The translations under genes were made by a program, and so were the position numbers. The notes below the pieces were generated by a model. It made no database searches and was not told where the DNA came from. It saw only the letters and a list, made by a program, of their open reading frames with translations. From positions 1 through 64,000 of IMG/VR virus record IMGVR_UViG_3300027736_001324: 64,000 nucleotides of DNA. One strand, 5' to 3'. This document shows positions 1 to 64,000 of this stretch, one piece after another; position 1 is the first letter of the stretch; every line of letters begins with the position of its first letter.

Positions 1-430
1 ATAACCCGTTGCACCAGTTGCTCCATCAAATCCAGTTGCACCTGTACCTCCATCAAATCCAGTTGCACCTGTACCTCCATCATAACCCGTTGCACCAGTT
101 GCTCCATCATAACCCGTTGCACCTGTACCTCCATCAAATCCAGTAGCACCTGTGCCACCATCAAATCCAGTTGCACCTGTACCTCCATCATAACCCGTTG
201 CACCAGTTGCTCCATCAAATCCAGTTGCTCCAGTTGCTCCGTCTAGACCAGTTGCACCAGTGCTGCCATCGAATCCAGTCGCTCCAGTTGCTCCATCAAA
301 TCCAGTTGCTCCAGTTGCTCCGTCTAGACCAGTTGCACCAGTGCTGCCATCAAATCCAGTTGCACCAGTGCTGCCATCAAATCCAGTTGCACCAGTTGCA
401 CCATCAAATCCAGTCGCACCTATTGCGCTC
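1..430 (-). repeat. Collagen-like Gly-X-Y coding repeats (GAT-G[F/Y/L]D-GxT)
   Basis: Recurring ccagttgcacc / ccatcaaatcc units; minus-strand translation has Gly every third residue. Confidence 0.9.
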
Positions 431-3400
431 CCGGCGCTAGCGAATACACCATTGCCATATAATACATTTGCTGCACTACCATCAATGTTGATAGAAGCAA
501 TATTGCCTATACCAACTACATTTGCTAAATCTACTGAGTAGGCAGAATTTGCTATATTAGCAAAACTTGCATAGTTTGCGTTTGATACCTCACCTGATAC
601 ATTTGCACCATCAACACTATACGCCGTGCCTGCAAAGTTTGCGTAATTAGCATTGGCGACATCCCCAATGATATTCCCACTGGCAATATTTGATAGTCCT
701 GCACCGTTTCCAGTAAAGACTCCGGTAGTAATAGTGATGTTGCCGTTAACGGTTAAATTACTAGTAATATCTAAATTACCAACAATATTAGCACCAACTC
801 CAGTAACAACAAATATATTAGCATTACCTGCTACACTAGTTGATACATTGCCATTTGCTTCAACAATTACATTACTATTGCCATTAATAATACTTGATAA
901 GTTAGCAGAAGGGGCAAATACTCCATTACCATACAATACATTGCTACTGTTGCCGTCAAAGTTTGCTAGAGCAACGTTACCTAGTCCAGTAACATTTGCT
1001 GCTACAATAGAGTTAGCAATATCTGCTATCCTAGATGAATCTACTCTTACACCATATGTGTCAATTCCATTCCAACCCATCAATGTTGGATAATTGTTAG
1101 TCCAAACTACAGCAGCATTAGCATCATTTATAGCATTACCAGATGGACTTGTTCCATTTGATGCGTCAAATATTGTATGATTATTGCCGTAGTTTTTCCA
1201 CATCAACTCTCCTGCAACTGAATTATTAGTTACAGTAAAATAATTTGTTCTGTTAGATGCAAATGTATTTGAGAAACTTGCCAAGTTGCTAAAAGCAGAA
1301 TAATTACCATATGTTGCATAGTTAGCATTGGCTACTTCACCTGATACGTTAGCACCATCTACGCTATATGCCACTTCGGCAATGTTTGCATAACCCGCAT
1401 TTGCCGCGATATCTGATGTTCTTGCTGAATCAACACGTACACCATATGTGTCGAATCCATTCCAACCCATTAATGTTGGTGCATTATATGCTATATTAGA
1501 CCATGGGTATGCTGAGTTGGCGTTGTTTATAGCGTTGCCCTCTGGACTTGTGCTGTTAGATGCATCAAATACAGTATGATTATTACCGTAATTTTTCCAC
1601 ATCAATTGTCCGGATACTGCGTCATTAGTTACAGTAAAGTAATTTGTTCTGTTAGATGCAAATGTATTTGAGAAACTTGCTAAATTACTGAACTCTGCAT
1701 AGTTGGCATTAGATATGTTACCAGATATATTACCAATAACGTTAGCACCATTGATATTAGTTAAGCCGGCGCCATTGCCGTATATTGTTCCTGTAATTAA
1801 TGTTAGATTAGCAGCATATATATCTAAATTACCATCTCCCATGGCAACGCCACCGCCTGATGCCATTAATCTAACATCATAATCTGTTCCAGATGTTGAA
1901 CTGTGAAAATCTAAATAAGGAGTTCCTGCAACTGTTCTACTTTGCAATCCAATCTCAATGCCCGGATTAGTATCAGTGTTTAATGATATCTGACTATCGG
2001 TTAAGTATCCAGCATATATTATACTATTGCTAGTAATGTTACCTGTAACATCTAAGTTGGCCAACACGCCAACACTTGTTATATTTGGTTGTGCATTATC
2101 GGTTACTATATTAGCATACGATGATAAATTTGCTGTGTTTGCATAACCAGCATTTGAAGAATAGTTAGCAGTATTTGCTGAATCGGCATACCCAGCATAT
2201 AGTTTAGTCCATACACCCCAAACACCTGCTTCTTTTTGTCTTACTGTTAAATATGGATCCCCGCCAGCAGTAAACCTATTAAGTGCCATCTGTTGAGCAT
2301 AATCGCTATATGGATATTCTGCACCAAGGCCAGATGCTACAGTATAAAATTGTGTTCCACCTGTGTTTGGTCCATTTGTGCTACCAAATATATATTGATA
2401 TCCAAAGTTGTTTGGCGTATCAAAGTTGTTATAGGTAGTAAGACCAAGACCCATGTTATTGAATAGTCCATTACTAGTAATACCATTCAAATAATTTGAG
2501 TTGTTTGCGTTGCCAGATAAATCACCAATGAATACATTAGCACGAACATTGCCGTATGTATTTACCGTTATAACATCAGAACTGTTTGTAACATTACTAC
2601 CCAATATGAATTCACCACCACTGTTATCCCAACCCATAAATGCTTGAATAGGAGTGCCGTTATAATAATATAATAAACTACCTCTATCTTTGCCGTCATC
2701 AGTTGTTAATGGATCTCCGTTTGCGCTGCCGCCCATCTCAATGATAGGGTCAGTAATATATAATTGATCTACATTTACATATGTTATGTTACCACTTACT
2801 GTTAAATTACCCGCAATAAGAGTATTGCCAGTAACATTTAATTCTGTTAAATTACCAAGACTGGTAATGTTTGGTTGTGCGTTATCAGTTATGATATTAG
2901 CAAAACTTGCTAAATTACTGTATACGGCAAAGTTAGCATTAGCAACAGTGTTTGAAACATTGGCTCCGTCTACTGTGAAGGCAGTACCTGCATATGTTGC
3001 ATAGTTAGCGTTGGCTACTTCACCTACTACGTTTGCCCCGTCTACTGAAAATGCAGTGCCGGCATATGTTGCATAGTTAGCATTGGCTACTTCACCTACT
3101 ACATTAGCACCATCTACTGAAAATGCAGTGCCAGCATAGGTTGCATAGTTTGCGTTTGCTACTTCACCTGATACATTAGCGCCATCTACATTGCCTGCAA
3201 AATATGCATAGTTAGCATATGTTGCATAGTTTGCGTTTGCTACTTCACCAACAATATTTGCCCCGGCAATATTTGATATTCCATTACCATCACCACTATA
3301 ATAAGTAGCAACAACTCCGGTGTCAGTTACAGTGAATATATTAGCATTACCTGCAACACTTGTTGTTACATTACCATTGGCTGCTACAGATACATTGCTG

Positions 3401-6054
3401 TTACCATTATAGATACTACTAGGGCTAGAACTGATACCAGTTAATAATGCACCATTACCAATGAAGTAGTTAGCACTAACAACATTCGCGCCAGTAAGAC
3501 TACCACCTGTTCCAGTACCTACATTTAAATTACCAACATTAGCATTACCGGTCGTGTTGAATGTTCCAGAAACATTCATACCAGTGCCTGTTACTACAAC
3601 AATGTTAGCATTACCTGCTACACTAGTTGTTACATTGCTGTTAGCAAATACACGCACATTGCTATTACCACTAGAGATATAAGTTCCGGAAGCTATTGAA
3701 AGATTAGAAAGTAGATAACCATCACCAGAAACATAGTTACCGGCTAACAAGTTAGCATTAACTGTGTTGGCATTAACTATATTACCATCAATATTACCAT
3801 CAACTACTAAGTTTGTTAGATTACCAAGACTTGTGATATTTGGTTGAGCATTGTCAGTTACTATGTTGGCATAGGTTGACAAGTTTGCTAAGTTAGCTAT
3901 TCTTGCTGAATCAACTCTTACACCATATGTGTTTGCTCCATTCCAACCCATTAATGTTGGATATGCATTAGTCCAGGCAATATCAGCGTCAGTTGCGTTG
4001 ACAGAACTGCCTGTTGGGCTTGTGCCATTAGAGCCGTCAAATATAGTATTTCCATTACCATACTTTGCCCACATCAATTGTCCTGCTACAGCATCATTAG
4101 TTACGCCATAGTAAGTTAAATTATTAGAAGCAAAAGTATTAGCATAACTTGCTAAATTACTATATCCAGCATAGTTACCATATGTTGAATAATTAGCATT
4201 GGCTACTTCACCTGATACATTAGCACCATCAACTGAGTATGCAGTACCGGCAAAGTTTGCATAGTTAGCATTACCTATGTTGCTTAATAATCCGCCATCG
4301 CCGCTGAAGTAATTGGCTGCTACTAGATTACCTAAATTAGCATTATAACTAGTTAAGTTTCCAGAAACATTAACTCCATTACCAGTAAAGAAGTTAGCAC
4401 TTATATTACCAGTAGCATCAAATGTGCCTACTACATTAGCGCCAGTACTAGTAACAACTAATACATTAGCATTGCCAGCTACTGATGTGTTTACATTACC
4501 GTTAAGAGTAACAAGCACATTACTTGTTCCGTTTATGATAGAACTGCCGGCAGCAATTGTAAGATTAGAAATTAGATAACCATCACCTTGAAGGTAGTTA
4601 CCATAAACTAGATTAGCAGTAACTGTGTTAGCACTAACTACATTTGCACCAGTAACATTACCACCAACCCCTGCTCCAACTGTAAGACTACCGGATACCT
4701 TTGCCCCAGTTCCACTGACAACAACTATATTAGCATTACCCTCTGAACTGATATTAACATTACCATTAGCGATTGGAATGTTTACATTACTATTACCGTT
4801 GCTGATAGAACTAGTAGAAATACCACTAAAGTTAGCAGTGAACTCAATTTGTTGTGGGTAAGCACTAGCATTAGTAGTGATTATCATGCCGTTGCCGGCT
4901 ACAAATTCTACTACATCTTCACCAACGGCGACTAGATTAGCCTGTCCAGCTACTTCCCAAGTTTTGAATGAACTACCCAATTGAATTAAAGCATTGCCTC
5001 CGCCCATGTCAGTGACGCTAAAACCAGTAGTAGTATCAAAATTCAATCCATGTACGTTATCAATAATATTTGAAAAATTTCCAGTCGTATATTGACTTAC
5101 TGTTAGTACATTAGATAGTAGATTACCTCCGCCAATGAATTGAGTAGCAGATACATTGCCAGTAACATTGATGGGTGATGCTTGCCATATATTACCATCA
5201 TATATTAAAGTACCCTGTGGTTGACCAAATGGTACGTCTTGATATACCATATTAATACTAGCATTAGTAATACTAGCACCATATGATGAAATATCTATAA
5301 CACTTGAACTTTCAAATGTTAATAATTTTGTTTGTGTTCCGGTAATAGCACTACTTGGATTACCGTTCGTATTTGCTGTTTGTGTGCTAGTAAGAGGACT
5401 ATTGGGTGGGGTAAAAGTAGTTGTATAGACTGCTGTACCTATGACTATACGATAATTAGAAAGACGACCATCAACACCATCAACAAGAGTAATAGTTGAT
5501 GCTGGGTTATATATCCCCAATGCACTTGTCACAGTGCTAGTAACTACACCATCTTTATATAATTTAAAATTTGAACCTTGTCGAACTAAGGCAATGTGAC
5601 TCCAGACACCAATTGTGGTTGTACAAGTTAATGCTTCCAGTGATATATTCCAGGAACTACCGTTGCTACTTATATCTAACGCAATAGTACCATCAGATTG
5701 GTATATAAAGTCTATAGCAGGACCGGTGGTAAGGAAATGACCCGGGGTGAATGTTGTTGGGTTAAACCAAAACTCTATTGTAAAGTCGCTAGTTCCAAAT
5801 ATATATTGTGATGCGTATGCAACTGTTGCAGAATGAGTACCTACGCTGGCCACATAACCCGCGCCCAATGCACCGGAAACTAATCCGGTACCTGCTTGTG
5901 AAGTGTTTACATTTCCTGCGAAAGTTGCGCCGTTTCCGGTATAATAATTGCCACTAACGTTCGCAAGTGTTGCGTTGCTGTTAGCGTCAATTACCAGATT
6001 GGCGTTGCTTCCAACACTAACTCCAGTCAATGCATTGAATGCTTGAGTTGCCAT
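1..6054 (-). CDS. Long tail fibre / adhesin-like protein, 3'-truncated by the window edge (>=2018 codons): LamG-like domain near N-terminus, Asn-rich repeats, collagen-like tract
   Basis: ATG at 6054 reads [15 protein letters not shown]; the same frame reads ...ATGATGY at position 1. It is absent from the ORF track, consistent with no stop in the window. LamG-like FTIEFWF...WSHIALVR near 5600-5790. Confidence 0.8.
2920..3265 (-). repeat. 72-bp (24-aa) tandem coding repeat, about 4 copies
   Basis: Equivalent positions at 2991, 3063 and 3135; unit approximately [24 protein letters not shown]. Confidence 0.85.
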
Positions 6055-6062
6055 TTATTTTG

Positions 6063-6096
6063 TAGTCCTTATTAATATATTTATCAATAAGGACTA
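6063..6096 (-). promoter_or_regulatory. 11-bp hairpin sequestering the SD, with a TAAATA late promoter in its loop
   Basis: Minus strand TAGTCCTTATT-gataaatatatt-AATAAGGACTA upstream of ATG 6054. Confidence 0.7.
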
Positions 6097-6111
6097 TCTG
6101 GAATAATGTTT

Positions 6112-9100
6112 TTAAACTAGCCTATATTGGGTAGTCCAAACAGTACTATTACCAGTAGATGGTGTAGCCGTTAAGTCAATACTAGTAGTTGGTCCAACTG
6201 ATCCGCCGATATCAACAGATAGTGCGCCTGTTGTAGTACCTAAACGAACTGTAGCAAATGTTACATAATCTACATTAACTCCATTTGTAACAGCCTGTAC
6301 TGTTGCCATACTATATTTACCAGATGAGTCATAACTCTTTACAATGTATTCAACACCGTAAACATCAGTTCCCGCAATCAAGAAACTACAGATTGTAGCA
6401 GGGCTTGTGCTGGTTGTTGTTATTGTATTAGAATAGATGTATGAATTACCAAGTTTTATATTAGTAGCAGAAACTCTATTATTTGAAGTAATATTATTAG
6501 CAGTAATGTTACCAGTTAAACTTACATTAGCAAGATTAGAAGTTCCACTAACATTCAAGTCATTTGCTACGTTTACGTAATTAGCAGTTGCTAAGTTACC
6601 TAAATTAGCATTTAATGATGTTAAGTTACCACTGAAATTAGCGATATTACCATTTAATGTAGTAGCAATATTAGCATTACCTGCTATTAATAATCCAGTG
6701 CCAATATTAGCATTAGAAGCAATTAAGTTACCACTGAAGTTTGCTGTATTACCTTGTAAGTTTAATGTTACATTTGCATTACCTGCTGTGATATTATTTG
6801 TTACAGAGATATTGTTTGCATTAGCAATATTACCAGTTACGCTTAAGTCTTGATTAACGAATACATAGTTACCAGTGATGTTACCGGTAGTAGCATTAAT
6901 ATCACCAAGTGTATTGATAGAAACATTAGCATTAACATAGTTAGCAGTTAATGAAGTTGCTAGAGAAACGCTTGTACCAGTTGCTGCACCAATATTTGGT
7001 GTAGTCAACCATGCGCTAGCTGGAATGTAAATATTACCCTGTGCGTCAAACGCAGTTGTTGGGTGAGCATTACCATCGACCTTAGCACTGAATACTGTAC
7101 CGTTTAATACTAAACCAGCACTAGTATTTGCAGTATATTGACCAGCACCAGAGAACTGTGTCCAAACTACAGGAGTTGTACCAACTGTAACGACTTCGCT
7201 TGTTTGTACCCAACCTGTATCTGCATTTTGAGTACCAACAGAAACGAAAGTGAATGCCCCATCAAATTCTGCTGCTACATTCATATCTAATGAACGAGTC
7301 AATACAAAATAATCAGCAACGCCGCCGGCTGTTGTTAATGTGTATATACCGTTATAAGGTGCATTACCAGCAGTTTCGTTCTTAACTAAGACACGAGTGC
7401 CTACTGTTGAAATTGTTTGACCATCAACAACTAGTGCACCAAATGCATTAGCAGTAATAGTTGCGCCAACACCAGCTGTGCCGTTGTTATAAGTATACGA
7501 TGGAAGTGCAGCATATGTAGCAACATAAACTGATGCCTTAATATTCAACCCTTGTGCTACGCTATCAACATATGCTTTAGTAGCAGCATCAGTGTCAGCA
7601 GTTGGAGTAGCAAGATTTATAATTTTCTTGCCAGAAACTGCAACTGCACCATTACCAGATGGAACAAGATCAACGTTAAGACTTATATTAGCAGGATCTG
7701 GATTTGTTCCAGCTGAAAGTGTTACACCAGTATTCGCATACGCAGTAAACGTATTAGCAATAATTGAACCATTAGATTGAATATTACCAGTTGCAGTAAT
7801 TGCAGCAGCAGTTTCTAATATAGTATCACTAAAGACATAAGCATTGCCGCCTAGTGCGCCTGGATTAATTGTAACGTTACCGTTTAATGCAATTTCTACA
7901 TTACTTGTACCATTAGCAAGAGTACCAATGAAGTTAGCAGCAGTTACGTTGCCTGTAAAGTTAGCATTAGCACCATTAAGTTGAAGTGATATATTAGCAG
8001 TATTAGCAAATAATACATTAGCACCATTGATGTTGCCACCAGACAGTGTGATGTTGCCACCAGCGCCTGAAGTAGTAATGTTTCCGCCAACTGTTAAGTT
8101 ATTTGTAACATTAGCATTAGAATTTAAGAATACATTACCGCTGAAGTTAGCAGTATTACCGGCTAGTTCTAAGTTAACTGTTAAGTTGTTAACTGTTAAG
8201 TTGCTGCTAATATTTGCATTGCCAGTATTAAGTGTTGTAATATTAGCAATATTAGCAAATAGTGTGTTACCAATATTAGCATTATTATTTACTTGCAAAT
8301 CGTTACTTACGTTTGCATAGTTAGCATATACATATCCGCTATTAGCATATATGTTACCGCTTGAAGTGATACTTGTAGATGCTGTGATATATTGAGCATT
8401 AACTGTACCATTGGCTTGTATATCACCTGCTGTGCTAAACTTGCCGTCTGTACCAAATGTCCAAGTGTTGGTTCCACCAACAGTAATTGTTACATTACCA
8501 TTAGCAACCGGAATGAATACATTACTATTACCATTCATTATTTCGTTAATGTTGGCAGTTGAAGACCATGATAGGTTACCGGTGCCGTCTGTTTGTAGAA
8601 CTTGACCGTTACTGCCGCCAGTGATGTGTAAGTTACCTACTGCGCCTAGTGATACATTTGCTGCACCAGTAAAGTTAGCATTACCTGATACTACCAAATT
8701 AGCTGCTACATTTATGTAGTTAGCAGTTGCCAAATTACCTAAACTAGCATTTAATGATGTTAGGTTACCAGTGAAGTTAGCAACATTACCATTTAATGTG
8801 CCTATTAGATTTGCATTATCAACAGACAATGTTTTTGCAGTAGCATCAAATACAAAGTTTGCGCTACCACTTAATGTGTTAGCAGCATTAGCAAAAACAA
8901 TTTGTGTGTTTGATAAGTTTGTATCAACAATGTTAGCAGCAGTTAATGTGTTAGCAACAACAACGTTGTTACTTAAGTTAACACCGGCAGCGTTTGAAGT
9001 AATTTGTTGAGCACCAAGATAGATACTTGTACCAGACAAGTACAAATCTTTCCATGAACTTGTTGAATTACCTAATGTATATGTGTTAGATGCGCTAGGG

Positions 9101-9795
9101 ATGAAATTACCAGTTACAACACCAGTGATTCCCAAATTAGCAGTTTGAATATTAGATGCTACATTTACAAAATTAGCAATTGCTAAGTTACCTAAGTTAG
9201 CATTAAGAGAATTAATATTACCAGAGAAGTTACCAACATTACCATTCAAGTCAAATGCGATATTAGCATTACCTGCTATTAGTAAACCAGTACCTAAATT
9301 AGCATTAGCAGCAGTTAAATTGCCACTGAAGTTACCAACATTACCATTCAATACTAAAGTAACATTAGCAGTATTAGAAGTAATTGTGTTAGTAGCAGCA
9401 ATATTACCAGTGATATTTGCTAAGCCTACAACATCAAGTACATTAGTACTAGGATTGAATTGGAAATTAGCACTAGCACCAAAACTACCATCATTGTTAT
9501 ATTGGATGTAGTTGTTTGAACCTGCAGGATTTGACAAGTCCCAAGGTTGACCATTACTATAATATAGATTATCTGTTAAAACACCCCAATTTGCATTTGC
9601 ATTTGATATGTTTAAATTGCCGCTAAAGTTAGCAAAATTAGCGGTTAAATTACCGTTAATGTTAGCATAACCATTTGCACTAATATTGTGCGCGGTTATA
9701 TCACCGTTCCCTAATATGACTGTATCTTGTGGGTTATCCCCTACTGAAAAGCCGCCTAGCGAGTTGAGTGGACGTAGTGTACCTGATGTTGCCAT
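6112..9795 (-). CDS. Asn-rich virion fibre/structural protein (1227 aa)
   Basis: ANxxGN repeats; fibre-type motifs INLATPTADTDAATKAYVD and RVLVKNET...NGIY. Confidence 0.75.
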   Translation of the reverse strand: MATSGTLRPLNSLGGFSVGDNPQDTVILGNGDITAHNISANGYANINGNLTANFANFSGNLNISNANANWGVLTDNLYYSNGQPWDLSNPAGSNNYIQYNNDGSFGASANFQFNPSTNVLDVVGLANITGNIAATNTITSNTANVTLVLNGNVGNFSGNLTAANANLGTGLLIAGNANIAFDLNGNVGNFSGNINSLNANLGNLAIANFVNVASNIQTANLGITGVVTGNFIPSASNTYTLGNSTSSWKDLYLSGTSIYLGAQQITSNAAGVNLSNNVVVANTLTAANIVDTNLSNTQIVFANAANTLSGSANFVFDATAKTLSVDNANLIGTLNGNVANFTGNLTSLNASLGNLATANYINVAANLVVSGNANFTGAANVSLGAVGNLHITGGSNGQVLQTDGTGNLSWSSTANINEIMNGNSNVFIPVANGNVTITVGGTNTWTFGTDGKFSTAGDIQANGTVNAQYITASTSITSSGNIYANSGYVYANYANVSNDLQVNNNANIGNTLFANIANITTLNTGNANISSNLTVNNLTVNLELAGNTANFSGNVFLNSNANVTNNLTVGGNITTSGAGGNITLSGGNINGANVLFANTANISLQLNGANANFTGNVTAANFIGTLANGTSNVEIALNGNVTINPGALGGNAYVFSDTILETAAAITATGNIQSNGSIIANTFTAYANTGVTLSAGTNPDPANISLNVDLVPSGNGAVAVSGKKIINLATPTADTDAATKAYVDSVAQGLNIKASVYVATYAALPSYTYNNGTAGVGATITANAFGALVVDGQTISTVGTRVLVKNETAGNAPYNGIYTLTTAGGVADYFVLTRSLDMNVAAEFDGAFTFVSVGTQNADTGWVQTSEVVTVGTTPVVWTQFSGAGQYTANTSAGLVLNGTVFSAKVDGNAHPTTAFDAQGNIYIPASAWLTTPNIGAATGTSVSLATSLTANYVNANVSINTLGDINATTGNITGNYVFVNQDLSVTGNIANANNISVTNNITAGNANVTLNLQGNTANFSGNLIASNANIGTGLLIAGNANIATTLNGNIANFSGNLTSLNANLGNLATANYVNVANDLNVSGTSNLANVSLTGNITANNITSNNRVSATNIKLGNSYIYSNTITTTSTSPATICSFLIAGTDVYGVEYIVKSYDSSGKYSMATVQAVTNGVNVDYVTFATVRLGTTTGALSVDIGGSVGPTTSIDLTATPSTGNSTVWTTQYRLV

Positions 9796-9827
9796 TATAA
9801 AATCCCCTTATATACTTTATTTATCAT

Positions 9828-11417
9828 TTATGTAAATAATTCGTTGTATTGAGTTATCATCATGCTATAATAGCATGTATTTGCTGACCTAGGACTTACC
9901 CTAAGCACTAAACTCGGGGGCAATAACACATTCCCCGAGTCATAATCGACGGTAAAAGTACCGATACCTCCGTTAATTTCTAACGCTGCGTATTTGTTGT
10001 AATCTATTGTCCCGTTTAGGATAGTAGATGAAATCTTAAGTGTTGATCGTGTATTCCCTACAACATCTGTAGAGATAATCATAAAGTCTACCGCAGAAAC
10101 TTCTGATGCCGGTACTGCCCAAATTTGTTGATTTGCTGTAGTGTTTGATGTTTGTGCGCTGAAAACAAAACTCTTACTAAAGCTAAATGCACCTGCACCT
10201 AACTGCACACTATTTGCTGCCAACGGTCCGTTAATTGTTACTGAATGATTAGAATTATTATATGTAAAGAATGCGCTACCGCCAAATATTCCACCGTTAT
10301 TATATTGAATACTTGTGTTTCCACCCGCTGGAGTTCCACCTCCGCCTCCACCTCCGCCGTTAATCCAAGACAGATTGCCTTGACCATCGGTTCCAAGCAC
10401 TTGCCCATTAAATCCACCTAATATATGAAGATAACCAGCATCACCAAAATTTACATTTGAACTGTTAAATGTTATTACATTTGCGTTTGCTACAAATGAG
10501 TTAGCAGACGCAAAAGAAATATTTCCACCTACACTAACATTACCAGTAATGAATAAATTACCACCACTTATTCTATTACTTGAATTTAAATTACCTGCTG
10601 TGGCTGTTGCTACAACTTCTAATGCAAGCAGATTACCTACACTTGTTATATTTGGTTGAGCATTTGCGCTAACATTTATGGATAGTGGGACGCTTCCAAC
10701 TAGATTTGCAGCCGGAATATTTGAAAGATTTCCTGCGTCTCCTGCAAACTTGCCTGCTGTAACAGCACCAGTTACATCTAAATTTACTAGAGTGCCAACC
10801 GCAATAATATTAGATTGTGTGCCTTGAGTTACTGTTCCCGCTGTTGTTGCATTAGAAGCAGTACCAGTTAAGTTACCTACAAAGTTAGCGTTAACCTGTT
10901 GAACATTTAATATGTTTGTAGTTTGATCATATATAAAACCTGGATCTCCCCCAAACTCACCTGCATTGTTGTATTGAACTTGTGTGTTGGAACCGCCCGG
11001 GGTTCCGTTTCCGCTGCCACCGTTACCACCTGCTGCCCAAGTTAATTGACCTAGACCGTCTGTTTGTAAAAAGTATCCGTTCAATCCACCCAAGATAGAG
11101 ACATTTGCTACATCCCCAAGTGACGTTCCCCCGGATACATTTAAATTTTGTGTTGATAGAAAGTTTGTTGTAGTGTTAAATGTCAAATTGCTGCTAGAGC
11201 CAAATGCACCATTGCTATTAAAAATTACTTGGGTATTAGACCCAATTGGAACATATGATTGCCCATTAGCATAACGTAGATTATCTGTAAGAACTGTATT
11301 TGCTAATACATAATCATTATTAACATTTGCTACAACAGTTCCTGCTGAAGAAACAACCGGTATAGGTGGTATACCGACGGTTATTCCGCCCAAACTGTTA
11401 AATGATTCTGCTGCCAT
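9828..11417 (-). CDS. Virion fibre/structural protein (529 aa)
   Basis: Repeated GSNTQVQYNNxGxFGG and GxxLxTDGxGxLxW fibre motifs; QPNITSVG motif. Confidence 0.75.
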   Translation of the reverse strand: MAAESFNSLGGITVGIPPIPVVSSAGTVVANVNNDYVLANTVLTDNLRYANGQSYVPIGSNTQVIFNSNGAFGSSSNLTFNTTTNFLSTQNLNVSGGTSLGDVANVSILGGLNGYFLQTDGLGQLTWAAGGNGGSGNGTPGGSNTQVQYNNAGEFGGDPGFIYDQTTNILNVQQVNANFVGNLTGTASNATTAGTVTQGTQSNIIAVGTLVNLDVTGAVTAGKFAGDAGNLSNIPAANLVGSVPLSINVSANAQPNITSVGNLLALEVVATATAGNLNSSNRISGGNLFITGNVSVGGNISFASANSFVANANVITFNSSNVNFGDAGYLHILGGFNGQVLGTDGQGNLSWINGGGGGGGGTPAGGNTSIQYNNGGIFGGSAFFTYNNSNHSVTINGPLAANSVQLGAGAFSFSKSFVFSAQTSNTTANQQIWAVPASEVSAVDFMIISTDVVGNTRSTLKISSTILNGTIDYNKYAALEINGGIGTFTVDYDSGNVLLPPSLVLRVSPRSANTCYYSMMITQYNELFT

Positions 11418-11479
11418 ACATTATTCCATTATCTAATAATGTATTTATGCTTGGGCAGAATTTAGTTAGAATGGGCTAA

Positions 11480-14400
11480 TTAGAAAGTAATTGATCCTGA
11501 AATATTAAATGTATATATTCTATATCCACTTGCATATGTAACAGTCGGGCTACCTGTAGTCGCAGATGCTTCCGTATATGAATCTGGGTAGCGAATAATA
11601 ACAACACCTGAACCACCAGAACCACCGGCGCCGTATCCTCCTGCTCCGCCTCCGCCTGTATTGGCTACGCCGTTAGGCCCGCTAACACCTTGGCTACCAC
11701 CGCCACCTAAACCGCCGGAGCCAGCGACGCTGGCGCCGCCGCCTGCGTAGTATGTTCCGGATCCAGCTGGCCATTCTAAACCGTTGCCGCCATTGCAGTT
11801 GTTAAGGGTGCCACCGGTTGCCACAGCACCACCGCCCCCACCGCCGGTATAATCGCTGCCGTTTCCGCCAGAATTTCCATATCCGCCTGACGCTGAACTT
11901 GGTTGAAGTGCAGAAGCTCCAGCTTGCCCTCCGGAGGCTTGATTACCACCTCCACCACCACCTGAGCCACCAGTATAACCCGTCTCGCCAGTACTGCCGC
12001 CGCGCCCGCCACCTAAGGCTACTACAGAAGCAGGTAGTGTCAGTGATGAATTAACACCAGAACTAGCGGGTGCTCCGCCTGAACCAACTGCAACAGTTAT
12101 TGTGTATCCAGAGGTAACCGATGCTGTGCCTTCAACTAAACCACCGGCACCACCGCCACCACCTGTGCCGTTGCCGCTGCCTTGTCCACCGCCACCGCCA
12201 CCTGCAACTACTAAGTACTGAATTGAAGCTGGCATTACATTTGTGAATGGGTTAATTGCCGATGAACTAGGGCTAGCGTTGGCCGTTATTGTATTTTTAT
12301 AATATGAACTGTCTGTCAAATACGATGAATCATTTATTGTATTAAGCATCAAATTTGTGCTGGCTATAGTATTTGTTGGGTTTGACGGATTACCATTTTG
12401 ATTACTAGTTTGAGTTATAGATAACGGACCTGCAGGTGCTGTAAAATTGCTAGTATACGCAGCAACGCCGTTCATTACTCTGACGTTTGATATAAGACCA
12501 TACGCATTTTTACCGTTAGTTTGTCCACCAATAACAGTAGTACCAATTGGATTTATATAAGTTGTTACTGTTGCTAGTGTTGTTCCAGTTCCGTTTACAT
12601 ATAGTTTAATAGTAGTCCCGTCGTAAACTAATGCTAAGTGATACCAAGTGCCAGTTGTAAGTGTAAAGCTAGTACCATTTACTAGATTCCAACTTACTGA
12701 ACTGTTAGACATATACACTTCTAAGTTATTTCCGGTAGCGTCTAGTGCTAGTGAAACATAAGTATAACTATCTCCGTTTGTGGTTTGAAATATTTTACCA
12801 TTGGCTTGCCCGGATCCACTTGGATTCCACCAAAGTTCTACTGTGAATGGAGTAGAATAAAACAATGTATTAGAAGTTGACGTAGCATTACCACCATTAG
12901 TTGGGGTATGATTAAAACTTGAACTATCATTTAAGAAACTTGCACCAATTGGAGTGTTCAATAATAAACTAGTTTGTGTTCCTGTAATAGCATTACTTGG
13001 ACTGCCGTATATATTTGCTGATTGTGTGCTTGGGAGTGGTAATGTAGATGGAGTAAAGTTTGGTGAATTGTATATTGCTGTGCCTGTAACTACTCGCAAG
13101 TTAGTAATGTAAGTCATTGACCTATAATTTACACCAGAGGGAGTGTCTTTTGTACCAATTACTGCACTGGTTGTACCTGGACTTATTGCTGCGGTACCAA
13201 AAGAGGGGTTAGTATAATCTGCAACGCCGTTTACATAAAGTGTAAGTGTACTACCTGATCTTACCGCTGCAACATGTGTCCAAACATTTGAATTAACGGT
13301 AATCGTTCCACTATAAGCTGAACCACTAATAAAAGCAAATGTCAATTTTCCAGTACTGTTAAGGTAAAGTTTCCAAACCGCTACTGTTGCTCGGGTAACC
13401 CTAGCGTCAATTATAACTGTTTCAGCGGCGGCTCTAGGACTAGGATATATCCAGGATTCAATAGTAAAATCACCGGTTAAATTGAATACAGAAGAACTAG
13501 GCAAAGTTATGTAGGCTGATGTGCTTGGATTAAGATATAAGCTACCACCAGTACTTACCGGGTTTGCTGATATAGGTGAACTATATGTTACCCCGCCGGC
13601 ATTAGTAACAGTAAGACTATTTCCACTAGTGTCAGTTATATACGTTCCAGAAGATGCTACACTTAATAACAATGATGTACCGGATATAGCAGTCAAAGGT
13701 GATGTAGGTACTGTAAAGTTACTAGTATATACTGCGGTTCCTTTTACTATGCGAAAATTAGTCATATATCCAGTGAAGGTAGTGCCAGGAGAACTAGATG
13801 AATCTGATCCTATCGCAAAAGGATCAGAGTTTGACATTACTGCTACGGTTATTGCTGCCGGTGTGATTGCTGATATACCATTCACATATAGATATATATT
13901 ATTACTATTTCTTACTAATGCAACATGATACCAGGCTCCCGATGGATAATTTGCACTTGTAGTAGACGATATTTCCCAGGCTGAGCCAGAAGTAGACATA
14001 TACACAGTAAAAGCACTGCCGCTCCAAACTAATTGTACAGGAGAATAATTAATATTTGATGATCTTTTTGTATAAAGTGTTGCACTAGCAGTTGTAGTTT
14101 GAAACCAAAATTCAATTGTAAAATCTCCGCTGGCCATATCTAATACTGTGTTATTTGCAACAGTAAGATAAGAACTACTAAAATTTAATTGTCCACCAAT
14201 AGCAGTCGGTGGATTAGAACTATAAGTTACAGTTCCAGTTGGGGTAAGAGTAAAGTTATTAGTACTGCCATCAGTTAAATAGGCGCCGGGTGATGCTACA
14301 TCTACTAATAATTGTGTACCGGTGACCGCAGTTAAAGCAGTAGTGGGTGTAGTAAATGTAAATGAATATACTGCTTGTCCTTTAACAATACGAACATTAT

Positions 14401-14989
14401 TAACATACGAATTTGACGGGAGAGATTGGTTACTAGCCGTACTTAAATACAAATTTCCGCCGCTACCCATTGTAAATGTTAGCATATATGACCCAAACAA
14501 TACCCCATTCAAGTAACAACCAATAGCATTGCCTTGTCTAACCATTGCAAGATGATACCAAGTCTTAAGTGAGAATGGCGTAGTTCTTGCCTCCGATGTG
14601 GCAGCTCCGGTACCTACATAATAATAAATATTAGTACTATTAGGCATGAATCCATATATTGGATTAGTAGTGCCAACATTCCACCCCTGTTGAAGTATAG
14701 GCCCCCAGCCGGGTGGATATTCTAAAGCATAATACCAACATTCTACAGTCCAATCACCTGCACCGGCACCTAAATTTAGTGAAGCGGCAGCAGGATATGA
14801 CACCGAACTAGCATTAGTATTGTTGAAATATATGCTGCCACCAAGAGGTGATTGATTCGTAGTATCTAGTCCACTAGTAGTTGTAGACAAGAACTGTGTA
14901 GTACCATTGAAGGATATACTGCCAGAGATTGCTTCTCCTGACATTTGTGTACCAGTTGGTATTGTTAAATTTGTTATTGTTGCGGTCAT
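11480..14989 (-). CDS. Multi-LamG (ConA-like) protein with C-terminal glycine-rich domain (1169 aa)
   Basis: Four F/WTxExW...WxHxAxV...NxRxxxG cores; C-terminal YLVVAGGGGGG...GSGVVIIRY. Confidence 0.85.
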   Translation of the reverse strand: MTATITNLTIPTGTQMSGEAISGSISFNGTTQFLSTTTSGLDTTNQSPLGGSIYFNNTNASSVSYPAAASLNLGAGAGDWTVECWYYALEYPPGWGPILQQGWNVGTTNPIYGFMPNSTNIYYYVGTGAATSEARTTPFSLKTWYHLAMVRQGNAIGCYLNGVLFGSYMLTFTMGSGGNLYLSTASNQSLPSNSYVNNVRIVKGQAVYSFTFTTPTTALTAVTGTQLLVDVASPGAYLTDGSTNNFTLTPTGTVTYSSNPPTAIGGQLNFSSSYLTVANNTVLDMASGDFTIEFWFQTTTASATLYTKRSSNINYSPVQLVWSGSAFTVYMSTSGSAWEISSTTSANYPSGAWYHVALVRNSNNIYLYVNGISAITPAAITVAVMSNSDPFAIGSDSSSSPGTTFTGYMTNFRIVKGTAVYTSNFTVPTSPLTAISGTSLLLSVASSGTYITDTSGNSLTVTNAGGVTYSSPISANPVSTGGSLYLNPSTSAYITLPSSSVFNLTGDFTIESWIYPSPRAAAETVIIDARVTRATVAVWKLYLNSTGKLTFAFISGSAYSGTITVNSNVWTHVAAVRSGSTLTLYVNGVADYTNPSFGTAAISPGTTSAVIGTKDTPSGVNYRSMTYITNLRVVTGTAIYNSPNFTPSTLPLPSTQSANIYGSPSNAITGTQTSLLLNTPIGASFLNDSSSFNHTPTNGGNATSTSNTLFYSTPFTVELWWNPSGSGQANGKIFQTTNGDSYTYVSLALDATGNNLEVYMSNSSVSWNLVNGTSFTLTTGTWYHLALVYDGTTIKLYVNGTGTTLATVTTYINPIGTTVIGGQTNGKNAYGLISNVRVMNGVAAYTSNFTAPAGPLSITQTSNQNGNPSNPTNTIASTNLMLNTINDSSYLTDSSYYKNTITANASPSSSAINPFTNVMPASIQYLVVAGGGGGGQGSGNGTGGGGGAGGLVEGTASVTSGYTITVAVGSGGAPASSGVNSSLTLPASVVALGGGRGGSTGETGYTGGSGGGGGGNQASGGQAGASALQPSSASGGYGNSGGNGSDYTGGGGGGAVATGGTLNNCNGGNGLEWPAGSGTYYAGGGASVAGSGGLGGGGSQGVSGPNGVANTGGGGAGGYGAGGSGGSGVVIIRYPDSYTEASATTGSPTVTYASGYRIYTFNISGSITF

Positions 14990-14992
14990 AGT

Positions 14993-17986
14993 TTAGAATA
15001 CGAATGGGTCTAGTGTGGATGAAGTTGCAGTACCAATATTAGTTATTGTTAAATTATTTATTGAACCATCTACTAAAAAGTTAGTTCCAAACGCGGTATT
15101 TAGCAACAAACTAGTTTGTGAATTAGTTACAGCGGCTGAGGGTGCGCCACTTTGATTTTCTACTTGAGAATTATTTAATGGTCCTGCAGGGGGAACAAAG
15201 TTTGATGTATATACTCCTACACCTTTAACTACTCTTAGATTACTAATATAACCACCATAAGGGTAAGTAGCTCCTTGACTTGCTACTGTAGTATTTCCAA
15301 AATTATATGATACTGAACTAGTTTGAGTTACTCCAAGTTGAATACCATTTACAAACATTTTTATACTTGTTCCGCTACGAGTTAGCGCAACATGATACCA
15401 AGCATTTAGGCTCATATTGTGCGGGTAATCATAATCCCATGTAATTCCAGCTCGACCATATCCTAAATTTGTTCCACCATAAAATCCAAAGAATAATCCA
15501 CCCGTGTCGCTTGATGATATTATAAAAGAATCTCCTCCCAATACCGTACGATATATCCATGCTTCAACTGTAAAATCACCTGTACCAAAATCAAGCGCGG
15601 TATTTGTAGGGATACTCAGATACTGAGTAGTACCATTCAATAATACACTTCCTGGATTAGCAAGAATTGTATAATTTCCTGTAAACGGATTGAATGGAGT
15701 AATTGTAGCAGTACCAACATTAGTTACAGTAAACGCATTAGTTGAACTATCAGTTAAATAACTACTATTGCTTGGAGTTGTTAATAGTAATTCTGTTTGT
15801 GAACTTTGTACCGGACAACTGGGTATGCCACTTTGATTAAATGTTTGACTAGTAGTAAATGGCCCTGATGTAGGTATAAAAGATTGTGTATATACTGCGG
15901 TGCCGTTAACAATTCTTAAATTAGAAATATTGCCAGTATACAATCCTGTGTTTGCGTATACAGCGCCAATTGTGAGAGTATTATTTCCCGGGGTAAGTGT
16001 AAGACCAGTATATGTTGTACCTATTAGTCCATTAACAAAAAATCTAAGTGTAGTTGTATCCCATGTTACTGCAACATGATACCAATTATTTACAGACAAT
16101 GTTATATCAGACTGGTATGTAGTAACGCCGTTCCAAAAAGTTAAATATCCATAACTTGGGTGTATATTAAATTGCCATTCTGCACTACCTGCTGACCTTT
16201 TAGCCACAATTCCATGATCGGCTGCACTTAAATCTGTTGGGTAAATCCATGCTTCAATAGTAAATGAAGTTCCGGTTGAGAGTTGTAGTGCAGCATTATC
16301 TGGTACGGTTAAATATTGACTAGTACCATTAAAAAATATACTTCCCGGCGTAAATATACTACCATTACTATTGAACGGGTTAGTTGAATTACTTGTTAAT
16401 GTATAAGTTGAGCTTGGGTATTGACCTACTGTTTGTTGGGTTAGTGTTACCCCATTAAAAGACCCATCAGTAAGAAAAGTATTATTATACGGTGTACTTA
16501 CTAATAAACTTGTTTGATTGCTACTAATAGATTTTGATGGCGATCCAATATTATTTGAGCCTTGAACTGCTGGTAGTGGTTGTACAGGTGGAGTAAAATT
16601 TCCTACATTATAAACTGATACACCATTCACAATACGAACATTGCTTATATTACCTTTGAAAAGATAAGCCCCGTCACTTCTACAACCAATCGTTACTGAT
16701 TGTGTTGCAGGTGATACTACAGGACTAGTAAACGGTGCACCTGATTGTGTAGCAAAATTATATGGATCGGGACCAGATGATACTATTTTGCCATTTACAA
16801 AAAGATTAGTAACTAAATTTTGTCTACACACAGCAACGTGTGTCCAAGTGTTGGCAGTTATAGGTCCTCCACCAATAGTATATAATGATGGATAATTTAC
16901 TCCTGATGTTGCAGGTGGATAACCATAACTGTTATAGTAATCAATATATTTTAATTTGTTACTTTCATAAAATAAAGCACCTTGATTGGCAGCCGGGCCA
17001 TGATCCATTAAATAAAAAGTACCACTGGTCCAAGTTGCTGAAGTAGGATATATCCACATTTCCCATGTAAAATCATTAGTGCTATAATTAAATTGTGTTG
17101 CTCTTGCGATAGTCAAATATTGGTTAGTACCGTTAAACAATATGCTACCTATATAAGTAGATGGTCCCAAAGCACTTGATGTTGGGTTATTAACTCTAGT
17201 TACTGTTTGAGCATAGCTTGAGGTATCAGTGAAGTAACTAGCATTATTGGGAGTAGTTAATAACAAACTAGTCTGTGTTCCGGTAATTGCTTGATTGTAT
17301 CCAGACAAATTTAAACTTTGTGTTGATGCTAATGGTGGAGTAGGCACTGTGACATTTGGCGGTACATATAATGATACACCTTTAACGATACGTATATTGC
17401 TTAAATATCCATTAAATGCATAACTTGGATCAGCAGTAATATAACTAGCAGGCATACCAATTTCAAAAGGTTGACCGTTGTTAGCAGCAGGGCTGGCAAT
17501 ATTAGGGGTAGAACTAACTAATACACCATTTATATATAAATAATAACGATTTCCATCTGTTGTATCTTTGCACAATGCTACATGATACCAAGTGTTTAAT
17601 GATATTGTACCACTGGGCCAACTACTCATATAAGTCCAACCTACAGTAGTGGAATAAAATTGCACTTCCAGAACATTAGTGTTAATTGTTGCAACAGTAT
17701 CATCTCCTGACTTCACTGAAAAAAGCACATTTTGACCATTACCCTTATTTAAAAAATATTGTGGGTAATTATAGCGTGAATGTTCACTAGCATATAGCCA
17801 ACATTCTATAGTCCAACTTGGGGAATCAGTGGTTAAATCTAATATAGTACCATTAGCACCAGACCCAGTTCCGCTAGTAACTACTGATTGATTAACTCCG
17901 TTAAATGACAAACTTCCATAAGGTGGTGATAGAACGGTATTATTAAAACCAGTTGTTAAATTTGAGCCGGAGATTGATATTGACAT
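14993..17986 (-). CDS. Multi-LamG protein, 4 domains (997 aa)
   Basis: Four repeats beginning GSxxFNG(T)xQ and ending QTxLLL...(N/D/G)P. Confidence 0.85.
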   Translation of the reverse strand: MSISISGSNLTTGFNNTVLSPPYGSLSFNGVNQSVVTSGTGSGANGTILDLTTDSPSWTIECWLYASEHSRYNYPQYFLNKGNGQNVLFSVKSGDDTVATINTNVLEVQFYSTTVGWTYMSSWPSGTISLNTWYHVALCKDTTDGNRYYLYINGVLVSSTPNIASPAANNGQPFEIGMPASYITADPSYAFNGYLSNIRIVKGVSLYVPPNVTVPTPPLASTQSLNLSGYNQAITGTQTSLLLTTPNNASYFTDTSSYAQTVTRVNNPTSSALGPSTYIGSILFNGTNQYLTIARATQFNYSTNDFTWEMWIYPTSATWTSGTFYLMDHGPAANQGALFYESNKLKYIDYYNSYGYPPATSGVNYPSLYTIGGGPITANTWTHVAVCRQNLVTNLFVNGKIVSSGPDPYNFATQSGAPFTSPVVSPATQSVTIGCRSDGAYLFKGNISNVRIVNGVSVYNVGNFTPPVQPLPAVQGSNNIGSPSKSISSNQTSLLVSTPYNNTFLTDGSFNGVTLTQQTVGQYPSSTYTLTSNSTNPFNSNGSIFTPGSIFFNGTSQYLTVPDNAALQLSTGTSFTIEAWIYPTDLSAADHGIVAKRSAGSAEWQFNIHPSYGYLTFWNGVTTYQSDITLSVNNWYHVAVTWDTTTLRFFVNGLIGTTYTGLTLTPGNNTLTIGAVYANTGLYTGNISNLRIVNGTAVYTQSFIPTSGPFTTSQTFNQSGIPSCPVQSSQTELLLTTPSNSSYLTDSSTNAFTVTNVGTATITPFNPFTGNYTILANPGSVLLNGTTQYLSIPTNTALDFGTGDFTVEAWIYRTVLGGDSFIISSSDTGGLFFGFYGGTNLGYGRAGITWDYDYPHNMSLNAWYHVALTRSGTSIKMFVNGIQLGVTQTSSVSYNFGNTTVASQGATYPYGGYISNLRVVKGVGVYTSNFVPPAGPLNNSQVENQSGAPSAAVTNSQTSLLLNTAFGTNFLVDGSINNLTITNIGTATSSTLDPFVF

Positions 17987-18005
17987 GATATTATATTTAT
18001 AGAGG

Positions 18006-21000
18006 TCAGAACGGATTGTTAATTACTGGTGTGGGGTTACCCGGGCTTGTTACTTGTAAACGATAACTTGAACTATCAAAAATGTTTAATACATTATTTG
18101 GAGTATTCAATAACAAACTTGTCTCTGTTCCAAATATTGCTGCTGATGGTAATCCATTTTGATTAGCAACTTGGGTTGCAGTTAAGTTACTTGTCGGTGG
18201 AGTGAAATCAGTGGTGTATACTGCTATGCCATTTACTATCCTAATATTAGAAATATAACCGTTAAAATATTCAGCATAATCCCACCGTTTACCAATTTGT
18301 ACTTGATTTGTTCCACCAGTATTTAAAGTTTGTACCACTGTTGCTGACTGAACACCGTTAATATATATGCTCATGTTAGTACCATCAAACACCGCTGCCA
18401 CATGAGTCCAAGCACTAATAGTTACGTTTGCGGTTGTAACACAACCGTTCCAATTCCCTGCACCATTATAAGTAGCAAAAACTACTTTGTCGCCCGGTGT
18501 TCCTGGTGTAACACCTCCTCCTAAATACAATGCATAAGGAATTGTTCCGCCACTAAAAGTGTTACAAACAATAAATCCATTGGTATAAGATTGCGGATAT
18601 ATCCAAGCCTCAATAGTCATTGGAGTTGTACTTGCGGTTGGGGTTAAAGTTGAACTAACAGGAGTAACAATATATTGACTAGTACCATTAAACAACATGC
18701 TACCTTCACTAATCAACAATGGATTTAAATCGTCCGGTACAGGTGTGTTAGGACTAGTTACTAGAAAATTATAACTAGAACTATCTAATCTGTTATTAGA
18801 AGAATTAAATGTATTCAATAATAAACTAGTTTCTGTTCCGGTAATTGCTGCTGAAGGATTACCATTAACATTTGCTGTTTGTGTTGCTGTTAATGGAGTT
18901 GTACTCGGTGTAAAATCACTAGTGTAAACAGCGACACCTTTAACTATACGAACATTGCTGATGTTACCGTGAAACAAGTATGAAGGATTACCCAACATGT
19001 CAGCAGAACCAATTACAACAGATTCAAGTGAATTATCATATAACGTAAAACTAATAGTCACATTCGCAGATAATACCCCATTCACCCAGGTCGTAAATAC
19101 ATTTCCATTCCGAGTAAATGCTATATGACTCCAAGAATTAAGAGATACTGGAGTTGTACCTAGTGCCGTGATATTCCATCCACTTCCCCCACCATTAGAG
19201 CAAGAATATAGTACAGGTATATTACTTGAGTTAAGTAATATCGTAAATGGGCCTGCTTCAGTCCCTATATTATAAAGTTTTGATATAATACCTTGATCAA
19301 GTCCACCTGATGTGGGATATATCCAGCATTCAATAGTCCAATCACCTGCACCAAATGTAAACTCAGGGCTAGCACCACTATCAACAACAGTTAAGTAATC
19401 ACTACTACCATTAAACAACATACTACCATCTATTAAAAAGTTAGGTGCTACTATGCTGGATGAAGGAGTGCCTGGACTAGACACAATCCAATCATAACTT
19501 GAAGTATCTATTAAATTATAATTGTTGTTGGGAGTAGTTAACAATAAACTTGTCTCCGTGCCACTGATAGCAGCACTTGGACTACCATTTACATCTGCTA
19601 GTTGTGTTGCTGTTAATATATTTGTGCTTGGCGTAAATTCTTCTGTATATACTGCTATGCCTTTAACTATACGAAAGTTAGAAATATATCCGTTAAAGTA
19701 TGCGCCGCCGGCACCATATGCTCCAAGATCGCTGCCTATTGTTAACTGAGTACCAGTATAACCCATATTAAAAGTCATTGATACTGTTGCTGTTTCAACC
19801 CCATCAAGATATGATGTTAGATTATTGCCATCACGAACTAAAGCAAAATGATACCAGGTGTCTATGCCAACTACGCCGGCGCTTTGGAATGCGCCGCCGT
19901 CGCCGCCATCACCAACGATCCAATACACTGTGCCATCAGTATCAATAAACACAAAATACGATGAATTTGCAACACCAACATAGCCGCCTTGAAGGAATAA
20001 TGCAGTTGAAGCAGCAAGACTATTAACATAAAACCAAGTTTCAATTGTCCAATTTGGCTGTCCTGTTGCTAAATCAAGTGCATCGCCTCCTGAACCATTT
20101 ATCAATAAACTAGCATTGGTACCATTGTATAATGAACTAGCACCACCGGTCAATGGTGTATTGGCATCAGGCACAGGCATATTTGGACCCAGTACATCAA
20201 ACTGATAACTTGAACTATCTAATAGATAAGTGGTATTGTTAATTGTATTCAATAACAAACTTGTTTCAGTTCCGAGTATTGCTGCACTTGGACTACCATT
20301 AACATTTGCTAATTGTGTGCTAGTCAATGGATTAGATGACGGAACAAAATCACTAGTATAGACTGCTATACCTTTAACTACACGAATATTACTTGCGTAT
20401 CCATCAAGATACGTTAGTCCGTTACCGGTCCATGCTCTACCAGTTTGTAATGGATCGCTGTTTATAAGACTATAATTTGTAACACATGTCTGTGCAGCAC
20501 CTATTTGTGTTCCATCCACAAAAAATCTCAAATCAGTTCCGCTGCGTGTACATGCTATATGATACCACTGTCCAGTATTAAGTGTTGTTGGAAATATATA
20601 ACTATCTTCTGTAACAAGATCAGTTCTAAACCAGCTAAGATACGGTCCACCGGCACCAGAGTAATATCGCATCCACCAAGCAGAATATGCAGGTACTCCC
20701 ACATCTGCCCCATTTCCAACTAACACTAGCCCAAGATCAGGACCAATACTATTAAAATAATACCATCCCTCTACAGTAAAGTCTCCTGTACCAAATTCAA
20801 ATGCAGTATTACTTTCAACATATACTACATTACTAGAACCATTAAAACTTAAACTACCAGTAGGATCAAATGGATTTGCAGCACTAGGAACTGGCATGTT
20901 TGGTCCTAATACATTATAATGATTACTAGAACTATCTAACAAATATGTCCCGTTGTTATATTGTGTATTCAATAACAATTTAGTCTGTGAACCACTAATA

Positions 21001-22274
21001 GCACTACTTGGACTACCATTAACATTTGCTCCCTGTACACTTGTTAATTGGTTTGTTGATGTAATAAAATTATTAGTATATACTGCTACTCCCGATACAT
21101 AACGGAAGTTTGACATATACCCAGTATAATAAAATTGAGATCCAGCATAATTTCCAATATACAATGTACTATTAAGTGGACCATAAGGGCCAACACTACT
21201 TCCCACTAGTATCCCATCTTTATATACTGCTGTAGCGCCTATATCACCGTTACGCACAATAGCAAGATGAGTCCATGTGTTAACTGAAATATATGCATCT
21301 ATCGGTGGTTGTCCATATTGTCCATCATCTAATATAAGTTGTCCTGTTCCCGGATACTTCCAAAAATTAAGACCTCCGGGCGTAGTTGATACAAATGATT
21401 GCTGAGTTGAATTATCAGTTGTGTAAATCCAAAACTCAATTGTCCATGTTGCGGAAGTTGTTGGTACTCCACTTGGTATAGTTAAGAAATCACTAGTACC
21501 ATTAAACAACAAACTGCCAAAGAAAGGTGTCAACACACTTGGTGTTGGCATGTTTGGTCCAGTCAATATAAAATGATTATCTGAAATGTCTAAAAAATTA
21601 AAATCGTTATTGGTGGTATTCAATAACAATACTGTTGCACCACTATATATAAATGAACTTGGGCTACCATTAAAATTCTGTGGTTGCACTACTGTCAATG
21701 GACTACTACTTGGAGTAAATGCTGATGTGTATACTGCTATACCGTTTACTATTCTTAAATTACTAATGTAGCCTGACCACGGTGACGTTCCGTCTTGTGC
21801 TGTTGCCCCGATAGTAAACGGTACTGCTGGGTTTGCAAGTAGCGCACCTGCTTCCGTTTGTGTGCTAGCAGATTGTCCATTAACCCACATTGTGTAAACA
21901 TTACCTAGTCTGGTAATAGCAACATGATGCCACTGATTAGCTGGTGTTGCTATAGTAGAATTAAGTTGAATCTCCCAATTTGATCCAGTTATAGTTCCTA
22001 AAAAATCAAGGTTACTATTCCCGGCATGACCAAGCCCAACTCCGCCATAAGTAATACTATCAGGTCGTTTTCCAAATAATGCTTCAGTAGCTGCTATATC
22101 TGTATCATAAAACCAACATTCAATTGTAAAATCACTAGTTAAAGTAAATGCAGCATTACCTGGTGTAGTAAGATATTGATCAGTTCCATTAAATTCCATA
22201 CTGCCCGAAAGTAGTTCTGGCGATACGGTCAGCCCACTTGAGGCATATATTCCATCTGATAAAGTTATTGACAT
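18006..22274 (-). CDS. Multi-LamG protein, 6 domains; start revised from 22346 to 22274
   Basis: Six LamG repeats. MSITLSDG resembles the neighbour's MSISISGS start; TAAATA lies 4 nt upstream; the longer start would cross a terminator. Confidence 0.85.
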   Translation of the reverse strand: MSITLSDGIYASSGLTVSPELLSGSMEFNGTDQYLTTPGNAAFTLTSDFTIECWFYDTDIAATEALFGKRPDSITYGGVGLGHAGNSNLDFLGTITGSNWEIQLNSTIATPANQWHHVAITRLGNVYTMWVNGQSASTQTEAGALLANPAVPFTIGATAQDGTSPWSGYISNLRIVNGIAVYTSAFTPSSSPLTVVQPQNFNGSPSSFIYSGATVLLLNTTNNDFNFLDISDNHFILTGPNMPTPSVLTPFFGSLLFNGTSDFLTIPSGVPTTSATWTIEFWIYTTDNSTQQSFVSTTPGGLNFWKYPGTGQLILDDGQYGQPPIDAYISVNTWTHLAIVRNGDIGATAVYKDGILVGSSVGPYGPLNSTLYIGNYAGSQFYYTGYMSNFRYVSGVAVYTNNFITSTNQLTSVQGANVNGSPSSAISGSQTKLLLNTQYNNGTYLLDSSSNHYNVLGPNMPVPSAANPFDPTGSLSFNGSSNVVYVESNTAFEFGTGDFTVEGWYYFNSIGPDLGLVLVGNGADVGVPAYSAWWMRYYSGAGGPYLSWFRTDLVTEDSYIFPTTLNTGQWYHIACTRSGTDLRFFVDGTQIGAAQTCVTNYSLINSDPLQTGRAWTGNGLTYLDGYASNIRVVKGIAVYTSDFVPSSNPLTSTQLANVNGSPSAAILGTETSLLLNTINNTTYLLDSSSYQFDVLGPNMPVPDANTPLTGGASSLYNGTNASLLINGSGGDALDLATGQPNWTIETWFYVNSLAASTALFLQGGYVGVANSSYFVFIDTDGTVYWIVGDGGDGGAFQSAGVVGIDTWYHFALVRDGNNLTSYLDGVETATVSMTFNMGYTGTQLTIGSDLGAYGAGGAYFNGYISNFRIVKGIAVYTEEFTPSTNILTATQLADVNGSPSAAISGTETSLLLTTPNNNYNLIDTSSYDWIVSSPGTPSSSIVAPNFLIDGSMLFNGSSDYLTVVDSGASPEFTFGAGDWTIECWIYPTSGGLDQGIISKLYNIGTEAGPFTILLNSSNIPVLYSCSNGGGSGWNITALGTTPVSLNSWSHIAFTRNGNVFTTWVNGVLSANVTISFTLYDNSLESVVIGSADMLGNPSYLFHGNISNVRIVKGVAVYTSDFTPSTTPLTATQTANVNGNPSAAITGTETSLLLNTFNSSNNRLDSSSYNFLVTSPNTPVPDDLNPLLISEGSMLFNGTSQYIVTPVSSTLTPTASTTPMTIEAWIYPQSYTNGFIVCNTFSGGTIPYALYLGGGVTPGTPGDKVVFATYNGAGNWNGCVTTANVTISAWTHVAAVFDGTNMSIYINGVQSATVVQTLNTGGTNQVQIGKRWDYAEYFNGYISNIRIVNGIAVYTTDFTPPTSNLTATQVANQNGLPSAAIFGTETSLLLNTPNNVLNIFDSSSYRLQVTSPGNPTPVINNPF

Positions 22275-22303
22275 AGTGTATTTAGTAGATATTTTTGTCC
22301 AAC

Positions 22304-22326
22304 AAAAAAGGCACTTTCGTGCCCTT
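22304..22326 (-). terminator. Intrinsic terminator
   Basis: Minus strand GGCAC-GAAA-GTGCC followed by T6. Confidence 0.8.
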
Positions 22327-22369
22327 AGTGTTTCTTCCCATCCCATTGAGATATTGTATTTATATTGTT

Positions 22370-23125
22370 TTACGCTTTTTTACAGTTGTCTCCGTGCCAT
22401 CTTGCGTAACCATTAACTGCTACCTGTTGATTACAATGTGGGCACAATTTCTTTTCACGCTTTGATCCCGTTAATGCTGCTATCTTCTTTGCGATTGTTT
22501 CAGGTGATTGTTTTCTTCCTATTGCTTTTTCTTTCATCTTTTGTTTAGTTTGCTCACTGTGAGTTTTATTGAACATTGGATTATTCTCACTGCGCTTTTT
22601 AACTGCCATTTTTTCTACCCATTCTGCTGAGAACGGGGAGCGTTTCTTTCCTAACTTGCTTTCTGATATTTTTTTGCGAGACTCTACTTTTTTTGCACCA
22701 TTTTTTTCTCCTAATACTGCTTCACGCTGTCTAGTATATCCTTCTTTACTACGATAAAATTTATCACCGTACATTGGATTATTTTCACCACTAAATCTTT
22801 CACTCTGTAATCTAGTATATTCTTCTTTTAGTTTTGCATATACTCTACTTGTTATTTTTGTATCGTATCGTTGTTGATTTTTATTCTCTGCTCTCATCAT
22901 TCTAAGAGCATTGAGCATCTTCCAATGTTCTTCACCGGTAGGATATATTTTTGTTAGTAACCAATGACACACAAAATGCTCTCTGGCTGTAATATAGATA
23001 AGATTAGATTCATTATCCGTTCCACCAAGACTTCTAGGCAATATGTGATGATGTTCGTAACCAGGAAGTTTTTCATGCTTACCGATCGCAACTATTTGAT
23101 TATACCATTTTTTATATTTGTTCAT
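22370..23125 (-). CDS. Free-standing HNH homing endonuclease with NUMOD3-like repeats and C-terminal Cys/His motif
   Basis: EHHHILPRSLGGTD...N...REHFVCH; NPMYG/NPMFNKTHSEQTK repeats; CPHC...HGDNC. Confidence 0.85.
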   Translation of the reverse strand: MNKYKKWYNQIVAIGKHEKLPGYEHHHILPRSLGGTDNESNLIYITAREHFVCHWLLTKIYPTGEEHWKMLNALRMMRAENKNQQRYDTKITSRVYAKLKEEYTRLQSERFSGENNPMYGDKFYRSKEGYTRQREAVLGEKNGAKKVESRKKISESKLGKKRSPFSAEWVEKMAVKKRSENNPMFNKTHSEQTKQKMKEKAIGRKQSPETIAKKIAALTGSKREKKLCPHCNQQVAVNGYARWHGDNCKKA

Positions 23126-23182
23126 AATAGTATTTATGTTTGTTAATTCAATATAATATACTACTACTTAAATATATCCAAC

Positions 23183-23209
23183 AAAAAAGGGTGCCGAAGC
23201 ACCCTTTTT
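23183..23209 (-). terminator. Intrinsic terminator after the major capsid gene (possibly bidirectional)
   Basis: Minus strand AAAAAGGGTGC-TTCG-GCACCCTTTTTT. Confidence 0.9.
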
Positions 23210-23238
23210 GATTTGAGTAAAGAAACTCGGTTTCGTTT

Positions 23239-24435
23239 TTATTGAAACGTAAGGTTCGAAACTGCTATTTCCCCAACATAGTCAGCCGCATTGCCAAACG
23301 AACTAGCAGTATTAGTTAGCTCGATGTAGCCATACCTTGTCATAAATGACACGACTGGTTCGAATGTTGATGGATCTAGAACAACACCACTGCTCATCAA
23401 TGGAATGTATGGGCAATAGAATGCTGCTGCATCAGTTTCGCTTGAACCTTTGTAACCAACCAATACAGGTTGTGTATCAGGTGCATAGCTGTTTACGAAT
23501 ACACGCATAGCGCCATTCAATGTACCAACGAACTTAGTGTTTGTTGGAGCTTCAAATGTACCTTCTGTTGTACGAGCAAAAGCTGAAGTAGTTGCTGATT
23601 GCAATACTGTCAATGAAGCTGGAGATACAACAGCCCAGTTACCAGCACCACGACGGGTACGTTGAGCGATCAAGTTAGCAACACGATTGATGAGAACAGC
23701 TAAAGCAGCATGTTCGTCACCAACGTATGTAGCTGTACCAGATACAGTAGCTTGGTTGTATGTGTACTCAGTTGTAGCTAGAGTAGCAAGAGACAATAGA
23801 ATTTCTTGGTCGATTTCAGCAGTAATTTCTTGTGCTAGTGCGGCCATGATTTCTGCTTCAACGTCAATCCCGTGTTGTGATTGTGCGTCTTGAGCAGCTT
23901 CGAATGTCCAACGTGCTTGTAACTTACGTGACTTAGCTTCAACGGCTTGACGCAAGATTTGCACAGAGATTTGCTTACCACCGTTGCCTTCAAGGGCAGC
24001 AGTATCGTTACCTGTGTAGTAACTAGTTGTATCAGTACCATACGGTGTACGTGAATATGCTTGAGCAATCAAGAATGGACTTAATGCTTCTTGACCAGCT
24101 GTAACACTAGTTTGAGCAGCACTGTTGTCTGTTAAATTGTTTGCATAGCGAACACGTAGAGTATGAATCTGACCAACTGGTCCTGTCATTGGTTGAACAC
24201 CAACCAATTCGTTAGCGATAACGGTTGGCATGACACGACGGATAACTGGAAGAATCACACGGTTTAATGTAGCGATGTTACCAGCAGTTGTTGTACCTGC
24301 TGAAGATTCAGCAAGTAGTTGCTTTTTGGTGTTTTCTAAGATAACACCCATAGTTGAACGGCGAGTTCCTTTTAGACCTTCTAACAGGGCTTCCTTGGTC
24401 TCGTTCCAACGGCCTTCTAATAATACTTTTGACAT
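23239..24435 (-). CDS. gp23: Major capsid protein, T4 gp23-like
   Basis: GVQPMTGPVGQI, AKSRKLQARWTFEAAQD, EITAEIDQEI, FYCPYIPL, MTRYG motifs; AGGAG SD. Confidence 0.97.
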   Translation of the reverse strand: MSKVLLEGRWNETKEALLEGLKGTRRSTMGVILENTKKQLLAESSAGTTTAGNIATLNRVILPVIRRVMPTVIANELVGVQPMTGPVGQIHTLRVRYANNLTDNSAAQTSVTAGQEALSPFLIAQAYSRTPYGTDTTSYYTGNDTAALEGNGGKQISVQILRQAVEAKSRKLQARWTFEAAQDAQSQHGIDVEAEIMAALAQEITAEIDQEILLSLATLATTEYTYNQATVSGTATYVGDEHAALAVLINRVANLIAQRTRRGAGNWAVVSPASLTVLQSATTSAFARTTEGTFEAPTNTKFVGTLNGAMRVFVNSYAPDTQPVLVGYKGSSETDAAAFYCPYIPLMSSGVVLDPSTFEPVVSFMTRYGYIELTNTASSFGNAADYVGEIAVSNLTFQ

Positions 24436-24462
24436 TTTATATTCTCCTAAATTATGTCTTTT

Positions 24463-25563
24463 TTATAGCCCTGCCAGGCGTTTGATATCGATAACGTTAT
24501 CACGTTGTTCCATATCTACTTCTTGTGGTTTGGCAGATTTATCACCAGTAACTTCTTGAACACTTTCACGTAGAGTGGTCTTAGTAGACTTTCTCTCTGT
24601 TCCACTGTTTAGAACTGCTGGTAGATACTTGTCGAAAGTGCTTTGCAACTTTGGTGTTTGCACACTTTCTAGTAAGTCCTTCATTATAGATCCTTTTTCT
24701 GCGTTTAATGGAGCAAGTAAATCACTCATCATTTTTTCACGCTGATTAGACTCTTTAATGATACGAACTTCACGTTCCTTTGTCTCAATCAATTTTTTAG
24801 TTTGATTGATTACGTTAGTAGATTCGGCTAATTGTTGGTCTTTCAATTGTAGAGCATTCATTAGTTTACGTGTTTCAGCTTTATCATTTAAATGAGTAAC
24901 TGAGAACTCGCTTGCAAAACTTTCAAATATTCTACGTCCAAAATTGTTCTCACGAGCAACTTTGATATCTTCCTTCAACTGTCCTAATTCACCCTTTAGA
25001 TGTGATGTTACAACGGTATTCAATCTCTTAGCAGATTCAGTCACAAAACGTGACTTCAATCTTTCAAGTTGTTGACGACCTTCAGCAACTAACTTGACCT
25101 TTGCTTCAACTACAGCTTGTTTGTCTTGTGTAAATTCTTTAATTTCACGTGCCAATGCATGAACAATAAATTGTTCTAGTTTAGCTTGACTTTCCATTTG
25201 TAGTTTACGTTCAGAGCGTAATTCTTTAATTTCTTCAGCTAGTTTAGTAACCATGAAATTATTGAATTTAACTGCGCTTTCACGCAATTGTTGTTTAGCT
25301 TGTACGCGGTCTTCGTTCATTGCTTGTCTTTCAGTTTGAAATTCTTGAATTTCTTCTGATAGACTTTCTGTAACCATTTTATCTAGGGCTTCTACCATTA
25401 CGATTCTGTCATGTTCATAACGTTGTGCGAATTCTTCACGTAATTCAACACGTACTTGCTCACGTGCCTCTTGTAACTTAGATTCCCATGCTTCGTTAAG
25501 AGCCTGGCCTACATCTTCGTTAATAAGTCCACTTTCAAGTAATGGCTTGATAGCATCAAACAT
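24463..25563 (-). CDS. gp22: Prohead scaffold/core protein, gp22-like
   Basis: Charged coiled-coil protein between protease and capsid genes, with many L/I-x-E motifs. Confidence 0.8.
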   Translation of the reverse strand: MFDAIKPLLESGLINEDVGQALNEAWESKLQEAREQVRVELREEFAQRYEHDRIVMVEALDKMVTESLSEEIQEFQTERQAMNEDRVQAKQQLRESAVKFNNFMVTKLAEEIKELRSERKLQMESQAKLEQFIVHALAREIKEFTQDKQAVVEAKVKLVAEGRQQLERLKSRFVTESAKRLNTVVTSHLKGELGQLKEDIKVARENNFGRRIFESFASEFSVTHLNDKAETRKLMNALQLKDQQLAESTNVINQTKKLIETKEREVRIIKESNQREKMMSDLLAPLNAEKGSIMKDLLESVQTPKLQSTFDKYLPAVLNSGTERKSTKTTLRESVQEVTGDKSAKPQEVDMEQRDNVIDIKRLAGL

Positions 25564-25575
25564 GCTGTTTCCCCT

Positions 25576-26211
25576 TTATTTAATTTTGAGATCATTGATT
25601 AGACGAAGGACTTCGCTTTTCAAGTATTTCTCTACTTTCTTGTTGCCCTGTGCGTCTTTTGCAATATCCAACATTCTATGACCATGACGTAAATTCATCA
25701 TGCCTTCATAGATTGCTTTAGGATACGCATTAGGTGCGCTTGGTTGTGCAACAATATCCACAGTGACTATTTCAAAGTCACTTACTTTGCCGTTCATATC
25801 GTCAACGTTACCGCTGCCACGACTTGAAACGCCGAGTTTGACACCACTCTCCAACATAGTAGCAACTAGTTGCCCCATTGGAGTTGGTAATATCTTTAAC
25901 TTTCCGAACCCGTTAGCACCGTCCATCCACATGCTTGTAATCATATGTGATACACGGTCTAGGTTGATCTTTAAATCATCTGGGTGATCTACTTCACCTA
26001 ATACAGAATGACCTTCTGTAATCTGTTCGTTTAATGTTTGTACAGCGGATTCGATTTCGGAAACAGGGTAAATACGCTCGTTAGCGTTTTTTACCCCGCC
26101 CTGAATGAAGATACCTTTCATATAAAGGTTCTTCTTATCACCTTCACTTACACTTTCAACCACCATGCTTGCGCGGTCAAACGTCAAGTGCTCCTTGAGA
26201 TACAAAGCCAT
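25576..26211 (-). CDS. gp21: Prohead protease, gp21-like
   Basis: KNANERIYP, LGEVDHP, GVSSRGSG, DIVAQPSAP motifs. Confidence 0.95.
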   Translation of the reverse strand: MALYLKEHLTFDRASMVVESVSEGDKKNLYMKGIFIQGGVKNANERIYPVSEIESAVQTLNEQITEGHSVLGEVDHPDDLKINLDRVSHMITSMWMDGANGFGKLKILPTPMGQLVATMLESGVKLGVSSRGSGNVDDMNGKVSDFEIVTVDIVAQPSAPNAYPKAIYEGMMNLRHGHRMLDIAKDAQGNKKVEKYLKSEVLRLINDLKIK

Positions 26212-26224
26212 TCTCTCAGATTCC

Positions 26225-27052
26225 TTATATTCTACGCTTTACTGTCTTGCGTGATTCAGCAACAGGGCTCTTAGCATTAGATCCATCATCAGCCTTTTTA
26301 GGAGCCGGAGCCTTTTCTAAGTCAGCATTGTTTTGTGCCGGAGCATTCTTCCAGTTGTTAGCGTTCTTTACACTTGTTTCACCTTTTGAGTAGAAGTTGC
26401 TAGGTCCTTTAGGACTTGTAGGAACTGTCTCACTAGCGCCACTGAACTTTACTGGACGACTGTCCATTCCAGCTTGTCCACTGTTGTTTAAACTTGTGCT
26501 TTTTGTGTTCTGACCGTTGTCACCATGAGTAACAGATACTTTCTTCAAAGTAATTGCTTCCATCATAGCTTCTTCGTCATGATCTTGTTCCATGTCATGT
26601 GTTAAATCTTCACCATCTTCTTCAGCATGGTCATCAAATTCAGCGTCAGACTCATCGTCACCCATTTCTGAGTCGCCATTACCCATGATTTCTTCAAATT
26701 CAGCCATCAATTGGTCTAATTTATCTTCAATGCTTACTAGACGATCTTCAACACCTTCATCGTCCATGTCATCGTCGGCTTCGATATCAACGATATCGTC
26801 ATCACCGTCGTCATCAAAGTCAATTTCATCTTCTTCCTCTTCGGTCATGCCTTCTTCTTCAGCACTGATTTCAGCCATCATCTCGCCTACTTGACCGCCT
26901 GGGTTCATGCCTTCATCCATTTCATCGGACATTATATCTTCATAGATTTCGCGGCTTTTTTCAACTACGATATCGTGAAATAATGCACGGGCTTGTTCTT
27001 CGTTCTCGTTGATAATCAAATCAATAAGTTGTTCAAATTTTTTGTGGTCCAT
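26225..27052 (-). CDS. Highly acidic prohead core-type protein
   Basis: D/E-rich; located in the head module; AGGAG SD and TAAATA upstream. Confidence 0.6.
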   Translation of the reverse strand: MDHKKFEQLIDLIINENEEQARALFHDIVVEKSREIYEDIMSDEMDEGMNPGGQVGEMMAEISAEEEGMTEEEEDEIDFDDDGDDDIVDIEADDDMDDEGVEDRLVSIEDKLDQLMAEFEEIMGNGDSEMGDDESDAEFDDHAEEDGEDLTHDMEQDHDEEAMMEAITLKKVSVTHGDNGQNTKSTSLNNSGQAGMDSRPVKFSGASETVPTSPKGPSNFYSKGETSVKNANNWKNAPAQNNADLEKAPAPKKADDGSNAKSPVAESRKTVKRRI

Positions 27053-27147
27053 TGTTTGTTTCTCCTAAGTAATGGCTTTGTATTATATTTACACCATATC
27101 TTAACAAACAGTGTTATAAGTACTGTTTTTTTACGTTTTTAGGAGAG

Positions 27148-27375
27148 TTATACGGTTGGTGCGCCTGCTTCGGGCTTAACACCATATTGTTCGTGTACTT
27201 TTTTGATATACTTTGCTTTTTCAAAATTACGAACATCTAACATTTTTCTAAGTTTGCGTATCTGTCTTAATGTTAGTTTTGTCTTACGACTTTCTTTCCA
27301 CTTTGGTTTGCTGTTGTCCGCTTCGGTATCTTGGTAGCCTTCTACGGCGGGATTAAACATTTCAAAGAGTTTCAT
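27148..27375 (-). CDS. Small basic hypothetical protein (75 aa)
   Basis: Fills the gap after portal; TAAATA 7 nt upstream of the ATG. Confidence 0.7.
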   Translation of the reverse strand: MKLFEMFNPAVEGYQDTEADNSKPKWKESRKTKLTLRQIRKLRKMLDVRNFEKAKYIKKVHEQYGVKPEAGAPTV

Positions 27376-27390
27376 AGATATGTATTTATC

Positions 27391-29187
27391 TTACATTGCA
27401 TTACCGGTCGGTGCTGGCATTCCACCCGGAGTGTTTCCAGCATCAGTAACTGGACCTGCTACTTCTGGACCACCTGCTTCGCCTTCTTCTGGTTGATTTT
27501 CAATACTATCAGCAGTTTCCATGTCAGCATCTATGTCGCCGGCGCTAACGCCAATATTACGTAAATCACTACTTGATGGTTCAACATCAGTGTCTTTGCC
27601 GTTTTCTTCACGCCACATCTTCTCATTCTTATTGATTTCTTCTTCACTTAATCCCAAGAATCTTTCCAAAGCAAAACGTTTACTCATATAAGGAAACGCT
27701 TCCATTGCTTGAAATGTAGCAACTCTAGCTGTATCTAATTCACTTTGACGATAAGCAGCAAAGTTTTGTGGAGGATTAAACTCTAGTGTAAACAATCCAC
27801 TATCAATGTTAAACCCTCTCCAACGCAAGAATAACTTGAATTCTTCATCTAGCTTATGACTCAAATACTTCTGTAAACGTTCGCAATATTGATTGAAACG
27901 AAACTCTTGTATCATTGCTGTACCAACACGGCCATCACTTAATGGAGTGGTATTATCATCAGGACCAGTGGGTAAATATGAACTTGGGACACGTAAACCA
28001 CGTGCTAATCTATTGTTAAAGTACTTCAAGTCATCAATTTCACCAAGATTTTGTCCGCCGGGCAATACTTCAACACTACTTCCGCGCCCATCAGCAGTGA
28101 CTGGGAAGAAGTAATCTTCGTTCATACTCAATGGATTGTATGTAGCGTCAACGATTGCGGAACCACCATGAACTGATGGAATACGTCTTTGGTGAATCTC
28201 ATTCTTAATACGTTCAACGAAAGCCATAGCTAAGTGACTTGGCATGTTACCAACGTCAATCTTAAACATTCTACGTTCTGGAGCACGTTGTACACGATAG
28301 ATAAGAACCGCATCTTCTAATAATTCTTTCTGCTTGTAAACTTTGAAAATGTTTTCTAAGATACTTTGTCCAAAAGGCCAAAAACGATCTAGTCCTTCAG
28401 TTAAACTCAAGTGAACAATGTGTTTAGCATCAATTGCTGATTCACTTTGTCCTAATGTAAAACGACTACCAGTAGTGTTGTAGGGCATACTTGGAACAGT
28501 ATATCCACCGCCGCCTCCGCCACCAGAGCCGCCGCCTGTACCACCTAACCCAGTTGCTGGATTAGCAGCAAAGTCTGAATTAGTTTTTTGTGCTACGGTA
28601 AGATTCTGTAAGTTAATGTTAATGTCTTTGATGACATATTGTTCTGGCTTCTTGCCTTCACTTTCGTTAACAATAACTTTAATAACTTTAGTATTATCAA
28701 TCCAGTATAGTTTAAAGTTTTCTGGATCACGAACAAAAACTTGATCTCCATACTTGATAGTATTACGGAAAATTTTAAATGTTCTTGTTCCAAATTCGTT
28801 TAGTTTACACCATTGTTGTAATTGTGTCTTAAGCAATTCTACCTCATGAGGGGTTGGATCCTCAGTAAATGCTAAGTTAAATGGGGTATCGTTATGTTCG
28901 TTTTTCTGTGTGCTGAATTCGCTAATGATATCTAAACATGCGTTAATTTCAGCATCAACGTCCATCATTTCATATTGATTATATCGTTCAATACGATTTG
29001 GGTGACCAGTATAGACTTCTGGAAGTCTAGACATATAGTTTTTATAACCCATCTCATGGTTATTCCAGCCACCAGTTGATGAAGCGTTTTGTCCAGGACT
29101 GCCGTTCCATGCACCGGTATTGCTATTTCCGCCGCCAATTGGACTAGAGATACCACTTTTATTTGTAAAACGTTTTTTATAGGTCAT
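27391..29187 (-). CDS. gp20: Portal protein, gp20-like
   Basis: LEDAVLIYRVQRAPERRMFKIDVGNMP, EDYFFP, LPGGQNLGEIDD motifs. Confidence 0.97.
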   Translation of the reverse strand: MTYKKRFTNKSGISSPIGGGNSNTGAWNGSPGQNASSTGGWNNHEMGYKNYMSRLPEVYTGHPNRIERYNQYEMMDVDAEINACLDIISEFSTQKNEHNDTPFNLAFTEDPTPHEVELLKTQLQQWCKLNEFGTRTFKIFRNTIKYGDQVFVRDPENFKLYWIDNTKVIKVIVNESEGKKPEQYVIKDININLQNLTVAQKTNSDFAANPATGLGGTGGGSGGGGGGGYTVPSMPYNTTGSRFTLGQSESAIDAKHIVHLSLTEGLDRFWPFGQSILENIFKVYKQKELLEDAVLIYRVQRAPERRMFKIDVGNMPSHLAMAFVERIKNEIHQRRIPSVHGGSAIVDATYNPLSMNEDYFFPVTADGRGSSVEVLPGGQNLGEIDDLKYFNNRLARGLRVPSSYLPTGPDDNTTPLSDGRVGTAMIQEFRFNQYCERLQKYLSHKLDEEFKLFLRWRGFNIDSGLFTLEFNPPQNFAAYRQSELDTARVATFQAMEAFPYMSKRFALERFLGLSEEEINKNEKMWREENGKDTDVEPSSSDLRNIGVSAGDIDADMETADSIENQPEEGEAGGPEVAGPVTDAGNTPGGMPAPTGNAM

Positions 29188-29208
29188 AATATTATCTAGT
29201 ATTTAGTG

Positions 29209-32200
29209 TTAAACCTGAGAATACTTTAATATTTTGTCGGAGATATTGTTACCATCTCTAATAGCAGATATCATCGAATCAAATTTATCTTCCATGAGAT
29301 CGTGTATTCCTGCTAATATTTCAGCAGACTGGTCTACTTTGGAACTTGATATGTTATCATTTGCCATTACAGTAGACAATGGTTCTTTCTTTGGAGGGTT
29401 AGTTTCTTGTTCTGATTTTTCTACTCTAATCTTTTCACCTGGGTTCAATGGAACTGCTGCTTCTCTTAAGCCAGCTTCAGCTAGATTTACATGTACCCCG
29501 CCCGGTCTTGGCTCAAATACGCCGCCGTCAAATGCATTTAGTTGACCATGAAAATGTCCACCTGTTCGGAATGCGCCCGAAGTATCATTGTATTCATCTT
29601 TAACTAAATCTAGTCCCAATGCTTTTAGTTGTGATTTTATTTTCTCACCTTCTTCTTTTGAAGGGGTTTTATTTAGAGAAAAGTCAAATGCTTTTCCTTT
29701 AGTATGCTGCGATTTTGGAGTATTTTCAGTATGATAAACATCATTAAATCCAGTGAATTGTGAAAACCCTGGAATAGTTTCCTGAACCTTTTTTGCTATA
29801 TCAATAAGTTTAGGATCAATATCTCCGTTATTTTTCTGAAGGTCACGGCCCGGGCTAAAAATCAGTCCTATCTTCTTAAGCATATCCGTACCTGCTTTAA
29901 TCATCCCTCCCGAAGTAGATGCTTGTGGTACAGGGGCTGAACCTGATGCTCCACTGCCCGCAGCAGTGGCCGGTGCGCCGGCCGGCGCAGTTGTTGATCC
30001 ATCGCCGCCGGGCGCCGGTGCAATTGCCGAAAGTATTTGAGACAGTACGTTAGGTAACATATCTGTTACCTTATTCATACTAATAATTAGTTTGTCTGAT
30101 GTTTTAGTTTGTTTCTCTAATAATTTATTATTGTCTTTAGATAAATCGTTGTTTATTTTTCCTAATTCAACCGTCTTAGCTGATACATCAATTGATCCAG
30201 AAAAGTTAGAATTAAGTTTCAATATCTGAGCATACCGTTGATCATTATCACCCTTGGCACCAGTACCACCTATCATGCCACTAAGTACATCCAATGGCAT
30301 AATTGCTTCTGGCTTGCCTTTTTCACCTACTGTAACTGTCGTACCTTTTTCAGTACCCGGAACAAGGCCTCCCTTTTCTTTCTTAGGTGGTATATCTGCT
30401 GCAGGTGTTGCCTCAGTGGGGGTTGCTTTTGCCCAGATTCTCTCCCTATTTGCAGCAGCAGAACGTCCTTGGGGAGAATTATCATAAAGCGGTGCTGTAA
30501 CAGGTACTGTCTGGTTTGTCCGCAATGCCTGGGCTTGTGCAGTTGTTGTAACCGGTGCTGCAACAGGTGCTGCAACAGGTGCTGCAACAGGTGGTTTGGC
30601 AGTTGTTGTAACCGGTGCTGCTGCAGGTGCTTCCTCTGCGGAGTCGTCAATTGCGTCATTTGCATTTATAGTTTTTACTGGGTTTTTTCCTCTACCTACA
30701 TATGCATTCATTGTACCTTCTTGAGTGCTTGATCCCGATTGTGTGGCTATTTTTAATTTGTTAGATTTAGCTAATTTTAATTGTTCCTCTACTTTTGCAT
30801 AATCTGCATTTTCTTTTTTAAGTACTGCTTCTTTTTCAGCCGTTTGTTTATCTACTAATGCCCTTTCAGCTTCAATTCTGTCTTTAGTAAGTTTGGTTTG
30901 TTTTTCTTGAAGTGCTGCTAATTCTTTAGATACATCGGTACCGTTTGCTCTTTTCTTTTCTATTTGTTTGGCTTCTTCACCCAAAGCAACTTGTTTTGCC
31001 AAGAAAAGTTGATTTTGCTGGACACGTTGAGCCTCAAACTTTTCTTTAAAGTCCTCGGTTGATCTTCCCATCTTATCTTCGAGTGCAGCTTTATCTTCTG
31101 TCAACTCTTTTTGTTTTACTAATAATGCTTTTTCTTTTTCTAATGTTTTTACACGATCACCCCACAATGCCAATTCTTCACGATTTGCAGAAGTGTTTTC
31201 TCCTTTTTTTATTTTTTCTTCAACTGCTGCTTTTCTTGCGTTAGCACTATCTATTTGTTCTTGTTTTTTGTCTATGTTTATTCCTATGTTTTCAGCCTCA
31301 CCTCTAGTACCTTTAAATGCAGCATTATACATTTGTTTAGCGGCTGTCAACATTGAAGATGCAGCTTTACCAAACATACCGCCGGCTTCTTTCATCTGAT
31401 TAGCTGCGCCTAATTGACCATTTAATAATTGAGTTTGTTTAGCTATTGCTTCATCCTGTGTCTTTCTCCCTGTTTCTACATCACTGGTGGTTCTTGGATC
31501 TTTAGCAACTCGTGATAGCATTTGATCCATTGCCTTCTCATCAAATGGTTTACCTTTATTTTTAGGATCTTTTTCCCATTCTAGCCTAAGTTTGTTTGCA
31601 TTATCAAAGGTATTAATACCATCTAATAATTTTGGAATGTCAAGGTCTGCAAGTCCACTAATAGCATCTGATTTTATTCTTGCTAGTGGTGCTAATTCTT
31701 TAAAACCAGCTCTTAATTCGTTACTCAATGTCCCCAATCTAGTCTGAGCAGTACCTTCTCCCTTTCTATATTGTTCTATCGTTCCACCGATCATTCTTAT
31801 AGCCTTAGCAGAAGAAGAATCAACTATTTGTCCGTTATTAGCCGCCGCTTTAGCTGTACCGGTTGCTAATTCTTTTTGACCAATAAGTTCTAACTTAGAC
31901 ACTAGATCCATCTGGCGTTGTAATGATAATACTCTTAACTCAGCTTCTTTATCTCCTCCCTTTGCTTTTTCTTGTTCATCAAATATAGCTGCACGTAATT
32001 CAGATTGAGCCATTGCAAGGTCACGGGCATTTTCTTGTTCTTTTCGTGAGGCTCCGGTCAATGCTGCTGTTTTGTCTAACTCACTAATATAATTTTGAGT
32101 ACCTTTAATTAAATCTTGTTTTGATTTACCTTCAAGTAATCCAAATCTAGCCTGCATTGCCATGTATTTTTGAGCATGTTCCATTTGAGCATTTTGGCTA

Positions 32201-33597
32201 ATCCCCATCTTCTCAAATGTTCTACTCATTTTGCTGTTTATTAAGCCACCTGTAACTTCAATAAAACTCTTAGCGCCGGCCATCGTAGTAGAGCCAAACA
32301 TTGCTATTTCTCGGGTGTTGCTTGATAATATTTTATTAAGTTTTTCAAACTCTTTAATAGTCAACCCTACCGATTTAAGATCATCTATTAAACCGGTAAC
32401 ACCTCTTGCCCCGGTAACTGATGCTTCACCTAATTGCAAGAAATTTTTAAATGCTTCATCTTCAAGTGCAGCACGGTCTTTGTTTAGTTTAGCATCTCGT
32501 CTTATAATTTCCGCTTCAGCTTGAGAAGCATATCCAAGAATAGCCAACAACCCACCTATTGCTACTGCCAACAATCCAATTGGGCCAGTTGCTAGTGTTA
32601 CTTGAACACCTACTGCCATCATAGTGGCACCAAAATCAACCATACCACCACCTGTTTTTTCTAATGATGATGCATATGCCTCTGCTTGTGCAGAAACCAT
32701 GGCAGCTGCCACGCTTTGACCTCTTACTCCATCTAATAACGCATCTTCATATGCTATTAGACCTTTATAAGTTCCTACTATTCCGGCTTTTAAAAAGTCA
32801 AACGCAGCCGTTAAAACAAAGCTACCGGCGGCTATGGCTCCTTTTTTACCAAACATATCTTTGAATTCTTCCAAAGCTTTTTCAGCTTTTTCTCTGGCTT
32901 CATTTTCTGCTTTTATTTTTCTTAATGAGGCTTCTTGTTCTTTGTTTAATTTGATAGTCGTGTCTATTATTTTATTATTACTATCAACATAACGACCCAT
33001 TGAAGCTAACTGTTGCTTATATAATTTTTCTTGGTCCATTGCAAGTTTAGCATTTTTTGCATCTGTCCCATATTTTTTTTGTAGATCAGGACTTTCAGCA
33101 AGACCCTTTTGCAAATCTTCTATTAATTTTTTTTCAATTGATTCACGTTCATTAGCTAATTGATGTAATTTACCCTGACTATCTTTTACTAATCCTAAAC
33201 TTTCAAGTTCATACTTGGCGCGCCGCTCAAAAGTTTCTTTTTGAGCCTCATTAATTTTGTTAAGTTCGGCATCATATGCATTGTCTTTTTGAATTTGTCG
33301 TTGAGTTAATTGGTTGGCTTCAGCATCTAGTTCTTTTTGACGTTCTATTTGCTTGTCTTTATCACTTAATGAATTCCATATAGCCTTTGCTTCGTCGTCA
33401 CGGGCATCCTTTAAAGCCTGCGCAGCTTGTTCACGTTCTTTTTGTTCACGTCGGCGGAGAAATTTTTCTTCCTCAGTTAGGACTTCTGCTTCTGCAATTG
33501 CTTCTCTAGTGCTATCATTTCTGGAACCCAGACCTTCAGCCAACAATTGAAGTTGTTCAAGAATTGATCTAGATAGATTGTCATTTTCTATTGGCAT
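29209..33597 (-). CDS. Tape-measure-like protein with hydrophobic segments and C-terminal LAS/M15-type peptidase motif; start revised to 33597
   Basis: Long helical protein; hydrophobic GPIGLLAVAIGGLLAILG; VGEKGKPEAIMP motif; SQHTKGKAFDF...GGHFH. The 33732 start would overlap the divergent gene. Confidence 0.75.
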   Translation of the reverse strand: MPIENDNLSRSILEQLQLLAEGLGSRNDSTREAIAEAEVLTEEEKFLRRREQKEREQAAQALKDARDDEAKAIWNSLSDKDKQIERQKELDAEANQLTQRQIQKDNAYDAELNKINEAQKETFERRAKYELESLGLVKDSQGKLHQLANERESIEKKLIEDLQKGLAESPDLQKKYGTDAKNAKLAMDQEKLYKQQLASMGRYVDSNNKIIDTTIKLNKEQEASLRKIKAENEAREKAEKALEEFKDMFGKKGAIAAGSFVLTAAFDFLKAGIVGTYKGLIAYEDALLDGVRGQSVAAAMVSAQAEAYASSLEKTGGGMVDFGATMMAVGVQVTLATGPIGLLAVAIGGLLAILGYASQAEAEIIRRDAKLNKDRAALEDEAFKNFLQLGEASVTGARGVTGLIDDLKSVGLTIKEFEKLNKILSSNTREIAMFGSTTMAGAKSFIEVTGGLINSKMSRTFEKMGISQNAQMEHAQKYMAMQARFGLLEGKSKQDLIKGTQNYISELDKTAALTGASRKEQENARDLAMAQSELRAAIFDEQEKAKGGDKEAELRVLSLQRQMDLVSKLELIGQKELATGTAKAAANNGQIVDSSSAKAIRMIGGTIEQYRKGEGTAQTRLGTLSNELRAGFKELAPLARIKSDAISGLADLDIPKLLDGINTFDNANKLRLEWEKDPKNKGKPFDEKAMDQMLSRVAKDPRTTSDVETGRKTQDEAIAKQTQLLNGQLGAANQMKEAGGMFGKAASSMLTAAKQMYNAAFKGTRGEAENIGINIDKKQEQIDSANARKAAVEEKIKKGENTSANREELALWGDRVKTLEKEKALLVKQKELTEDKAALEDKMGRSTEDFKEKFEAQRVQQNQLFLAKQVALGEEAKQIEKKRANGTDVSKELAALQEKQTKLTKDRIEAERALVDKQTAEKEAVLKKENADYAKVEEQLKLAKSNKLKIATQSGSSTQEGTMNAYVGRGKNPVKTINANDAIDDSAEEAPAAAPVTTTAKPPVAAPVAAPVAAPVTTTAQAQALRTNQTVPVTAPLYDNSPQGRSAAANRERIWAKATPTEATPAADIPPKKEKGGLVPGTEKGTTVTVGEKGKPEAIMPLDVLSGMIGGTGAKGDNDQRYAQILKLNSNFSGSIDVSAKTVELGKINNDLSKDNNKLLEKQTKTSDKLIISMNKVTDMLPNVLSQILSAIAPAPGGDGSTTAPAGAPATAAGSGASGSAPVPQASTSGGMIKAGTDMLKKIGLIFSPGRDLQKNNGDIDPKLIDIAKKVQETIPGFSQFTGFNDVYHTENTPKSQHTKGKAFDFSLNKTPSKEEGEKIKSQLKALGLDLVKDEYNDTSGAFRTGGHFHGQLNAFDGGVFEPRPGGVHVNLAEAGLREAAVPLNPGEKIRVEKSEQETNPPKKEPLSTVMANDNISSSKVDQSAEILAGIHDLMEDKFDSMISAIRDGNNISDKILKYSQV

Positions 33598-33680
33598 ATT
33601 AATTTTACCCGTGTTTTTAACTAATAAATAGTTATATATGTATTTATTGTTTGTAAAAATACATTTTTGGAGAAATATCA

Positions 33681-34502
33681 ATGACAAACCCACTAAGACA
33701 ATACTTTCGTAGACCTGCACTTTATCTAACATTACCTAGTAGAGGTAAATTTTACCCTGAAGGAGCATTAGAAATGCCGGAAAACGGAGAACTTGCGGTA
33801 TATCCTATGACTGCAATTGATGAGATTACTAGTAAAACCCCCGATGCATTGTTTAACGGTAACGCAGTACCTGAAATTATCAAAAGTTGTGTCCCGGGAA
33901 TAAAAGACCCGTGGGCAGTTCCCAGTGTAGATATGGATGCTATTTTGGTTGCTATTCGTGCTGCTACTAGCGGTAATGATTTGGAAATCAGTAGCACTTG
34001 TCCTAAATGTGAAGAAGAAAGTAAGTATAATATCAACTTGGGATTTTTACTAGGTAGTATTAAAGCCAGCGACTATAATGAAGTGTTTCACATGGGGGAA
34101 TTAACGCTTAAATTTAAACCATTAAATTACACTCAGGTCAATGAAGGCAATATGGGGCAATTTCTTATACAACGTGAAATAAACGGATTAGAAGGAATGA
34201 CAGATGATACTGAAAGAAGCAAAGTATCCGGTGAAATTATGAAAAAATTGACCCAGATGAATATGGAATTAATCGGTTCAGTAATCGAATCTATAACAAT
34301 CCCAACTGAAGTGGTAACTAATAGAGAATTTATTAGTGAGTTCCTATCAGGATGTGACAGGGCTACTTATGAAAAAATTCGTCAACATGTATTAAGACTA
34401 AGAGATAGTTCAAATATTAAACCACAACATATCAAATGTGTAAGTTGCTCACATGAATATGATCAAGCACTAGTGTTAAACGTTTCTGATTTTTTCGAGT
34501 AA
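33681..34502 (+). CDS. gp26: Baseplate hub assembly / tail chaperone protein, gp26-like
   Basis: LTLPSRG..YP, PMTAIDE, AIRAAT, two CxxC motifs, C-terminal DFF. Confidence 0.8.
   Translation: MTNPLRQYFRRPALYLTLPSRGKFYPEGALEMPENGELAVYPMTAIDEITSKTPDALFNGNAVPEIIKSCVPGIKDPWAVPSVDMDAILVAIRAATSGNDLEISSTCPKCEEESKYNINLGFLLGSIKASDYNEVFHMGELTLKFKPLNYTQVNEGNMGQFLIQREINGLEGMTDDTERSKVSGEIMKKLTQMNMELIGSVIESITIPTEVVTNREFISEFLSGCDRATYEKIRQHVLRLRDSSNIKPQHIKCVSCSHEYDQALVLNVSDFFE
34490..34496 (+). other. Candidate -1 ribosomal frameshift heptamer T TTT TTC
   Basis: X XXY YYZ pattern in correct phase two codons before the stop; -1 frame is open into 34550-34726. Confidence 0.65.
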
Positions 34503-34549
34503 GGCTTCTGTCGCTTATCCCCGAGAAGATACAGAAGCTGCTAGACAGC

Positions 34550-34726
34550 ATGGATGAAGAAACAACAACAATTAAGAAAAATGCATTAAAGTTTTCTTGG
34601 TATATGCGGGGCGGAGTATCCTATGAGGATGTACTTAATATGTCTGAATCGGAAAGAGAAGCTATAAGTCAAATCATAGATGAGAACTTGGAAACTACTA
34701 AGAAAACTCAGATGCCATTCTTCTAA
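34550..34726 (+). CDS. Small gp51-like protein (58 aa; missing from the ORF track); may be made as a frameshift fusion
   Basis: MDEETTTIKKNALKFSWYMRGGVSYEDVLNMSESERE...MPFF; position immediately after the gp26-like gene. Confidence 0.7.
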   Translation: MDEETTTIKKNALKFSWYMRGGVSYEDVLNMSESEREAISQIIDENLETTKKTQMPFF

Positions 34727-34734
34727 TCCGTAAT

Positions 34735-35220
34735 TATTCATTTATCAACTTTGGGATGTTTCATTAAGAGATGAACTTCGTTCATCTAAGAACTCACTTC
34801 GTTCGTTCTTATTTCTTTCAGTATACGGAATCGTTTAAGACTTTAATTGTATCGGATATATATTGCCGATTAGAAGCCATGGTAGTGCAAATTTGCACCA
34901 CCAATGGGAAAGGTATGTTTGCCATGACCGTCGTCCAGTGTTATCTATCCCCCAATTAATCGCCTATTTCTGACACTAACTGCTACCGGTTGCTCTGTAA
35001 AGTATTATGGGACTGTAGTGAAGCTAACAACTTTAGTTGTTTCTTCCGCAACGCACATTCTATGAAATCAAGATAAAGTATTCATAGACTTGTTGAAGGT
35101 TCGCTTTGCCGATTGCCTTCTCGGTATACCCATAGTTATTGCTAACTATGCTTACTCCAGATCCGTCAGCACAGCACTACCTGTACAAACTCAAGGAGGA
35201 CTCACAAACTGAGCCAACGA
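34735..35220 (-). ncRNA. Candidate large structured non-coding RNA / origin-like region
   Basis: Longest gene-free gap in the window; at least 7 hairpins; G-U pairs and a GCAA tetraloop work on the minus strand. Confidence 0.55.
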
Positions 35221-35224
35221 ATTT

Positions 35225-35785
35225 TTATGTATTAATGGTTAAAAGGGAATCTTTGTTTTCTGTTGACTTGGTGTCTATTGTACTAGAATATGTTTTTAAT
35301 AAGTCTGTATTATGTAGGAAGAAACTATCAAATTCAAAAATCATCCAGTCTCCGTGTTTTTGAGATGTATAGTATGTGAAGTTATCCGCAACCCATGTTA
35401 GTTTGCTTTGTACACAAACATAGCGACCTTTACGGGTAATTTTAATAAATAAAATATTAATGTCATTTGTGTCCTCTACTGCTAGTAATTGTCCTAGCCA
35501 AGTATCTAATTGCTTACATTCCCCAGTAAGTAATAGATGAAACGGGAAGTCAGCATAATTTTTACACTCAGCATTGAAATGCGCCCAAGTGTCAGGTGGA
35601 GTTATATCACCCTTAAAAGATTTGGCTTGATTCCCGTCTAAAAAGTTCTTTCGATGTGAATTAGCGCCCCCAATATAAGCCCCTGAGTTTGGAACACGAA
35701 CAAATGGCTCCCCGTAAGTATCGCTGAGAAATTTTGCAATTTCTCTCTCATAAGAACTACCTTTTGTTTTACTTTTTGAAGTCAT
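35225..35785 (-). CDS. PD-(D/E)XK nuclease, Hjc-like Holliday junction resolvase
   Basis: KGSSYERE...RVPNSGA...GDI...AECK motif order. Confidence 0.75.
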   Translation of the reverse strand: MTSKSKTKGSSYEREIAKFLSDTYGEPFVRVPNSGAYIGGANSHRKNFLDGNQAKSFKGDITPPDTWAHFNAECKNYADFPFHLLLTGECKQLDTWLGQLLAVEDTNDINILFIKITRKGRYVCVQSKLTWVADNFTYYTSQKHGDWMIFEFDSFFLHNTDLLKTYSSTIDTKSTENKDSLLTINT

Positions 35786-35805
35786 GCTATTACTTATTAG
35801 ATTAT

Positions 35806-36549
35806 TCAGGCACTGATAAATTTACACTTGTCACCGTGAAACATTGTATAATGATTTTTTGCTATTGTCCGATTACAATGTTCACATACTTTTTGATTTT
35901 TTAGTTTCTTCATAGGATTATTTTCACCTGAGTTTTTTAATCTTGTCATTGCTTTATTGTAATCAGACGCAGGAATTCCATACATTGGATTTTTATCACC
36001 CCTCATTCGGTCAGACAATTTTGAATTTCCAGTGAGAGATTTGCTAATATTTTCATTATGAGAAGCTGGTCTATTTTTTGCATATTTTTGCACACCTATA
36101 CTCTGATTCTGTTTTCTAATATCATCATGCTTTTTCCCATAATGGGGAGACTTCTCTCTAACTTTACCATACATGGGATTTTTATTACCTGTTCTAGCTT
36201 TACTTTTACGTTGTCTAGTAATTGAATTTTCTTTAACACCGTACCGATTGTATAATCCGTCTCCGTTGTGTTGGTTAAAACTCATTGCATCATCTTTGGC
36301 ATTGAGTGATTTAAGAAGTACACGCTCTAACTCGGCAACATATCCTGCCTCGCCTATGTGTAATATTTCAAAAGTCCACTCATTTCTGTTTTTCAATATC
36401 ATTGGTTTGACTTCTTTACTGGAACATATATATTCTTCATGGCGTGATGGATTCCAACCGTTGCGTATTTTAGATCCAATATACCACCGTCCGGATGGAA
36501 TATGAATCCACTTATAGATATAAGGTATAGTTTTGTTATAAATAGTCAT
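35806..36549 (-). CDS. GIY-YIG-like (Seg-type) homing endonuclease with NUMOD3-like repeats
   Basis: YIYKW...WYIGS, later LE...FN; three NPM repeats; CEHC...HGDKC; AAGGAG SD. Confidence 0.75.
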   Translation of the reverse strand: MTIYNKTIPYIYKWIHIPSGRWYIGSKIRNGWNPSRHEEYICSSKEVKPMILKNRNEWTFEILHIGEAGYVAELERVLLKSLNAKDDAMSFNQHNGDGLYNRYGVKENSITRQRKSKARTGNKNPMYGKVREKSPHYGKKHDDIRKQNQSIGVQKYAKNRPASHNENISKSLTGNSKLSDRMRGDKNPMYGIPASDYNKAMTRLKNSGENNPMKKLKNQKVCEHCNRTIAKNHYTMFHGDKCKFISA

Positions 36550-36623
36550 GCTGGTGCTCCTTGTAAATGAATAGCATTAGAGTAGTCGGAGAGGTTAGAG
36601 ACTCGTGGACTACACTTTTATTT
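36550..36623 (+). ncRNA. Candidate cis-antisense small RNA to the endonuclease leader
   Basis: TATAAATA at 36537-36544 (+), two hairpins, then a T-rich end. Confidence 0.5.
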
Positions 36624-36627
36624 ATCA

Positions 36628-38391
36628 TTATTCTATGTTTACTGAGGTATCATACGTAGTAAAGCCATGCTCCTTAACTACACGAAGGACGTTAGGTACC
36701 CTATTTACTAATTCCTCCTTATGGGAAACAAGCCAGATTGATTTGTGTCTGCGGCGAGTCATCTCTTTTAGAATTGCAAGAGAATTCTCAACTCCAACAC
36801 CATCAGTGCCGTTATCTAATAGTTCGTCAATGAACAACAAATTGATTGGGGAATACAAGTTTTCCCAAACATCACGGAATGCCCAAGACAATGATAGAAT
36901 AACTCTATTCATTTCTCCCCTTGATAAATTATAGAAATCCATTTCACGACCCAATTCCGTAATCTCAACTTGTAAATCATTCTTAAATATTACTTGATGT
37001 GGCAATCCAATCTTATCTAAGTAATGTGTCAATCTACCATTCAAATATGATAGATTCTGGTCAATAATCTTTTTACGAACAAAGCTATCCTTGCTAGTTA
37101 AAATATCAAGCAAGAACTTTTGGTGTTCCATTGTGCGTGTCAATTGATTAATTCTGTCAAAGTTAATCTCTTGCAATGCTTGGTTCTCCATCTCTGAAAT
37201 CTGTTCACTATACGGATCAACTTCTTCGCCTTTACGTTCAATATCTTTAATAAGATTCTCAAGTTGGCTACTGTGTTTGATTGCTTGTGCTTCAGTATCA
37301 TAATGAGTAGTTGGCATTGCACCTAATGCACCCAAGTCCTTTAATGCTTGAGTATGTTCCATGAATTGTTTATTGATAGTTAAAACTTGAAATGCTGCTT
37401 CATGTGATGCTTTTATCTTCTCATCCAACACACTTTCATGCTTTTGATCATGGAACTCTTGACCACAAGCATAACATTTGTGGTCACGCAAATCACTAAT
37501 TTCTGTTGTTAGTTTATTAACTAATTTTTGTTCTTTGGCTTCGTCAGCTACACAACGAGCAATTAGTTTATTGAGGTCATCAATAGTCTTGCGCTTTTCA
37601 TTGTATGCTGTTAAATCTTTGTGAGCCTGTAATTCATTAGCAATATCAATAGTGATTAGTCTTTGATAATCAATAGCAAGACGTTCTAAATCTTCATCGT
37701 GCTTCATCTTCCACAATTTCTGTCTACGTTTAGTAGAATCAATTTGTTCTTTTACACGCTTATTGGCTTCCTCAATTGCTTTTACTTTGAATTCTTCTTG
37801 CTGAATATCATCTTTGCTATCTTTAACCAATCCCTTAATCACTTCTGCTTTTTCTGAAAGCAAGGTGATACCCAATAATTGTTCAATGATAGCACGTTGT
37901 TCATTATTTTTCAATGCAAGAAATGGTTCAGAATAGGTGTTAAGTGCCACGATATGTTTAAACATATCACTACTCATGTGGATCACTTTTTCAATCGCAG
38001 CTTGTGTTTCTTTGTTCTCGCCCTGTGCGTCATCCAATCCTTTTTGTAAATCACTATTTACATAGAATCGTAGGATGTTGGGCTTACGTCCACGTTCAAT
38101 CTTATAATCTATCCCATTAACACTAAACTCTAGTGTTACCATCATGTTTTTACCATTGGTACGATTAACTAGATTATCTTTACGAATACTGTTAATGGGA
38201 ACACCAAACAATGCATAACTCAATGCTTGGATGAGTGATGTTTTACCCGTACCATTACGAGCGCCATCACCACCTAAGTCTAGATTTTCACCTAGAATAA
38301 GTGTTAGTTCCTGTCTGTCAAAGTTGACTGCTTGTGTTACTTGTCCGATTGATAAAAAATTACGGAGGGTGATATTCTTCAGAGTTATCAT
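36628..38391 (-). CDS. gp46: Rad50/SbcC-like recombination ATPase
   Basis: Walker A NGTGKTS, zinc hook CYAC, signature LSRGE, Walker B LLFIDE. Confidence 0.95.
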   Translation of the reverse strand: MITLKNITLRNFLSIGQVTQAVNFDRQELTLILGENLDLGGDGARNGTGKTSLIQALSYALFGVPINSIRKDNLVNRTNGKNMMVTLEFSVNGIDYKIERGRKPNILRFYVNSDLQKGLDDAQGENKETQAAIEKVIHMSSDMFKHIVALNTYSEPFLALKNNEQRAIIEQLLGITLLSEKAEVIKGLVKDSKDDIQQEEFKVKAIEEANKRVKEQIDSTKRRQKLWKMKHDEDLERLAIDYQRLITIDIANELQAHKDLTAYNEKRKTIDDLNKLIARCVADEAKEQKLVNKLTTEISDLRDHKCYACGQEFHDQKHESVLDEKIKASHEAAFQVLTINKQFMEHTQALKDLGALGAMPTTHYDTEAQAIKHSSQLENLIKDIERKGEEVDPYSEQISEMENQALQEINFDRINQLTRTMEHQKFLLDILTSKDSFVRKKIIDQNLSYLNGRLTHYLDKIGLPHQVIFKNDLQVEITELGREMDFYNLSRGEMNRVILSLSWAFRDVWENLYSPINLLFIDELLDNGTDGVGVENSLAILKEMTRRRHKSIWLVSHKEELVNRVPNVLRVVKEHGFTTYDTSVNIE

Positions 38392-39401
38392 AGATTGTTA
38401 TAAATTTCCAAGAGTATTCGTTTATCAAAGCTATTGCTTTCAATGCTATTGATTTGGTCAATAATGATTTGGTCTACTGATTCAAACTTCAAATCACCGC
38501 GCCCCTCTTGCTCAACTTGGTCTACTTTCATTGGTATCAATGCCATCTCTCTTAGTTTATGTTCTGGAATTAATGTTTCACGTATGAAGTTAGCTTCTTC
38601 ATATGAAATATCAATGTCAAGATGCACTCTAACATGACTATCAGGTAATAGCAATCCCTTTGGATTTTCTAATATATCGCTTAACTTGTGAACACGATAC
38701 AGTGGTTGTTTAGGCCAACTATGAAAGATTGGGTCTTGTCCCCATTCCATTACCATCATACCACGTGCATCATCTTGTGCATCAGCATAGTTATGTGGGA
38801 AACTATTGCCAATGTACCAAACATTAGCACGGCTTTGTCGTTTATGAAAATGCCCACTAAAGACATAATCAAAATCTTTCATATGATCGGTATTAATTTC
38901 ACCGTGATCGGGCATCTCTACCATAGCATTCATATAGAATCTTGGCAATTCAAAATGTCCAAACATATATTTGCCACTTAGTTTCTGAACCTTTTTGTAA
39001 TCATCCTGTACAAGCCATGGTGCAATTACTACATCTCCTTCGGTGAAGAAGTCGTTGACAATTTGTACGTTTGGTAAATGTTTAGCCCACTCAACACTAT
39101 GAATGTCCCTGCGGTCACGATAATAAAGGTCATGATTGCCCGGTATAAAATATACCCTATCAAAGTTATCATTTAGTTTCTCCAATGCTTGTAATCCAAA
39201 CTGTAGTGTGTGAATATTGATACTTGCTCTGTGATGATTATAATCACCCAAGAAAAAACAAGTTTCACACCCTTCACTTTTAGCTTTGGTTATAAACCAA
39301 TCTACAAAATTATTGCAGTCATGGTTATGCTGTAAGCTATTTGACTTAAGACCAAAATGAATATCGGTGAATACAGCGGCTTTTTTAAAAAGGTTAGTCA
39401 T
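38388..39401 (-). CDS. gp47: Mre11/SbcD-like nuclease; start revised to 39401
   Basis: DIHFG, LGD, GNHD, GHFH metallophosphoesterase motifs; ATGA overlap with gp46. Confidence 0.95.
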   Translation of the reverse strand: MTNLFKKAAVFTDIHFGLKSNSLQHNHDCNNFVDWFITKAKSEGCETCFFLGDYNHHRASINIHTLQFGLQALEKLNDNFDRVYFIPGNHDLYYRDRRDIHSVEWAKHLPNVQIVNDFFTEGDVVIAPWLVQDDYKKVQKLSGKYMFGHFELPRFYMNAMVEMPDHGEINTDHMKDFDYVFSGHFHKRQSRANVWYIGNSFPHNYADAQDDARGMMVMEWGQDPIFHSWPKQPLYRVHKLSDILENPKGLLLPDSHVRVHLDIDISYEEANFIRETLIPEHKLREMALIPMKVDQVEQEGRGDLKFESVDQIIIDQINSIESNSFDKRILLEIYNNL

Positions 39402-39418
39402 TCTTATATTGTATAATA

Positions 39419-39444
39419 AATGATGTTGCCGTAGCAACATCATT
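39419..39444 (-). promoter_or_regulatory. 11-bp hairpin with cTACGg loop, overlapping a possible sigma70-like promoter (TTGCTA-18-TACAAT)
   Basis: Minus strand AATGATGTTGC-TACG-GCAACATCATT between gp55 and gp47. Confidence 0.55.
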
Positions 39445-39451
39445 GGATAAA

Positions 39452-40363
39452 TTATTCTTCGTAAACTACCGAACTCATGCCAGCACCCAGACCTTGACGA
39501 GTCCAGCTTGGGTTAAGTCCATTAATCTCTAAGATATCATCACGTATATTTTGATTACGCTTTTCCGTATTTAATACACGACAGAAACTATTTGTTATAG
39601 CTGCGGTGTAATAAGCGAATGGGTTGGCTGATTTAGCTTCGTTGAAACGTAATCCAACGTAGGTAAGTTGCAGAATAGCGGAGTTCCGCATCTCATCGTT
39701 GTAAGTATACCCACGCCAATTGTATTTCATGGCATATTTTTCGCACATCATAATATACATACGGGCAAGTTTGTTTGTTACTTGTCCATGATCCTTACTG
39801 AATTCTCCAGAATTTAGATCACCTTTCCAATGACTTTTGCCCACGCAATAAAAAGTATTATTTTTATCAATCATATAATGTTGGAATGGGGGGAAGTTTA
39901 CTTTGACATGAACCATATCATCTACTTCAGCTTTGGTTGTCACATCCTCTAAGTCAGCAAAGATTTCATCTGGGTCAGCTTCTTCAAATTCAAAGATATC
40001 TTTTGCTGTTTTCTTTTTAACTGTTTTGCGGGGGACTTTTGGTGCTACTGGTACATGATCCCAATTCATTACTCTAAATATTAAATCTGTTACTGGGATA
40101 GATTCTGGGCTAACTGCGTCTTTTGAGCCTTGTTCCAAGCTAAGACGTAATGCTCTTGTTTCTTTAGCTTGTTGAATTGTTTCAGGTTTGAATGCGTATT
40201 CTAAACTTTCTTCAATAGAAGATTGGGGCATATCCACGATGAAATCATACCTATGATATTCGGGTTTAGCAAAATGACAGTATGCGTTTTTGCTTTCATG
40301 TATCTCTTTTAAGATATCTTTGTTATTTAAATAGTTGACAGGTTTTCTTGAGGGTAATGACAT
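39452..40363 (-). CDS. gp55: Late-transcription sigma factor, gp55-like
   Basis: YLNNKD, NWRGYTYNDEM, NPFAYYT...F motifs; 55-47-46 gene order. Confidence 0.85.
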   Translation of the reverse strand: MSLPSRKPVNYLNNKDILKEIHESKNAYCHFAKPEYHRYDFIVDMPQSSIEESLEYAFKPETIQQAKETRALRLSLEQGSKDAVSPESIPVTDLIFRVMNWDHVPVAPKVPRKTVKKKTAKDIFEFEEADPDEIFADLEDVTTKAEVDDMVHVKVNFPPFQHYMIDKNNTFYCVGKSHWKGDLNSGEFSKDHGQVTNKLARMYIMMCEKYAMKYNWRGYTYNDEMRNSAILQLTYVGLRFNEAKSANPFAYYTAAITNSFCRVLNTEKRNQNIRDDILEINGLNPSWTRQGLGAGMSSVVYEE

Positions 40364-40395
40364 AGGTCTCCTTGATTTATAGTTATGCTTGAGTG

Positions 40396-40424
40396 ATTAT
40401 AGCATAATGGTTGCGGAAAAGCAA
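40396..40424 (-). promoter_or_regulatory. Sigma70-type promoter for gp55
   Basis: TTGCTT-17 nt-TATAAT with extended -10 TG. Confidence 0.75.
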
Positions 40425-40460
40425 CAGATTTTTAGTAGAAAAGGTAAAAATAGCGCATTA

Positions 40461-40475
40461 TATTTATGCTAAATA
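40461..40475. promoter_or_regulatory. Back-to-back TAAATA late-promoter motifs
   Basis: TATTTA 40461-40466 (minus, facing gp55) and TAAATA 40470-40475 (plus, facing the baseplate genes). Confidence 0.6.
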
Positions 40476-40498
40476 GTGTATAAGGACAATAATAAATT

Positions 40499-42232
40499 AT
40501 GGCAACTTTATCGGCAACTGGCGATTCTTCAGCATTCCTGGCAGAACAATCTGCCAGATCGGCAGACTTGGAAACATCGATAAGAGTACTTAAGAAAGAT
40601 ATTGCTGAGATTGATGCTGAGAGAAACGCTGTCAACAAAGCACGGACAGCTGCCCGGGAAGCCGGCGATACTGTGGCTGTTGCTGCCCTTAAAGAAAAAA
40701 TTGATGCTTTAAATAGGGAGTGGTCAAAAGCTAGGACACAACTTTACGGCTATGAAGAAGAAAAATCAAATGTTGATGTTAACATATATAAAATACAAAA
40801 ACGTCAACAAGATTTAGCCGAACAGGATAAAGTTCCTATTCCTGTAAATACAGGAAGTAACCCCGGTGGTGTCCCAGCCGGCCCAACTTCTACTATAACT
40901 GAGGGAAACCGCAATGACCCGTTGCCGGTAACCAAAGCTAGTGATCCTAATCTAGCACAAAACGCCGCTACAACGAATGAAGCAGCACAAGACAAGAAAC
41001 TTCCAGTTGAACCTAATCTAGCACAAAACGCCGCTACAACGAATGAAGCAGCACAAGACAAGAAACTTCCAGTTGAACCTAATCTAGCACAAAACGCCGC
41101 TACAACGAATGAAGCAATACAAGATAAGAAACCAACTGAAATAGATGAACTATCAGCTTACCCACCAAACACAGTAGCACAACAATCTGCTGAAGCAGAC
41201 GAATTATCCGCATACCCACCTTACACTCAAGTTGGTAGAACATTGGGCGGCGCACATGTTGATAATGCTACTCCTGTCAAAATATCCGGAGACCCGCCAA
41301 TTGATCGTAAGATGGCTGATGCGGATTATACTAATAATTTAATTCCTACTTCAGGAGAACGTGGACCTAATGTTGGGTTTGGATCTAATAAAACAGCATT
41401 ACGCAATGCTCAAGCTGGACAGACAGAACAAACTGCACAAAAGTTTAAAGCACAAGAAGATTGGCGTGTGCGTTTAAGTTTAGCGCCTGGCGCCAATTAT
41501 TTATATAAAGTTGGTCAGGGTGCTGCCGGTATACTTAATCCATTACAAGCAACAGATGGGGTTATATTCCCGTATACCCCGGCAATATCAGTATCATATA
41601 ATGCTGGATATGATGCCACTGATGTAACACATAGCAATTATAAATTTTTCTCATATAAAAATAGTAATGTTGATAACGTCACTATAACTGCTGAGTTCAC
41701 CGCACAAGATACAGCAGAAGCACAATATTTGTTAGCGGTAATTCATTTCTTTAGATCAGTTACTAAAATGTTTTATGGTAAAGACCCAGGGCCAGGACCC
41801 GGTGTTCCCCCTCCATTGTGTTATTTGAATGGATTGGGTTCATTTCAATTTGATTGGCATCCATTAGTAATTAATAATTTCACTTACACCTTACCAACTG
41901 ATGTAGATTATATTCGTGCTATGGATACAGCAAGTAGACCGGGAGTTAATACAGGATCAGGTCAACCCAAAGGTAAACCGGGTGAAAATCCAGACGCACA
42001 ACGCATGGCGGGGGGAGGAATACAGACCGGCGCACTTGCTGCTGCACCTAAGTTTAAAAATGATTCAGGCAACAAAGATGCCGTAACTTATGTTCCCACA
42101 AAAATGTCAATAACGATACAAGCATATCCAATTGTATCTAGAAATGATGTAAGCAATAACTTTAGTTTGAAAGAATATGCAACTGGTAAGTTATTAAGAG
42201 GATCGCAACGACAATCAGGAGGATTTTGGTAA
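40499..42232 (+). CDS. Baseplate/tail-tube initiator-like protein (gp48/gp54-type C-terminal domain) with long N-terminal extension
   Basis: DWRVRLSL, GVIFPYTP, PPPLCYLNG motifs; lies just before the gp53-like gene. Confidence 0.6.
   Translation: MATLSATGDSSAFLAEQSARSADLETSIRVLKKDIAEIDAERNAVNKARTAAREAGDTVAVAALKEKIDALNREWSKARTQLYGYEEEKSNVDVNIYKIQKRQQDLAEQDKVPIPVNTGSNPGGVPAGPTSTITEGNRNDPLPVTKASDPNLAQNAATTNEAAQDKKLPVEPNLAQNAATTNEAAQDKKLPVEPNLAQNAATTNEAIQDKKPTEIDELSAYPPNTVAQQSAEADELSAYPPYTQVGRTLGGAHVDNATPVKISGDPPIDRKMADADYTNNLIPTSGERGPNVGFGSNKTALRNAQAGQTEQTAQKFKAQEDWRVRLSLAPGANYLYKVGQGAAGILNPLQATDGVIFPYTPAISVSYNAGYDATDVTHSNYKFFSYKNSNVDNVTITAEFTAQDTAEAQYLLAVIHFFRSVTKMFYGKDPGPGPGVPPPLCYLNGLGSFQFDWHPLVINNFTYTLPTDVDYIRAMDTASRPGVNTGSGQPKGKPGENPDAQRMAGGGIQTGALAAAPKFKNDSGNKDAVTYVPTKMSITIQAYPIVSRNDVSNNFSLKEYATGKLLRGSQRQSGGFW
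40946..41132 (+). repeat. 66-bp tandem repeat, about 2.8 copies (PNLAQNAATTNEAAQDKKLPVE)
   Basis: Units start at 40946, 41012 and 41078; the first two are identical. Confidence 0.95.
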
Positions 42233-42540
42233 TGGCAACAAGTATCTACCCAGCAACCAGTCCGTATTATAATACAGACATATACAATAGTAACTTTTTA
42301 GATGTAATGATAAATCGTACAATCCCAATGCAGCCGTCGGATATCTATTGGGAAATATCAACTGCATATGAATTTCGCCCTGACTTACTTGCATATGACT
42401 TGTATGCTGATAGTAGATTGTGGTGGGTATTTGCACAACGAAATCCAAATAGATTAAAAGATCCTTATTTTGATTTTGTAACAGGTGTGGGAATATATTT
42501 ACCTAAGTTAGATTTATTAAAACAAGTATTGGGTATATAA
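42232..42540 (+). CDS. gp53: Baseplate wedge protein, gp53-like (LysM-type)
   Basis: RPDLLAYDLY...LWWVFAQRN motif; TAATG overlap with the upstream gene. Confidence 0.8.
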   Translation: MATSIYPATSPYYNTDIYNSNFLDVMINRTIPMQPSDIYWEISTAYEFRPDLLAYDLYADSRLWWVFAQRNPNRLKDPYFDFVTGVGIYLPKLDLLKQVLGI

Positions 42541-42541
42541 G

Positions 42542-45500
42542 ATGGCATCTTTTGATGAACTTAAGTCTCAAATAGCAGCATTAAGCAGTAAAGTAACTGA
42601 AGTAGATGCACTAAAAGTGCCATTGGCAAATGAGATAGCTGCATTACAAAAAGAAGATCCATGCGGTCCCGGGTTCGCAGAAAAATTAGATGCGATAGAT
42701 GCACAAGCAGCAAAAGTTAATGCAATGGCTCAAACGGCTAACGAGGACACAAGAGTGCTGATTGCTAATTTTGAAGATTCTAAAGGATTTTTTGGTCTTA
42801 GTACAGCAAATACTGACACTATAAAATCTGAAATACAAACATTAATAACCCTTGTCAAAGACGGAAACGCTAGGATTAAAGAAATAACCGGCCCCGGCCC
42901 TGTCAGAAAAGAGATGCGTGATAAACTCAATGCATGTCCCGGCGCTAAACCATCAATTGATAGTGCTGAAGCCAAAGCACCAGCGACCGATGCGCCAGGT
43001 ATACAGAAAGAAGCAGCAACGACCAATGCTGAAGTAGTTGCCGGCGCTGCAAAAACTCCCGAACAAATTGCACAACAAAATAAGGCATATGTTGCCACCG
43101 GCGGTGCTGACGGTGATAAAAGTAATCCACCACAACCAAAACTCTACAATGATGTAACGGTGAAAGCAGACGGAAGCCAGGCATTAGCCGATGTAGAAGT
43201 TACTGGCAAAAAATTACCAGGCACCAAATCGGGTCCCAGAATACGTAAAAATCCTTTGGGTGATTTCAGCAGCTATACATATCAAATAACACTATATATG
43301 ATAACGCCAGATGCATATAATGCATTTGTTTTATCTGGTAAAAAAGATATAAATGCTTTTCAAAATGCATTGACTGCTGCAAACGTTAGTACTATTGACA
43401 ATAGTAATAGAGCCGGCGGTGCCGGTGGTGCCAGTGGTGGCGGCGGTGCATATGTAATTGCACAAAGCGGAGGAGTAGGCCCTGGCCAAAAACGAGCACC
43501 AACACTGGATTATGATTTTTATATAGATGATTTAAAAATTACACAAGCCATCAATGCAAAATCTACATTAACAAATACTAATACTACTACACTAAGTTTT
43601 ACTGTAACAGAACCATATGGATTTTCATTTTTAACAAGACTACAAGAAGCGGCAAAAGAATTAGCTACACTTTGTAAAATAAAAGGATATCCAGATTTAA
43701 AAAATCCATCAAAACAATTTTTTGTATTGGGGATTCAATTTTTAGGATATGATGTAAACGGCAACTTAATAAATTCAAAAGATATACCAGGAGCCGAAGG
43801 GGATACTACTGCTAACTCATTTGGTTTATATCAAAGATTTTATGATATTTATATTACTAAACTTAATTGGAAAATAGATGGCAGAAATGTAGTTTATTCT
43901 GTAGAAGCAGCTAATTTAGCTAATGCCCCGTTTAAAACTAAACGAGGACTAGTACCACACTCTCTCACTACTATAGGCAAAACTGTATATGATAATTTAA
44001 AAGGAGGACTACAGGTAGACAGTAATCAAAGTCAAGCTGAAGTTAATAGATTATCTAGATCATCAAATAAATCAGTACCTCCTGATTCAGGAAATAATAT
44101 AGGATTGATTACTGCCTTAAATAACTTTGAAAAAAACATGGTTGGAAATTCTATTGAAATAGCAAATGAATGGGATATAAAATTTATAGGTGACGCAGAA
44201 ACATATATTAAAGATGCATTAATGGTTACCCCAAATGATTTGAATAAACATAGATGGGGAAGAAATCCCGAAGTAACTACTACCAATAAATCACATGATG
44301 GTACTTCAACAAAAACTGGCCAAGCACCTGATCCTAATTCAAGAATGGTTCAGATTCAAAATGGTACCATGATTCTTCAAGCAATTAATTCTATCATTAC
44401 ACAAAGTACTTTTATGACAGAGGCTATGCAGGAAATGTATCAGGAAAATGCAGAACTTATAATAAAGCCAAATAAAAACGCTAAACTTCAACTTTGGTAT
44501 ATGGTTACCGCACAAATAGAAGTTTTGGGATGGGATAATAAAGTAGGAGACTTTGCACTAAAAACTACATATATAATTGAAACATATGATACCCCAATGG
44601 CGTTAAGTACCTCTATTGGCAGTACCACTCCATATTACGGACCACATAAACGATATGACTATTGGTTTACTGGAGAAAACAGTGAAATTGTAAAGTATGA
44701 ACAATCTTTGGATAATAATTATTTTCTTAACTCAATAACATCAAATGGATCCGCTGCTTCACAAGCGGGAAACGTTGACGTTGTTACCAAAGCAGGAAGA
44801 CCTACAAATGGAATCAAACAAGGCGCAGAAAATCAATCGCTAGAGGCGCAAAATAATTATATTACAAATTTAACTGATCCAGGATCATGGTCAGAAGTTA
44901 AACTATCAATTATAGGCGATCCGGATTATTTAATGCAAACTTCAACTTCAAGTATTTCTCAAGTATATAGCAAATTTAATGGCTCAGATGGCTTTACTAT
45001 AAATCCTAATGGTGGACAAGTATATATTGAAATAAATTTTAGAGAACCAAAAGATTATGATATTAATACTGGATTAATGAATATTAATAAAAGCATAATA
45101 TTTTGGAAATATCCTGATGATATAAAAGATAAGATTAAAGGAATTGCTTACATGCTTTATGAAGTAGTAAGTAGGTTTAGTAAAGGTAAATTTGAACAAG
45201 ATATGACAGGAACGATTGCCACATTTGATAGCGCAAAGCCAGTAAAGGCTTCAGAACAGGCTGCTAATCCAATGTCACGAGACCCTGCTCAACGAGCGGC
45301 CGCAGCCGCAGCTGCCGCAGGAGGAAATCAATCTCAGGTTGACACAAATAGATTAAATAGAAGTTCTAATGCAAGTGTTCCTACTATAGCAGATGGTACA
45401 GGTGTATCACCATTAACACCATCTACTTCATTGGCAGCAGCTTCTAACTTTTTAGACCCGGCACAAAGAGGAGAAATAGCATTACTTAACTCTAACGTAT

Positions 45501-45589
45501 TAAATCCAATGCAAAAAATTTCACAAAATCAAAATATAACAATCCCGACGTTAAATGGAAGAACACAGGATGATGATGCAGGACCTTAA
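42542..45589 (+). CDS. Large baseplate hub-like protein (gp27-type by position)
   Basis: Between gp53-like and gp5-like genes; IIGDPDYL and late V.S.F..GKFEQ hub-type motifs. Confidence 0.55.
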   Translation: MASFDELKSQIAALSSKVTEVDALKVPLANEIAALQKEDPCGPGFAEKLDAIDAQAAKVNAMAQTANEDTRVLIANFEDSKGFFGLSTANTDTIKSEIQTLITLVKDGNARIKEITGPGPVRKEMRDKLNACPGAKPSIDSAEAKAPATDAPGIQKEAATTNAEVVAGAAKTPEQIAQQNKAYVATGGADGDKSNPPQPKLYNDVTVKADGSQALADVEVTGKKLPGTKSGPRIRKNPLGDFSSYTYQITLYMITPDAYNAFVLSGKKDINAFQNALTAANVSTIDNSNRAGGAGGASGGGGAYVIAQSGGVGPGQKRAPTLDYDFYIDDLKITQAINAKSTLTNTNTTTLSFTVTEPYGFSFLTRLQEAAKELATLCKIKGYPDLKNPSKQFFVLGIQFLGYDVNGNLINSKDIPGAEGDTTANSFGLYQRFYDIYITKLNWKIDGRNVVYSVEAANLANAPFKTKRGLVPHSLTTIGKTVYDNLKGGLQVDSNQSQAEVNRLSRSSNKSVPPDSGNNIGLITALNNFEKNMVGNSIEIANEWDIKFIGDAETYIKDALMVTPNDLNKHRWGRNPEVTTTNKSHDGTSTKTGQAPDPNSRMVQIQNGTMILQAINSIITQSTFMTEAMQEMYQENAELIIKPNKNAKLQLWYMVTAQIEVLGWDNKVGDFALKTTYIIETYDTPMALSTSIGSTTPYYGPHKRYDYWFTGENSEIVKYEQSLDNNYFLNSITSNGSAASQAGNVDVVTKAGRPTNGIKQGAENQSLEAQNNYITNLTDPGSWSEVKLSIIGDPDYLMQTSTSSISQVYSKFNGSDGFTINPNGGQVYIEINFREPKDYDINTGLMNINKSIIFWKYPDDIKDKIKGIAYMLYEVVSRFSKGKFEQDMTGTIATFDSAKPVKASEQAANPMSRDPAQRAAAAAAAAGGNQSQVDTNRLNRSSNASVPTIADGTGVSPLTPSTSLAAASNFLDPAQRGEIALLNSNVLNPMQKISQNQNITIPTLNGRTQDDDAGP

Positions 45590-45612
45590 AGAATAATTAC
45601 TAATTTAAATAT

Positions 45613-48600
45613 ATGGCAACCGATAATTTTAAACCAACCGGGCAAGTAAAAAACTTTAAGAATGACTCTGGCGGCGGAGTTGTTCGTAATAGCCCCATCA
45701 TTGGTGTTGTAAAAAACAATATTGATCCTAACCGCAGCGGCAGAATTGATGTATATATTGCAGACTTTGGCGGACTTGATCCAAATGATAGCAAAAGCTG
45801 GACAACCGTAGGATACATGAGCCCGTTCTTAGGTAGCACTAGACCAAGCGGTCCCAATGGAGAAAAAGATTATGGAAGCTATACGCAGAACCCAAGTTCA
45901 TATGGCATGTGGTATAGTCCCCCTGATATCGGTAGTACTGTAGTTTGTATCTTTATCAATGGTGATATAAACTATGGATACTACATCGGTAGTATTATTA
46001 ATCCGGAATTGTTGCAAATGGTTCCTGCTATTGGAACCAACACACTATCTAGTCCAGTAATATTCAACGGAGGTGAAGCAACTAGTTATGGTGGAGCAAC
46101 ACAATTACCTGTAACCAACTTAAACACTAACAATAAATCAATTAGAGACAGTGCAGGCTTTTTAGATGCACCAAAACCAGTTCATAGCTACTCAGCTTCT
46201 ATATATTTTCAACAAGGTTTACTTAGAGACCCAGTAAGAGGCCCGGTGTCAAGTAGTGCATTACGTGAATCGCCTTCAAGGGTTGGATGGGGTGTCAGTA
46301 CACCCGGTAGACCTATATACCAAGGTGGATTTACTGATGATACAATTCTTAAACAATCGGGATCAAAAGACGCTGACGCTTTAAAAATTGTTGCACGTAG
46401 AGCCGGACATACATTAGTTATGGATGATGGTGATGTTGTTGGTAAAGATCAATTCATTAGACTTAGAACATCACTTGGGCATCAGATATTAATGAGTGAT
46501 GATGGGCAAACATTATTCATCATTCATAGTAATGGACAAAGTTATATTGAATTAGGTAAAGAGGGTACAATTGATATGTACTCTACTAACAGTGTAAACA
46601 TTAGAACACAGGGTGATTTAAATTTACATGCTGATAATAATATAAACATTAATGCTAAAAAAGATTTAAACATCGCTGCTGACAATATTAAAATAAATTC
46701 CACTAATAATTATGATGTAAGAGTTGGAAAAAATTATAGTGGTTACACAATGGGCAAGTATACTGTTAAAGTTAATGGATCAATGAGTATGGCTACTGCC
46801 GGCGAAGGATCTTATGCTGCCGGTCAACTAATGTATATTAATGGAGACAAGATTAATCTAAATACCGGAGCTACTTCAAATCCTCCTGCTGAAGTGCCAC
46901 TAATTCCTCAAGTTGCACATACAGATACACTGGGTGATAAGAGTAAGGGATATGCAGCAGCACCAGGATATTTATTATCTATTGTTAGTCGTGCTCCTGC
47001 ACATGCACCATGGGCAAGTGCTGGTCAAGGAGTAGATGTTAAAGTAACAACTAGTGCCAGCGCCGGGTTGCCAGCACCACCCACGCCGGCAACCGCAGCA
47101 GCAAATACAGCATCAGCATCAACTGCTCCTGCCAATCCAGCAAGTGCATCAACATTATCAACTGTACCGGGAACCGGCGCAGCAAGTAGCGCATTAACTT
47201 CGGGTGTAACCGCTGGATTAGTAGGTGCAGCAGCAAGTTCAGCAGCCGGCACCGCTGCCTCAGTAGTAGCAACAGGATCAGGTGTTATAAAAGATGCAAC
47301 AGGTAAGATTAATGCCGCAGTTGGATCATTAGCACAAACCCCTCAACAATTAGAAGCTGCCGGCGTAATTAAACCAGGAGCCGCAGCAGTAGTAACCGGA
47401 TTAGTTCAGAATGGTTCTAATGTAGTTGCTGCTATGACAAATAATTTGTTTACCGGGGCAGCCGGTGCAGAGACTCTTAACAAAATTTCTACTAATGTTG
47501 CTGCACAAGTTGATGTGGCTAAAGCTAATTTACAACAAGCACAAACTGCATTGACTAAGGTTGGTGCAATTACCGGCGGAGAATCAGCAGGTACTATAGC
47601 AGGAATGGTATCAGCAGCATCAGCAGTTGGAGTCGGTCCAACTGCCGACTTTGTTAAAAATGCAGCTAGTAGTGCAACAAGCGCGGTCACCAGTGCATTA
47701 GGAGACGTAACCAAACTTACATCAACTATAGGAAACGCAGTATCTAGTGCAATGGCTGGCGGAAATCTTGCAACTAATTTAGCAACAAATGTAACAGGCA
47801 AGTTAACTTCTATAACTGCTGGGGTAGAAGGTATGTTAGGTAAAGTAGGAGAAGGGGTAGCAAGTTTAGCTGACAAAGCCAAAGGAATATCAGGTGCAGC
47901 CTTTTCAGCAATTACAGGTTCATTCAAGAACTTTGCCCCGGGTATACCACAAAATTTAGCAGCTATCGCAGAAAAAAATGCAGCGGCATTGGCTGCCGGA
48001 GCGTCTGGGTTAGGTGGAATTGCTGACGCAGCTAAGGGTGTTACTAATTTAACTGGCTCAATTACTAGTGGCGGATCCTCTCTTTTATCCGGCATAGGTA
48101 GTGCAGTCGCCGGCGCTGCAGGATCAGCATTAAATGCTGTAACCGGTGCTGCAGGAATAGCAGGAAAACTAGTAGACGGTGCAACATCAACACTTGGCGG
48201 TCTAGCGTCCGGTGTAGCAGGTGGGGTTAGTAATATAGTATCGGGCGCAGCCAACGCTGTAACTAATGTAGCATCTGGAATAGCAAATGGAGCATCTTCT
48301 ATTGCTAGCAGCATAGCTAGCGGAGTAAGTAATTTGGCAGGCGGACAAAATGCAATAGCCGCAATAACAACTGCTGCTTCTTCTGCTAGTAATCTGCCTC
48401 CTGGTATAGCAGGCATTGGAAATATGGCAAAAACATTATCAACTGCTGCACAAAATGGTATGAACCCGGCAGCTGCATTAAACAGTACAATCACATCAGC
48501 AACCGCTGCTGCATCCGCAGCAGCAGGGGACTTATTAGGCAAGGTAGCCGGCGGTTCCGGAGCATTAGCCGGCGCCCTAGCAGCAGGAAAAGATAAACTA

Positions 48601-49077
48601 TCTTCTCTTGCTAGTGCAGGATTGCCACCGGGACTGGCAGCACAGTTAGCATCAAATATCAATTCACTTAACACAGCAGGTGCTGACCCAATAAAAATGC
48701 CAAGCATTGGGTTAGGTACAGTAGATAGAAGTGAGTTAGAGGCTTCAATTAAAGCAGGCTTGGGGGACAAAAAAATAGCATTACCAAACTTCTCGGGTGC
48801 TGTTTCTGCTGAAGCAACAGATGCTGTGAAAAAGCTAGCTGACCGTAAAGAAGGATTTAATAAATTAAAAGCAGAACTTGATATCCCGTTAACGGCTCAA
48901 CGTTCTATAACCGATGCTGCTCTTGCAAAGTATGAAGAGGCTAAAAAATCTTTACCTGAAGGTGATCCTGAAAGAGAAAGATTAAGAGTAGCTGCTATGG
49001 TTGAAGTAGACAAGGGCGGAGCAATAATGATGGCAAATCTAGAAAAATTGCGAGAATATACTACTTCTGCTGCATAA
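45613..49077 (+). CDS. Baseplate central spike gp5/VgrG-like protein with long Ala/Gly/Ser-rich C-terminal extension
   Basis: N-terminal GVVKNNIDP..SGRIDV, PDIGSTV; GHTLVMDD, GHQILMSD; beta-helix-like repeats. Confidence 0.8.
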   Translation: MATDNFKPTGQVKNFKNDSGGGVVRNSPIIGVVKNNIDPNRSGRIDVYIADFGGLDPNDSKSWTTVGYMSPFLGSTRPSGPNGEKDYGSYTQNPSSYGMWYSPPDIGSTVVCIFINGDINYGYYIGSIINPELLQMVPAIGTNTLSSPVIFNGGEATSYGGATQLPVTNLNTNNKSIRDSAGFLDAPKPVHSYSASIYFQQGLLRDPVRGPVSSSALRESPSRVGWGVSTPGRPIYQGGFTDDTILKQSGSKDADALKIVARRAGHTLVMDDGDVVGKDQFIRLRTSLGHQILMSDDGQTLFIIHSNGQSYIELGKEGTIDMYSTNSVNIRTQGDLNLHADNNININAKKDLNIAADNIKINSTNNYDVRVGKNYSGYTMGKYTVKVNGSMSMATAGEGSYAAGQLMYINGDKINLNTGATSNPPAEVPLIPQVAHTDTLGDKSKGYAAAPGYLLSIVSRAPAHAPWASAGQGVDVKVTTSASAGLPAPPTPATAAANTASASTAPANPASASTLSTVPGTGAASSALTSGVTAGLVGAAASSAAGTAASVVATGSGVIKDATGKINAAVGSLAQTPQQLEAAGVIKPGAAAVVTGLVQNGSNVVAAMTNNLFTGAAGAETLNKISTNVAAQVDVAKANLQQAQTALTKVGAITGGESAGTIAGMVSAASAVGVGPTADFVKNAASSATSAVTSALGDVTKLTSTIGNAVSSAMAGGNLATNLATNVTGKLTSITAGVEGMLGKVGEGVASLADKAKGISGAAFSAITGSFKNFAPGIPQNLAAIAEKNAAALAAGASGLGGIADAAKGVTNLTGSITSGGSSLLSGIGSAVAGAAGSALNAVTGAAGIAGKLVDGATSTLGGLASGVAGGVSNIVSGAANAVTNVASGIANGASSIASSIASGVSNLAGGQNAIAAITTAASSASNLPPGIAGIGNMAKTLSTAAQNGMNPAAALNSTITSATAAASAAAGDLLGKVAGGSGALAGALAAGKDKLSSLASAGLPPGLAAQLASNINSLNTAGADPIKMPSIGLGTVDRSELEASIKAGLGDKKIALPNFSGAVSAEATDAVKKLADRKEGFNKLKAELDIPLTAQRSITDAALAKYEEAKKSLPEGDPERERLRVAAMVEVDKGGAIMMANLEKLREYTTSAA

Positions 49078-49104
49078 GCTAATAAATACATTACAGGATA
49101 AAAT

Positions 49105-49554
49105 ATGCCAGCATACATAGGATATAGTTCAATAAACGGATCTCAACCAAGGTCTACTAACCTCCCGTTTGGTACCGCCGGCGGGGTAGGATCAATGGTT
49201 GCCCCCGTCATAGTTGGGAATAAGTTTCAATTAGTAGATACTCCACTAGTTGTACAAGATTTTATCAATGCATTAAACATACAAAAAGGTCAAAAAGTAG
49301 GTAATCCAGGATACGGAACTACTCTTTGGACGTTTGTTTTTGAACCAAATACACCAGACACTCAATTTCAACTTGAAAGCGAAATACGCAGAGTTGCTAG
49401 TCAAGATCCTAGAATGATATTAAATTCTGTATATTCTTATCCTCAAGAAAATGGAATTTTGATTGAATTAGAGATGGCTATCGCACCATTTAATAATGCA
49501 TTTGATTTGAATGTATTCTTTGATAATTCAACAAATCAAGCAGTTTTACAATAA
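49105..49554 (+). CDS. gp25: Baseplate wedge protein, gp25-like
   Basis: KGQKVGNPGYGTTLWTFVFEP...DPR motif. Confidence 0.85.
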   Translation: MPAYIGYSSINGSQPRSTNLPFGTAGGVGSMVAPVIVGNKFQLVDTPLVVQDFINALNIQKGQKVGNPGYGTTLWTFVFEPNTPDTQFQLESEIRRVASQDPRMILNSVYSYPQENGILIELEMAIAPFNNAFDLNVFFDNSTNQAVLQ

Positions 49555-49606
49555 CCCTAAAAAACCCTAGTTCTCAGGTATGATAAATACTTAAAAGAGA
49601 ATACTT

Positions 49607-52600
49607 ATGGCTACAAGTTCAAGACAATCAGCATTATTCGGGGTAAATGACTGGAAAGCCATCTACCAAACCTTTCAACAGGCAGATTTTAGAAGTTTTG
49701 ATTATGAAACATTACGCAAGACTTTTATAGATTACTTGCGTATATATTATCCTGAAACGTTTAACGATTACATTGAAAGTTCAGAATTTATTGCCCTACT
49801 TGACGTTATAGCATTTATGGGACAGGGTCTTGCCTTCCGCAACGATTTAAATGCCCGTGAAAACTTCATGGACACTGCTGAACGTAGAGATTCAGTTATC
49901 AAATTAGCTAATCTAGTAAGCTATACACCCAAACGAAATCTTACTTCACAGGGTTATTTAAAAGTCACTAGTATCAGCACTACACAAAATATTACAGATT
50001 TGAATGGATTTAACTTAAGCAATACTACAATATTGTGGAATGATCCTGCAAATTCATATTGGTTAGAACAATATAATACCATTATTAATGCTGCTTTAGT
50101 AAACACACAACGAGTTGGTGTGCCAGGTAATTCAGCACAGATTCTTGGAGTTAAGACAGACGAATATACTATACAAATTCCTGCAGGTAGCTTGCCTGCA
50201 ATTCCGTTTTCAAATAATGTTAACGGAATGAATATGAATTTTGAATTGTGTAGTGTAACTACTGTGGGTGAAGATTATGTTTATGAATTACCGCCCGCAC
50301 CCACAAACAGATTCAATATGTTATATCGTAATGACAAACTTGGGTACGGTAGTCCAAATACTGGATTTTTCTTTTACTTCAAACAAGGCACGTTGCAAAA
50401 CTTTGATTTTGTTTTACAAAATCAAATATCTAATCAAACAATTGATATAGATATTCAAGGTGTTAACAATACCGATACTTGGTTATATCAAATAAGCCAG
50501 GCAAATGGATTGTTTGGATTGTGGAAACAAGTAGAAAATGTTTATGCAAATGCATATCTTCAAAGAGAAGCCAGTATCAATAAAATATTTTCAGTTGGCA
50601 GTAGGTTTAACGACCAAGTAAGTTATATATTTGGTGATGGGGTTTTCAGTGAAATACCAGTGGGTAATTTTAGAGCATATGTTCGTGCTGGCAACGCATT
50701 AACATATACGATTGACCCAACACAAATGCAAGGCATTAGTGTTAACATCAACTATGTAAGTAGAGTTGGTCGTATTGAAACATTAACACTTCAGCTAGCA
50801 TTACAACTTCCTGTGTCAAATGCACAAGTTCGTGAATCATTGGCTGATATTAAACAACGTGCTCCAAGTCGTTATTATACTCAAAATCGCATGGTTAATG
50901 GAGAAGATTATAATAACTTCCCATACACCTTGTATAGTTCAATTATTAAATCAAAAGCTATCAATCGTAGTAGTGTTGGTATAAGTAAGAATTTAGATTT
51001 ATTAGATCCGACTGGAAAATATTCTAGTACTAATAGTTTTGCAAATGACGGCGGAATATATTTAAATAACAATGAAGGTAATGCATTATTGGTGGTTAAT
51101 AGCACCAGTGATATTATTACGTTCTTAACCGGAACACTAACTACTATATTACAAGATAATAGGTCTTTGCAATATTATCTTCAATATTATACAAGATATA
51201 ATATCAATACTGCATCGGGCGATGGTACTACTTATTGGCAAACCAAAACAGTTAATGCTAATAGTATGACTGGTTATTTTTATAACATTGTTAACGGCGG
51301 AGAGAATCCAATACCAGTTGGAACTTACTCAACATACAATGCAAAGTACATAACAAAAGGCGCAATGCTAAAATTTACAGCACCGTCTGGTTATTATTTT
51401 GATGTTAATAATAGATTAGTAAATGGTGTCGCTAGCCCATCCGACGCCACATACATTTGGACTACTGTTTTAAATGTTATTGGTGACGGATATAATAATG
51501 GCGCCGGCGGATTTGCTAACGGTACCGGTCCAATAACATTAAATGCCTACGTCCCTGTTGGTGCTATATTATCTGTAGTAATCCCATCATTTAGTAATTC
51601 ATTGCCTAATTCTGTAATCAATGAGTGTATGACTCGTATTGATTTACAACAAGACTTTTCATTAGTATTCAATAACTCATTAACTATTGCACAAAATCGT
51701 TGGAGTGTTGAAGCATATAATGCAAATAATTATTTTGTTAATTTTAATAGTACAGGATACAATAGATATACAGTAACATATCGTTCATTGATTTATTATT
51801 TTGGTAGTGTAGCAGACACTAGATTTACTTATGAAGCAGGTAAATTAGTATATGATCCATTTACCGGTAAGATACTACAAGATTATGTAAATATGTTAGT
51901 AACAAATACTCAACCAAATTCTAACTATCCGTTAAACCAAGCTATCGCAGCTAGCATTATTGGACAAACAGTTCAATCAAATGGATATATTAATGATTTT
52001 GAAATTGAGGTTGCATGTATTGATACAAACGACAGAACCATAATACAAAATCCAGATTTCTTTAATGAGGTAACCGGGTATGTTACCGGTAATACTAATA
52101 TCGGTATCTATGCTTTCTTTGAAGAAGTTCAAGATGCTATCAACTTAACTAGTTATCAATTGATAGCATCATCTGATGTGATATATCAATATCCAACACA
52201 AACACAAGTAGAAGTTGTAAAATATGAATATCCAGTTGGTCAACTATTCTATGCTTACACAGATAATGTATTTTACATAACTGTACAAGATCCTACAATT
52301 ATTACTCCTTATTATACTTTAGTTGCACAACCGCAATATAGTATGAAACCAGGTCGTCAAGGATTACAATTCCAATATCGTCATAACAGTAATAACACTA
52401 CTCGTATTGATCCTGCCACAACTAATATTATTGATTTGTATGTAGTTACACAGGCATATTATACTCAGTATCAAAATTGGATACAAGATACTACTGACAC
52501 AGTTCCTATGCCAACTAGACTCACTATAAATGAGTTAAGTCAAAGTTATCCTAAAATACAAGATTATAAAATGTTAAGTGATAGTGCTATTTTAAATAGT

Positions 52601-52978
52601 GTTGTGTTTAAGCCATTGTTTGGACCTAAAGCAGCAGCAGCATTAAGAGGCACAATTAAAGTTATTAAGAATTCTAATACAAACGCCAGCGATAGTGAAA
52701 TTCGTAGTGCAGTGTTAGCATCAATGGATGATTATTTTAATATTAATAATTGGAATTTTGGAGACACGTTTTATTTTAGTGAATTGAGTGCATATATTCA
52801 TAATCAGATAGGAGAATACGTTAGTTCTTGCGTATTAGTACCAAATGATCCTACAATGGCATTTGGTGATTTGTATGAAATTAAATGTTTACCATATGAG
52901 ATATTTGTAAATGCAGCAACAGCAAATGATGTAATAGTTATTGCTGCCCTTACACCCGCCGAATTACAGATAGCATAA
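49607..52978 (+). CDS. gp6: Baseplate wedge protein, gp6-like
   Basis: FDYETLR...FNDYIESSE, ENFMDTAERRDS, FGDG, QNRMVNGEDY motifs. Confidence 0.85.
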   Translation: MATSSRQSALFGVNDWKAIYQTFQQADFRSFDYETLRKTFIDYLRIYYPETFNDYIESSEFIALLDVIAFMGQGLAFRNDLNARENFMDTAERRDSVIKLANLVSYTPKRNLTSQGYLKVTSISTTQNITDLNGFNLSNTTILWNDPANSYWLEQYNTIINAALVNTQRVGVPGNSAQILGVKTDEYTIQIPAGSLPAIPFSNNVNGMNMNFELCSVTTVGEDYVYELPPAPTNRFNMLYRNDKLGYGSPNTGFFFYFKQGTLQNFDFVLQNQISNQTIDIDIQGVNNTDTWLYQISQANGLFGLWKQVENVYANAYLQREASINKIFSVGSRFNDQVSYIFGDGVFSEIPVGNFRAYVRAGNALTYTIDPTQMQGISVNINYVSRVGRIETLTLQLALQLPVSNAQVRESLADIKQRAPSRYYTQNRMVNGEDYNNFPYTLYSSIIKSKAINRSSVGISKNLDLLDPTGKYSSTNSFANDGGIYLNNNEGNALLVVNSTSDIITFLTGTLTTILQDNRSLQYYLQYYTRYNINTASGDGTTYWQTKTVNANSMTGYFYNIVNGGENPIPVGTYSTYNAKYITKGAMLKFTAPSGYYFDVNNRLVNGVASPSDATYIWTTVLNVIGDGYNNGAGGFANGTGPITLNAYVPVGAILSVVIPSFSNSLPNSVINECMTRIDLQQDFSLVFNNSLTIAQNRWSVEAYNANNYFVNFNSTGYNRYTVTYRSLIYYFGSVADTRFTYEAGKLVYDPFTGKILQDYVNMLVTNTQPNSNYPLNQAIAASIIGQTVQSNGYINDFEIEVACIDTNDRTIIQNPDFFNEVTGYVTGNTNIGIYAFFEEVQDAINLTSYQLIASSDVIYQYPTQTQVEVVKYEYPVGQLFYAYTDNVFYITVQDPTIITPYYTLVAQPQYSMKPGRQGLQFQYRHNSNNTTRIDPATTNIIDLYVVTQAYYTQYQNWIQDTTDTVPMPTRLTINELSQSYPKIQDYKMLSDSAILNSVVFKPLFGPKAAAALRGTIKVIKNSNTNASDSEIRSAVLASMDDYFNINNWNFGDTFYFSELSAYIHNQIGEYVSSCVLVPNDPTMAFGDLYEIKCLPYEIFVNAATANDVIVIAALTPAELQIA

Positions 52979-53006
52979 GTAATATATAACATAAAGAATT
53001 TTAAAG

Positions 53007-56000
53007 ATGGCAACAAGAATTAGAACATTAAATTTCTTACCAGAGATATTTAAAACAGAAACCAATGCTCAGTTTCTAGCAGCAACGCTAGATCAGTTAG
53101 TATCACAACCTAATACTAAAAAGATAGAAGGATATGTTGGTAGTAAATTTGGTTATGGAATTAATGCTAATGATTATTATGTTACTGAACCAACAAAGAT
53201 AAGAACAGATTATCAATTAGAACCAGGGGTTGCTTTCTTAAAAGAAAATGATACCACCGCTACAGATTTTATTAGTTATCCTGGTATAATTGATTCACTA
53301 AAATTAGAAGGTGCATTAACGGATAACAACAATAGATTATTCAATAGTGAATTTTATTCATGGGATTCATTTACTAATTTAGATAAGATTATTAACTTTA
53401 ACCAATATTATTGGTTGCCAACAGGGCCTGAGCGTGTAGTTGTTGCCACCGATATTGTATATAATTCAGCAGCATATGTAGTTCAGAGTTTATCAAATGA
53501 ATATTTAATATCTTCTGAAACACTTACTACTCCTAGTTCTAATCCATCACTAACCTTATTGAGAGGGGGTACATATACATTTACTGTTAATCAAAATAGT
53601 CAATTCTGGATTCAAGGCGTCCCGGGCGTTACTGGATATAGCCCAACACAACGCAATGTACAAACTCGTGATGTATACGGAGTTACTAATAACGGAGCAG
53701 AAAATGGCATAGTAACATTTACTGTACCACAAAAAGATGCACTTAATGAATATAATTTTCCGCTTGGGCCGAGCATTGGAGTAATATCTACTCTCCCTTT
53801 CAGTGAAGTTAACGGAGCATTAGTAAATGATATTGGTGGAATTGACGGAGTAACCGCACTAAACGGATTAACCGTGATGTTTTACAATACAGGCATTGAA
53901 GATGAAATTGCTTATGTAAATCAATTTTATGATCAAACTACATATGATCAAGATGGGGGAGTAGCTTATGACTCCTTAGTTGATTATCCCGGTACATCAA
54001 TATTTAATAACAATTATGAAGGTGGATATTACACTACAGTAAACGCTAATTTTTATACAATAACTTTATTAGGTGATCAATCTAATCCGCAAATTCAATT
54101 GACCCCAACTGCACCTATACCAAATAATCAAATAATAACACCTTTGTTTGGTACTCAATTTGCTGATATAGGATTTTACAGAAATAGTATAGGAACCATA
54201 TCACCTATCCCATACAATAGTGCAATATTAGATAGACTATATTATCAAGATGGTTCTAATCCAAATAAAGTTGGGGTATTAAAGATTGTAGATAGTAATG
54301 TTACTAATACGTTAAACATCTTAACTCAAATTTTAGGTAGATCAACCTATACTGCACCAAATGGAGTGGTGTTTAGTAATGGATTAAAAGTTTTATTTCA
54401 GGGTGATATATATCCAGAAAGTTATAACAACGTAGAATATTATGTTGAGGGTGTGGGCACTGCTATTGAATTAATACCAGTAACAACTTTAGTTACCCCG
54501 GGGTTGTTCTCTGAAGGCACATACATCCCATATGATACATTAGCATATGATGTTGGTAATTATGATTCAAGTTTAAATATTCCAGTTGAACAAGATTATA
54601 TAACTATTGCTAGAAATGCAATTAATAAAAATGCATGGTCAAGAAGTAATCGTTGGTTCCACATTGATGTGATACGTGCTACTGCTTTGTATAACAACAG
54701 TCCCGACTTGGTTACTCAACTGGCTACTTTGAATAATAAAGCAAACCGTCCAATTATTGAATTTTATCCAAACTTAAGATTATTTGATTCAGGGGCATAT
54801 GGAAAACCTCCAATAGATTTCTTAGATACCCGTACTACTGATGCGTTTAGTCAAGTAGCCGGACAAACTAACTATTACCCTGACGTTGCTGGATACACTA
54901 CATACAATGCAACTATTGCACCAGTCACCGGTGCAATTACTACTAAAACCGCAACATCAACTACTGCGGTATCAAATGAAATCACTTTAAATAATACAAC
55001 CGGTGTTCATATTAATGATACCATTGTGTTTGGTGGTACAGTATTTGGTGGAATTGCTTCTGGCACTACTTACTACATTACTAATGTTATTGGTAATAAT
55101 ATTACAATATCAACTACTAAATTAGGAACTAGTCTTTCATTAACAACTAGTAGTGGAACAATGACTACTAGTATATATCCATATAGTACAACAATCACAA
55201 TCCCAACTAGTGATGTGTCCGGATTATTTGAAGTTGGTCAGTATATATCTGATTCTACAAATTTATTACCAACAATTACTTTTATTACAGATGTGACTAC
55301 AGTAAGTACAGATACTGTTATAACAGTCTCATGGGATAAAACAAATGCAACTGTTTCAGCAACTTCAGTAGCATCAGTAGTTACGGCTGATACTCCTTTA
55401 TCTAACTATGCATTGTTTGAGGGTTCTCGTGTTGTTTTTGCATCAGATACTAACTTAGAAGTTAGAAACAAAATATATGTTTCACATTTTTCTACCATCT
55501 CAGGTTCTTCTACTCCAATCATTACTCTTACTGAAGCAGAAGATGGTTTAGTATTGGCTGATGAACAAACTGCTGTATATAGAGGGTATACTAATAGAGG
55601 TAAAGACTTTTATTTTGACGGACTTTATTGGAATGCCGGACAACAAAAAACAAATGTAAATCAGCCACCTAAATTTGATGTGCTGGATAGCAATAATATA
55701 AGTTTTGGTAATCCAGAATATTATTTAGGTACCTCATTTACAGGATGTACATTATTTGCATTTGGTATTGGTACTGGTGCAAATGATTCTGTTTTGGGAT
55801 TCCCGTTGCGTTATAGTTCTGTAGATAACGTGGGTGATATAAGTTTTGATGTTACATTAAATAGTCAAACTTTTACTTATGTAGATGGAACTTCCCCGAT
55901 TACACAAAATGTAAACACCGGCTATATATTTAATTACCTAACTAGAACTGAGTATGTAAGAGAATTGGGATGGCAAACAGCAGTATCACCTAGTGTACAA

Positions 56001-59000
56001 TATCAAGTATTTGAATTTAATTGGAACCTTATAGATTTAAATCCAGAGTTTGTTTGTGATGTTTCTGCTACCTATAGCATCCCAACTAACTGGCCATTAG
56101 TTCAAGTTTATATCAACAACACATATTTGCCGTCTACTGATTATACTGTTACTATTACTGATACTACTACTACTATAGATATCCCTATTTTTACTATTAA
56201 TAGTATAGAAACCGTTATTCAAGTTTTGGTATTGAGCGATCAAGTAAGTAAAACTGCATATTATCAAACCCCTATCAATTTGAATAATAATCCTTTAAAT
56301 CAGGATATTACTACTGCTAATATTGGTGATATACGCGGACAATATCAAAGTATATTCTTCAATAATCCAAACACAACCGGAGAAGTATTTGGTCCTAACA
56401 ATTATCGTGATTTAGGTAATCTAGTTCCATGGGGCAATAGAATAATTCAAAATGGTGCCTCATTAGTATTACCTGGCGCCTTCTTACGCAAACAAAATCA
56501 TAATTTGTTTAACTCAATATTGTATAATAGCAGACAATATATTGGTTTTAAAAACTTATTAATAGATACAGTTAACACTACTGATTACAGTTATTACATG
56601 ACAGCAGCAGCAATGCTTGATGATGCATTAGATAAAATGAATGCTCCGCGTACTGATAGTGATTCATTCTTTTGGAGCGATATGTTGCCACAGAAGGCAC
56701 CGTATATTACCAACACTTATAGTTTTGCAAATTCTTTAGATGTAAGTATCTATCCATTAAGTACCATCTATAATTATGCTACTGCAAATTACAATGGAAT
56801 ATTGGTATATTTAGTTCGCAATGGGGTTCAAACTCAGTTGATAAAAAATGTTGATTATACAATAAGTTCAACTTCGCCGGCATTGACTGTTACTAAAGAT
56901 TTATTGCAAAATGACCAGATCATCATCAATGAATATAATCAAACATACGGGAGTTTTGCACCAAATACTCCTACTAAATTGGGATTGTATCCAGCAACTA
57001 TACCTAATGTAACTTTAGATACTGCTTATGTTGTACCAACATATTTTATAGTTGGGCATGATGGTTCATATAATAAGTTATATGGAGAATATAATTCAGT
57101 AACTGGAAAGTTAGAAGATTTTAGAGATCAGGTATTACTTGAGTTTGAAACTCGTGTTTATAATAATTTAAAATTAAGCAACACTATTCCAATACAAGCA
57201 TATGAAGTATTGCCTGGCTTCTTTAGAAATACAGGATATTCATATGCTGAGTTTTTGCAAATATATAGTGAATCATTTTTAAATTGGGTAGGTCAGAACA
57301 GGGTTGATTATAAAACACAATTATATTCAGTTAATGGAAAATATTCCTACAACTATACTAATAGTGGCAATAGAATAAATGGAGAACCCATTGAACAAGG
57401 ATATTTTAGAGGGATGTATCTATTCTATTATGATACAAGCACCCCAAACGTTACTCCATGGGAAATGTTAGGATATGCTAATCAACCAACTTGGTGGGAA
57501 ACACGTTACGGTCCAGCACCATACACAAGTGATAACTTAGTATTGTGGGGAGATTTGGCAGCCGGTGAAGATTGGGGAACTATTAACCCAGTTACTGGTC
57601 GCGGTGTTGTATTGCCTAGATATGTCCGTAATGGGTTGTTAAATATATTGCCAGTTGACAGTAGTGGAAATTTGGTTCCCCCATTAGATTCTGTTGTGGG
57701 TAATTATGATGAAAACACTTTCAGAAACAATTGGCAAGTGGGTGATGTAGGTCCTACTGAGTTTAGTTATCGTAGAAGTAGTTCATGGCCATTTGATTTG
57801 ATGCGTATATTAGCATTAACTAAACCGGCTGAATTCTTTAATTTAGGAGTGGATGTTGACAATTACAAATACAATAGTGAATTTGATCAATATCTAGTTA
57901 ATAACAGAAGCCACCTGGTAGTTAACAATATTCCAATATATGGAAATGGAACTCCCGCAACTAGTTATATCAATTGGATAGTTGACTTTGAAAAACAAGT
58001 CGGGGTTGATGCAACTACAAATATTACTACATTATTAGACAATTTAGATGTTCGTTTAGTATATCGTTTAGCTGGGTTTAGTGATAAAAACTTATTAAAG
58101 TTCTATGTTGAAAAAAGTTCAGCAAACAGTAACAACAGTTCATTGTTAATTCCTGATGAAAGTTATAGCGTTTTATTATATGATAATCAAGCATTTGATA
58201 GAATTGTGTATAGTGGTGTGGTTATACAAATCGCAACAATTGATAATGATCCTTTAAAGGGAACATGTTTTAGAATATTTGGCAATTCACAAACTAATGC
58301 ATACTTTAAAATATTAGCCCCTAGCTACGGTGGGCAAACTGAAAGAGTTACGGTTGAGGGAGTCACTGTAACAATTGCCAATACTTATAGCAATACTGTA
58401 CAAGTAGTTCCATATGGTACAACATTTTATACTGTGCAAGAAGTTGCTCAATTCTTGTCTAGTTACGGAAAATATTTAGAAAATCAAGGTGTAAAATTTG
58501 ATCAAATAGAAAATGGAGTGCCGGTTAACTGGTCACAAATGATTGCTGAATTTTTATATTGGTCACAAACTGGATGGGATGTAGGAAGTATCACTACATT
58601 AAATCCATCCGCTAATACATTTACAGTTAACAAAGATAGTTATATTGTTCAGCCACTAACATTTAGACAATTGAATTTTGTATTAAATCAAAACTTATAT
58701 CCAATTCAATCTGTTGATTTATCTGTAGTTCGTAATGGTACTATTTTTGATGCAACTCCATTAAATCAAGGTGATACAATTGCATACGGACAATTTAATA
58801 TTAGTAATATTGAACATGGTGTTGTGTTTGATAATGTAACCTTGTTCAATGATATCATTTATAATCTAGTTACTGGATTGCGTCAAAATAGAATTTATCT
58901 TCGTGGAACAAAGACTGCTGATTGGGACGGCACAATGGATGCATATGGTTTCATCCTTAACCAAGACAATATTGTTGAATGGTCCAGAGAAGTAAAATAT

Positions 59001-62000
59001 TCTAAAGGGTCAATTGTAAAATATAAAAACAAATATTGGACAGCACTAACAATAATTCAAGCAAAAGAACTGTTTGATGAACGTGACTGGAGAAGAACCG
59101 ATTACAATGAAATACAAAAGGGTTTATTGCCTAATAGCCAAACTCGTTCATACGAAAGCACATTATATTATGATATAAACAATGCCAATTTAGAAAATGA
59201 TGCGGACTTATTAAGTTTCAGTTTAATTGGATATCGTCCAAGAGATTATATGGCGTTAGCTGACCTTACTGATATCACACAAATCAATGTTTATCAAAAC
59301 ATGATTAAAGATAAAGGCACACTAAATGCTGCCAGCGCATTTAAAGGCGCAACATTAGCACAGGGTGGAATTGACTATGATTTATATGAAAATTGGGCAA
59401 TAAAATCAGGTGAGTTTGGTGGAATATTAAATGATAACTTTATTGAATTCCAATTAAAACAAAGCGAATTAACAGGCAATCCTTCTATTGTTGGTTTAAC
59501 TAATGGGGTGCCAAATGCCGGAGTACAACAAGAAGTACCTATATACTCTATTACAAATTACGGTAGACAAATCAACAACGTTGATGTATTGCCTACAATT
59601 GAACCAACAAGCCCATCTACATTATTACCTAGTGCTGGCTATGTTAATTTCAACGATGTTAAGATGGCAAGTTATTTCTATTCTGGATTATCTAGTGCTA
59701 TTAATTCAGTTGGAACATTAATCCCAATTAATAAGTTCTATGTGCGTGACTATGCATGGCTAGCAAATTATCTATCTGAATGGAAAATATTTACTCCTGC
59801 AAGTTTGGGCGCCGTTACAAATGCAAAAAATAATTTAAATAACACAGTAACAATTACTTTCAGTCAGGCACATAATTTAAGTCGTTATCAATTATTTGCA
59901 ATCGTTAATTTTGATGCAAGTATTAATAATTATTATATTGTTGCAGCAGTGGTTGATCCATTCAATGTCATTATCAACCTTGCACTAAACCCTAGCATAC
60001 GTAATATTACTGGGTTGGGAATTGGATTTAAACTGCAAAATCAACGGGTAGCAACTGCACCTGAAATTGGCGATCTACCATTGCTAGATAACGAATTTAA
60101 TAAATTAAAAGTTTGGGTTGATACAAATAATGATGGCAGTTGGGCTGTATTCCGTAAGAGTTTAAATTATCAATTTGAAAAAGAAATACTAAATTCAGCT
60201 AGTCAATCATTTGGTAGCGCAGTAGCATACACGACTGACATGGGTTATCTAATCGGTGATGCAGATGCAGGTGAAGTTTACAGATATAAGTACGATCCAA
60301 TCACTGATTCATATTTGTTAAATCAAACATTAAGTAATGGAACATCTTTTGGTTCTACTATTTCTTATACAGACGACTTGTTTGTTATATCTGAACCAAC
60401 CGATGCTAGCAATGTTTATATATATCAATTAATTACTACCTTGTTAGTTAATACCATTGATTTGTATCAGACAATTGCTGCACCACTCGGCGTAACAAAT
60501 TGGGGTAGTTCTACTACATTATCAGGTGATAAGAATTGGTTATACATATCTGACATTGACAATAATAGTGTTCATGTTTATCGTAAGTCAACTATTACTG
60601 ATTTATATGAGCCTGAATATATTATTGACGGTGATGCGTTAAGTTTAACTTCGGCCGGGGATGACTTTGGTTATTCTATCTCTACTGATTATTATGGTGA
60701 CACCGTAGTAATTGGCACTCCGTTTAAAAATTACAATGGTGCAACAGAAAACTACGGGTATACATATGTATTTGATAGAACAGTTCAAAACTTTGAAATA
60801 CAAAATACTAGTCAACGGTATATTCCTTTACCGTTGTCATTAGCATGGACTCCTACCACAGTGACACAAACAGCCACTGCTACAGATAGTACTACAGACA
60901 GGATTACAGTTACTAGTAGTGCTGGGTTTAGTGTAGGAGATCCTGTAATATTTTCCGGCACATTATTATCATCTGGCGCATTAGGTGAGAATATTGTTTA
61001 TTATGTTTATGATAAACCATCAGCAACTACTTTCAGAGTTGCATTGACTCGTGACGCAATTTCCCCAATTCAATTGAATACAGAATCTGGCGGCAGCATG
61101 GTAGTTACTGTACAAACCACTCCATTGTTTGTTACAATTAACGGAACTCTAATTGAAGATAATAACTATGCTGTTATTGGTTCAGTATTGTATATGTATA
61201 GTAGTTCTACTCCATTATTAAATGCAGGTGATATTGTTAATGTTAGTGGTATAAATTTTGTGTTAGCACAAACACTAGATAACGGGCAAGCACCAAGAGT
61301 TGGGGTTGAATTTGGAACAAGTGTAGATACTAACAAGTTTGCAAATGAAATATTAGTCGGCGCACCATTTGAATTGAACAGTAAAAATTATGAAGGTGCG
61401 GTACATAGATTCACCAATGGTGGAGAAAGTTACGGTATAATTATAGGCACTAGTGACTGCAATATAACTACACCTAGAAATATTTTATTAAATGGATATA
61501 GTGTTTCATTGCCGGTTGGTAATGCTACTGCCGCGGCACAAGCAATTAATTTAACACAGGTAACTAATGTTAATGCAACTGCATTAGATGGCAAATTAAT
61601 CATTCAATTAATAAACATTGACATAAGCACCCCGAACAATAAACTATCATTGACCGCGGTAGAATCTGTTACGTTTGCTGAGTTAGGCATAAATGTCTTT
61701 ACAGAAACACAAGTAGTAACTTGTCCACACCCTACAGGAAGAACACAATTTGGTACAACAATAAAATTTGATAAATCTAATTCAGGTTCATTTATATCAA
61801 GCGCACCAGTTGGAGCAAGATTTGCCGCTACTACGTTTGACTTCACAGATGATGAGTTAGACAATGATACAGTATTTGACAATAACGCAACACAATGGGT
61901 TGATACATTCCGTAATGCAGGTGCAGTATATATGTTTGATTACTTATCTACATATAATGAAAGTTTATCTGCACCGGGCAAATTTGTATATGCACAGAGC

Positions 62001-64000
62001 ACAAATGCTAAAGATTTAGATTACGGCTCACAACCATACTATGGCACTGCGCTAGATTTTAATGATAATCGTGTTACTGTAGGAACTCCTAACTTTGCGC
62101 CAACAACTAACGCCAATGACACCAATGGACAAGTAATTACTTATGTAAGTTTAAGTAGCGAACCTGATTGGGCAGTATTTAGAAGTACAAGCGCAATTGT
62201 TGATGTTAATAGTTTAGGGCCTATTCAGTTGTTTAGTGCAAGCACCAATCAAACACTAGAGAATTTAGATTATTTTGATCCCTTGCAAGGCAAATTATTG
62301 GGGGCTATACAACAAAATATAGATGTTATATCTAATGTAGATCCAGCTGGATATAATAGTCCTAGCTATACCCAGGGTAATTTAGTTTGGGGGCCTGAAA
62401 AATTAGGCATGATTTGGTTTAATACCAATAACACTAGATTTATGAATTATCATCAAAATGATGTAACATACAACAGTCAGTGGTGGGGTAGAGTATTCCC
62501 GGGAAGTGATGTTTCAGTTTATTCTTGGGTTGTAAGCAATGTGCCGCCGGCACAATATCCAGGTCCTGGTGTACCATTTAGTCCAACTGATTATAGTGTA
62601 CAAGGCGTAATTAATGCTGAGGGATTAGTAGTACCTGTTTATTACTTCTGGGCAAGAAACACTAATACTGTGTTTACCCGCAGAGATAAGACATTAGCTG
62701 ACACTACATTGCAATTATATATTGCTAACCCACAGGGAACTGGCATTAGTTATTTCTCACCGTTATTACCAAATGTGTTTGGATTATATAACTGTTTTGA
62801 TTATGTTAATGGAAATGATACAACATTACATATTGGATATGCAACAGCAAACAATGATGATGTAGCGCATAATCAATATAGTTTGATTAGAGCAAATTAT
62901 GCTGATGACTTCTTGCCCGGCGTACCGGGCTCAGGCGCAGCATATCAATATCACGGGGCAGTAGGGATTACAGAGCCAACTAGTCTATACAATAGAATGT
63001 TAGATAGTATGTGTGGCGTAGATAATTTTGGAGCAGTGGTTCCTAATCCGCTATTGCCAAAACTAGTACAAACAGGTGTATTGGCTAAGCCAAGACAAGG
63101 TTTCTTCTACGACAGATTTGGTGCATTACAGAATTATTTACAGTATGCGAATGAAATATTAGCACAGTATCCTATAACTGAAACCAGAAATGCTGCATTT
63201 TTATCAAAAACCGGCACATTCTATGACACTAAAAATTATTGGAATTACATAAACTGGTGGGCAACAGGATATAATAATAATACTAAATCATCATTACAGG
63301 TTTCTATCTACGCAGACTTATCTACGTTGGATGTAGCAGCGGGCACAATTGTTACAGTAGCAGCAAATAGCGCCGGCAATAGCGAAACATACATCTATAA
63401 TGTTGATGGTACCTGGACACGAATTGGATTAACAAACGGCACAATAGAGTTCAGTAGCTATCTTTGGGATTATCCAAGTGCTAAATTAGGGTTTGGTGAT
63501 AATTTCTTTGATACAAACTTATATGATGAATATCCTAGTGAAGAAACACGTAACATAGTTCGTGCATTGAATGAAGAAATATATACCAATGAATTATTAA
63601 TTCATAGAAATAAAAGTTTAATATTATTATTTGAATATATTCAAAGTGAAACTGTTGAAAATCAAAATTATTTACCATGGTTAAACAAAACTTCATTGAT
63701 GGATGTTTCACATACTATTAGAGAATTATTACCATTGGAAGTATTTCGTTCTGATAATCAAGACTTCTTGGCAGGATATATTAATGAAGTTAAACCTTAT
63801 CACGTAGTAATTAAAGAATTCTTATTCAAGTATACAAAAACTGATGTATTTGAAGGAGACATAACTGACTTTGACATTCCATCACAATTTAACACAACTG
63901 TACAGCAATTCATATCTCCTGAGTTAGTATATGCTAATCCAAGTGGCGACAACCAATTCTTGCCAACTGATCCAATATGGCAAACTGCTCCTTATAGCCA
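53007..64000 (+). CDS. Giant virion/baseplate protein (>3660 aa, 3'-truncated); gp7-like position; contains propeller-type repeats
   Basis: ATG 53007 reads MATRIRTLNFLPEIF; the same frame reads ...LPTDPIWQTAPYS at the edge; no terminated ORF is listed in this frame. Confidence 0.8.
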   Translation, partial: MATRIRTLNFLPEIFKTETNAQFLAATLDQLVSQPNTKKIEGYVGSKFGYGINANDYYVTEPTKIRTDYQLEPGVAFLKENDTTATDFISYPGIIDSLKLEGALTDNNNRLFNSEFYSWDSFTNLDKIINFNQYYWLPTGPERVVVATDIVYNSAAYVVQSLSNEYLISSETLTTPSSNPSLTLLRGGTYTFTVNQNSQFWIQGVPGVTGYSPTQRNVQTRDVYGVTNNGAENGIVTFTVPQKDALNEYNFPLGPSIGVISTLPFSEVNGALVNDIGGIDGVTALNGLTVMFYNTGIEDEIAYVNQFYDQTTYDQDGGVAYDSLVDYPGTSIFNNNYEGGYYTTVNANFYTITLLGDQSNPQIQLTPTAPIPNNQIITPLFGTQFADIGFYRNSIGTISPIPYNSAILDRLYYQDGSNPNKVGVLKIVDSNVTNTLNILTQILGRSTYTAPNGVVFSNGLKVLFQGDIYPESYNNVEYYVEGVGTAIELIPVTTLVTPGLFSEGTYIPYDTLAYDVGNYDSSLNIPVEQDYITIARNAINKNAWSRSNRWFHIDVIRATALYNNSPDLVTQLATLNNKANRPIIEFYPNLRLFDSGAYGKPPIDFLDTRTTDAFSQVAGQTNYYPDVAGYTTYNATIAPVTGAITTKTATSTTAVSNEITLNNTTGVHINDTIVFGGTVFGGIASGTTYYITNVIGNNITISTTKLGTSLSLTTSSGTMTTSIYPYSTTITIPTSDVSGLFEVGQYISDSTNLLPTITFITDVTTVSTDTVITVSWDKTNATVSATSVASVVTADTPLSNYALFEGSRVVFASDTNLEVRNKIYVSHFSTISGSSTPIITLTEAEDGLVLADEQTAVYRGYTNRGKDFYFDGLYWNAGQQKTNVNQPPKFDVLDSNNISFGNPEYYLGTSFTGCTLFAFGIGTGANDSVLGFPLRYSSVDNVGDISFDVTLNSQTFTYVDGTSPITQNVNTGYIFNYLTRTEYVRELGWQTAVSPSVQYQVFEFNWNLIDLNPEFVCDVSATYSIPTNWPLVQVYINNTYLPSTDYTVTITDTTTTIDIPIFTINSIETVIQVLVLSDQVSKTAYYQTPINLNNNPLNQDITTANIGDIRGQYQSIFFNNPNTTGEVFGPNNYRDLGNLVPWGNRIIQNGASLVLPGAFLRKQNHNLFNSILYNSRQYIGFKNLLIDTVNTTDYSYYMTAAAMLDDALDKMNAPRTDSDSFFWSDMLPQKAPYITNTYSFANSLDVSIYPLSTIYNYATANYNGILVYLVRNGVQTQLIKNVDYTISSTSPALTVTKDLLQNDQIIINEYNQTYGSFAPNTPTKLGLYPATIPNVTLDTAYVVPTYFIVGHDGSYNKLYGEYNSVTGKLEDFRDQVLLEFETRVYNNLKLSNTIPIQAYEVLPGFFRNTGYSYAEFLQIYSESFLNWVGQNRVDYKTQLYSVNGKYSYNYTNSGNRINGEPIEQGYFRGMYLFYYDTSTPNVTPWEMLGYANQPTWWETRYGPAPYTSDNLVLWGDLAAGEDWGTINPVTGRGVVLPRYVRNGLLNILPVDSSGNLVPPLDSVVGNYDENTFRNNWQVGDVGPTEFSYRRSSSWPFDLMRILALTKPAEFFNLGVDVDNYKYNSEFDQYLVNNRSHLVVNNIPIYGNGTPATSYINWIVDFEKQVGVDATTNITTLLDNLDVRLVYRLAGFSDKNLLKFYVEKSSANSNNSSLLIPDESYSVLLYDNQAFDRIVYSGVVIQIATIDNDPLKGTCFRIFGNSQTNAYFKILAPSYGGQTERVTVEGVTVTIANTYSNTVQVVPYGTTFYTVQEVAQFLSSYGKYLENQGVKFDQIENGVPVNWSQMIAEFLYWSQTGWDVGSITTLNPSANTFTVNKDSYIVQPLTFRQLNFVLNQNLYPIQSVDLSVVRNGTIFDATPLNQGDTIAYGQFNISNIEHGVVFDNVTLFNDIIYNLVTGLRQNRIYLRGTKTADWDGTMDAYGFILNQDNIVEWSREVKYSKGSIVKYKNKYWTALTIIQAKELFDERDWRRTDYNEIQKGLLPNSQTRSYESTLYYDINNANLENDADLLSFSLIGYRPRDYMALADLTDITQINVYQNMIKDKGTLNAASAFKGATLAQGGIDYDLYENWAIKSGEFGGILNDNFIEFQLKQSELTGNPSIVGLTNGVPNAGVQQEVPIYSITNYGRQINNVDVLPTIEPTSPSTLLPSAGYVNFNDVKMASYFYSGLSSAINSVGTLIPINKFYVRDYAWLANYLSEWKIFTPASLGAVTNAKNNLNNTVTITFSQAHNLSRYQLFAIVNFDASINNYYIVAAVVDPFNVIINLALNPSIRNITGLGIGFKLQNQRVATAPEIGDLPLLDNEFNKLKVWVDTNNDGSWAVFRKSLNYQFEKEILNSASQSFGSAVAYTTDMGYLIGDADAGEVYRYKYDPITDSYLLNQTLSNGTSFGSTISYTDDLFVISEPTDASNVYIYQLITTLLVNTIDLYQTIAAPLGVTNWGSSTTLSGDKNWLYISDIDNNSVHVYRKSTITDLYEPEYIIDGDALSLTSAGDDFGYSISTDYYGDTVVIGTPFKNYNGATENYGYTYVFDRTVQNFEIQNTSQRYIPLPLSLAWTPTTVTQTATATDSTTDRITVTSSAGFSVGDPVIFSGTLLSSGALGENIVYYVYDKPSATTFRVALTRDAISPIQLNTESGGSMVVTVQTTPLFVTINGTLIEDNNYAVIGSVLYMYSSSTPLLNAGDIVNVSGINFVLAQTLDNGQAPRVGVEFGTSVDTNKFANEILVGAPFELNSKNYEGAVHRFTNGGESYGIIIGTSDCNITTPRNILLNGYSVSLPVGNATAAAQAINLTQVTNVNATALDGKLIIQLINIDISTPNNKLSLTAVESVTFAELGINVFTETQVVTCPHPTGRTQFGTTIKFDKSNSGSFISSAPVGARFAATTFDFTDDELDNDTVFDNNATQWVDTFRNAGAVYMFDYLSTYNESLSAPGKFVYAQSTNAKDLDYGSQPYYGTALDFNDNRVTVGTPNFAPTTNANDTNGQVITYVSLSSEPDWAVFRSTSAIVDVNSLGPIQLFSASTNQTLENLDYFDPLQGKLLGAIQQNIDVISNVDPAGYNSPSYTQGNLVWGPEKLGMIWFNTNNTRFMNYHQNDVTYNSQWWGRVFPGSDVSVYSWVVSNVPPAQYPGPGVPFSPTDYSVQGVINAEGLVVPVYYFWARNTNTVFTRRDKTLADTTLQLYIANPQGTGISYFSPLLPNVFGLYNCFDYVNGNDTTLHIGYATANNDDVAHNQYSLIRANYADDFLPGVPGSGAAYQYHGAVGITEPTSLYNRMLDSMCGVDNFGAVVPNPLLPKLVQTGVLAKPRQGFFYDRFGALQNYLQYANEILAQYPITETRNAAFLSKTGTFYDTKNYWNYINWWATGYNNNTKSSLQVSIYADLSTLDVAAGTIVTVAANSAGNSETYIYNVDGTWTRIGLTNGTIEFSSYLWDYPSAKLGFGDNFFDTNLYDEYPSEETRNIVRALNEEIYTNELLIHRNKSLILLFEYIQSETVENQNYLPWLNKTSLMDVSHTIRELLPLEVFRSDNQDFLAGYINEVKPYHVVIKEFLFKYTKTDVFEGDITDFDIPSQFNTTVQQFISPELVYANPSGDNQFLPTDPIWQTAPYS

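What the first reader, a model, noticed from the sequence alone, without database searches (positions are those of the whole stretch)
34488..34726. Probable -1 programmed frameshift fusing gp26-like and gp51-like ORFs (lambda G/GT-style chaperones in a T4-like phage)
Seen: the gene ends GAT TTT TTC GAG TAA. The heptamer T-TTT-TTC is in phase, and the -1 frame reads RVRLLSLIPEKIQKLLDS without a stop into MDEETT...MPFF. ATG 34550 has no clear SD. Established: tail assembly chaperone pairs next to tape-measure genes use such frameshifts (lambda G/GT). This pair lies adjacent, though divergent, to the tape-measure-like gene. Inference: gp26/gp51-like proteins here are a G/GT equivalent, giving 273-aa and roughly 348-aa products.
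Basis: partly seen in the sequence, partly recalled or inferred. Interest (0 to 1): 0.72.

Follow-up and report, generated by a model that had tools for sequence, protein, structure and literature searches.

The report
Frameshift site in phage hub chaperone
An uncultivated freshwater jumbo phage very probably makes a short (273 aa) and a long (348 aa) form of its T4 gp26/gp51-type baseplate-hub/tail assembly protein from one gene by a conserved -1 ribosomal frameshift; this is a well-supported new example of a two-product strategy already known from lambda G/GT and, as two separate genes, from T4.

Summary
The gp26-like gene (33681-34502, PF12322) ends GAT TTT TTC GAG TAA. The heptamer T_TTT_TTC (34490-34496) is in phase, and the -1 frame is open from 34490 to 34726.

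Comparative evidence for a programmed -1 frameshift is strong:
- All 38 related loci examined (33-100% identity), including jumbo phages 121Q, GAP32, PA5oct, Atu_ph07 and XacN1, keep an in-phase T_TTT_TTY.
- They also keep an open -1 frame into the same roughly 76-aa extension.
- There is no conserved start codon in that frame.
- In most lineages a hairpin follows 5-6 nt downstream, built from different arm sequences.

Other lineages encode the same extension in frame. They carry a short and a long gp26-like gene in tandem.

T4 gp51 turns out to be PF12322 plus a homologous C-terminal tail.

The divergent 1462-aa neighbour looks like a tape measure protein.

A chaperone role like G/GT is inferred, not shown. 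I found no sequence homology to HK97-type chaperones.

A 2022 paper that I could not read apparently identified the T4-like chaperone genes already. I therefore class this as a new, unannotated member of a known kind.

The parts
33681..34502 (+). Zero-frame ORF, 273 aa: the gp26-like baseplate hub / hub assembly protein (short form). GGAG lies 8 nt upstream of the ATG.
   Evidence: PF12322 at E 5.8e-22 and phrog_150 'baseplate hub'. All 120 nearest protein clusters end FFx-stop.
34487..34489 (+). TGA in the -1 frame directly before the heptamer. The overlap window in which a -1 shift can join the two frames is only 34490-34499.
   Evidence: Translation and script.
34490..34496 (+). Slippery heptamer T_TTT_TTC in X_XXY_YYZ phase. 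Both Phe-tRNAs can re-pair on UUU after a -1 shift.
   Evidence: Present in phase in all 38 related loci examined. In the 27 non-identical loci tabulated, the codon before it always ends in T, although it encodes D, H, N, A, V, T or S, and the first Phe codon is TTT in 27 of 27. Independent assemblies agree.
34500..34502 (+). Zero-frame stop TAA, one codon after the heptamer. It lies within the 6-nt spacer.
   Evidence: The stop sits one codon after FF in all 120 nearest clusters.
34503..34539 (+). Probable frameshift-stimulating hairpin. Its 9-bp stem pairs GGCTTCTGT (34503-34511) with ACAGAAGCT (34531-34539), and it starts 6 nt after the heptamer.
   Evidence: Minimum free energy -16.1 kcal/mol. 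No synonymous-codon shuffle out of 300 was as stable, z -3.9. Over 23 loci the Stouffer Z is -8.9. In 11 of 23 loci a helix of 6 bp or more starts 5-6 nt after the heptamer, with at least five different arm sequences.
34490..34726 (+). -1 frame reading into the 76-aa C-terminal extension, which is gp51-tail-like: FFR[ILV][RK][IL]L ... W[YF]MRGG ... TKKTxxPFF. The long form is 348 aa.
   Evidence: The frame is open and conserved in all related loci. The extension is as conserved as the core. It is found fused in frame to PF12322 in 20 natural full-length proteins of 319-351 aa (PF12322 checked on 10 of them). It is homologous to the T4 gp51 tail.
34550..34726 (+). Mechanical 58-aa ORF from ATG 34550. 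It is most likely not a separate gene.
   Evidence: The Met is not conserved. Four lineages have no ATG, GTG or TTG at all before the conserved domain. Codons 4-20 upstream of it show coding periodicity in the -1 frame, with 271, 134 and 361 differences at codon positions 1, 2 and 3.
29209..33597 (-). Divergently transcribed 1462-aa protein, starting at the second in-frame Met of the 1507-aa ORF. It is a probable tail tape measure protein lying between the portal gene and the gp26-like gene.
   Evidence: No Pfam or PHROG hit. It is rich in Ala, Lys, Glu and Leu. Nearly all nearest named clusters by language-model features are tape measure proteins, the top score being 0.92. Syntenic proteins of 720-800 aa occur in PA5oct, 121Q, GAP32 and L043, with only weak mutual similarity.

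Best explanation
One late gene of a T4-related jumbo phage yields two proteins that share 272 N-terminal residues.

Mechanism. Most ribosomes stop at TAA 34500 and release the 273-aa gp26-like protein. A fraction pause over the hairpin at 34503-34539 while the two Phe-tRNAs sit on UUU UUC. These slip back one base on U_UUU_UUC (34490-34496) and continue in the -1 frame to 34726, giving a 348-aa gp51-like protein with a helical 76-aa C-terminal domain.

What is shown:
- the sequence anatomy;
- its conservation;
- homology of the two products to T4 gp26 and gp51;
- the existence of lineages that encode the short and long forms as two separate genes.

What is inferred:
- that the shift is ribosomal;
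- its efficiency;
- that both forms act together as assembly chaperones for the baseplate hub and tape measure (the T4-type counterpart of lambda G/GT) and are probably not virion components.

My estimates: recoding that joins the two frames, 0.9. That it is ribosomal -1 slippage, 0.8. That it has a G/GT-like chaperone function with the neighbouring tape measure candidate, 0.6. The overall confidence given (0.8) is for the ribosomal -1 frameshift producing a gp26-like and a gp51-like protein.
For: (1) The heptamer is in phase and the -1 frame is open.

(2) The same arrangement occurs in all 30 IMG/VR loci and in 8 isolate jumbo phages at 29-100% core identity.

(3) Conservation goes beyond the amino acids. 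In 27 of 27 loci the preceding codon ends in T and the first Phe codon is TTT, against a background of 67% T at two-fold sites and 72% TTT. TTC-G follows in 23 of 27 (TTC in 24; PA5oct has TTC-A), which sets the Arg codon of the -1 frame.

(4) The -1 frame has 0 stops in 27 loci over 36 codons, against 95 and 60 in the other two frames. Substitutions show codon periodicity upstream of the ATG. There is no conserved start, and four lineages have none at all.

(5) The downstream structure is more stable than synonymous shuffles in 17 of 23 loci (at most 5% of shuffles as stable), with Stouffer Z -8.9. Helices start 5-6 nt downstream and use different sequences in different clades.

(6) Twenty-one representative proteins longer than 150 aa (20 of them 319-351 aa, one a 167-aa fragment) carry the extension in frame at their C-terminus, with a single Phe at the junction and no slippery run; PF12322 was checked on 10 of them and all 10 carry it. 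An AlphaFold model of one of them has pLDDT 96.5 and pTM 0.92.

(7) Three of these fused proteins were traced to their contigs, and in all three the fused long gene sits directly after a short gp26-like gene. One is a 327-kb contig with the same synteny: portal, a 783-aa protein, then the short and long genes, then gp46/47.

(8) T4 gp51 is PF12322 plus a tail. hhalign of the long-form profile against the gp51 family gives probability 94.2%, E 1.1e-7, and runs through the tail.

(9) Independent metagenome assemblies give the same T6 run.

(10) Literature. gp26 and gp51 are listed as hub assembly chaperones (PMC3004832, Table 2). PMC10885494 summarises Vladimirov et al. 2022 as saying that some T4-like phages carry one short and one long fused chaperone gene instead of frameshifting. 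PMC12846349 states that poly-T signals are known in TAC-N genes of T4-like phages.

(11) The short and long paralogues of L043 are predicted to bind each other only weakly. Score 0.40, best of 3 controls 0.00. That mark was reached by 51 of 78 solved complexes and 2 of 108 mismatches, but at 0.60 or under by only 5 of the 78 and by all 4 mismatches that passed.
Against: - There is no protein or reporter evidence, so the efficiency and even the occurrence of the shift are untested.
- FF at the C-terminus is an ancestral protein motif. T4 gp26 ends KEFFELL and uses the non-slippery TTC TTT, so part of the heptamer's conservation reflects the protein.
- The short paralogue of L044 keeps an in-phase T_TTT_TTC although its -1 frame stops at once. 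The heptamer alone is therefore not diagnostic.
- Five of 23 lineages (L025, L026, L027, L033, GAP32) show no convincing hairpin.
- In the window's own subclade the Met at extension codon 21 is conserved, so extra internal initiation cannot be excluded.
- For the chaperone reading: no Pfam tail-assembly-chaperone family matches. hhalign against the HK97 gp13 family gives probability 0.1%. Structural matches to chaperone structures 3klu and 2ob9 have only Z 5.0 and 4.4, below the noise level.
- The tape measure identity of the neighbour rests on composition, synteny and language-model similarity only.
Confidence: 0.8

Rival explanations
1. Two ordinary genes. The 58-aa ORF is translated on its own from ATG 34550, and the heptamer is a by-product of the conserved Phe-Phe C-terminus.
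For: The ATG at extension codon 21 is conserved in the window's subclade and in Atu_ph07. Many genes of this phage lack a Shine-Dalgarno sequence anyway. GenBank records annotate a separate small ORF in 121Q, GAP32, XacN1, Xoo-sp13, Phosso and Atu_ph07. FF is conserved even in T4, which has no frameshift.
Against: No start codon is conserved across the family. RsoM2USA, PA5oct, L013 and L030 have no ATG, GTG or TTG before the conserved domain. The 17 codons between FFR (extension codons 1-3) and the ATG are conserved as protein and show codon periodicity in the -1 frame. The -1 frame is always open back to the heptamer. Synonymous positions of the heptamer are fixed. The same peptide, including the part upstream of the ATG, is fused in frame to PF12322 in other lineages and in T4 gp51.
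Confidence: 0.05
2. The two frames are joined at the RNA level. RNA polymerase slips on the T run, dropping one U or adding two, rather than the ribosome slipping.
For: The site is a homopolymer run. It is 7 T in Xoo-sp13 and XacN1 and 9 T in RsoM2USA. The reads available could not test this, because the only RNA contigs end at 34398.
Against: The run is only 6 T in 21 of the 24 relatives tabulated, and in the window itself. From my own knowledge, that is shorter than the runs of about 9 or more that give efficient slippage by bacterial RNA polymerase. The strict X_XXY_YYZ phase, the fixed C-G after the run and a hairpin 5-6 nt downstream are what a ribosomal mechanism needs. A polymerase mechanism does not need them.
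Confidence: 0.08
3. A decayed gene or an artefact. A once continuous gp51-like gene has suffered a frameshift mutation, or the assembly has a homopolymer error.
For: Continuous in-frame versions exist in other lineages.
Against: The same offset and the same site recur in 38 loci down to 29% identity. All 120 nearest clusters stop one codon after FF. Independent assemblies agree. The extension is under purifying selection as strong as the core.
Confidence: 0.01
4. The frameshift is real, but the proteins are structural hub subunits or have another role, not G/GT-like chaperones of the tape measure.
For: PMC3004832 reports contradictory data and genetic support for gp26 being in the T4 hub. No homology to known chaperone families was found. 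The gene is not between a tube gene and a tape measure gene.
Against: The same review lists gp26 and gp51 as chaperones and says gp51 is absent from particles. No solved structure contains a relative. In the PA5oct record the neighbouring genes carry a virion mass-spectrometry note and the gp26-like gene does not. The title of Vladimirov et al. 2022, and the summary of it in PMC10885494, assign the tail assembly chaperone role to the T4-like short/long pair.
Confidence: 0.3

Closest known systems
Phage T4 gp26 and gp51 (PF12322 paralogues; hub assembly chaperones)
   Same: The zero-frame product matches PF12322, as gp26 does. The frameshift product has the architecture of gp51, PF12322 plus a helical C-terminal tail, and aligns with the gp51 family over its whole length. 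It has Cys pairs like those of gp26 and gp51. It is a short plus long pair.
   Different: T4 uses two separate, divergently transcribed genes and no slippery site: gp26 ends with TTC TTT. The T4 tail is about 48 aa against 76 aa here. In the tree, T4 gp26 and gp51 group together, apart from all jumbo-phage genes (100/98). The T4 duplication therefore looks independent of the tandem pairs seen in L041, L043 and L044. T4 also makes an internal-start product, 26'.
Lambda G/GT, HK97 gp13/gp13-14 and related tail assembly chaperone frameshifts (Xu, Hendrix and Duda 2004, cited in PMC10885494)
   Same: A -1 shift on an in-phase heptamer close to the end of the upstream ORF. Two products share an N-terminus. 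The gene lies close to the probable tape measure gene. HK97 is annotated this way.
   Different: No sequence or profile similarity, and only sub-threshold fold matches. The protein is much larger, 273 aa against about 130 aa. It has Cys pairs that give weak zinc-ribbon Pfam matches in relatives. The gene diverges from the tape measure candidate instead of lying between the tube and tape measure genes.
Poly-T -1 frameshift sites: T7 gene 10A/10B, and the GTTTTT site in chaperone genes of Vandenendeviridae and Andersonviridae (PMC12846349)
   Same: A U-rich slippery sequence decoded by Phe-tRNA. A -1 frame kept open across divergent genomes, which is used as the main argument there as well.
   Different: Here the site is a full canonical U_UUU_UUY heptamer. 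A 0-frame stop lies one codon downstream in the window's clade, and a hairpin is supported by synonymous-shuffle statistics. The protein family is different.

Membership tests
Programmed -1 ribosomal frameshift site (X_XXY_YYZ plus 3' stimulator) | Slippery heptamer in the zero-frame phase that allows both tRNAs to re-pair | tested here: met
   T_TTT_TTC at 34490-34496. It is in phase in all 38 related loci, and synonymous positions are fixed in 27 of 27.
Programmed -1 ribosomal frameshift site (X_XXY_YYZ plus 3' stimulator) | -1 frame open from the site and encoding a conserved polypeptide with no start of its own | tested here: met
   0 stops in 27 loci against 95 and 60 in the other frames. 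No conserved start codon. Codon periodicity upstream of the ATG. The extension is as conserved as the core.
Programmed -1 ribosomal frameshift site (X_XXY_YYZ plus 3' stimulator) | Stable RNA structure 5-9 nt downstream | tested here: met
   In the window, a 9-bp stem starts 6 nt downstream with -16.1 kcal/mol. Over 23 loci the Stouffer Z against synonymous shuffles is -8.9. A helix at 5-6 nt is present in 11 of 23 loci. It is absent or unclear in 5 lineages.
Programmed -1 ribosomal frameshift site (X_XXY_YYZ plus 3' stimulator) | Trans-frame protein actually made | not testable with these tools
   No proteomic data could be queried. The RNA contigs do not reach the site.
T4 gp26/gp51 family (Pfam PF12322, T4_baseplate) | Match to PF12322 above the curated cut-off | tested here: met
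   78.9 bits against a cut-off of 24.5. T4 gp26 scores 215.6 bits and T4 gp51 177.5 bits.
T4 gp26/gp51 family (Pfam PF12322, T4_baseplate) | Long form with a gp51-type C-terminal tail | tested here: met
   hhalign of A2 against A3 gives probability 94.2%, E 1.1e-7 over 236 columns, including the tail. The separate Pfam model PF28602, which is precomputed on gp51 homologues, is not in the local library and so could not be scored.
Lambda/HK97-type tail assembly chaperones (G/GT) | Sequence membership in a tail assembly chaperone family | tested here: not met
   No such Pfam family appears among 57 members scanned at E up to 10. hhalign against the HK97 gp13 family (PF06222) gives probability 0.1%.
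Lambda/HK97-type tail assembly chaperones (G/GT) | Chaperone fold | tested here: inconclusive
   The matches are YqbN 3klu at Z 5.0 and the HK97 chaperone 2ob9 at Z 4.4, among 48,161 chains. This is below the tool's stated noise level. Foldseek against the PDB finds nothing.
Lambda/HK97-type tail assembly chaperones (G/GT) | Gene located between the tail tube and tape measure genes on the same strand | tested here: not met
   The gene is transcribed divergently from the tape measure candidate at 29209-33597 (-). The next gene on the other side of that candidate is the portal gene.
Lambda/HK97-type tail assembly chaperones (G/GT) | Short and C-terminally extended products from one start, by a -1 frameshift | tested here: met
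   See the frameshift rows above. The need for both forms is mirrored by tandem short and long genes in L041, L043 and L044.
Lambda/HK97-type tail assembly chaperones (G/GT) | Binds the tape measure protein, is needed for tail assembly and is absent from virions | not testable with these tools
   There are only indirect hints. The PA5oct gp26-like gene lacks the virion mass-spectrometry note that its neighbours carry. PMC3004832 lists gp26 and gp51 as chaperones.

The most novel reading that the evidence does not exclude
The frameshift in the gp26-like gene of the whole 121Q / GAP32 / PA5oct / Atu_ph07 / XacN1 jumbo-phage assemblage and its freshwater relatives has not been described or annotated. 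The frameshift solution and the two-gene solution have replaced each other several times. In this reading, the short paralogues of L041 and L044 are former frameshift genes that lost their extension after a separate long gene appeared, with L044 still carrying the now useless heptamer. T4 made its gp26/gp51 pair by an independent duplication.
Probability: 0.35. Interest if true: 0.55.

Novelty: new member of a known kind. Interest (0 to 1): 0.45.

Why it matters
- Annotation. A core morphogenesis gene of a large group of jumbo phages is wrongly annotated in public records, as a 'baseplate hub' gene plus a hypothetical small ORF, or with the second part missing altogether as in RsoM2USA.
- T4 biology. 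The finding ties the puzzling T4 pair gp26/gp51 to the general rule that long-tailed phages need a short and a C-terminally extended assembly protein in a set ratio.
- Natural experiment. The same requirement is met by frameshifting, by tandem paralogues, or by divergent paralogues.
- Testability. The cultivable relatives (121Q, PA5oct, Atu_ph07) make the prediction directly testable. The conserved U_UUU_UUC-plus-hairpin cassette is a compact bacterial frameshift signal with many natural variants.

Tried and rejected
- Nucleotide search of the phage collection with the locus: no match.
- Pfam and PHROG on the 58-aa and 78-aa peptides: nothing significant.
- Sequence search of solved structures with the short form and with a natural long form: no relatives.
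- Foldseek against the PDB: no hit with E below 0.001. The wide VIA search gave only generic helix-loop-helix matches to the extension, plus sub-threshold chaperone matches. BFVD and AlphaFold DB only returned the gp26-like family itself.
- Pfam scan of 57 family members at E up to 10 for chaperone families: none.
- hhalign against an HK97 gp13 family profile: probability 0.1%.
- hhalign of the long-form profile against the single T4 gp51 sequence was uninformative, at probability 5.8%. It became clear only with a gp51 family profile.
- Search of the phage's own record for a T4 gp29 homologue: none. PHROG and Pfam on the 1462-aa neighbour: none.
- Laying RNA contigs to test transcriptional slippage: they stop at 34398, short of the site.
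- A column-wise covariation count for the hairpin was not attempted. The 3' arm sits at different codon positions in different clades, so I used synonymous-shuffle statistics instead.
- Vladimirov et al. 2022 could not be read. What I say of it rests on its title and on two citing papers.
- None of the genome papers on Rak2-like, 121Q, PA5oct, GAP32 or Atu_ph07 phages in the library contains the word 'frameshift'.
- The complex prediction for the short and long paralogues of L043 gave only 'weak support': 0.40 against a best control of 0.00. At 0.60 or under, that mark was reached by only 5 of 78 solved complexes and by all 4 mismatches that passed. I do not rely on it.
Full report
WHAT IS IN THE SEQUENCE

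The ORF 33681-34502 (+) encodes a 273-aa protein ending ...NVSDFFE. Its last codons are GAT TTT TTC GAG TAA. T_TTT_TTC at 34490-34496 is in X_XXY_YYZ phase. The -1 frame has a TGA at 34487-34489 and is then open to the TAA at 34724-34726. The only window in which a -1 shift can join the frames is therefore 34490-34499, and the heptamer fills it.

Tandem slippage would give 272 + 76 = 348 aa, with the junction ...SDFF-RVRLL.... The mechanical downstream ORF starts at ATG 34550 and encodes 58 aa. Contigs from independent freshwater metagenomes cross the site with no difference or gap, so the offset is not an assembly error.

WHAT THE GENOME IS

The window belongs to an IMG/VR virus record of 263,709 bp, estimated 69% complete.

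Neighbouring genes:
- major head protein
- prohead protease
- T4-type portal
- gp46/gp47-type nuclease
- late sigma factor

The zero-frame protein is PF12322 (T4_baseplate, E 5.8e-22) and phrog_150 'baseplate hub'. Its relatives in the phage collection are all jumbo myoviruses: Atu_ph07, Phosso, PA5oct, 121Q, GAP32, XacN1 and others, at about 30-37% identity.

COMPARATIVE TEST OF THE FRAMESHIFT

I examined 30 IMG/VR loci at 100% down to 33% identity and eight isolate phages.

Every one has an in-phase T_TTT_TTY at the end of the gp26-like gene. Every one also has a -1 frame open from there into a homologous extension of 70-82 aa, starting FFR[ILV][RK][IL]L and containing W[YF]MRGG and TKKTxxPFF.

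In 27 non-identical loci:
- The codon before the two Phe codons always ends in T, although it encodes D, H, N, A, V, T or S.
- The first Phe codon is always TTT.
- The second is TTC in 24 loci, followed by G in 23 of them, which sets the Arg codon of the -1 frame.
- Background usage in the same genes is 72% TTT for Phe and 67% T at two-fold D/H/N codons.

Over the first 36 codons after the heptamer the -1 frame has no stop in any of the 27 loci. The zero frame has 95 and the +1 frame 60. No start codon is conserved there: RsoM2USA, PA5oct, L013 and L030 have no ATG, GTG or TTG at all.

Within the window's own subclade, substitutions between the slip site and the ATG follow codon periodicity in the -1 frame, with 271, 134 and 361 differences at positions 1, 2 and 3. 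The extension is as conserved as the core, for example 84% against 76% and 62% against 52%. All 120 nearest protein clusters end FFx-stop. None of the eight GenBank records annotates a joined CDS, and RsoM2USA annotates nothing over the extension.

DOWNSTREAM STRUCTURE

In the window a 9-bp stem pairs 34503-34511 with 34531-34539. It starts 6 nt after the heptamer and has -16.1 kcal/mol.

Shuffles that keep the -1-frame peptide and the local codon usage were less stable in 300 of 300 trials for the window. In 17 of 23 non-redundant loci at most 5% of shuffles were as stable as the native sequence. The combined Stouffer Z is -8.9.

In 11 of 23 loci a helix of 6 bp or more begins 5-6 nt after the heptamer. 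These helices are built from at least five unrelated arm sequences: GGCUUCU..., AGGAUC..., AGCCUAAUUA, UCCUAGUAUC and CCAUCAAGUCC. The 3' arm lies at different codon positions in different clades. This argues for selection on the structure itself. Five lineages lack a clear hairpin.

NATURAL FUSIONS AND TANDEM PAIRS

An exhaustive profile-free search with the 78-aa -1-frame peptide found 216 cluster representatives. Of the 150 listed, 20 are proteins of 319-351 aa that carry the extension at their very C-terminus, and one more is a 167-aa fragment that does the same. All ten that I scanned carry PF12322.

Their junction reads xxF[RKY]..., with a single Phe and no T run, so they are not homopolymer errors. 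One of them folds with pLDDT 96.5 and pTM 0.92, as one unit in which the extension forms a helical hairpin.

For three of them I fetched the contigs. Each has a short gp26-like gene of 281-305 aa without the extension, directly followed by the long one. L043 is a 327-kb contig with the same synteny as the window. The pair of a short and a long form is therefore conserved, and it is produced either by recoding or by two genes.

In a maximum-likelihood tree the short paralogues of L041 and L044 nest inside a clade of frameshift-type genes (support 97-100). T4 gp26 and gp51 form their own clade (100/98). The L044 short gene still carries an in-phase T_TTT_TTC, but its -1 frame stops after three codons.

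RELATION TO T4

T4 gp26 (208 aa) ends KEFFELL, uses TTC TTT, and has no extension. T4 gp51 (249 aa) lies next to gene 26 on the other strand. It is itself PF12322 over residues 1-201 (E 3.9e-52) and is followed by a 48-aa tail.

A profile of the long forms aligns with a gp51 family profile over 236 columns, including that tail (probability 94.2%, E 1.1e-7).

FUNCTION

The review PMC3004832 lists gp26 and gp51 as hub assembly chaperones and states that gp51 is not in the particle. It also notes contradictory data on gp26.

I could not read Vladimirov et al. 2022. According to PMC10885494, it reports that some T4-like phages carry one short and one long fused chaperone gene instead of frameshifting. 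PMC12846349 cites it for poly-T slippery signals in TAC-N genes of T4-like phages.

My own tests do not show homology to classical chaperones:
- No Pfam chaperone family matches.
- hhalign against the HK97 gp13 family gives probability 0.1%.
- Fold matches to YqbN and the HK97 chaperone are below the noise level.

The divergent 1462-aa neighbour has no family hit. Several points suggest it is a tape measure protein:
- Its composition fits one.
- It sits where PA5oct, 121Q, GAP32 and L043 have fast-evolving structural proteins of 720-800 aa.
- Its nearest named clusters by language-model features are almost all tape measure proteins.

A predicted interaction between the short and long paralogues of L043 got only 'weak support': 0.40 against a best control of 0.00, with the calibration caveats given by the tool.

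VERDICT

The -1 frameshift interpretation is strongly supported by comparative evidence, and the gp26/gp51 assignment is supported. The G/GT-like role is a reasonable inference that fits the literature but is untested here.

The kind of system is known, so this is a new and so far unannotated member rather than a new mechanism. The repeated exchange between frameshifting and duplicated genes is the most original point.

Noticed in passing
L044:1660-1704 (also L041:5084-6978 and L043:5172-7008): Some lineages have tandem short and long gp26-like paralogues. The L044 short gene ends ...TCT TTT TTC AAT GAC TAA, which is an in-phase slippery heptamer, but its -1 frame stops after three codons. In the tree it nests inside frameshift-type genes, which suggests a decayed frameshift gene.
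   Followed up: partly
window 29209-33732 (-): The 1507-aa mechanical ORF overlaps the start of the gp26-like gene. The second in-frame Met (start at 33597) gives 1462 aa and leaves an 83-bp divergent intergenic region. At about 1.5 Å per residue this would correspond to a very long tail of roughly 220 nm, about twice that implied by the syntenic proteins of 121Q, GAP32 and PA5oct.
   Followed up: partly
window about 17990-18004, 22350-22364 and 40367-40381 (- strand): TATAAATA, the T4 late-promoter consensus, lies just upstream of several minus-strand genes, including the late sigma factor gene at 39452-40363. This fits gp55-type late transcription.
   Followed up: no
window 22370-23125 (-) and 35806-36549 (-): There are two homing-endonuclease-like genes (phrog_655; NUMOD3). 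One lies between the major head protein gene and a large structural gene. The other lies between the PDDEXK/RusA-like nuclease gene and the gp46-like gene.
   Followed up: no
window 18006-22346 (-): A 1446-aa protein has five to six repeated matches to 'baseplate wedge / virion structural protein' PHROGs. It is an internally repetitive structural protein.
   Followed up: no
window 34727-35224: About 500 nt after the extension's stop have no assigned gene. By eye there are two hairpins (34769-34787 and 34789-34809) followed by a T-rich tract, possibly the terminator of the gp26-like transcription unit. A 62-aa ORF (34771-34959) was not assessed.
   Followed up: no
T4 locus L039:3803-5229: T4 gp26 and gp51 are both PF12322 and group together in the tree. 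Homologues of gp51 carry a second precomputed Pfam model, PF28602, which is absent from the local Pfam copy. T4 gene 26 also has an annotated internal-start product, 26'.
   Followed up: partly
window 34103-34398: Two contigs from a lake-water metatranscriptome run (X17) match the gp26-like gene exactly. The phage or a near-identical strain also occurs in many freshwater metagenomes from 2017 to 2022.
   Followed up: no

What the first reader, a model, noticed from the sequence alone, without database searches (positions are those of the whole stretch)
34769..34810. Tandem cGAAg triloop hairpins with GA/GA mismatch: ssDNA-type structure at the 3' end of the RNA candidate
Seen on minus: AAGAAC-GA-AC-GAA-GT-GA-GTTCTT abutting AGATGAAC-GAA-GTTCATCT. 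Established: c-GNA-g triloops and tandem sheared G-A pairs are exceptionally stable in single-stranded DNA. Inference: a DNA-level signal (priming, origin or nuclease site) at the convergence point of two transcription units, possibly exposed by an R-loop from the adjacent RNA.
Basis: partly seen in the sequence, partly recalled or inferred. Interest (0 to 1): 0.6.

Follow-up and report, generated by a model that had tools for sequence, protein, structure and literature searches.

The report
Conserved 3' twin-hairpin of phage RNA
The two abutting hairpins are real and strongly conserved: they close the 3' end of a large structured non-coding RNA found in over a hundred jumbo T4-like phages, so they most likely act in RNA; the proposed single-stranded-DNA signal has no direct support but is not excluded.

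Summary
On the minus strand, hairpin B (34810-34788: 6-bp stem, tandem G·A/A·G, 2-bp stem, GAA loop) abuts hairpin A (34787-34769: 8-bp stem, GAA loop). Thermodynamics alone is unremarkable (z about -2), but comparison is decisive. The module recurs in over 90 distinct relatives: 98% of cells paired, 15 of 16 pairs with double compensatory changes, the 5' GA kept in 68 of 72, and B's cap always G..A.

It lies 40 nt downstream of a roughly 365-nt covarying RNA core with no Rfam match, which follows a PDDEXK resolvase gene. The only stem wobbles are U·G on the minus strand (5, against 0 A·C), and B folds better on that strand in 86 of 96.

The same module also closes sequence-unrelated non-coding regions: a Polynucleobacter-1 (RF01718) RNA, three paralogous elements in Xanthomonas phage XaC1, and one in Agrobacterium phage Atu_ph07. 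There co-directional genes follow it, so the convergence point is incidental and a plus-strand-only terminator is excluded.

Best reading: an RNA-level 3'-terminal module that acts as an exonuclease barrier and/or recognition platform. It is not a canonical intrinsic terminator, because no U-tract follows it. The DNA or R-loop idea has no positive evidence.

The parts
34769..34787 (-). Hairpin A: 8-bp stem with a GAA triloop closed by C-G; last structured element of the module
   Evidence: Across 73 distinct aligned modules, 7 of its 8 pairs show double compensatory changes and 100% of cells are paired. Loop classes: GAA 46, GTA 8, GTAA 4, GTTA 4, others 10.
34788..34810 (-). Hairpin B: 6-bp outer stem, tandem G.A/A.G (5' GA 34804-34803; 3' GA 34795-34794), 2-bp inner stem, GAA triloop (34800-34798); abuts hairpin A with no linker
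   Evidence: The 5' GA is kept in 68 of 72 distinct modules. The 3' side is GA in 40 and GAA in 18. All 48 simple caps are GNA or GNNA. The inner 2-bp stem covaries (A-U 48 / G-C 18; C-G 58 / U-A 5). B is more stable on the minus strand in 86 of 96.
34811..34850 (-). A/U-rich spacer between RNA core and hairpin B; variable in sequence and length among relatives
   Evidence: Alignment A2 shows no conserved columns here, and the length varies among relatives. Composition over relatives is 45% A, 32% T, 11% G, 12% C. There is no match elsewhere in the genome.
34851..35215 (-). Core of a conserved structured non-coding RNA: first hairpin 35215-35200, invariant CCUCCUUGAG 35199-35190, invariant 14-mer 34888-34875, last small hairpin 34870-34851
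   Evidence: No Rfam match. DNA is more conserved than the flanking proteins. In the RNAalifold consensus, 39 of 63 pairs have compensatory changes, and several pairs are predominantly G.U on this strand. More than 119 viral contigs hold the core pattern.
35225..35785 (-). PDDEXK_15 / T5 D14-like putative Holliday-junction resolvase gene, immediately upstream of the RNA on the same strand
   Evidence: Pfam PF24608 at 5.5e-28 and PHROG 244. Annotated as resolvase in PA5oct and Phosso. Upstream of the RNA in nearly all loci that have enough flank.
34550..34726 (+).
   Evidence: Conserved at 49-100% aa in all loci. It has no family hit, so the gp51 assignment is not verified.
33681..34502 (+). 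gp26-like baseplate hub gene
   Evidence: Pfam T4_baseplate at 5.8e-22 and PHROG 150.
34728..34746 (-). Conserved motif GATAAATGAAYAGTTACGG between hairpin A and the orf58 stop; one mismatch from the phage's late-promoter-like consensus GATAAATA
   Evidence: alignment of tails. GATAAATA lies within 60 nt upstream of 19 of 195 long ORFs, and ATAAATA upstream of 32 against 1.7 expected. Present only in the window-like clade.

Best explanation
The two hairpins are the conserved 3'-terminal module of a large structured non-coding RNA, and they work as RNA. The RNA is encoded on the minus strand just downstream of a small nuclease (resolvase) gene. Its layout is a core of about 365 nt, a poorly constrained A/U-rich spacer, then hairpin B stacked directly on hairpin A. 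Shown here: the module is under strong selection for pairing on the RNA-sense strand; the tandem G.A/A.G step and the G..A caps are conserved as such; the module marks the 3' boundary of the non-coding element in every genomic context found. Inferred: the coaxially stacked, GNA/GNRA-capped pair of hairpins forms a compact end that stops 3'-to-5' exonucleases. It would define and stabilise the 3' end of the RNA after read-through or endonucleolytic processing. Its sheared G.A platform may also serve as a recognition surface for a protein or for the RNA core. It is not a canonical Rho-independent terminator on the RNA strand, because no U-tract follows it. In this clade it probably also hinders the convergent late gp26 operon as a side effect.
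For: The sequence and fold are as described. The module is unique in the 263.7-kb genome, and the phage's ordinary terminators are a different kind: G+C-rich stems flanked by A and T runs. A pattern scan found over 119 viral contigs with the RNA core, and the gene order is near-universal: gp55, gp47, gp46, resolvase, RNA, module, then convergent orf58 and gp26. B abuts A with no gap in the great majority of 93 distinct tails. On model-based alignment A7 (73 distinct rows), 98.0% of cells pair against 75% in shuffles and 33-48% when slid. Fifteen of 16 pairs carry double changes, and 0 of 500 shuffles reach any measure. Non-Watson-Crick cells include 5 U.G and no A.C or C.A, which points to the minus strand. 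B is more stable on that strand in 86 of 96. GA/GA(A) and G..A caps are conserved. The adjoining core is a real RNA on the same strand, with 39 of 63 pairs compensatory and several pairs predominantly G.U. The same module (model R1) closes other long non-coding regions: L026, whose 5' part is RF01718 at 105.7 bits; L015 and L028; three XaC1 elements; Atu_ph07; and the flank of a Polynucleobacter-1 row in the 2010 alignment.
Against: There is no transcript evidence. No U-tract follows hairpin A (2.9 U in 10 nt), so how the 3' end forms is unknown. In L015, L026 and XaC1 a co-directional gene starts 20-60 nt after the module, so transcripts may run through it. About three quarters of the tetraloops (GATA, GTTA, GTCA) have a pyrimidine at position 3. 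That is not the RNA GNRA class, but it does fit the stable DNA class d(cGNNAg) (class assignment from my own knowledge). The pair counts come from an alignment fitted to the model's structure, which leans toward that structure.
Confidence: 0.55

Rival explanations
1. The module is a functional domain of the RNA: a dedicated binding site for a phage or host protein, or a docking element for the core. Under this view its job is not to make or protect the 3' end, and its terminal position is secondary.
For: The unpaired GA/GA(A) and G..A nucleotides are conserved in sequence, beyond what a stabilising hairpin needs. The base of A (AG[A/U]UG...CA[U/A]CU) is conserved in most clades. In some clades B is expanded into nested GA modules instead of being simplified. 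The module is retained although the cores are not demonstrably homologous. A small nuclease gene lies just upstream in three RNA types.
Against: No partner has been identified. In XaC1, B and the second hairpin are separated by 17 nt, so a fixed composite site is not universal. A's stem and loop are replaced entirely in some clades (GGGUCUUC with UUU; AAGUUCUC with GUA).
Confidence: 0.15
2. The element is a bidirectional terminator, or a terminator read on the plus strand, for the convergent late operon gp26-orf58. Its minus-strand features would then be incidental.
For: It lies at the convergence point in over 100 loci, including those where an extra gene is inserted after orf58 on the orf58 strand. 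The hairpins also fold on the plus strand. The 10 nt before B are A-rich, which makes a U-rich tract after B on the plus strand: 5.35 of 10 against 4.5 expected from the spacer's composition.
Against: On the plus strand the conserved GA/GA becomes a destabilising UC/UC, and B' folds at only -4.9 kcal/mol. B is weaker on that strand in 86 of 96. The consensus terminator scan does not call it. Wobbles occur only on the minus strand. In L015, L026, XaC1 and Atu_ph07 the module has no convergent gene. The A-richness is barely above the spacer's background.
Confidence: 0.12
3. This is the reader's hypothesis: a DNA-level signal. While the RNA gene is transcribed, or when an R-loop persists, the displaced non-template strand carries the same sequence as the RNA. 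It would fold into very stable d(cGNAg)/sheared-GA mini-hairpins that mark a priming, helicase-loading, origin or nuclease site.
For: The loops fall into the classes known to be unusually stable in DNA, closed by C-G: GNA triloops and GNNA tetraloops with a pyrimidine at position 3 (16 of 22 tetraloops). Every GA step has the pyrimidine-GA-purine context of sheared DNA tandem pairs. The spacer before it is 77% A+T, like a DNA-unwinding element. The neighbours are recombination and replication genes: gp46, gp47 and a resolvase. XaC1 has three copies, as T4 has several origins. The stability classes and the T4 origin model come from my own knowledge, not from a tool.
Against: There is no positive evidence for single-stranded DNA. 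The element is continuous with a covarying, G.U-rich RNA on the same strand. Stems of 6-8 bp are too short to extrude from duplex DNA. A's loop can be UUU, AAA, UCU, CCU or ACC. There is no skew inflection at the site. A sequence-invariant, 365-nt structured core is not required of an origin transcript.
Confidence: 0.1

Closest known systems
Polynucleobacter-1 RNA motif (Rfam RF01718; Weinberg et al. 2010, PMC2864571)
   Same: It is a freshwater/estuary metagenomic RNA of unknown function, reported as lying downstream of a small phage-like gene. In locus L026 it occupies the position that the window's RNA core occupies here: after a small nuclease gene of the gp46 cluster, ending in the same B+A module. 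The flank of one row of the published alignment ends in the module.
   Different: The window's core does not match RF01718 even at E up to 10. My 5'-domain model does not reach L026. The upstream gene is a SegE-like GIY-YIG protein there and a PDDEXK protein here. The published motif covers only about 141 nt of the 5' part, and the 3' module was not described.
Rho-independent terminators and 3' stabilising stem-loops of phage and bacterial transcripts
   Same: Stable hairpins at the end of a transcription unit, in this clade between convergent units. Stems covary while loops drift.
   Different: There is no U-tract on the RNA strand. Stems are A+U-rich. There are two stacked hairpins, with a conserved non-canonical G.A step. 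There is one copy per genome, whereas this genome's generic terminators are G+C-rich with A/T runs.
DNA mini-hairpins of the d(GCGAAGC) type and sheared tandem G.A pairs (my own knowledge)
   Same: These features are conserved in relatives.
   Different: Those are properties of oligonucleotides and of some single-stranded phage origins. Here the genome is double-stranded, the motif lies in a transcribed-looking RNA gene, and no evidence places it in single-stranded DNA.
R-loop origins (T4 oriF/oriG) and the ColE1 RNA II pre-primer (my own knowledge)
   Same: A transcript followed by an A+T-rich stretch, near recombination and replication genes. RNA II is likewise a long structured RNA.
   Different: No MotA-type middle promoter, no mapped R-loop and no origin evidence. 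The conserved element here is a hairpin module, not a hybrid-forming stretch.
Hammerhead stem II junction and kink-turn (tandem sheared G.A motifs)
   Same: GA, then a short helix and loop, then GA(A). This has the same local geometry as G8-A9 / stem II / G12-A13-A14 of the hammerhead.
   Different: The CUGANGA core and the cleavage-site helices are absent, and Rfam finds no ribozyme. There is no 3-nt bulge 5' of the GA, as a kink-turn requires.

Membership tests
Rho-independent (intrinsic) terminator, RNA (minus) strand | G+C-rich stem-loop | tested here: not met
   A has 3 G-C pairs of 8 and B's outer stem has 2 of 6. The consensus scan does not call it.
Rho-independent (intrinsic) terminator, RNA (minus) strand | Run of U immediately 3' of the hairpin | tested here: not met
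   Mean 2.9 U in the 10 nt after hairpin A over 93 distinct tails, which is about background.
Rho-independent terminator, plus strand (for gp26-orf58) | Stable hairpin directly followed by a U-tract | tested here: inconclusive
   A U-rich tract follows B' (TTATTTCTTTC in the window), but B' folds at only -4.9 kcal/mol with a UC/UC internal loop. The enrichment over spacer composition is small.
Polynucleobacter-1 RNA (RF01718) | Match to the Rfam covariance model at or above the gathering score | tested here: not met
   The window has no hit at the gathering score or at E up to 10. L026 scores 105.7 bits against a threshold of 37.
Polynucleobacter-1 RNA (RF01718) | Position downstream of a small phage-type gene; same 3' end | tested here: met
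   The supplement text describes the position downstream of a phage-like gene. L026 has the SegE-like gene, then the RNA, then the B+A module. The window has the PDDEXK gene, then the RNA, then the B+A module.
Single-strand DNA initiation or origin hairpins, d(cGNAg) type | C-G-closed GNA loop and sheared G.A pairs in the sequence | tested here: met
   This is a sequence-level feature only.
Single-strand DNA initiation or origin hairpins, d(cGNAg) type | The element exists and acts as single-stranded DNA (priming, helicase loading) | not testable with these tools
   Needs footprinting or nascent-strand mapping. Read data could not be obtained.
T4-type R-loop origin (oriF/oriG) | Middle-mode promoter followed by an A+T-rich unwinding element | tested here: inconclusive
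   The spacer is 77% A+T. No sigma-70-like or conserved promoter was found upstream; the 70 nt upstream are the end of the resolvase gene, followed by a short A-rich stretch.
Kink-turn | 3-nt bulge 5' of tandem G.A/A.G between a canonical and a non-canonical stem | tested here: not met
   The internal loop is symmetric 2x2 (40 of 72) or 2x3 with the extra A placed 3' of the GA (18 of 72).
Hammerhead ribozyme | CUGANGA ... GAAA core with three helices | tested here: not met
   Only the GA / helix / GA(A) part is present. There is no Rfam ribozyme hit.
Palindromic double-stranded operator for a dimeric protein | Conserved half-site sequence | tested here: not met
   Stem sequences are replaced entirely while complementarity is kept: four pair types at two positions of A. 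The loops and the GA step are asymmetric.

The most novel reading that the evidence does not exclude
The structured RNA would be a pre-primer in the manner of ColE1 RNA II or the T4 oriF transcript. The A+T-rich spacer would be the unwinding element. The twin hairpins would form on the displaced non-template DNA strand as ultra-stable d(cGNAg)/sheared-GA mini-hairpins that recruit the helicase loader, primase or a nuclease. That would make this a conserved replication or recombination initiation site of jumbo T4-like phages, present in three copies in XaC1.
Probability: 0.08. Interest if true: 0.9.

Novelty: new variant of a known kind. Interest (0 to 1): 0.6.

Why it matters
The module is a compact structural signature that can be searched for: GA, 2 bp, a G..A cap, 2 bp, GA(A), inside a stem and stacked on a second hairpin. 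It ties together several large phage non-coding RNAs of unknown function. These include the orphan Polynucleobacter-1 motif, described in 2010 and then not found in any sequenced purified phage. The module places such RNAs in over a hundred uncultured jumbo T4-like phages and in two cultured ones, Atu_ph07 and XaC1. That makes their function and their 3'-end biology directly testable at the bench. A dedicated, U-tract-free 3' module shared by RNAs with dissimilar cores suggests a common processing, protection or recognition step not yet described for phage RNAs.

Tried and rejected
- Rfam on the window, at the gathering score and at E up to 10, gave nothing relevant.
- No tRNA or tmRNA genes were found.
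- Megablast and blastn of the region against 50,697 isolate phage records gave no match.
- The simple promoter/terminator scan found nothing at the site.
- Coding reading: the plus-strand ORF 34771-34959 that overlaps the hairpins has no family hit. Its region is full of indels among relatives, so it is rejected.
- Guide-like reading of the variable spacer: there is no match of 14 nt or more elsewhere in the genome.
- Linking the window's core to Polynucleobacter-1, XaC1 or Atu_ph07 with a 5'-domain model (R2): only E = 0.13 in L015 and L028, and nothing in the others. Homology of the cores remains unproven; only the 3' module is shared. RNAalifold recovered just 6 pairs for R2, because MAFFT misaligned the first hairpin.
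- A long-range helix CCGUA/UACGG enclosing B+A is seen in the window-like clade only and is not general, so I dropped it.
- Promoter upstream of the RNA: the recurring GACACCAAGTCA motif lies in the 3' end of the resolvase gene and reads as a conserved peptide (DTKS/DTTS), not a promoter.
- PA5oct and Phosso gave only chance-level R1 hits.
- My first hairpin regex was faulty and was replaced.

Full report
**What is there.** The window is the first 64 kb of a 263.7-kb IMG/VR virus record. It is a jumbo T4-like phage. Portal gp20, gp26 baseplate hub, gp46/gp47 and the late sigma factor gp55 are all recognisable. The nearest isolates by portal protein, at about 51% identity, are Atu_ph07, Phosso, PA5oct and XaC1.

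- Hairpin B spans 34810-34788: a 6-bp stem, a GA/GA step, a 2-bp stem and a GAA loop.
- Hairpin A spans 34787-34769 and abuts B directly: an 8-bp stem and a GAA loop.

Both fold as RNA or as DNA on either strand. The energies are only about two standard deviations better than shuffles. The genome also holds 161 perfect hairpin hits with stems of 7 bp or more. The sequence alone would therefore not prove anything.

**Context in the window.** The hairpins sit in a 498-nt gap.
- On one side is the convergent gp26-orf58 pair on the plus strand (33681-34726).
- On the other is a minus-strand PDDEXK_15 (T5 D14-like) resolvase gene (35225-35785). That gene follows a NUMOD3 homing-endonuclease ORF, gp46, gp47 and gp55.
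- The gap has no Rfam match, no tRNA and no blastn match among isolate phages.

**Relatives.**
- Thirty viral contigs found through gp26 showed that the gap is better conserved as DNA than gp26 is as protein. In L007, for example, the DNA is 90% identical while gp26 is 59% identical.
- Gene order is near-universal: gp55, gp47, gp46, an optional endonuclease, resolvase, RNA, hairpins, then convergent orf58 and gp26.
- The core (35215-34851) is a real structured RNA on the minus strand. In the RNAalifold consensus, 39 of 63 pairs show compensatory changes, and several pairs are predominantly G·U.
- After the core comes an A/U-rich spacer with no conserved columns (window 34850-34811; 45% A, 32% T over relatives). 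Then come B and A.

**The module itself.**
- In 93 distinct tails, B abuts A with no gap in the great majority.
- I built a covariance model of the module (R1) and aligned 77 matches, 73 of them distinct.
  - 98.0% of cells pair, against 75% in column shuffles and 33-48% when the partners are slid.
  - 15 of 16 pairs carry changes on both sides.
  - No shuffle out of 500 reaches the observed values. This alignment is fitted to the model, which favours the structure.
  - An independent, model-free tabulation of hairpin A gave the same picture, with four pair types at two positions.
- The non-canonical parts are conserved as such.
  - The 5' GA is present in 68 of 72 distinct modules.
  - The 3' side is GA in 40 and GAA in 18.
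  - Every simple cap of B begins with G and ends with A (GAA 27, GATA 10, GTA 8, and others).
  - 65 of 72 loops of A do the same.
- Some clades expand B into nested GA modules instead of simplifying it.
- A's loop is less constrained: UUU, AAA, UCU, CCU, ACC and UGC all occur.

**Which strand.**
- Among non-Watson-Crick cells in the stems there are 5 U·G and no A·C or C·A on the minus strand.
- B is more stable on the minus strand in 86 of 96 distinct sequences.
- GA/GA is a recognised stable step, whereas its complement UC/UC is not.
- The adjoining RNA lies on the same strand.

Selection therefore acts on the minus-strand fold. These rows are related sequences, so the counts are not independent events.

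**Is it a terminator?**
- On the RNA strand, no. The 10 nt after A hold 2.9 U on average. The stems are A+U-rich. This genome's ordinary terminators look quite different, for example at 23184, 128089, 144176 and 152935.
- On the plus strand a U-rich tract does follow B'. However, B' is weak at -4.9 kcal/mol, and the enrichment over the spacer's own composition is slight.

**Other genomic contexts.** The decisive point is that the module is not tied to a convergence point. R1 also finds it in several other places.
- L026 (38.6 bits) and L015 (35.5 bits) are phages whose gp26 is only 35-41% identical. In both, a SegE-like GIY-YIG gene precedes a long non-coding region, and a co-directional gene starts about 33 nt after the module.
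- In L026 the 5' part of that non-coding region is Rfam Polynucleobacter-1, scoring 105.7 bits.
- The 2010 supplement says this motif lies downstream of a phage-like gene and was not found in any purified phage. One row's flank in its alignment ends in the same module.
- Xanthomonas phage XaC1 carries three paralogous intergenic elements of about 700 nt. Each ends in a B-type hairpin (stem, GA, AC, GTA, GT, GA, stem) and a second short hairpin capped by GAA, GTA or, in one copy, CTTTA. Each is followed by a co-directional gene.
- Agrobacterium phage Atu_ph07 has the module at the end of about 800 nt of unannotated, ORF-free sequence.
- A model of the window's 5' domain (R2) does not reach these other cores. 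What they share is the 3' module, and homology of the cores is unproven.

**Interpretation.** The simplest account is an RNA-level 3'-terminal module.
- Shown:
  - selection for the fold on the RNA-sense strand;
  - conservation of the G·A step and the G..A caps;
  - a constant position at the 3' boundary of long non-coding elements with dissimilar cores.
- Inferred:
  - The stacked hairpins stop 3' exonucleases and so define the mature 3' end after read-through or cleavage.
  - The sheared G·A platform is a recognition surface.

I put 0.55 on this.

The DNA idea keeps some weight for two reasons.
- The loop classes, including GATA, GTTA and GTCA tetraloops, and the pyrimidine-GA-purine contexts match stable DNA mini-hairpin rules at least as well as RNA rules (the rules themselves are from my own knowledge).
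- The non-template strand displaced by an R-loop would carry exactly this sequence.

No tool result speaks for single-stranded DNA, however.

**Novelty and limits.** I found no description of this module. The only paper in the library naming Polynucleobacter-1 is the 2010 survey. Searches for related terms found nothing relevant.

The module is best called a new variant of a known kind, a 3'-terminal structured element of a non-coding RNA. Its function and the function of the RNAs it closes are unknown. The assignment of orf58 as gp51 is unverified.

Noticed in passing
window 34851-35215 (-): A non-coding RNA core of about 365 nt with no Rfam match, found in more than 119 viral contigs. In the consensus, 39 of 63 pairs are compensatory. 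It carries the invariant segments CCUCCUUGAG (35199-35190, like the anti-Shine-Dalgarno sequence) and GCACUACCAUGGCU (34888-34875).
   Followed up: partly
L026:6329-6465 (-), L015, L163-L166: The same 3' twin-hairpin module closes a Polynucleobacter-1 (RF01718) RNA, three paralogous ~700-nt intergenic elements in Xanthomonas phage XaC1 (303186-303907, 117325-118055, 208922-209713), and about 800 nt of ORF-free sequence inside a 2-kb unannotated gap in Agrobacterium phage Atu_ph07 (267581-269606).
   Followed up: partly
window 35225-35785 (-); L026:6475-6927 (-); L015:7632-8066 (-); XaC1_228: The gene just upstream of each RNA type is a small nuclease: PDDEXK_15 resolvase, SegE-like GIY-YIG (PF19835) or HNH. 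This nuclease-then-RNA arrangement recalls other nuclease-associated RNAs. I found no evidence of a functional link.
   Followed up: partly
window 35806-36549 (-); L075, L077, L124, L135: Free-standing homing-endonuclease genes come and go around the locus. The NUMOD3 ORF of the window is absent from L001, L003, L004 and L007. A GIY-YIG ORF, or in L110 and L116 an ORF opening with a GDSH motif (possibly SGNH-type; not checked against a family library), is inserted between hairpin A and orf58 in other loci.
   Followed up: partly
window 34728-34746 (-): The motif GATAAATGAAYAGTTACGG is conserved in the window-like clade. It is one mismatch from the motif GATAAATA, which is strongly enriched upstream of long ORFs in this genome (19 of 195) and is probably the late promoter. 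Here it would point antisense into orf58.
   Followed up: partly
whole genome G000: Shine-Dalgarno-like words are not enriched upstream of long ORFs: GGAGG upstream of 1 of 195 against 2.3 expected, and AAGGAG upstream of 7. This hints at a host with weak Shine-Dalgarno usage.
   Followed up: no
L001 versus window, 35225-35785: L001 shares 99.9% identical RNA and gp26 with the window, but its resolvase is only 75% identical. This indicates mosaic recombination with a breakpoint at the RNA's 5' edge.
   Followed up: no
PA5oct 75667-77179; Phosso 229759-230772: Cultured relatives PA5oct and Phosso have stretches of 1-1.5 kb next to the resolvase gene with no annotated ORF or only tiny doubtful ones. 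These may hold further non-coding RNAs. R1 finds no module there.
   Followed up: no

Follow-up and report, generated by a model that had tools for sequence, protein, structure and literature searches.

Comparative analysis of a 498-base gene-free gap in a 64,000-nt stretch of an uncultured phage genome (positions 1 to 64,000 of IMG/VR record IMGVR_UViG_3300027736_001324, hereafter the window) indicated that it is the minus-strand gene of a large, intricately folded non-coding RNA with two pseudoknots. Every sampled member of a large clade of uncultured aquatic jumbo phages with T4-like core genes keeps this element at one genomic position. It matches no described RNA family and thus represents a new RNA class, whose function can at present only be inferred. 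An earlier note, made from the sequence alone, had proposed a strand-specific structured RNA of about 490 nt at this location, and this observation was confirmed. Its interpretation was only partly supported: the unannotated structured RNA with the sense of the upstream gene block held, whereas its two proposals for function did not gain support.

The gap is the longest gene-free gap of the window once the two giant ORFs that run off the window ends are counted, and its G + C content is 0.41, compared with 0.32–0.35 beside it. Upstream on the minus strand lies a gene for a PD-(D/E)XK (PDDEXK_15) Holliday-junction-resolvase-like nuclease (35225–35785), the last gene of a gp55-gp47-gp46-endonuclease-resolvase block. 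On the other side, a convergent plus-strand gene (34550–34726) encodes a 58-aa gp51-like protein that always ends in PFF and follows the baseplate hub gene at 33681–34502. The gap was conserved at 72–100% nucleotide identity, with lengths of 489–532 nt, in all 51 loci seeded by protein searches. Motif scans added 119 viral and 98 metagenome loci: 119 of 120 motif hits in IMG/VR had the same gene order, as did the 98 real metagenome hits, which included a divergent subclade, for about 270 loci in all. RNA-bearing contigs include ones of 230–525 kb. The element is single-copy, with one copy per window and per locus, and evolves more slowly than the synonymous sites of its neighbors.

Absence of conservation or covariation in relatives, or a conserved ORF, had been named beforehand as outcomes that would refute the proposal, and a strong Rfam hit as one that would remove its novelty; none of these was found. 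There was no conserved ORF, frame-breaking indels occurred, and diversity by codon phase was flat (0.19/0.19/0.20), compared with 0.10/0.16/0.30 in the nuclease gene and 0.16/0.44/0.27 in the gp51-like gene. The alternative that the feature is not an RNA but a DNA-level site, such as palindromes for a DNA-binding protein or a cruciform, or a protein-coding gene hidden by frameshifts or recoding, is therefore most unlikely. Helix P11 is a nearly invariant 30-bp palindrome, but the G·U preference described below and the conserved GNRA loop and pseudoknots also speak against this reading.

Folding energy alone gave only modest support. The 365-nt core folded to −103.7 kcal/mol on the minus strand (z −2.33; 0 of 100 shuffles as good) and to −86.6 kcal/mol on the plus strand (z −1.26; 12 of 100). 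The strong evidence is comparative. Of 96 pairs predicted by RNAalifold, 51 were compensatory. In a curated model of 114 pairs tested on 93 distinct copies, 95.0% of pair cells were standard pairs, against 32–46% when the partners were slid, and 74 of the 114 pairs changed on both sides. The covariation score was 0.379 against 0.06–0.08, and 0 of 500 shuffles reached it. The earlier note had pointed to G-U pairs on the minus strand that would be A-C mismatches on the plus strand in four stems. This bias held across the 93 distinct homologues, where 616 G·U/U·G cells were counted against 81 A·C/C·A cells in the 114 modelled pairs (7.6 to 1), indicating that the RNA is the minus strand.

All seven stems listed in the earlier note exist and correspond to helices of the covariation-supported model: 35199–35215 is P2, 35169–35186 is P3a, 35131–35150 is P4 (8 bp with a GCAA loop), 35059–35088 is P7, 35026–35041 is inner P9, 34953–34982 is P10, and 34881–34902 is P11. 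With RNA position i defined as window 35225 − i, the structured core spans RNA positions 1–365 (34860–35224, minus strand) and comprises helices P2–P11 plus the two pseudoknots. Ninety-three positions were invariant in the 93 distinct copies, and 41 of those are unpaired. Unpaired core positions were more conserved (0.205) than paired ones (0.266).

P2 (RNA 10–26) changed on both sides in five of its six pairs. P3 (35155–35198), formed by CUCC 27–30 and GGAG 67–70, encloses the variable hairpin P3a (35–60). An anti-Shine-Dalgarno-like CCUCCUU was considered as a free sequence, but it lies inside P3, which has a compensatory variant (CCUCU/CUAGAG) in two of the homologous loci, L083 and L112. 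P4 (RNA 75–94) carries a GNRA tetraloop (GCAA, GUAA, GCGA, or GUGA), and the divergent subclade has another hairpin at this place. The third base of this loop covaried with P2 pair 11–25 (MI 0.72), so P2 is the probable tetraloop receptor. Each had changed eight times on the tree, and in four to six of seven independent pairs they changed the same way and never the opposite way. The statistical support for this docking is marginal (p about 0.06).

The central domain (34984–35126) is closed by two long-range helices, P5 (99–103/237–241) and P8 (173–177/232–236). It contains hairpins P6 (105–130), P7 (133–169), and P9 (179–205) and the invariant joiner CACUACAG...UUUACAG.GCAACCGGU. P10 (34954–34981; RNA 244–271) changed on both sides in 8 of 10 pairs. 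P11 (34877–34907; RNA 318–348) is a 13-bp hairpin with nearly invariant sequence on both strands (CCAUUGGURGUGC...GCACUACCAUGG) that is kept even in the divergent subclade; CACUAC also occurs at RNA 205–210. A helix P1 joining the ends of the core (RNA 3–9 with 358–363) was considered but is unsupported, since it showed only one-sided changes and A·G mismatches and was not kept in the divergent subclade. The ends of the core are thus not closed in the model.

The G5 run reported in the earlier note at 34949–34953 is real and forms the 3′ strand of a pseudoknot that pairs with CCC at 35009–35011. In the model this pseudoknot, PK-a, pairs RNA 273–276 with 213–216 (35009–35012), and four of four pairs changed on both sides. 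The second pseudoknot, PK-b, pairs the P7 loop (35071–35076; RNA 149–154) with RNA 279–284 (34941–34946). It was detected by mutual information (ranks 13 and 36), five of its six pairs changed on both sides, and UUAUCU/AGAUAA was replaced by UUGAUU/AAUCAA, CUGUUU/AAACAG, and UCGUUU/AAACGA. The 3′ strands of both pseudoknots lie together at 34941–34952, and both pseudoknots were confirmed by new compensations in divergent copies.

These results bear on the proposal of the earlier note that the RNA is a replication primer or R-loop RNA analogous to ColE1 RNA II, or to the T4 oriF/oriG transcripts. In its favor, the element lies next to the recombination and replication genes gp46, gp47, and the resolvase, is single-copy and universal in the clade as an origin would be, and contains a G run and an A-rich stretch. 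However, a primer of this type runs unterminated into the origin and anchors a G-rich segment on template DNA, whereas here the G run pairs within the RNA with compensatory changes, the fold is globular, and a terminator-type hairpin follows. The G·U-tolerant covariation shows that selection acts on the RNA fold rather than on an RNA-DNA hybrid, and the GC-skew changes at this place simply follow gene orientation. The origin reading is therefore not supported and is considered very unlikely, although sequence evidence does not strictly exclude it.

Downstream of the core lies a variable A-rich linker (34811–34859; RNA 366–414), with a diversity of 0.466 against 0.239 in the core. It is followed by the T1 hairpin (34790–34808; RNA 417–435), which consists of a stem, an invariant tandem G·A/A·G, 2 bp, and a GAA triloop (GAACGAAGUGA) and is conserved in all clades. 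The tandem G·A pairs make sense only on the minus strand. On the plus strand, the complement of T1 is followed by a T-run, so it may also act as a terminator for the hub/gp51 transcripts. The T2 hairpin (34770–34786; RNA 439–455) is followed by U-rich sequence, and the divergent subclade has other, G + C-richer hairpins here, so that structure is kept and sequence is not. This suggests a released transcript, with T2 as the probable intrinsic terminator and 3′ end, but a consensus terminator scan called neither T1 nor T2.

At the other end, conservation begins at a sharp boundary, UAAAAAUU.G (35222–35230), which in the window includes the stop codon of the nuclease gene. This is a candidate processing site by inference only. 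Sigma-70-like promoter hits occurred at chance frequency, as did TAAAAATT in the window, which also fits the late-promoter consensus of the phage, (T)ATAAATA, poorly. The element starts 0–30 nt after the nuclease stop codon, and no terminator-like hairpin separates it from the upstream block, so co-transcription, as the earlier note proposed, is plausible. Contigs from lake and fish-gut metatranscriptomes covered the core of relatives, but these unstranded assemblies also covered the flanking genes at similar depth and ran from the nuclease gene into the RNA, and thus carry no information on strand, ends, or enrichment.

The same observations would suit a cis-acting 3′-UTR or inter-operon module, in which the folded RNA would remain part of the resolvase-operon message, block 3′ exonucleases, and insulate the convergent early/middle and late (hub/gp51) units, together with the back-to-back hairpins T1/T2, which may terminate in both directions, and perhaps the late-promoter-like box described below. 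The strictly fixed position between convergent operons fits this reading, and it is not excluded. However, a protective or terminator element does not need 365 nt with two pseudoknots, probable tetraloop docking, and 41 invariant unpaired bases, and terminators normally keep structure and not sequence, as T2 does. We therefore regard the cis-acting reading as unlikely, though less so than the other alternatives.

The second proposal of the earlier note, a dedicated partner of the adjacent nuclease (a scaffold, guide, or regulator, by analogy with the HEARO/omega RNAs of IscB and TnpB), is also not supported. The RNA abuts the 3′ end of the nuclease ORF in every locus, including the divergent subclade, but it is equally syntenic with the gp51-like and hub genes. 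Homologues of this nuclease in phages PA5oct, SCTP-2, and Phosso and in Campylobacter, Bacillus, and Enterococcus phages have no such RNA or gap. A mosaic junction inside the nuclease gene separates its 5′ half from the RNA, and one relative's locus, L005, has 99.8% RNA identity but only 75% nuclease identity. The family is annotated as a Holliday-junction resolvase type, and no RNA-guided member is known to us. No guide-like hypervariable segment was seen, since the only variable segment, the linker, is still partly alignable. This reading, too, is not strictly excluded on present evidence but is very unlikely. The gp51-like protein was likewise considered as an RNA-binding partner, but it looks like the C-terminal part of T4 gp51, and its matches to solved structures were insignificant.

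To determine whether the RNA belongs to a known family, the 64-kb window was searched against Rfam 15 (4,227 models, including GOLLD, ROOL, OLE, HEARO, raiA, 6S, RNase P, tmRNA, group I/II introns, and riboswitches), and no hit at or above a family's gathering threshold was obtained. Four divergent members gave only inconsistent sub-threshold noise at E values up to 10. ARAGORN found no tRNA or tmRNA in the window. No match was found in 50,697 phage records, cultured phages gave no DNA match and no profile match beside homologous nucleases, and none of 37 pattern hits in 185,579 bacterial and archaeal genomes was real. Complements of the conserved single-stranded motifs occurred nowhere else in the window beyond chance, giving no antisense targets there. 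Short resemblances to 5S rRNA (UGGUAGUG, GAAGUGA), the 16S 3′ end, and RNase P P4 were judged coincidental because no covariance model matched. Literature searches found no description of this RNA.

A degenerate or ORF-less self-splicing intron, or another mobile ribozyme element, was also considered. Homing endonuclease genes flank the element in some genomes, and the strand order P5/P8, PK-a 5′, P8′/P5′, P10, PK-a 3′ resembles the P3-P7-P3′-P8-P7′ pseudoknot of group I introns. However, there are no exons, since a stop codon lies upstream and a convergent gene downstream, and no Rfam intron model matched, even at E = 10, in four members. The joining segments do not fit group I either, with about 1 nt where J8/7 should lie and 15 nt where J7/3 should lie, and the homing endonucleases are present in only a few loci. 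This origin is therefore doubtful in the extreme.

Taken together, the comparative data establish the ~365-nt fold of about eleven helices around the long-range helices P5 and P8, the two pseudoknots that lock it, the succession of variable linker, T1, and T2, the conservation of a single copy at one position, and the slow evolution, while the docking of P4 on P2 is probable. The remainder is inferred, and we hold it with moderate confidence: transcription, with its strand and ends, as the last part of the early/middle gp55-gp47-gp46-(homing endonuclease)-resolvase message, termination at T2, and possible release at UAAAAAUU just behind the nuclease stop codon. The RNA would then act in trans through its compact tertiary fold, as the RNA subunit or scaffold of a ribonucleoprotein (RNP) or as a ribozyme, during replication, recombination, and the switch to late gene expression, and not by simple base pairing, priming, or coding. 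This role rests on analogy with other large, highly conserved RNAs, with no known partner protein, substrate, or target. A more far-reaching possibility, which is unlikely but not excluded, is a new natural ribozyme or an RNA-only or RNA-protein machine that forms part of the core equipment of a whole jumbo phage clade, with a fold unrelated to any solved RNA. It might be a processing or ligation catalyst, a multimeric scaffold like ROOL/GOLLD, or an RNA subunit needed for recombination-dependent replication or the early-to-late switch.

Large RNAs with elaborate, strongly conserved tertiary structure are rare and have historically turned out to be ribozymes, guide scaffolds, or unexpected assemblies, as with RNase P, HEARO/omega RNA, and ROOL/GOLLD. 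With at least 93 distinct full-length copies plus a divergent subclade, and with two pseudoknots and a probable tetraloop contact defined by covariation, the present RNA is ready for structural and activity studies. Its universality and fixed position suggest a core viral function carried out by RNA, in a widespread virus group whose biology is otherwise inferred only from proteins. It also shows that "empty" intergenic gaps in metagenomic phage genomes can hide genes missed by protein-centered annotation; the published IMG/VR catalogue of candidate RNAs is limited to motifs of 29–151 nt (PMC10690425).

Among known systems, the GOLLD and ROOL RNAs of phages and prophages (PMC12286853 for cryo-EM structures) are also very large for a bacterial or phage non-coding RNA, have many helices, pseudoknots, and invariant unpaired bases, and have no known function; GOLLD was first seen in lake metagenomes. 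There is no detectable sequence or structure relationship to them, the present core is smaller, it is not next to tRNA genes, and its position behind a resolvase gene is strictly fixed. HEARO/omega RNAs are likewise long structured RNAs abutting the end of a nuclease ORF and conserved together with it, but the nuclease here is a small PD-(D/E)XK resolvase type, not RuvC/HNH. 3′-UTR-derived bacterial RNAs released by RNase E, for example CpxQ and SroC, also lie directly behind a stop codon and have an A/U-rich conserved sequence at the 5′ boundary that fits the RN↓WUU preference of RNase E. They share the terminator of the mRNA, as the present RNA may do; for such processing and a shared terminator, the conserved UAAAAAUU at the boundary and the T2 hairpin give only indirect evidence. 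Those RNAs are 50–150 nt long and act by Hfq-dependent base pairing, whereas this one is 3–8 times larger with a globular fold. Group I introns and RNase P RNA are similar in size class, GNRA-helix docking (probable in the present RNA), nested long-range helices crossed by pseudoknots, and conserved joiner sequences, and ACAGAGCAACCGGUA recalls ACAGAACCCGGCUUA of RNase P, but the helix order differs and there is no P1/internal guide and no RNase P conserved region. The phi29 pRNA is also a phage-encoded, folded, non-coding RNA belonging to the core equipment of its phage, but its fold and size are unrelated, T4-type packaging motors are not known to use RNA, and no link to packaging genes was seen here.

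A conserved 19-nt box, GAUAAAUGAAYARUUACGG (34728–34746, minus strand), lies 14–40 nt from the gp51-like stop codon. Its invariant AUG opens only 5–7 codons in most loci, which does not support the start of a gene, and the box is not the end of the gp51-like gene either. A helix between the linker (..UCCGUA..) and the box (UACGGR) looked attractive in some loci, but the signal was no better than in shuffled controls (6.48 against 6.16 bp and 5.46 against 5.42 bp). The box occurs only in the main clade, is absent from the divergent subclade, and is probably not part of the RNA proper. It stays on the RNA side when a homing endonuclease is inserted and resembles the late promoter of the phage, ATAAATA.

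The 64-kb window derives from a 263.7-kb IMG/VR contig (L001), which represents a jumbo phage with T4-like core genes, including portal, prohead protease, major head protein, and baseplate genes. On the minus strand, a gp55-like late sigma factor (39452-40363), a gp47/SbcD-like gene (38388-39443), a gp46/SbcC-like gene (36628-38391), a NUMOD3 homing endonuclease (35806-36549), and a PD-(D/E)XK (PDDEXK_15) resolvase-like nuclease (35225-35785) were identified. A baseplate hub gene (33681-34502) and a 58-aa gp51-like gene (34550-34726) converge on this block from the plus strand, and the 498 bases between the two stop codons (34727-35224) constitute the element described here. Based on gp46, the nearest cultured relatives are Pseudomonas phage PA5oct, Sinorhizobium phage Phosso, Agrobacterium phage Atu_ph07, and Pectobacterium phage CBB, at 40-48% amino-acid identity.

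The seven stems and the G5 run listed in the earlier note were all found where it had placed them, and each stem coincides with a helix of the final model (P2, P3a, P4 with its GCAA loop, P7, inner P9, P10, and P11). The observation made in that note held, and it is far beyond chance. Single-sequence folding provided only modest support. The 365-nt core reached -103.7 kcal/mol on the minus strand (z -2.33; 0 of 100 shuffles as good) and -86.6 kcal/mol on the plus strand (z -1.26; 12 of 100), whereas the whole gap gave z -2.25 against -1.29. The G + C content rises to 0.41 in the gap from 0.32-0.35 beside it. The gap is also the longest gene-free stretch of the window, as the apparently ORF-poor ends proved to be two giant ORFs that run off the window, at 1-6054 (minus; at least 2018 aa) and 52995-64000 (plus; at least 3668 aa). 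The second-longest gene-free gap (338 nt, 27053-27390) lies between the 26225-27052 ORF and the portal gene.

To determine the conservation of the element, 51 IMG/VR loci were collected by a search with the nuclease protein. Every one of them carries a full-length homologue of the gap (489-532 nt, 72-100% identical) directly behind the nuclease gene, and the gap is as conserved as the flanking coding DNA, or more so. No ORF is conserved, and diversity is flat over the three codon phases (0.19/0.19/0.20), while the neighbors show the coding pattern (nuclease, 0.10/0.16/0.30; gp51-like, 0.16/0.44/0.27; hub, 0.32/0.23/0.51). A scan of IMG/VR for an invariant motif of the element returned at least 120 loci, and 119 of the 120 retrieved have the same order of gp46, optional homing endonuclease, nuclease, RNA, and then the convergent gp51-like and hub genes; the exception is a chance match in a G + C-rich coding region. 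A second, independent motif scanned over JGI, ENA, and TARA metagenome contigs returned at least 120 hits, of which 98 of the 120 retrieved are real by profile search. All of these have the same neighbors wherever flanks exist, including a more divergent subclade that includes a TARA ocean contig (nuclease 51-56% identical). The same motif scanned over 185,579 bacterial and archaeal genomes gave 37 chance hits and no true copy, and no DNA match was found in 50,697 deposited phage genomes.

Cultured phages with a homologous nuclease (PA5oct, SCTP-2, and Phosso) have neither the gap nor the RNA. In Phosso (PV764938.1; our locus L174), an unannotated gap of about 1 kb (1987-3000) lies upstream of the Holliday junction resolvase gene, but the profile of this RNA does not match it. 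Meanwhile, the IMG/VR locus L005 has a nuclease only 75% identical in protein but a gap 99.8% identical in DNA. A mosaic junction lies inside the nuclease gene near 35558-35575, where many nucleotide alignments stop, and eight loci (L042-L049) have a different N-terminal region of ~68 aa. The suggestion of the earlier note that the RNA could be a partner of the adjacent nuclease is weakened by the RNA-free homologues of the nuclease, by this mosaic junction, and by the lack of a guide-like segment.

RNAalifold analysis of 36 copies predicted 96 pairs, of which 51 have compensatory changes. Next, 93 distinct full-length copies were aligned, and mutual information (MI) with average-product correction recovered the helices and two pseudoknots. 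In the curated model, where RNA position i equals window 35225 - i, the helices are P2 (10-26), P3 (27-30 with 67-70), P3a (35-60), P4 (75-94), P5 (99-103 with 237-241), P6 (105-130), P7 (133-169), P8 (173-177 with 232-236), P9 (179-205), P10 (244-271), and P11 (318-348). The pseudoknots are PK-a (213-216 with 273-276) and PK-b (149-154 with 279-284), and two further hairpins, T1 (417-435) and T2 (439-455), lie in the 3′ part. On the MAFFT alignment, which was not fitted to the structure, 95.0% of 10,465 pair cells are standard pairs, against 32-46% when partners are slid by 1-3 columns. In addition, 74 of 114 pairs change on both sides, the covariation score is 0.379 against 0.06-0.08, and none of 500 shuffles reaches any measure.

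Both pseudoknots are well supported, with double changes in 5 of 6 pairs of PK-b and 4 of 4 pairs of PK-a. In the divergent subclade, PK-b is rewritten several times, from UUAUCU/AGAUAA to UUGAUU/AAUCAA, CUGUUU/AAACAG, UCGUUU/AAACGA, and UUAUCUC/GAGAUAA. The G run is therefore the 3′ strand of PK-a. This intramolecular use of the G run, together with the globular fold and the putative terminator described below, weakens the other suggestion of the earlier note, that of an R-loop primer. The anti-Shine-Dalgarno-like CCUCCUU is the 5′ strand of P3, which pairs with an invariant GGAG and has a compensatory CCUCU/CUAGAG variant.

In the modeled pairs, G.U/U.G occurs 616 times and A.C/C.A 81 times, indicating that selection has acted on the minus-strand transcript, the sense of the nuclease operon. 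T1 contains invariant tandem G.A/A.G pairs, which would be pyrimidine mismatches on the other strand. The P4 loop is a GNRA tetraloop in the main clade (GCAA, GUAA, GCGA, or GUGA), and its third base covaries with pair 11-25 of P2, where A goes with G.U and G goes with U-A (38 cases each; MI 0.72, the strongest partner of that column). On a tree built without these columns, each trait changed 8 times, and in 4-6 of 7 independent pairs they changed the same way and never the opposite way (p about 0.06). These results suggest probable tetraloop-helix docking, although the statistics are marginal. Unpaired core positions are more conserved than paired ones (0.205 against 0.266), and 93 core positions are invariant in 93 copies, 41 of them unpaired. 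These are the marks of a compact, functionally constrained RNA rather than a chain of hairpins.

Non-Watson-Crick covariation was also observed between RNA positions 298 and 356 (window 34927 and 34869), with G with G 54 times and U with U 39 times. The motif GGCAA occurs three times, at RNA 115-119, 302-306, and 358-362 (window 35106-35110, 34919-34923, and 34863-34867). These observations could reflect a base triple, a repeated binding site, or a phylogenetic artifact. The invariant hexamer CACUAC occurs twice, at RNA 205-210 and 338-343 (window 35015-35020 and 34882-34887), so the P11 5′ strand GGUAGUG could pair with either copy. This would allow a conformational switch, on which covariation is uninformative because both copies are invariant.

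The core is followed by a variable A-rich linker (diversity 0.466), whereas T1 and T2 together are the most conserved segment in the main clade (0.135). Comparison with the divergent subclade separated their roles. The T1 motif GAACGAAGUGA (tandem G.A plus a C(GAA)G triloop) is kept everywhere, while T2 is replaced by other, G + C-richer hairpins followed by U-rich sequence, a pattern expected of an intrinsic terminator. The complement of T1 on the plus strand is followed by a T-run, so it may terminate the hub/gp51 transcripts. However, a simple consensus scan called neither hairpin, and the terminator role is thus our reading. A 19-nt box, GAUAAAUGAAYARUUACGG (34728-34746, minus strand), is conserved only in the main clade, is absent from the divergent subclade, and lies 14-40 nt beyond the gp51-like stop codon. 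Its invariant AUG opens only a 5-7-codon ORF, and the box is unique in the window. It resembles the late promoter of the phage, (T)ATAAATA, which sits 20-30 nt upstream of many late genes. An antisense late promoter is one possibility, and we do not count the box as part of the RNA.

At the 5′ boundary, conservation begins abruptly at UAAAAAUU.G, after the variable C-terminal tail of the nuclease, and in some loci a short non-coding spacer intervenes. This sequence fits the RN|WUU preference of RNase E but fits the late-promoter consensus poorly, and sigma-70-like matches nearby are at chance level. Contigs assembled from lake and fish-gut RNA libraries cover the core of relatives, one of them being a 350-nt contig over 34917-35271 at depth 28.5, but these contigs also cover the flanks at similar depth, carry no strand information, and may include DNA, and therefore do not prove expression.

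A search of the 64-kb window against Rfam 15 gave nothing at gathering thresholds, and four divergent members searched at E up to 10 gave only inconsistent noise. ARAGORN found no tRNA or tmRNA. The element is not an intron, because there are no exons and the junction lengths are wrong. No complementary targets for the conserved single-stranded motifs occur elsewhere in the window beyond chance. Literature searches found no description of this RNA, and the IMG/VR-wide catalog of candidate viral RNAs reports only motifs of 29-151 nt (PMC10690425), so that at most fragments of this RNA could be listed there.

Overall, the comparative analysis shows a new family of large, pseudoknotted, minus-strand RNA that is universal in the sampled members of a widespread clade of uncultured aquatic jumbo phages. 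Its expression, its production as the end of the transcript of the recombination and late-sigma operon, and its possible release by processing are inferred, and any binding or catalysis is hypothetical. Its most likely mode of action, with moderate confidence, is as a folded, trans-acting RNA (RNP subunit or ribozyme) produced from the 3′ end of that operon. A purely cis-acting 3′-UTR or insulator role is the main alternative, but it is considered unlikely. The interpretation in the earlier note was thus partly supported, in that a large structured RNA in the sense of this operon is upheld, whereas neither of its two proposed functions is.

Homing endonuclease genes were found near the element and elsewhere in the window. 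The free-standing NUMOD3 gene (35806-36549), between gp46 and the nuclease gene, is present in only a few relatives (loci L078, L106, and copies of this contig) and absent from most. In loci L080, L081, L117, L129, and L170, a GIY-YIG-type homing endonuclease gene (~165-190 aa, starting MTIYLYKKTHNITGLKYLGKT) is inserted between the 19-nt box and the gp51-like gene, about 300-900 nt downstream of the RNA motif, and the box stays on the RNA side. Locus L099 carries a different 215-aa ORF at the same place. Another homing endonuclease gene (22370-23125; phrog_655, E 5e-45) sits next to the major head protein gene. Finally, a 1507-aa ORF (29209-33732, minus) overlaps the start of the hub gene by 52 nt, and late-promoter-like ATAAATA sites at 33624 (plus) and 33647 (minus) suggest divergent late promoters and a later true start for the large gene.

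Follow-up and report, generated by a model that had tools for sequence, protein, structure and literature searches.

Homing endonucleases of T4-like phages are known to be regulated. The genes for I-TevI, I-TevII, I-TevIII, segB and Aeh1 mobE combine a late promoter with a hairpin that sequesters the ribosome binding site (PMC2988022); this structure forms in the sense RNA, and only in transcripts that start upstream. In cyanophage S-PM2, a T4-like phage, the antisense RNA CfrI runs opposite a homing endonuclease gene and is co-expressed with it (Millard et al. 2010, as described in PMC2984593). CfrI is about 225 nt long, bridges psbA and the endonuclease gene, and is a single case of unknown function. 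PeSL (promoter-early stem-loop) cassettes of T4-type phages combine a terminator with an early promoter; these short conserved modules flank variable ORFs and can serve as points of exchange between unrelated genes (PMC2839356, PMC4122927). Outside of phages, the transposase of IS10/Tn10 appears to be controlled by RNA-OUT, a stably folded antisense RNA of ~70 nt, which would be made from a promoter inside the 5' end of the gene that points outward and faces the gene's own promoter, and which would be complementary to the 5' end of the mRNA (RNA-IN), including the ribosome binding site. Type I toxin-antitoxin pairs such as hok/sok likewise seem to use a cis-encoded antisense RNA that overlaps the translation initiation region of an mRNA for a potentially harmful protein.

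We analysed a stretch of 64,000 nucleotides (the window; positions 1 to 64,000 of IMG/VR record IMGVR_UViG_3300027736_001324) that contains a homing endonuclease gene preceded by a 78-base spacer. The initial annotation proposed that the first codons of this gene embed a late promoter on the opposite strand, facing the gene's own promoter, and that the resulting RNA is either a cis-antisense RNA limiting translation of the nuclease or an RNA cofactor that travels with it. Each of the sequence elements that it described is present, and the parts of the locus are as follows.

35225..35785: downstream PDDEXK gene
35791..35797 (-): ATAAGTA box 5 nt before the ATG of the PDDEXK gene; part of the recipient backbone, marking the right edge of the insertion
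35806..36549 (-): homing endonuclease ORF, 247 aa, with YIY...YIG motifs, NUMOD3 repeats and a C-terminal Cys/His cluster
36537..36544 (+): antisense late-promoter-type box TATAAATA, embedded in codons 2-5 (ACT ATT TAT A) of the endonuclease ORF
36550 (+): predicted 5' end of the antisense RNA, a G, the 6th nt after the box and 1 nt before hairpin 1
36551..36580 (+): hairpin 1, pairing CTGGTGCT (36551-58) with AGCATTAG (36573-80), with two G-U pairs that exist only on this strand; the loop is 36559-72
36557..36562 (-): Shine-Dalgarno sequence AAGGAG of the endonuclease mRNA, 7 nt before the ATG; its complement, CTCCTT on the + strand, lies in the stem and loop of hairpin 1
36582..36613 (+): hairpin 2, with an outer stem pairing GTAGTC (36582-87) with GACTAC (36608-13), a bulged G at 36588, an inner GAG/CTC stem (36589-91 with 36602-04) and a conserved GYG bulge (GUG, 36605-07); ACTTTTATTTAT follows
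36613 (-): predicted 5' end of the late sense mRNA, the G that opens the sense copy of hairpin 2, 6th nt after the sense box
36614..36625 (+): AC followed by the U-rich tract UUUUAUUUAU, a possible intrinsic-terminator tail and the likely 3' end of the antisense RNA; also the complement of the sense promoter box plus the three A's that follow it
36619..36626 (-): the endonuclease gene's own late promoter box GATAAATA, with its TAAATA core at 36624..36619, 1 nt after the stop codon of the gp46-like gene
36628..38391 (-): upstream neighbor, a gp46-like SbcC-type nuclease subunit

The endonuclease ORF matched Pfam NUMOD3 (4.5e-10) and phrog_655, annotated as homing endonuclease (2e-4), and was 25-27% identical over 96% of its length to annotated GIY-YIG homing endonucleases of Klebsiella and Yersinia T4-like phages. 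The YIY (residues 10-12) and YIG (23-25) motifs are invariant in 6 orthologues; however, Pfam returned NUMOD3 only, a PDB profile search found no relative, and an AlphaFold model from a 6-sequence alignment had a pLDDT of 52.5, too poor for a fold search. We refer to the protein as GIY-YIG-like. The gp46-like neighbor matched phrog_77 (5e-99).

Within the window alone, the arrangement is not beyond chance. TATAAATA occurs 6 times, against 12.0 +/- 3.0 in shuffles, and the fold z-scores are -1.64 on the + strand and -1.51 on the - strand. The possibility that an A/T-rich genome and the peptide M-T-I-Y produced TATAAATA by chance next to ordinary leader hairpins is, however, refuted by the comparison with related sequences. 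The segment 36537-36626 (+) is one copy of an ~80-nt module and matches the covariance model of the family at 74 bits (E about 1e-13). The module was found in more than 100 unique copies in uncultured freshwater phage contigs; copy numbers are 13, 12, 7, 5, and 4 in five other phage records, whereas no further copy was found in the window's own genome. A search of 36300-36900 against Rfam 15 returned only two chance-level snoRNA matches (15.9 and 17.6 bits, against gathering scores of 40 and 54). Megablast, blastn, and tblastn searches against INPHARED found no cultured relative with the module, and the S-PM2 genome (AJ630128) contained no match to its model at E up to 10, although the same model finds the window's own copy at 4e-14.

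The module always sits in front of a homing endonuclease ORF. The same leader and the same first codons precede 27 ORF clusters, which include HNH_3 (6e-11), HNH+NUMOD3, and GIY-YIG-like proteins, and the module also occurs in other genomic contexts. About 20 relatives have an empty spacer between gp46 and PDDEXK. In these, the same (G)ATAAGTA box lies 7 nt before the ATG and the box GATAAATA is absent; these empty sites show that both boxes of the cassette arrive with it.

In this genome, ATAAATA and CTAAATA are the most enriched upstream words, with ATAAATA enriched 12-fold upstream of genes. GATAAATA is the most enriched upstream 8-mer, with 26 of 34 copies within 70 nt upstream of an ATG. 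These words precede the T4-like portal gene and a gp25-like baseplate gene, and a gp55-like late sigma factor is encoded at 39452..40363 (phrog_12791, 3e-73). The endonuclease gene's own box thus has the identity of a T4-type late promoter at the level of the motif. It is kept in 76 of 80 cassettes that were selected without it, and its distance to the stem of hairpin 2 is constant across the family. In contrast, TATAAATA is a minority promoter form; only 4 of the genome's 17 copies lie upstream of a gene, the preferred word being GATAAATA/ACTAAATA.

To determine whether the embedded box is conserved as nucleotides or as protein, we examined codon usage in 95 leaders. Because a first pattern scan was biased towards the ORF start, the conservation figures were taken from a second scan that did not include the ORF. 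Codon 2 changes its amino acid but ends in T in 86 of 95 leaders (p 2e-29), Ile is ATT in 53 of 57 (p 4e-20), against 35% at later Ile codons, and Tyr is TAT in 64 of 70 (p 1e-6). TATTTA lies within the first 12 nt of the ORF in 74 of 95 leaders and occurs in all three reading frames, at ORF offsets +5 (53 leaders), +3 (15), +4 (5), and +6 (1). The spacer before the ATG lengthens to compensate, so that the box stays 5-6 nt from hairpin 1. The remaining 21 leaders lack TATTTA, yet they keep the antisense-specific pairing; either variant boxes still work, or the box is not the only source of the RNA. The variant boxes seen (ATAAGTA, GTAAATA, ATATATA) are exactly the one-mismatch words that are mildly enriched upstream of genes in this genome (12-13%, against 3-7% for other one-mismatch words). 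The predicted start at G36550 is inferred from T4-type geometry and from this genome's leaderless late genes, where the ATG lies 4-7 nt after the box; this column is G in at least 90% of copies and A in most of the rest.

Both hairpins covary strongly. In a MAFFT alignment of 89 copies, 97.2% of cells are standard pairs on the + strand and the covariation score is 0.525, against 0.181 in shuffles (0 of 500 reach it); slid controls give 30-47%. A model-based alignment of 78 distinct copies gives 98.9% and 0.638, with 13 pairs showing compensatory changes; shuffles overall score 0.18-0.19. About 170 cells are G-U on the + strand, that is A-C on the gene's strand, and almost none go the other way. 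In a strand-neutral count, hairpin 1 has 567 Watson-Crick cells, 164 that are G-U on the antisense strand only, and 0 that are G-U on the gene's strand only; its position 5 reads U-G 51, U-A 28, and C-G 11. The outer stem of hairpin 2 is 100% paired on the + strand, all 6 pairs show compensatory changes, and its G-U cells are 29 antisense-only against 1 sense-only. On the gene's strand 86.5% of cells pair, and 0 of 89 copies are fully paired there, against 58 of 89 on the + strand. The mean fold energy is -17.1 kcal/mol on the antisense strand and -12.4 on the sense strand, the antisense strand being more stable in 84 of 92 copies; in the window the values are -22.6 and -10.8. The nucleotide-level conservation of the I-Y codons and the covariation in favor of the antisense strand both agree with the initial annotation.

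These data bear on the possibility of sense-strand control of the I-TevI/segB/mobE type, the established paradigm for T4 and Aeh1 endonucleases (PMC2988022). In read-through transcripts from the gp46-like gene, the RNA copy of the promoter box (AUAAAUA, 36625..36619) would pair with UAUUUAU in codons 2-4 and close a three-way junction around the ribosome binding site, whereas late transcripts start inside the junction and would escape and be translated; TATAAATA on the + strand would then be only a by-product of this complementarity. The minimum-energy fold and the centroid of the minus strand contain this 7-bp helix, both boxes keep fixed distances to the hairpins, and some lineages (numbered L015, L020, L033, L034, and L041 among our leaders) extend the helix to 8-11 bp. 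However, the helix does not covary: when the sense box is CTAAATA (16 leaders), the base after TATTTA is T 11, C 4, A 1, and never G, and by our count the flanking positions pair at about the chance rate. The two hairpins that would form the junction are selected on the other strand, the sense leader carries A-C mismatches in the stem, and a 6-7 bp helix made only of A-U pairs closing a 70-nt multiloop is weak. We consider this explanation unlikely, although the leader shares with the T4 and Aeh1 systems a structure around the Shine-Dalgarno sequence and, presumably, the aim of restricting nuclease output.

The proposed terminator is only moderately supported. The three nucleotides after the sense box are A-rich in cassettes (A 63-68%, AAA in 41 of 119), against 32-42% at other late promoters of this genome. 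However, the stem base is A-U-rich, a 2-nt gap precedes the U-run, a simple terminator scan did not call it, and the U-run is poor in some lineages (ACCCAUUUAUC in L020). It is possible, though doubtful, that the conserved + strand structure is not an independently initiated small RNA. It could act as a terminator or insulator for antisense transcription entering the cassette, in single-stranded DNA during replication or recombination-dependent homing, or mainly as a recombination handle like the PeSL cassettes, with TATTTA kept for another reason, such as an A/U-rich translation start. Hairpin 2 plus a U-rich tail resembles a terminator, the pairing persists in the leaders without TATTTA, the structure would also form in single-stranded DNA of that strand, where G-T wobbles are tolerated in hairpins, and the shared leader joins unrelated ORFs, as PeSL motifs do (PMC4122927, PMC2839356). 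On the other hand, a recombination handle or an A/U-rich start does not explain compensatory changes or a fixed spacing between box and hairpin 1 across reading frames. Hairpin 1 has no terminator features, yet it is the more strand-asymmetric of the two, and the box matches promoter words of the genome, with a purine at the predicted start. The module differs from PeSL cassettes in having late-type boxes on both strands, reaching into the first codons, and being specific to endonuclease ORFs; no sigma-70-type promoter was called in 36537-36630.

The second proposal of the initial annotation, an RNA cofactor or guide that travels with the nuclease, is very unlikely. The module is strictly linked to endonuclease ORFs, and nuclease-associated RNAs may have precedents in other mobile elements, such as the omega RNAs of IscB/TnpB. 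However, the same module serves HNH and GIY-YIG-like/NUMOD3 proteins, which have unrelated catalytic folds; the variable parts of the RNA are stems that covary, not a free guide-like segment; and its only long complementarity is to its own gene's leader. The NUMOD3 repeats and the zinc-finger-like DNA-binding part of the protein are typical of protein-only target recognition.

With reasonable though not full confidence, we interpret the spacer as the control region of a portable homing-endonuclease cassette, bounded by two facing late-type promoter boxes. GATAAATA would start the endonuclease mRNA at about 36613, and TATAAATA would start a small RNA at G36550 that folds into two hairpins and probably ends in the U-rich tract 36616-25, giving about 65-75 nt. 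Transcription of the + strand from the embedded box, the end of that RNA, and repression are inferred; four RNA-labelled sequencing runs contained only 90-95% relatives of the flanking gp46, gp47, and PDDEXK genes, as unstranded contigs with zero depth over 35536-36741. The RNA would be perfectly complementary to the whole 64-nt 5' UTR of the late mRNA (36550-36613), presenting the complement of the Shine-Dalgarno sequence in the loop of hairpin 1. By pairing with the leader, and possibly also through collision of the converging polymerases, it would block ribosome binding and/or create a duplex for RNase III, and this would cap nuclease output when phage genomes and cassette copies are many. 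Sense and antisense transcripts would both be late, so the benefit of producing both together is not obvious.

This logic is that of RNA-OUT/RNA-IN, and it suits copy-number-dependent (multicopy) inhibition, given up to 13 cassette copies per genome and many genome copies late in infection. In comparison with what appears to hold for IS10, the promoters are of the phage late (gp55) type rather than sigma-70, there are two hairpins and not one, the overlap covers the whole 5' UTR and stops 1 nt before the AUG, the protein is a homing endonuclease and not a transposase, and there is no sequence relation. In comparison with CfrI, the module is ~80 nt, multi-copy, and shared by many endonuclease families. 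The type I antitoxin likeness suggested by the initial annotation is an analogy and not membership, since the protein is a 247-aa NUMOD3 nuclease and not a small membrane peptide, and the setting is a lytic phage. More speculatively, because the leaders are so alike (UUAGAG, often an identical hairpin 2), antisense RNAs from one copy could act in trans on the mRNAs of other copies, or on the cassettes of a co-infecting relative, making the module a shared governor for all homing endonuclease cassettes of a phage, with copy-number sensing and cross-talk or competition between selfish elements. The RNA, which shows a 16S-like CCUCC loop, might also have an additional role beyond its own gene.

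Regulation of phage homing endonucleases has so far been explained by sense-strand RBS hairpins, choice of promoter, and autorepression (PMC2988022). A conserved, portable antisense-RNA module, shared by HNH and GIY-YIG-like genes and present in many copies per genome, would add a fourth mechanism and would link homing endonucleases mechanistically to transposon copy-number control. It would also define a new, abundant structured RNA family in uncultured freshwater jumbo phages, absent from Rfam, that can now be searched with a model. It shows that the first four codons of these genes are dictated by a nucleic-acid signal rather than by the protein.

The window is the first 64 kb of a 263.7-kb IMG/VR record of an uncultured freshwater phage, estimated to be 69% complete. 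The phage is T4-like; in addition to the genes listed below, it has a T4-like portal gene and a gp25-like baseplate gene. The region of interest is the 78-nt spacer between the gp46-like gene and a 247-aa homing endonuclease ORF. This ORF had matches to Pfam NUMOD3 and to phrog_655, and is 25-27% identical to annotated GIY-YIG endonucleases of Klebsiella and Yersinia phages; its membership in the GIY-YIG family is likely but unproven. The following features are referred to in the analyses:

35806..36549, minus strand: homing endonuclease ORF
36626..36619, minus strand: the endonuclease gene's own (sense) box, a perfect GATAAATA
36628..38391: gp46/SbcC-like gene
38388..39443: gp47/SbcD-like gene
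39452..40363: gp55-type late sigma factor (phrog_12791, 3e-73)

All of the sequence elements described in the initial annotation, including the box embedded in the first codons of the endonuclease gene and the two hairpins, are present where that annotation placed them. However, taken alone they are unremarkable. TATAAATA occurs 6 times in the window against 12 expected, and 17 times in 264 kb against 28 for the reversed word; this word is thus under-represented. The late-promoter words of this genome are GATAAATA, for which 26 of 34 copies are located within 70 nt upstream of an ATG, and ACTAAATA (15 of 25), whereas only 4 of 17 copies of TATAAATA are upstream. The folds of either strand have z-scores of about -1.5 to -1.6.

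Thirteen orthologous loci at 63-100% protein identity keep the order gp46, spacer, endonuclease. These loci also retain the sense box, both hairpins with compensatory changes, and ATT TAT at codons 3-4. A metagenome scan added lineages in which the same leader and ORF start are located in a different genomic context (loci L039 and L041). In addition, a 1271-nt contig from sequencing run X21 matched only 53 bases of the window (36573-36625, hairpin 2 plus the sense box); the module therefore occurs in yet another context in that sample. In contrast, a 55%-identical orthologous endonuclease located after gp46 (loci L037:1330-1500, L038, and L044) has a different leader, in which AATAAATA overlaps the gp46 stop codon and the sense leader contains CCUCCUUCC; there is no M-x-I-Y start and no antisense box. 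A second homing endonuclease gene in the window (22373-23125, minus strand; NUMOD3 5e-15, phrog_655 5e-45) has CATAAATA 5 nt before its ATG and no leader module.

The spacer is therefore one copy of a widespread module, which consists of a late-type box, 3-5 nt, hairpin 2, UCUAA, hairpin 1 with the Shine-Dalgarno sequence in its loop and 3' arm, 5-6 nt containing the ATG, and TATTTA. A covariance model of the module (R1) found the window copy at 74 bits and no other copy in its genome. The same model found 13, 12, 7, 5, and 4 copies in five other phage records of 139-361 kb. In one of the copies in genome G002 (locus L306, G002:89110-90346), the module is intact but the ORF behind it is cut to 30 aa; this looks like a decaying cassette whose RNA module is still conserved.

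To determine on which strand the structure is selected, we aligned the arms of the hairpins with a strand-neutral rule that maximized Watson-Crick pairs only. Hairpin 1 in 92 leaders has 567 Watson-Crick cells, 164 cells that are A-C on the gene strand (G-U on the window + strand), 0 cells that are G-U on the gene strand, and 5 others. At position 5 the + strand reads U-G 51, U-A 28, and C-G 11, which is the classical path of an RNA helix. The outer stem of hairpin 2 has 29 antisense-only G-U cells against 1 sense-only. Pair counting on alignments gave matching figures for the + strand: 97.2% standard pairs and a covariation score of 0.525 on the MAFFT alignment, against 0.181 in shuffles (0 of 500 reach the observed score) and with slid controls giving 30-47%, and 98.9% and 0.638 on the model-based alignment. 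Read on the gene strand, only 86.5% of cells pair, and none of 89 copies is fully paired there, against 58 on the + strand. These counts treat the sequences as independent; however, antisense-only G-U pairs occur in at least 7 distinct stem contexts among the 29 hairpin 1 arm types. Predicted stability agrees: the mean is -17.1 kcal/mol on the antisense strand and -12.4 on the sense strand, the antisense strand is more stable in 84 of 92 copies, and in the window the values are -22.6 and -10.8. The structure is therefore selected on the strand opposite the endonuclease gene, as the initial annotation had inferred from two G-U pairs. Chance is excluded.

Our first alternative was the T4 paradigm, in which a sense hairpin hides the RBS in read-through transcripts (PMC2988022), because the minus-strand fold pairs the promoter box with codons 2-4. 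This alternative fails on covariation, as the partner base is never G when the sense box is CTAAATA; it also fails on the strand of the hairpins.

Conservation of the embedded box was assessed in 95 leaders with canonical geometry, taken from the scan that did not include the ORF. Codon 2 encodes T, S, Y, N, I, D, C, or L, but ends in T in 86 of 95, whereas later codons have 35% T at the third position (p 2e-29). Ile at codon 3 is ATT in 53 of 57, against 35% later (p 4e-20), and Tyr at codon 4 is TAT in 64 of 70, against 67% later. TATTTA occurs at ORF offsets +5 (53 leaders), +3 (15), +4 (5), and +6 (1), that is, in all three frames. The spacer between hairpin 1 and the ATG lengthens by 1-2 nt when the box is closer to the ATG; the box therefore stays 5-6 nt from the hairpin. 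The same four-codon start precedes proteins of unrelated folds in 27 clusters, including HNH_3 (6e-11), HNH+NUMOD3, NUMOD3-only, and GIY-YIG-like proteins. The signal is nucleic acid, not protein. Given these unrelated nuclease folds, the possibility that the RNA is a cofactor of the nuclease, which the initial annotation had also raised, is unlikely.

The predicted start of the antisense RNA, the 5th-6th nt after the box, is a G in at least 90% of copies and lies 1 nt before hairpin 1. This geometry matches the many late genes of this genome whose ATG lies 4-7 nt after the box (for example GATAAATAcattATG; in the window, e.g., 27383, 23131, 17994, and 22357, all on the minus strand), which implies leaderless or near-leaderless late mRNAs in this phage. 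TATTTA is lacking in 21 of 95 leaders, most of which have ATAAGTA or ATATATA instead, and a further 15 leaders that do keep TATTTA read GTAAATA at the 7-mer level. These three words are exactly the one-mismatch words that are mildly enriched upstream of genes in this genome (12-13% against 3-7%), so they may be weaker late-promoter variants. (G)ATAAGTA is conserved 5-7 nt before the ATG of the neighboring PDDEXK gene in many relatives.

The sense box is kept in 76 of 80 cassettes that were selected without it, at a fixed distance from hairpin 2. The spacer between the gp46-like and PDDEXK genes (35786-36627 in the window; loci L247-L296) is an insertion hot spot: about 20 relatives have an empty spacer of 33-38 nt, while others carry inserts of 359, about 680-710, about 840-910, or 1666-1904 nt. 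Comparison with the empty sites shows that the insertion starts 1 nt after the gp46 stop codon, with the G of GATAAATA, and ends between the endonuclease stop codon (35806) and the ATAAGTA box of the backbone (35797..35791, minus strand). Both promoter boxes therefore arrive with the cassette. In several copies in G002 (loci L298, L300, L305, L307, and L308), TGTCAAG lies 6-7 nt before the sense box. On the other strand this reads CTTGACA, the early-promoter-like word enriched upstream of genes in the genome of the phage studied here, and it may be a further outward-facing promoter at the cassette edge.

On the + strand, hairpin 2 is followed by AC and then UUUUAUUUAU. The three bases after the sense box are A-rich in cassettes (A is 63-68%, and AAA occurs in 41 of 119), whereas at other late promoters of this genome A is 32-42% and C is common. 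This fits selection for a U-run on the other strand. However, the evidence is moderate, as a simple scan did not call a terminator and some lineages have a poor U-run. A role purely as a terminator or insulator, a role in single-stranded DNA, or a role as a PeSL-like recombination handle (PMC4122927) cannot be excluded; none of these explains the fixed spacing between box and hairpin or the strand asymmetry of hairpin 1.

Rfam 15 has no such family, and INPHARED phages have no copy by blastn. The only antisense RNA reported opposite a homing endonuclease in a T4-like phage is CfrI of S-PM2 (PMC2984593); it is 225 nt, and the genome of S-PM2 has no match to R1. Our literature searches found no description of this module.

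The most likely reading is that the module encodes a cis-antisense RNA of about 65-75 nt, spanning 36550 to about 36620, made from a promoter that faces the gene's own promoter. Transcription from the embedded box, the 3' end, and repression are inferred without transcript data; the four RNA-labelled runs contain only relatives that lack the cassette. The predicted RNA covers the entire late 5' UTR (36613..36550) and shows the anti-Shine-Dalgarno sequence in a loop. Its effects would be a block of ribosome binding, a duplex substrate for RNase III, and possibly polymerase collision. This appears to be the design of IS10 RNA-OUT/RNA-IN, and it suits a selfish nuclease present in many copies per genome, with many genomes per cell.
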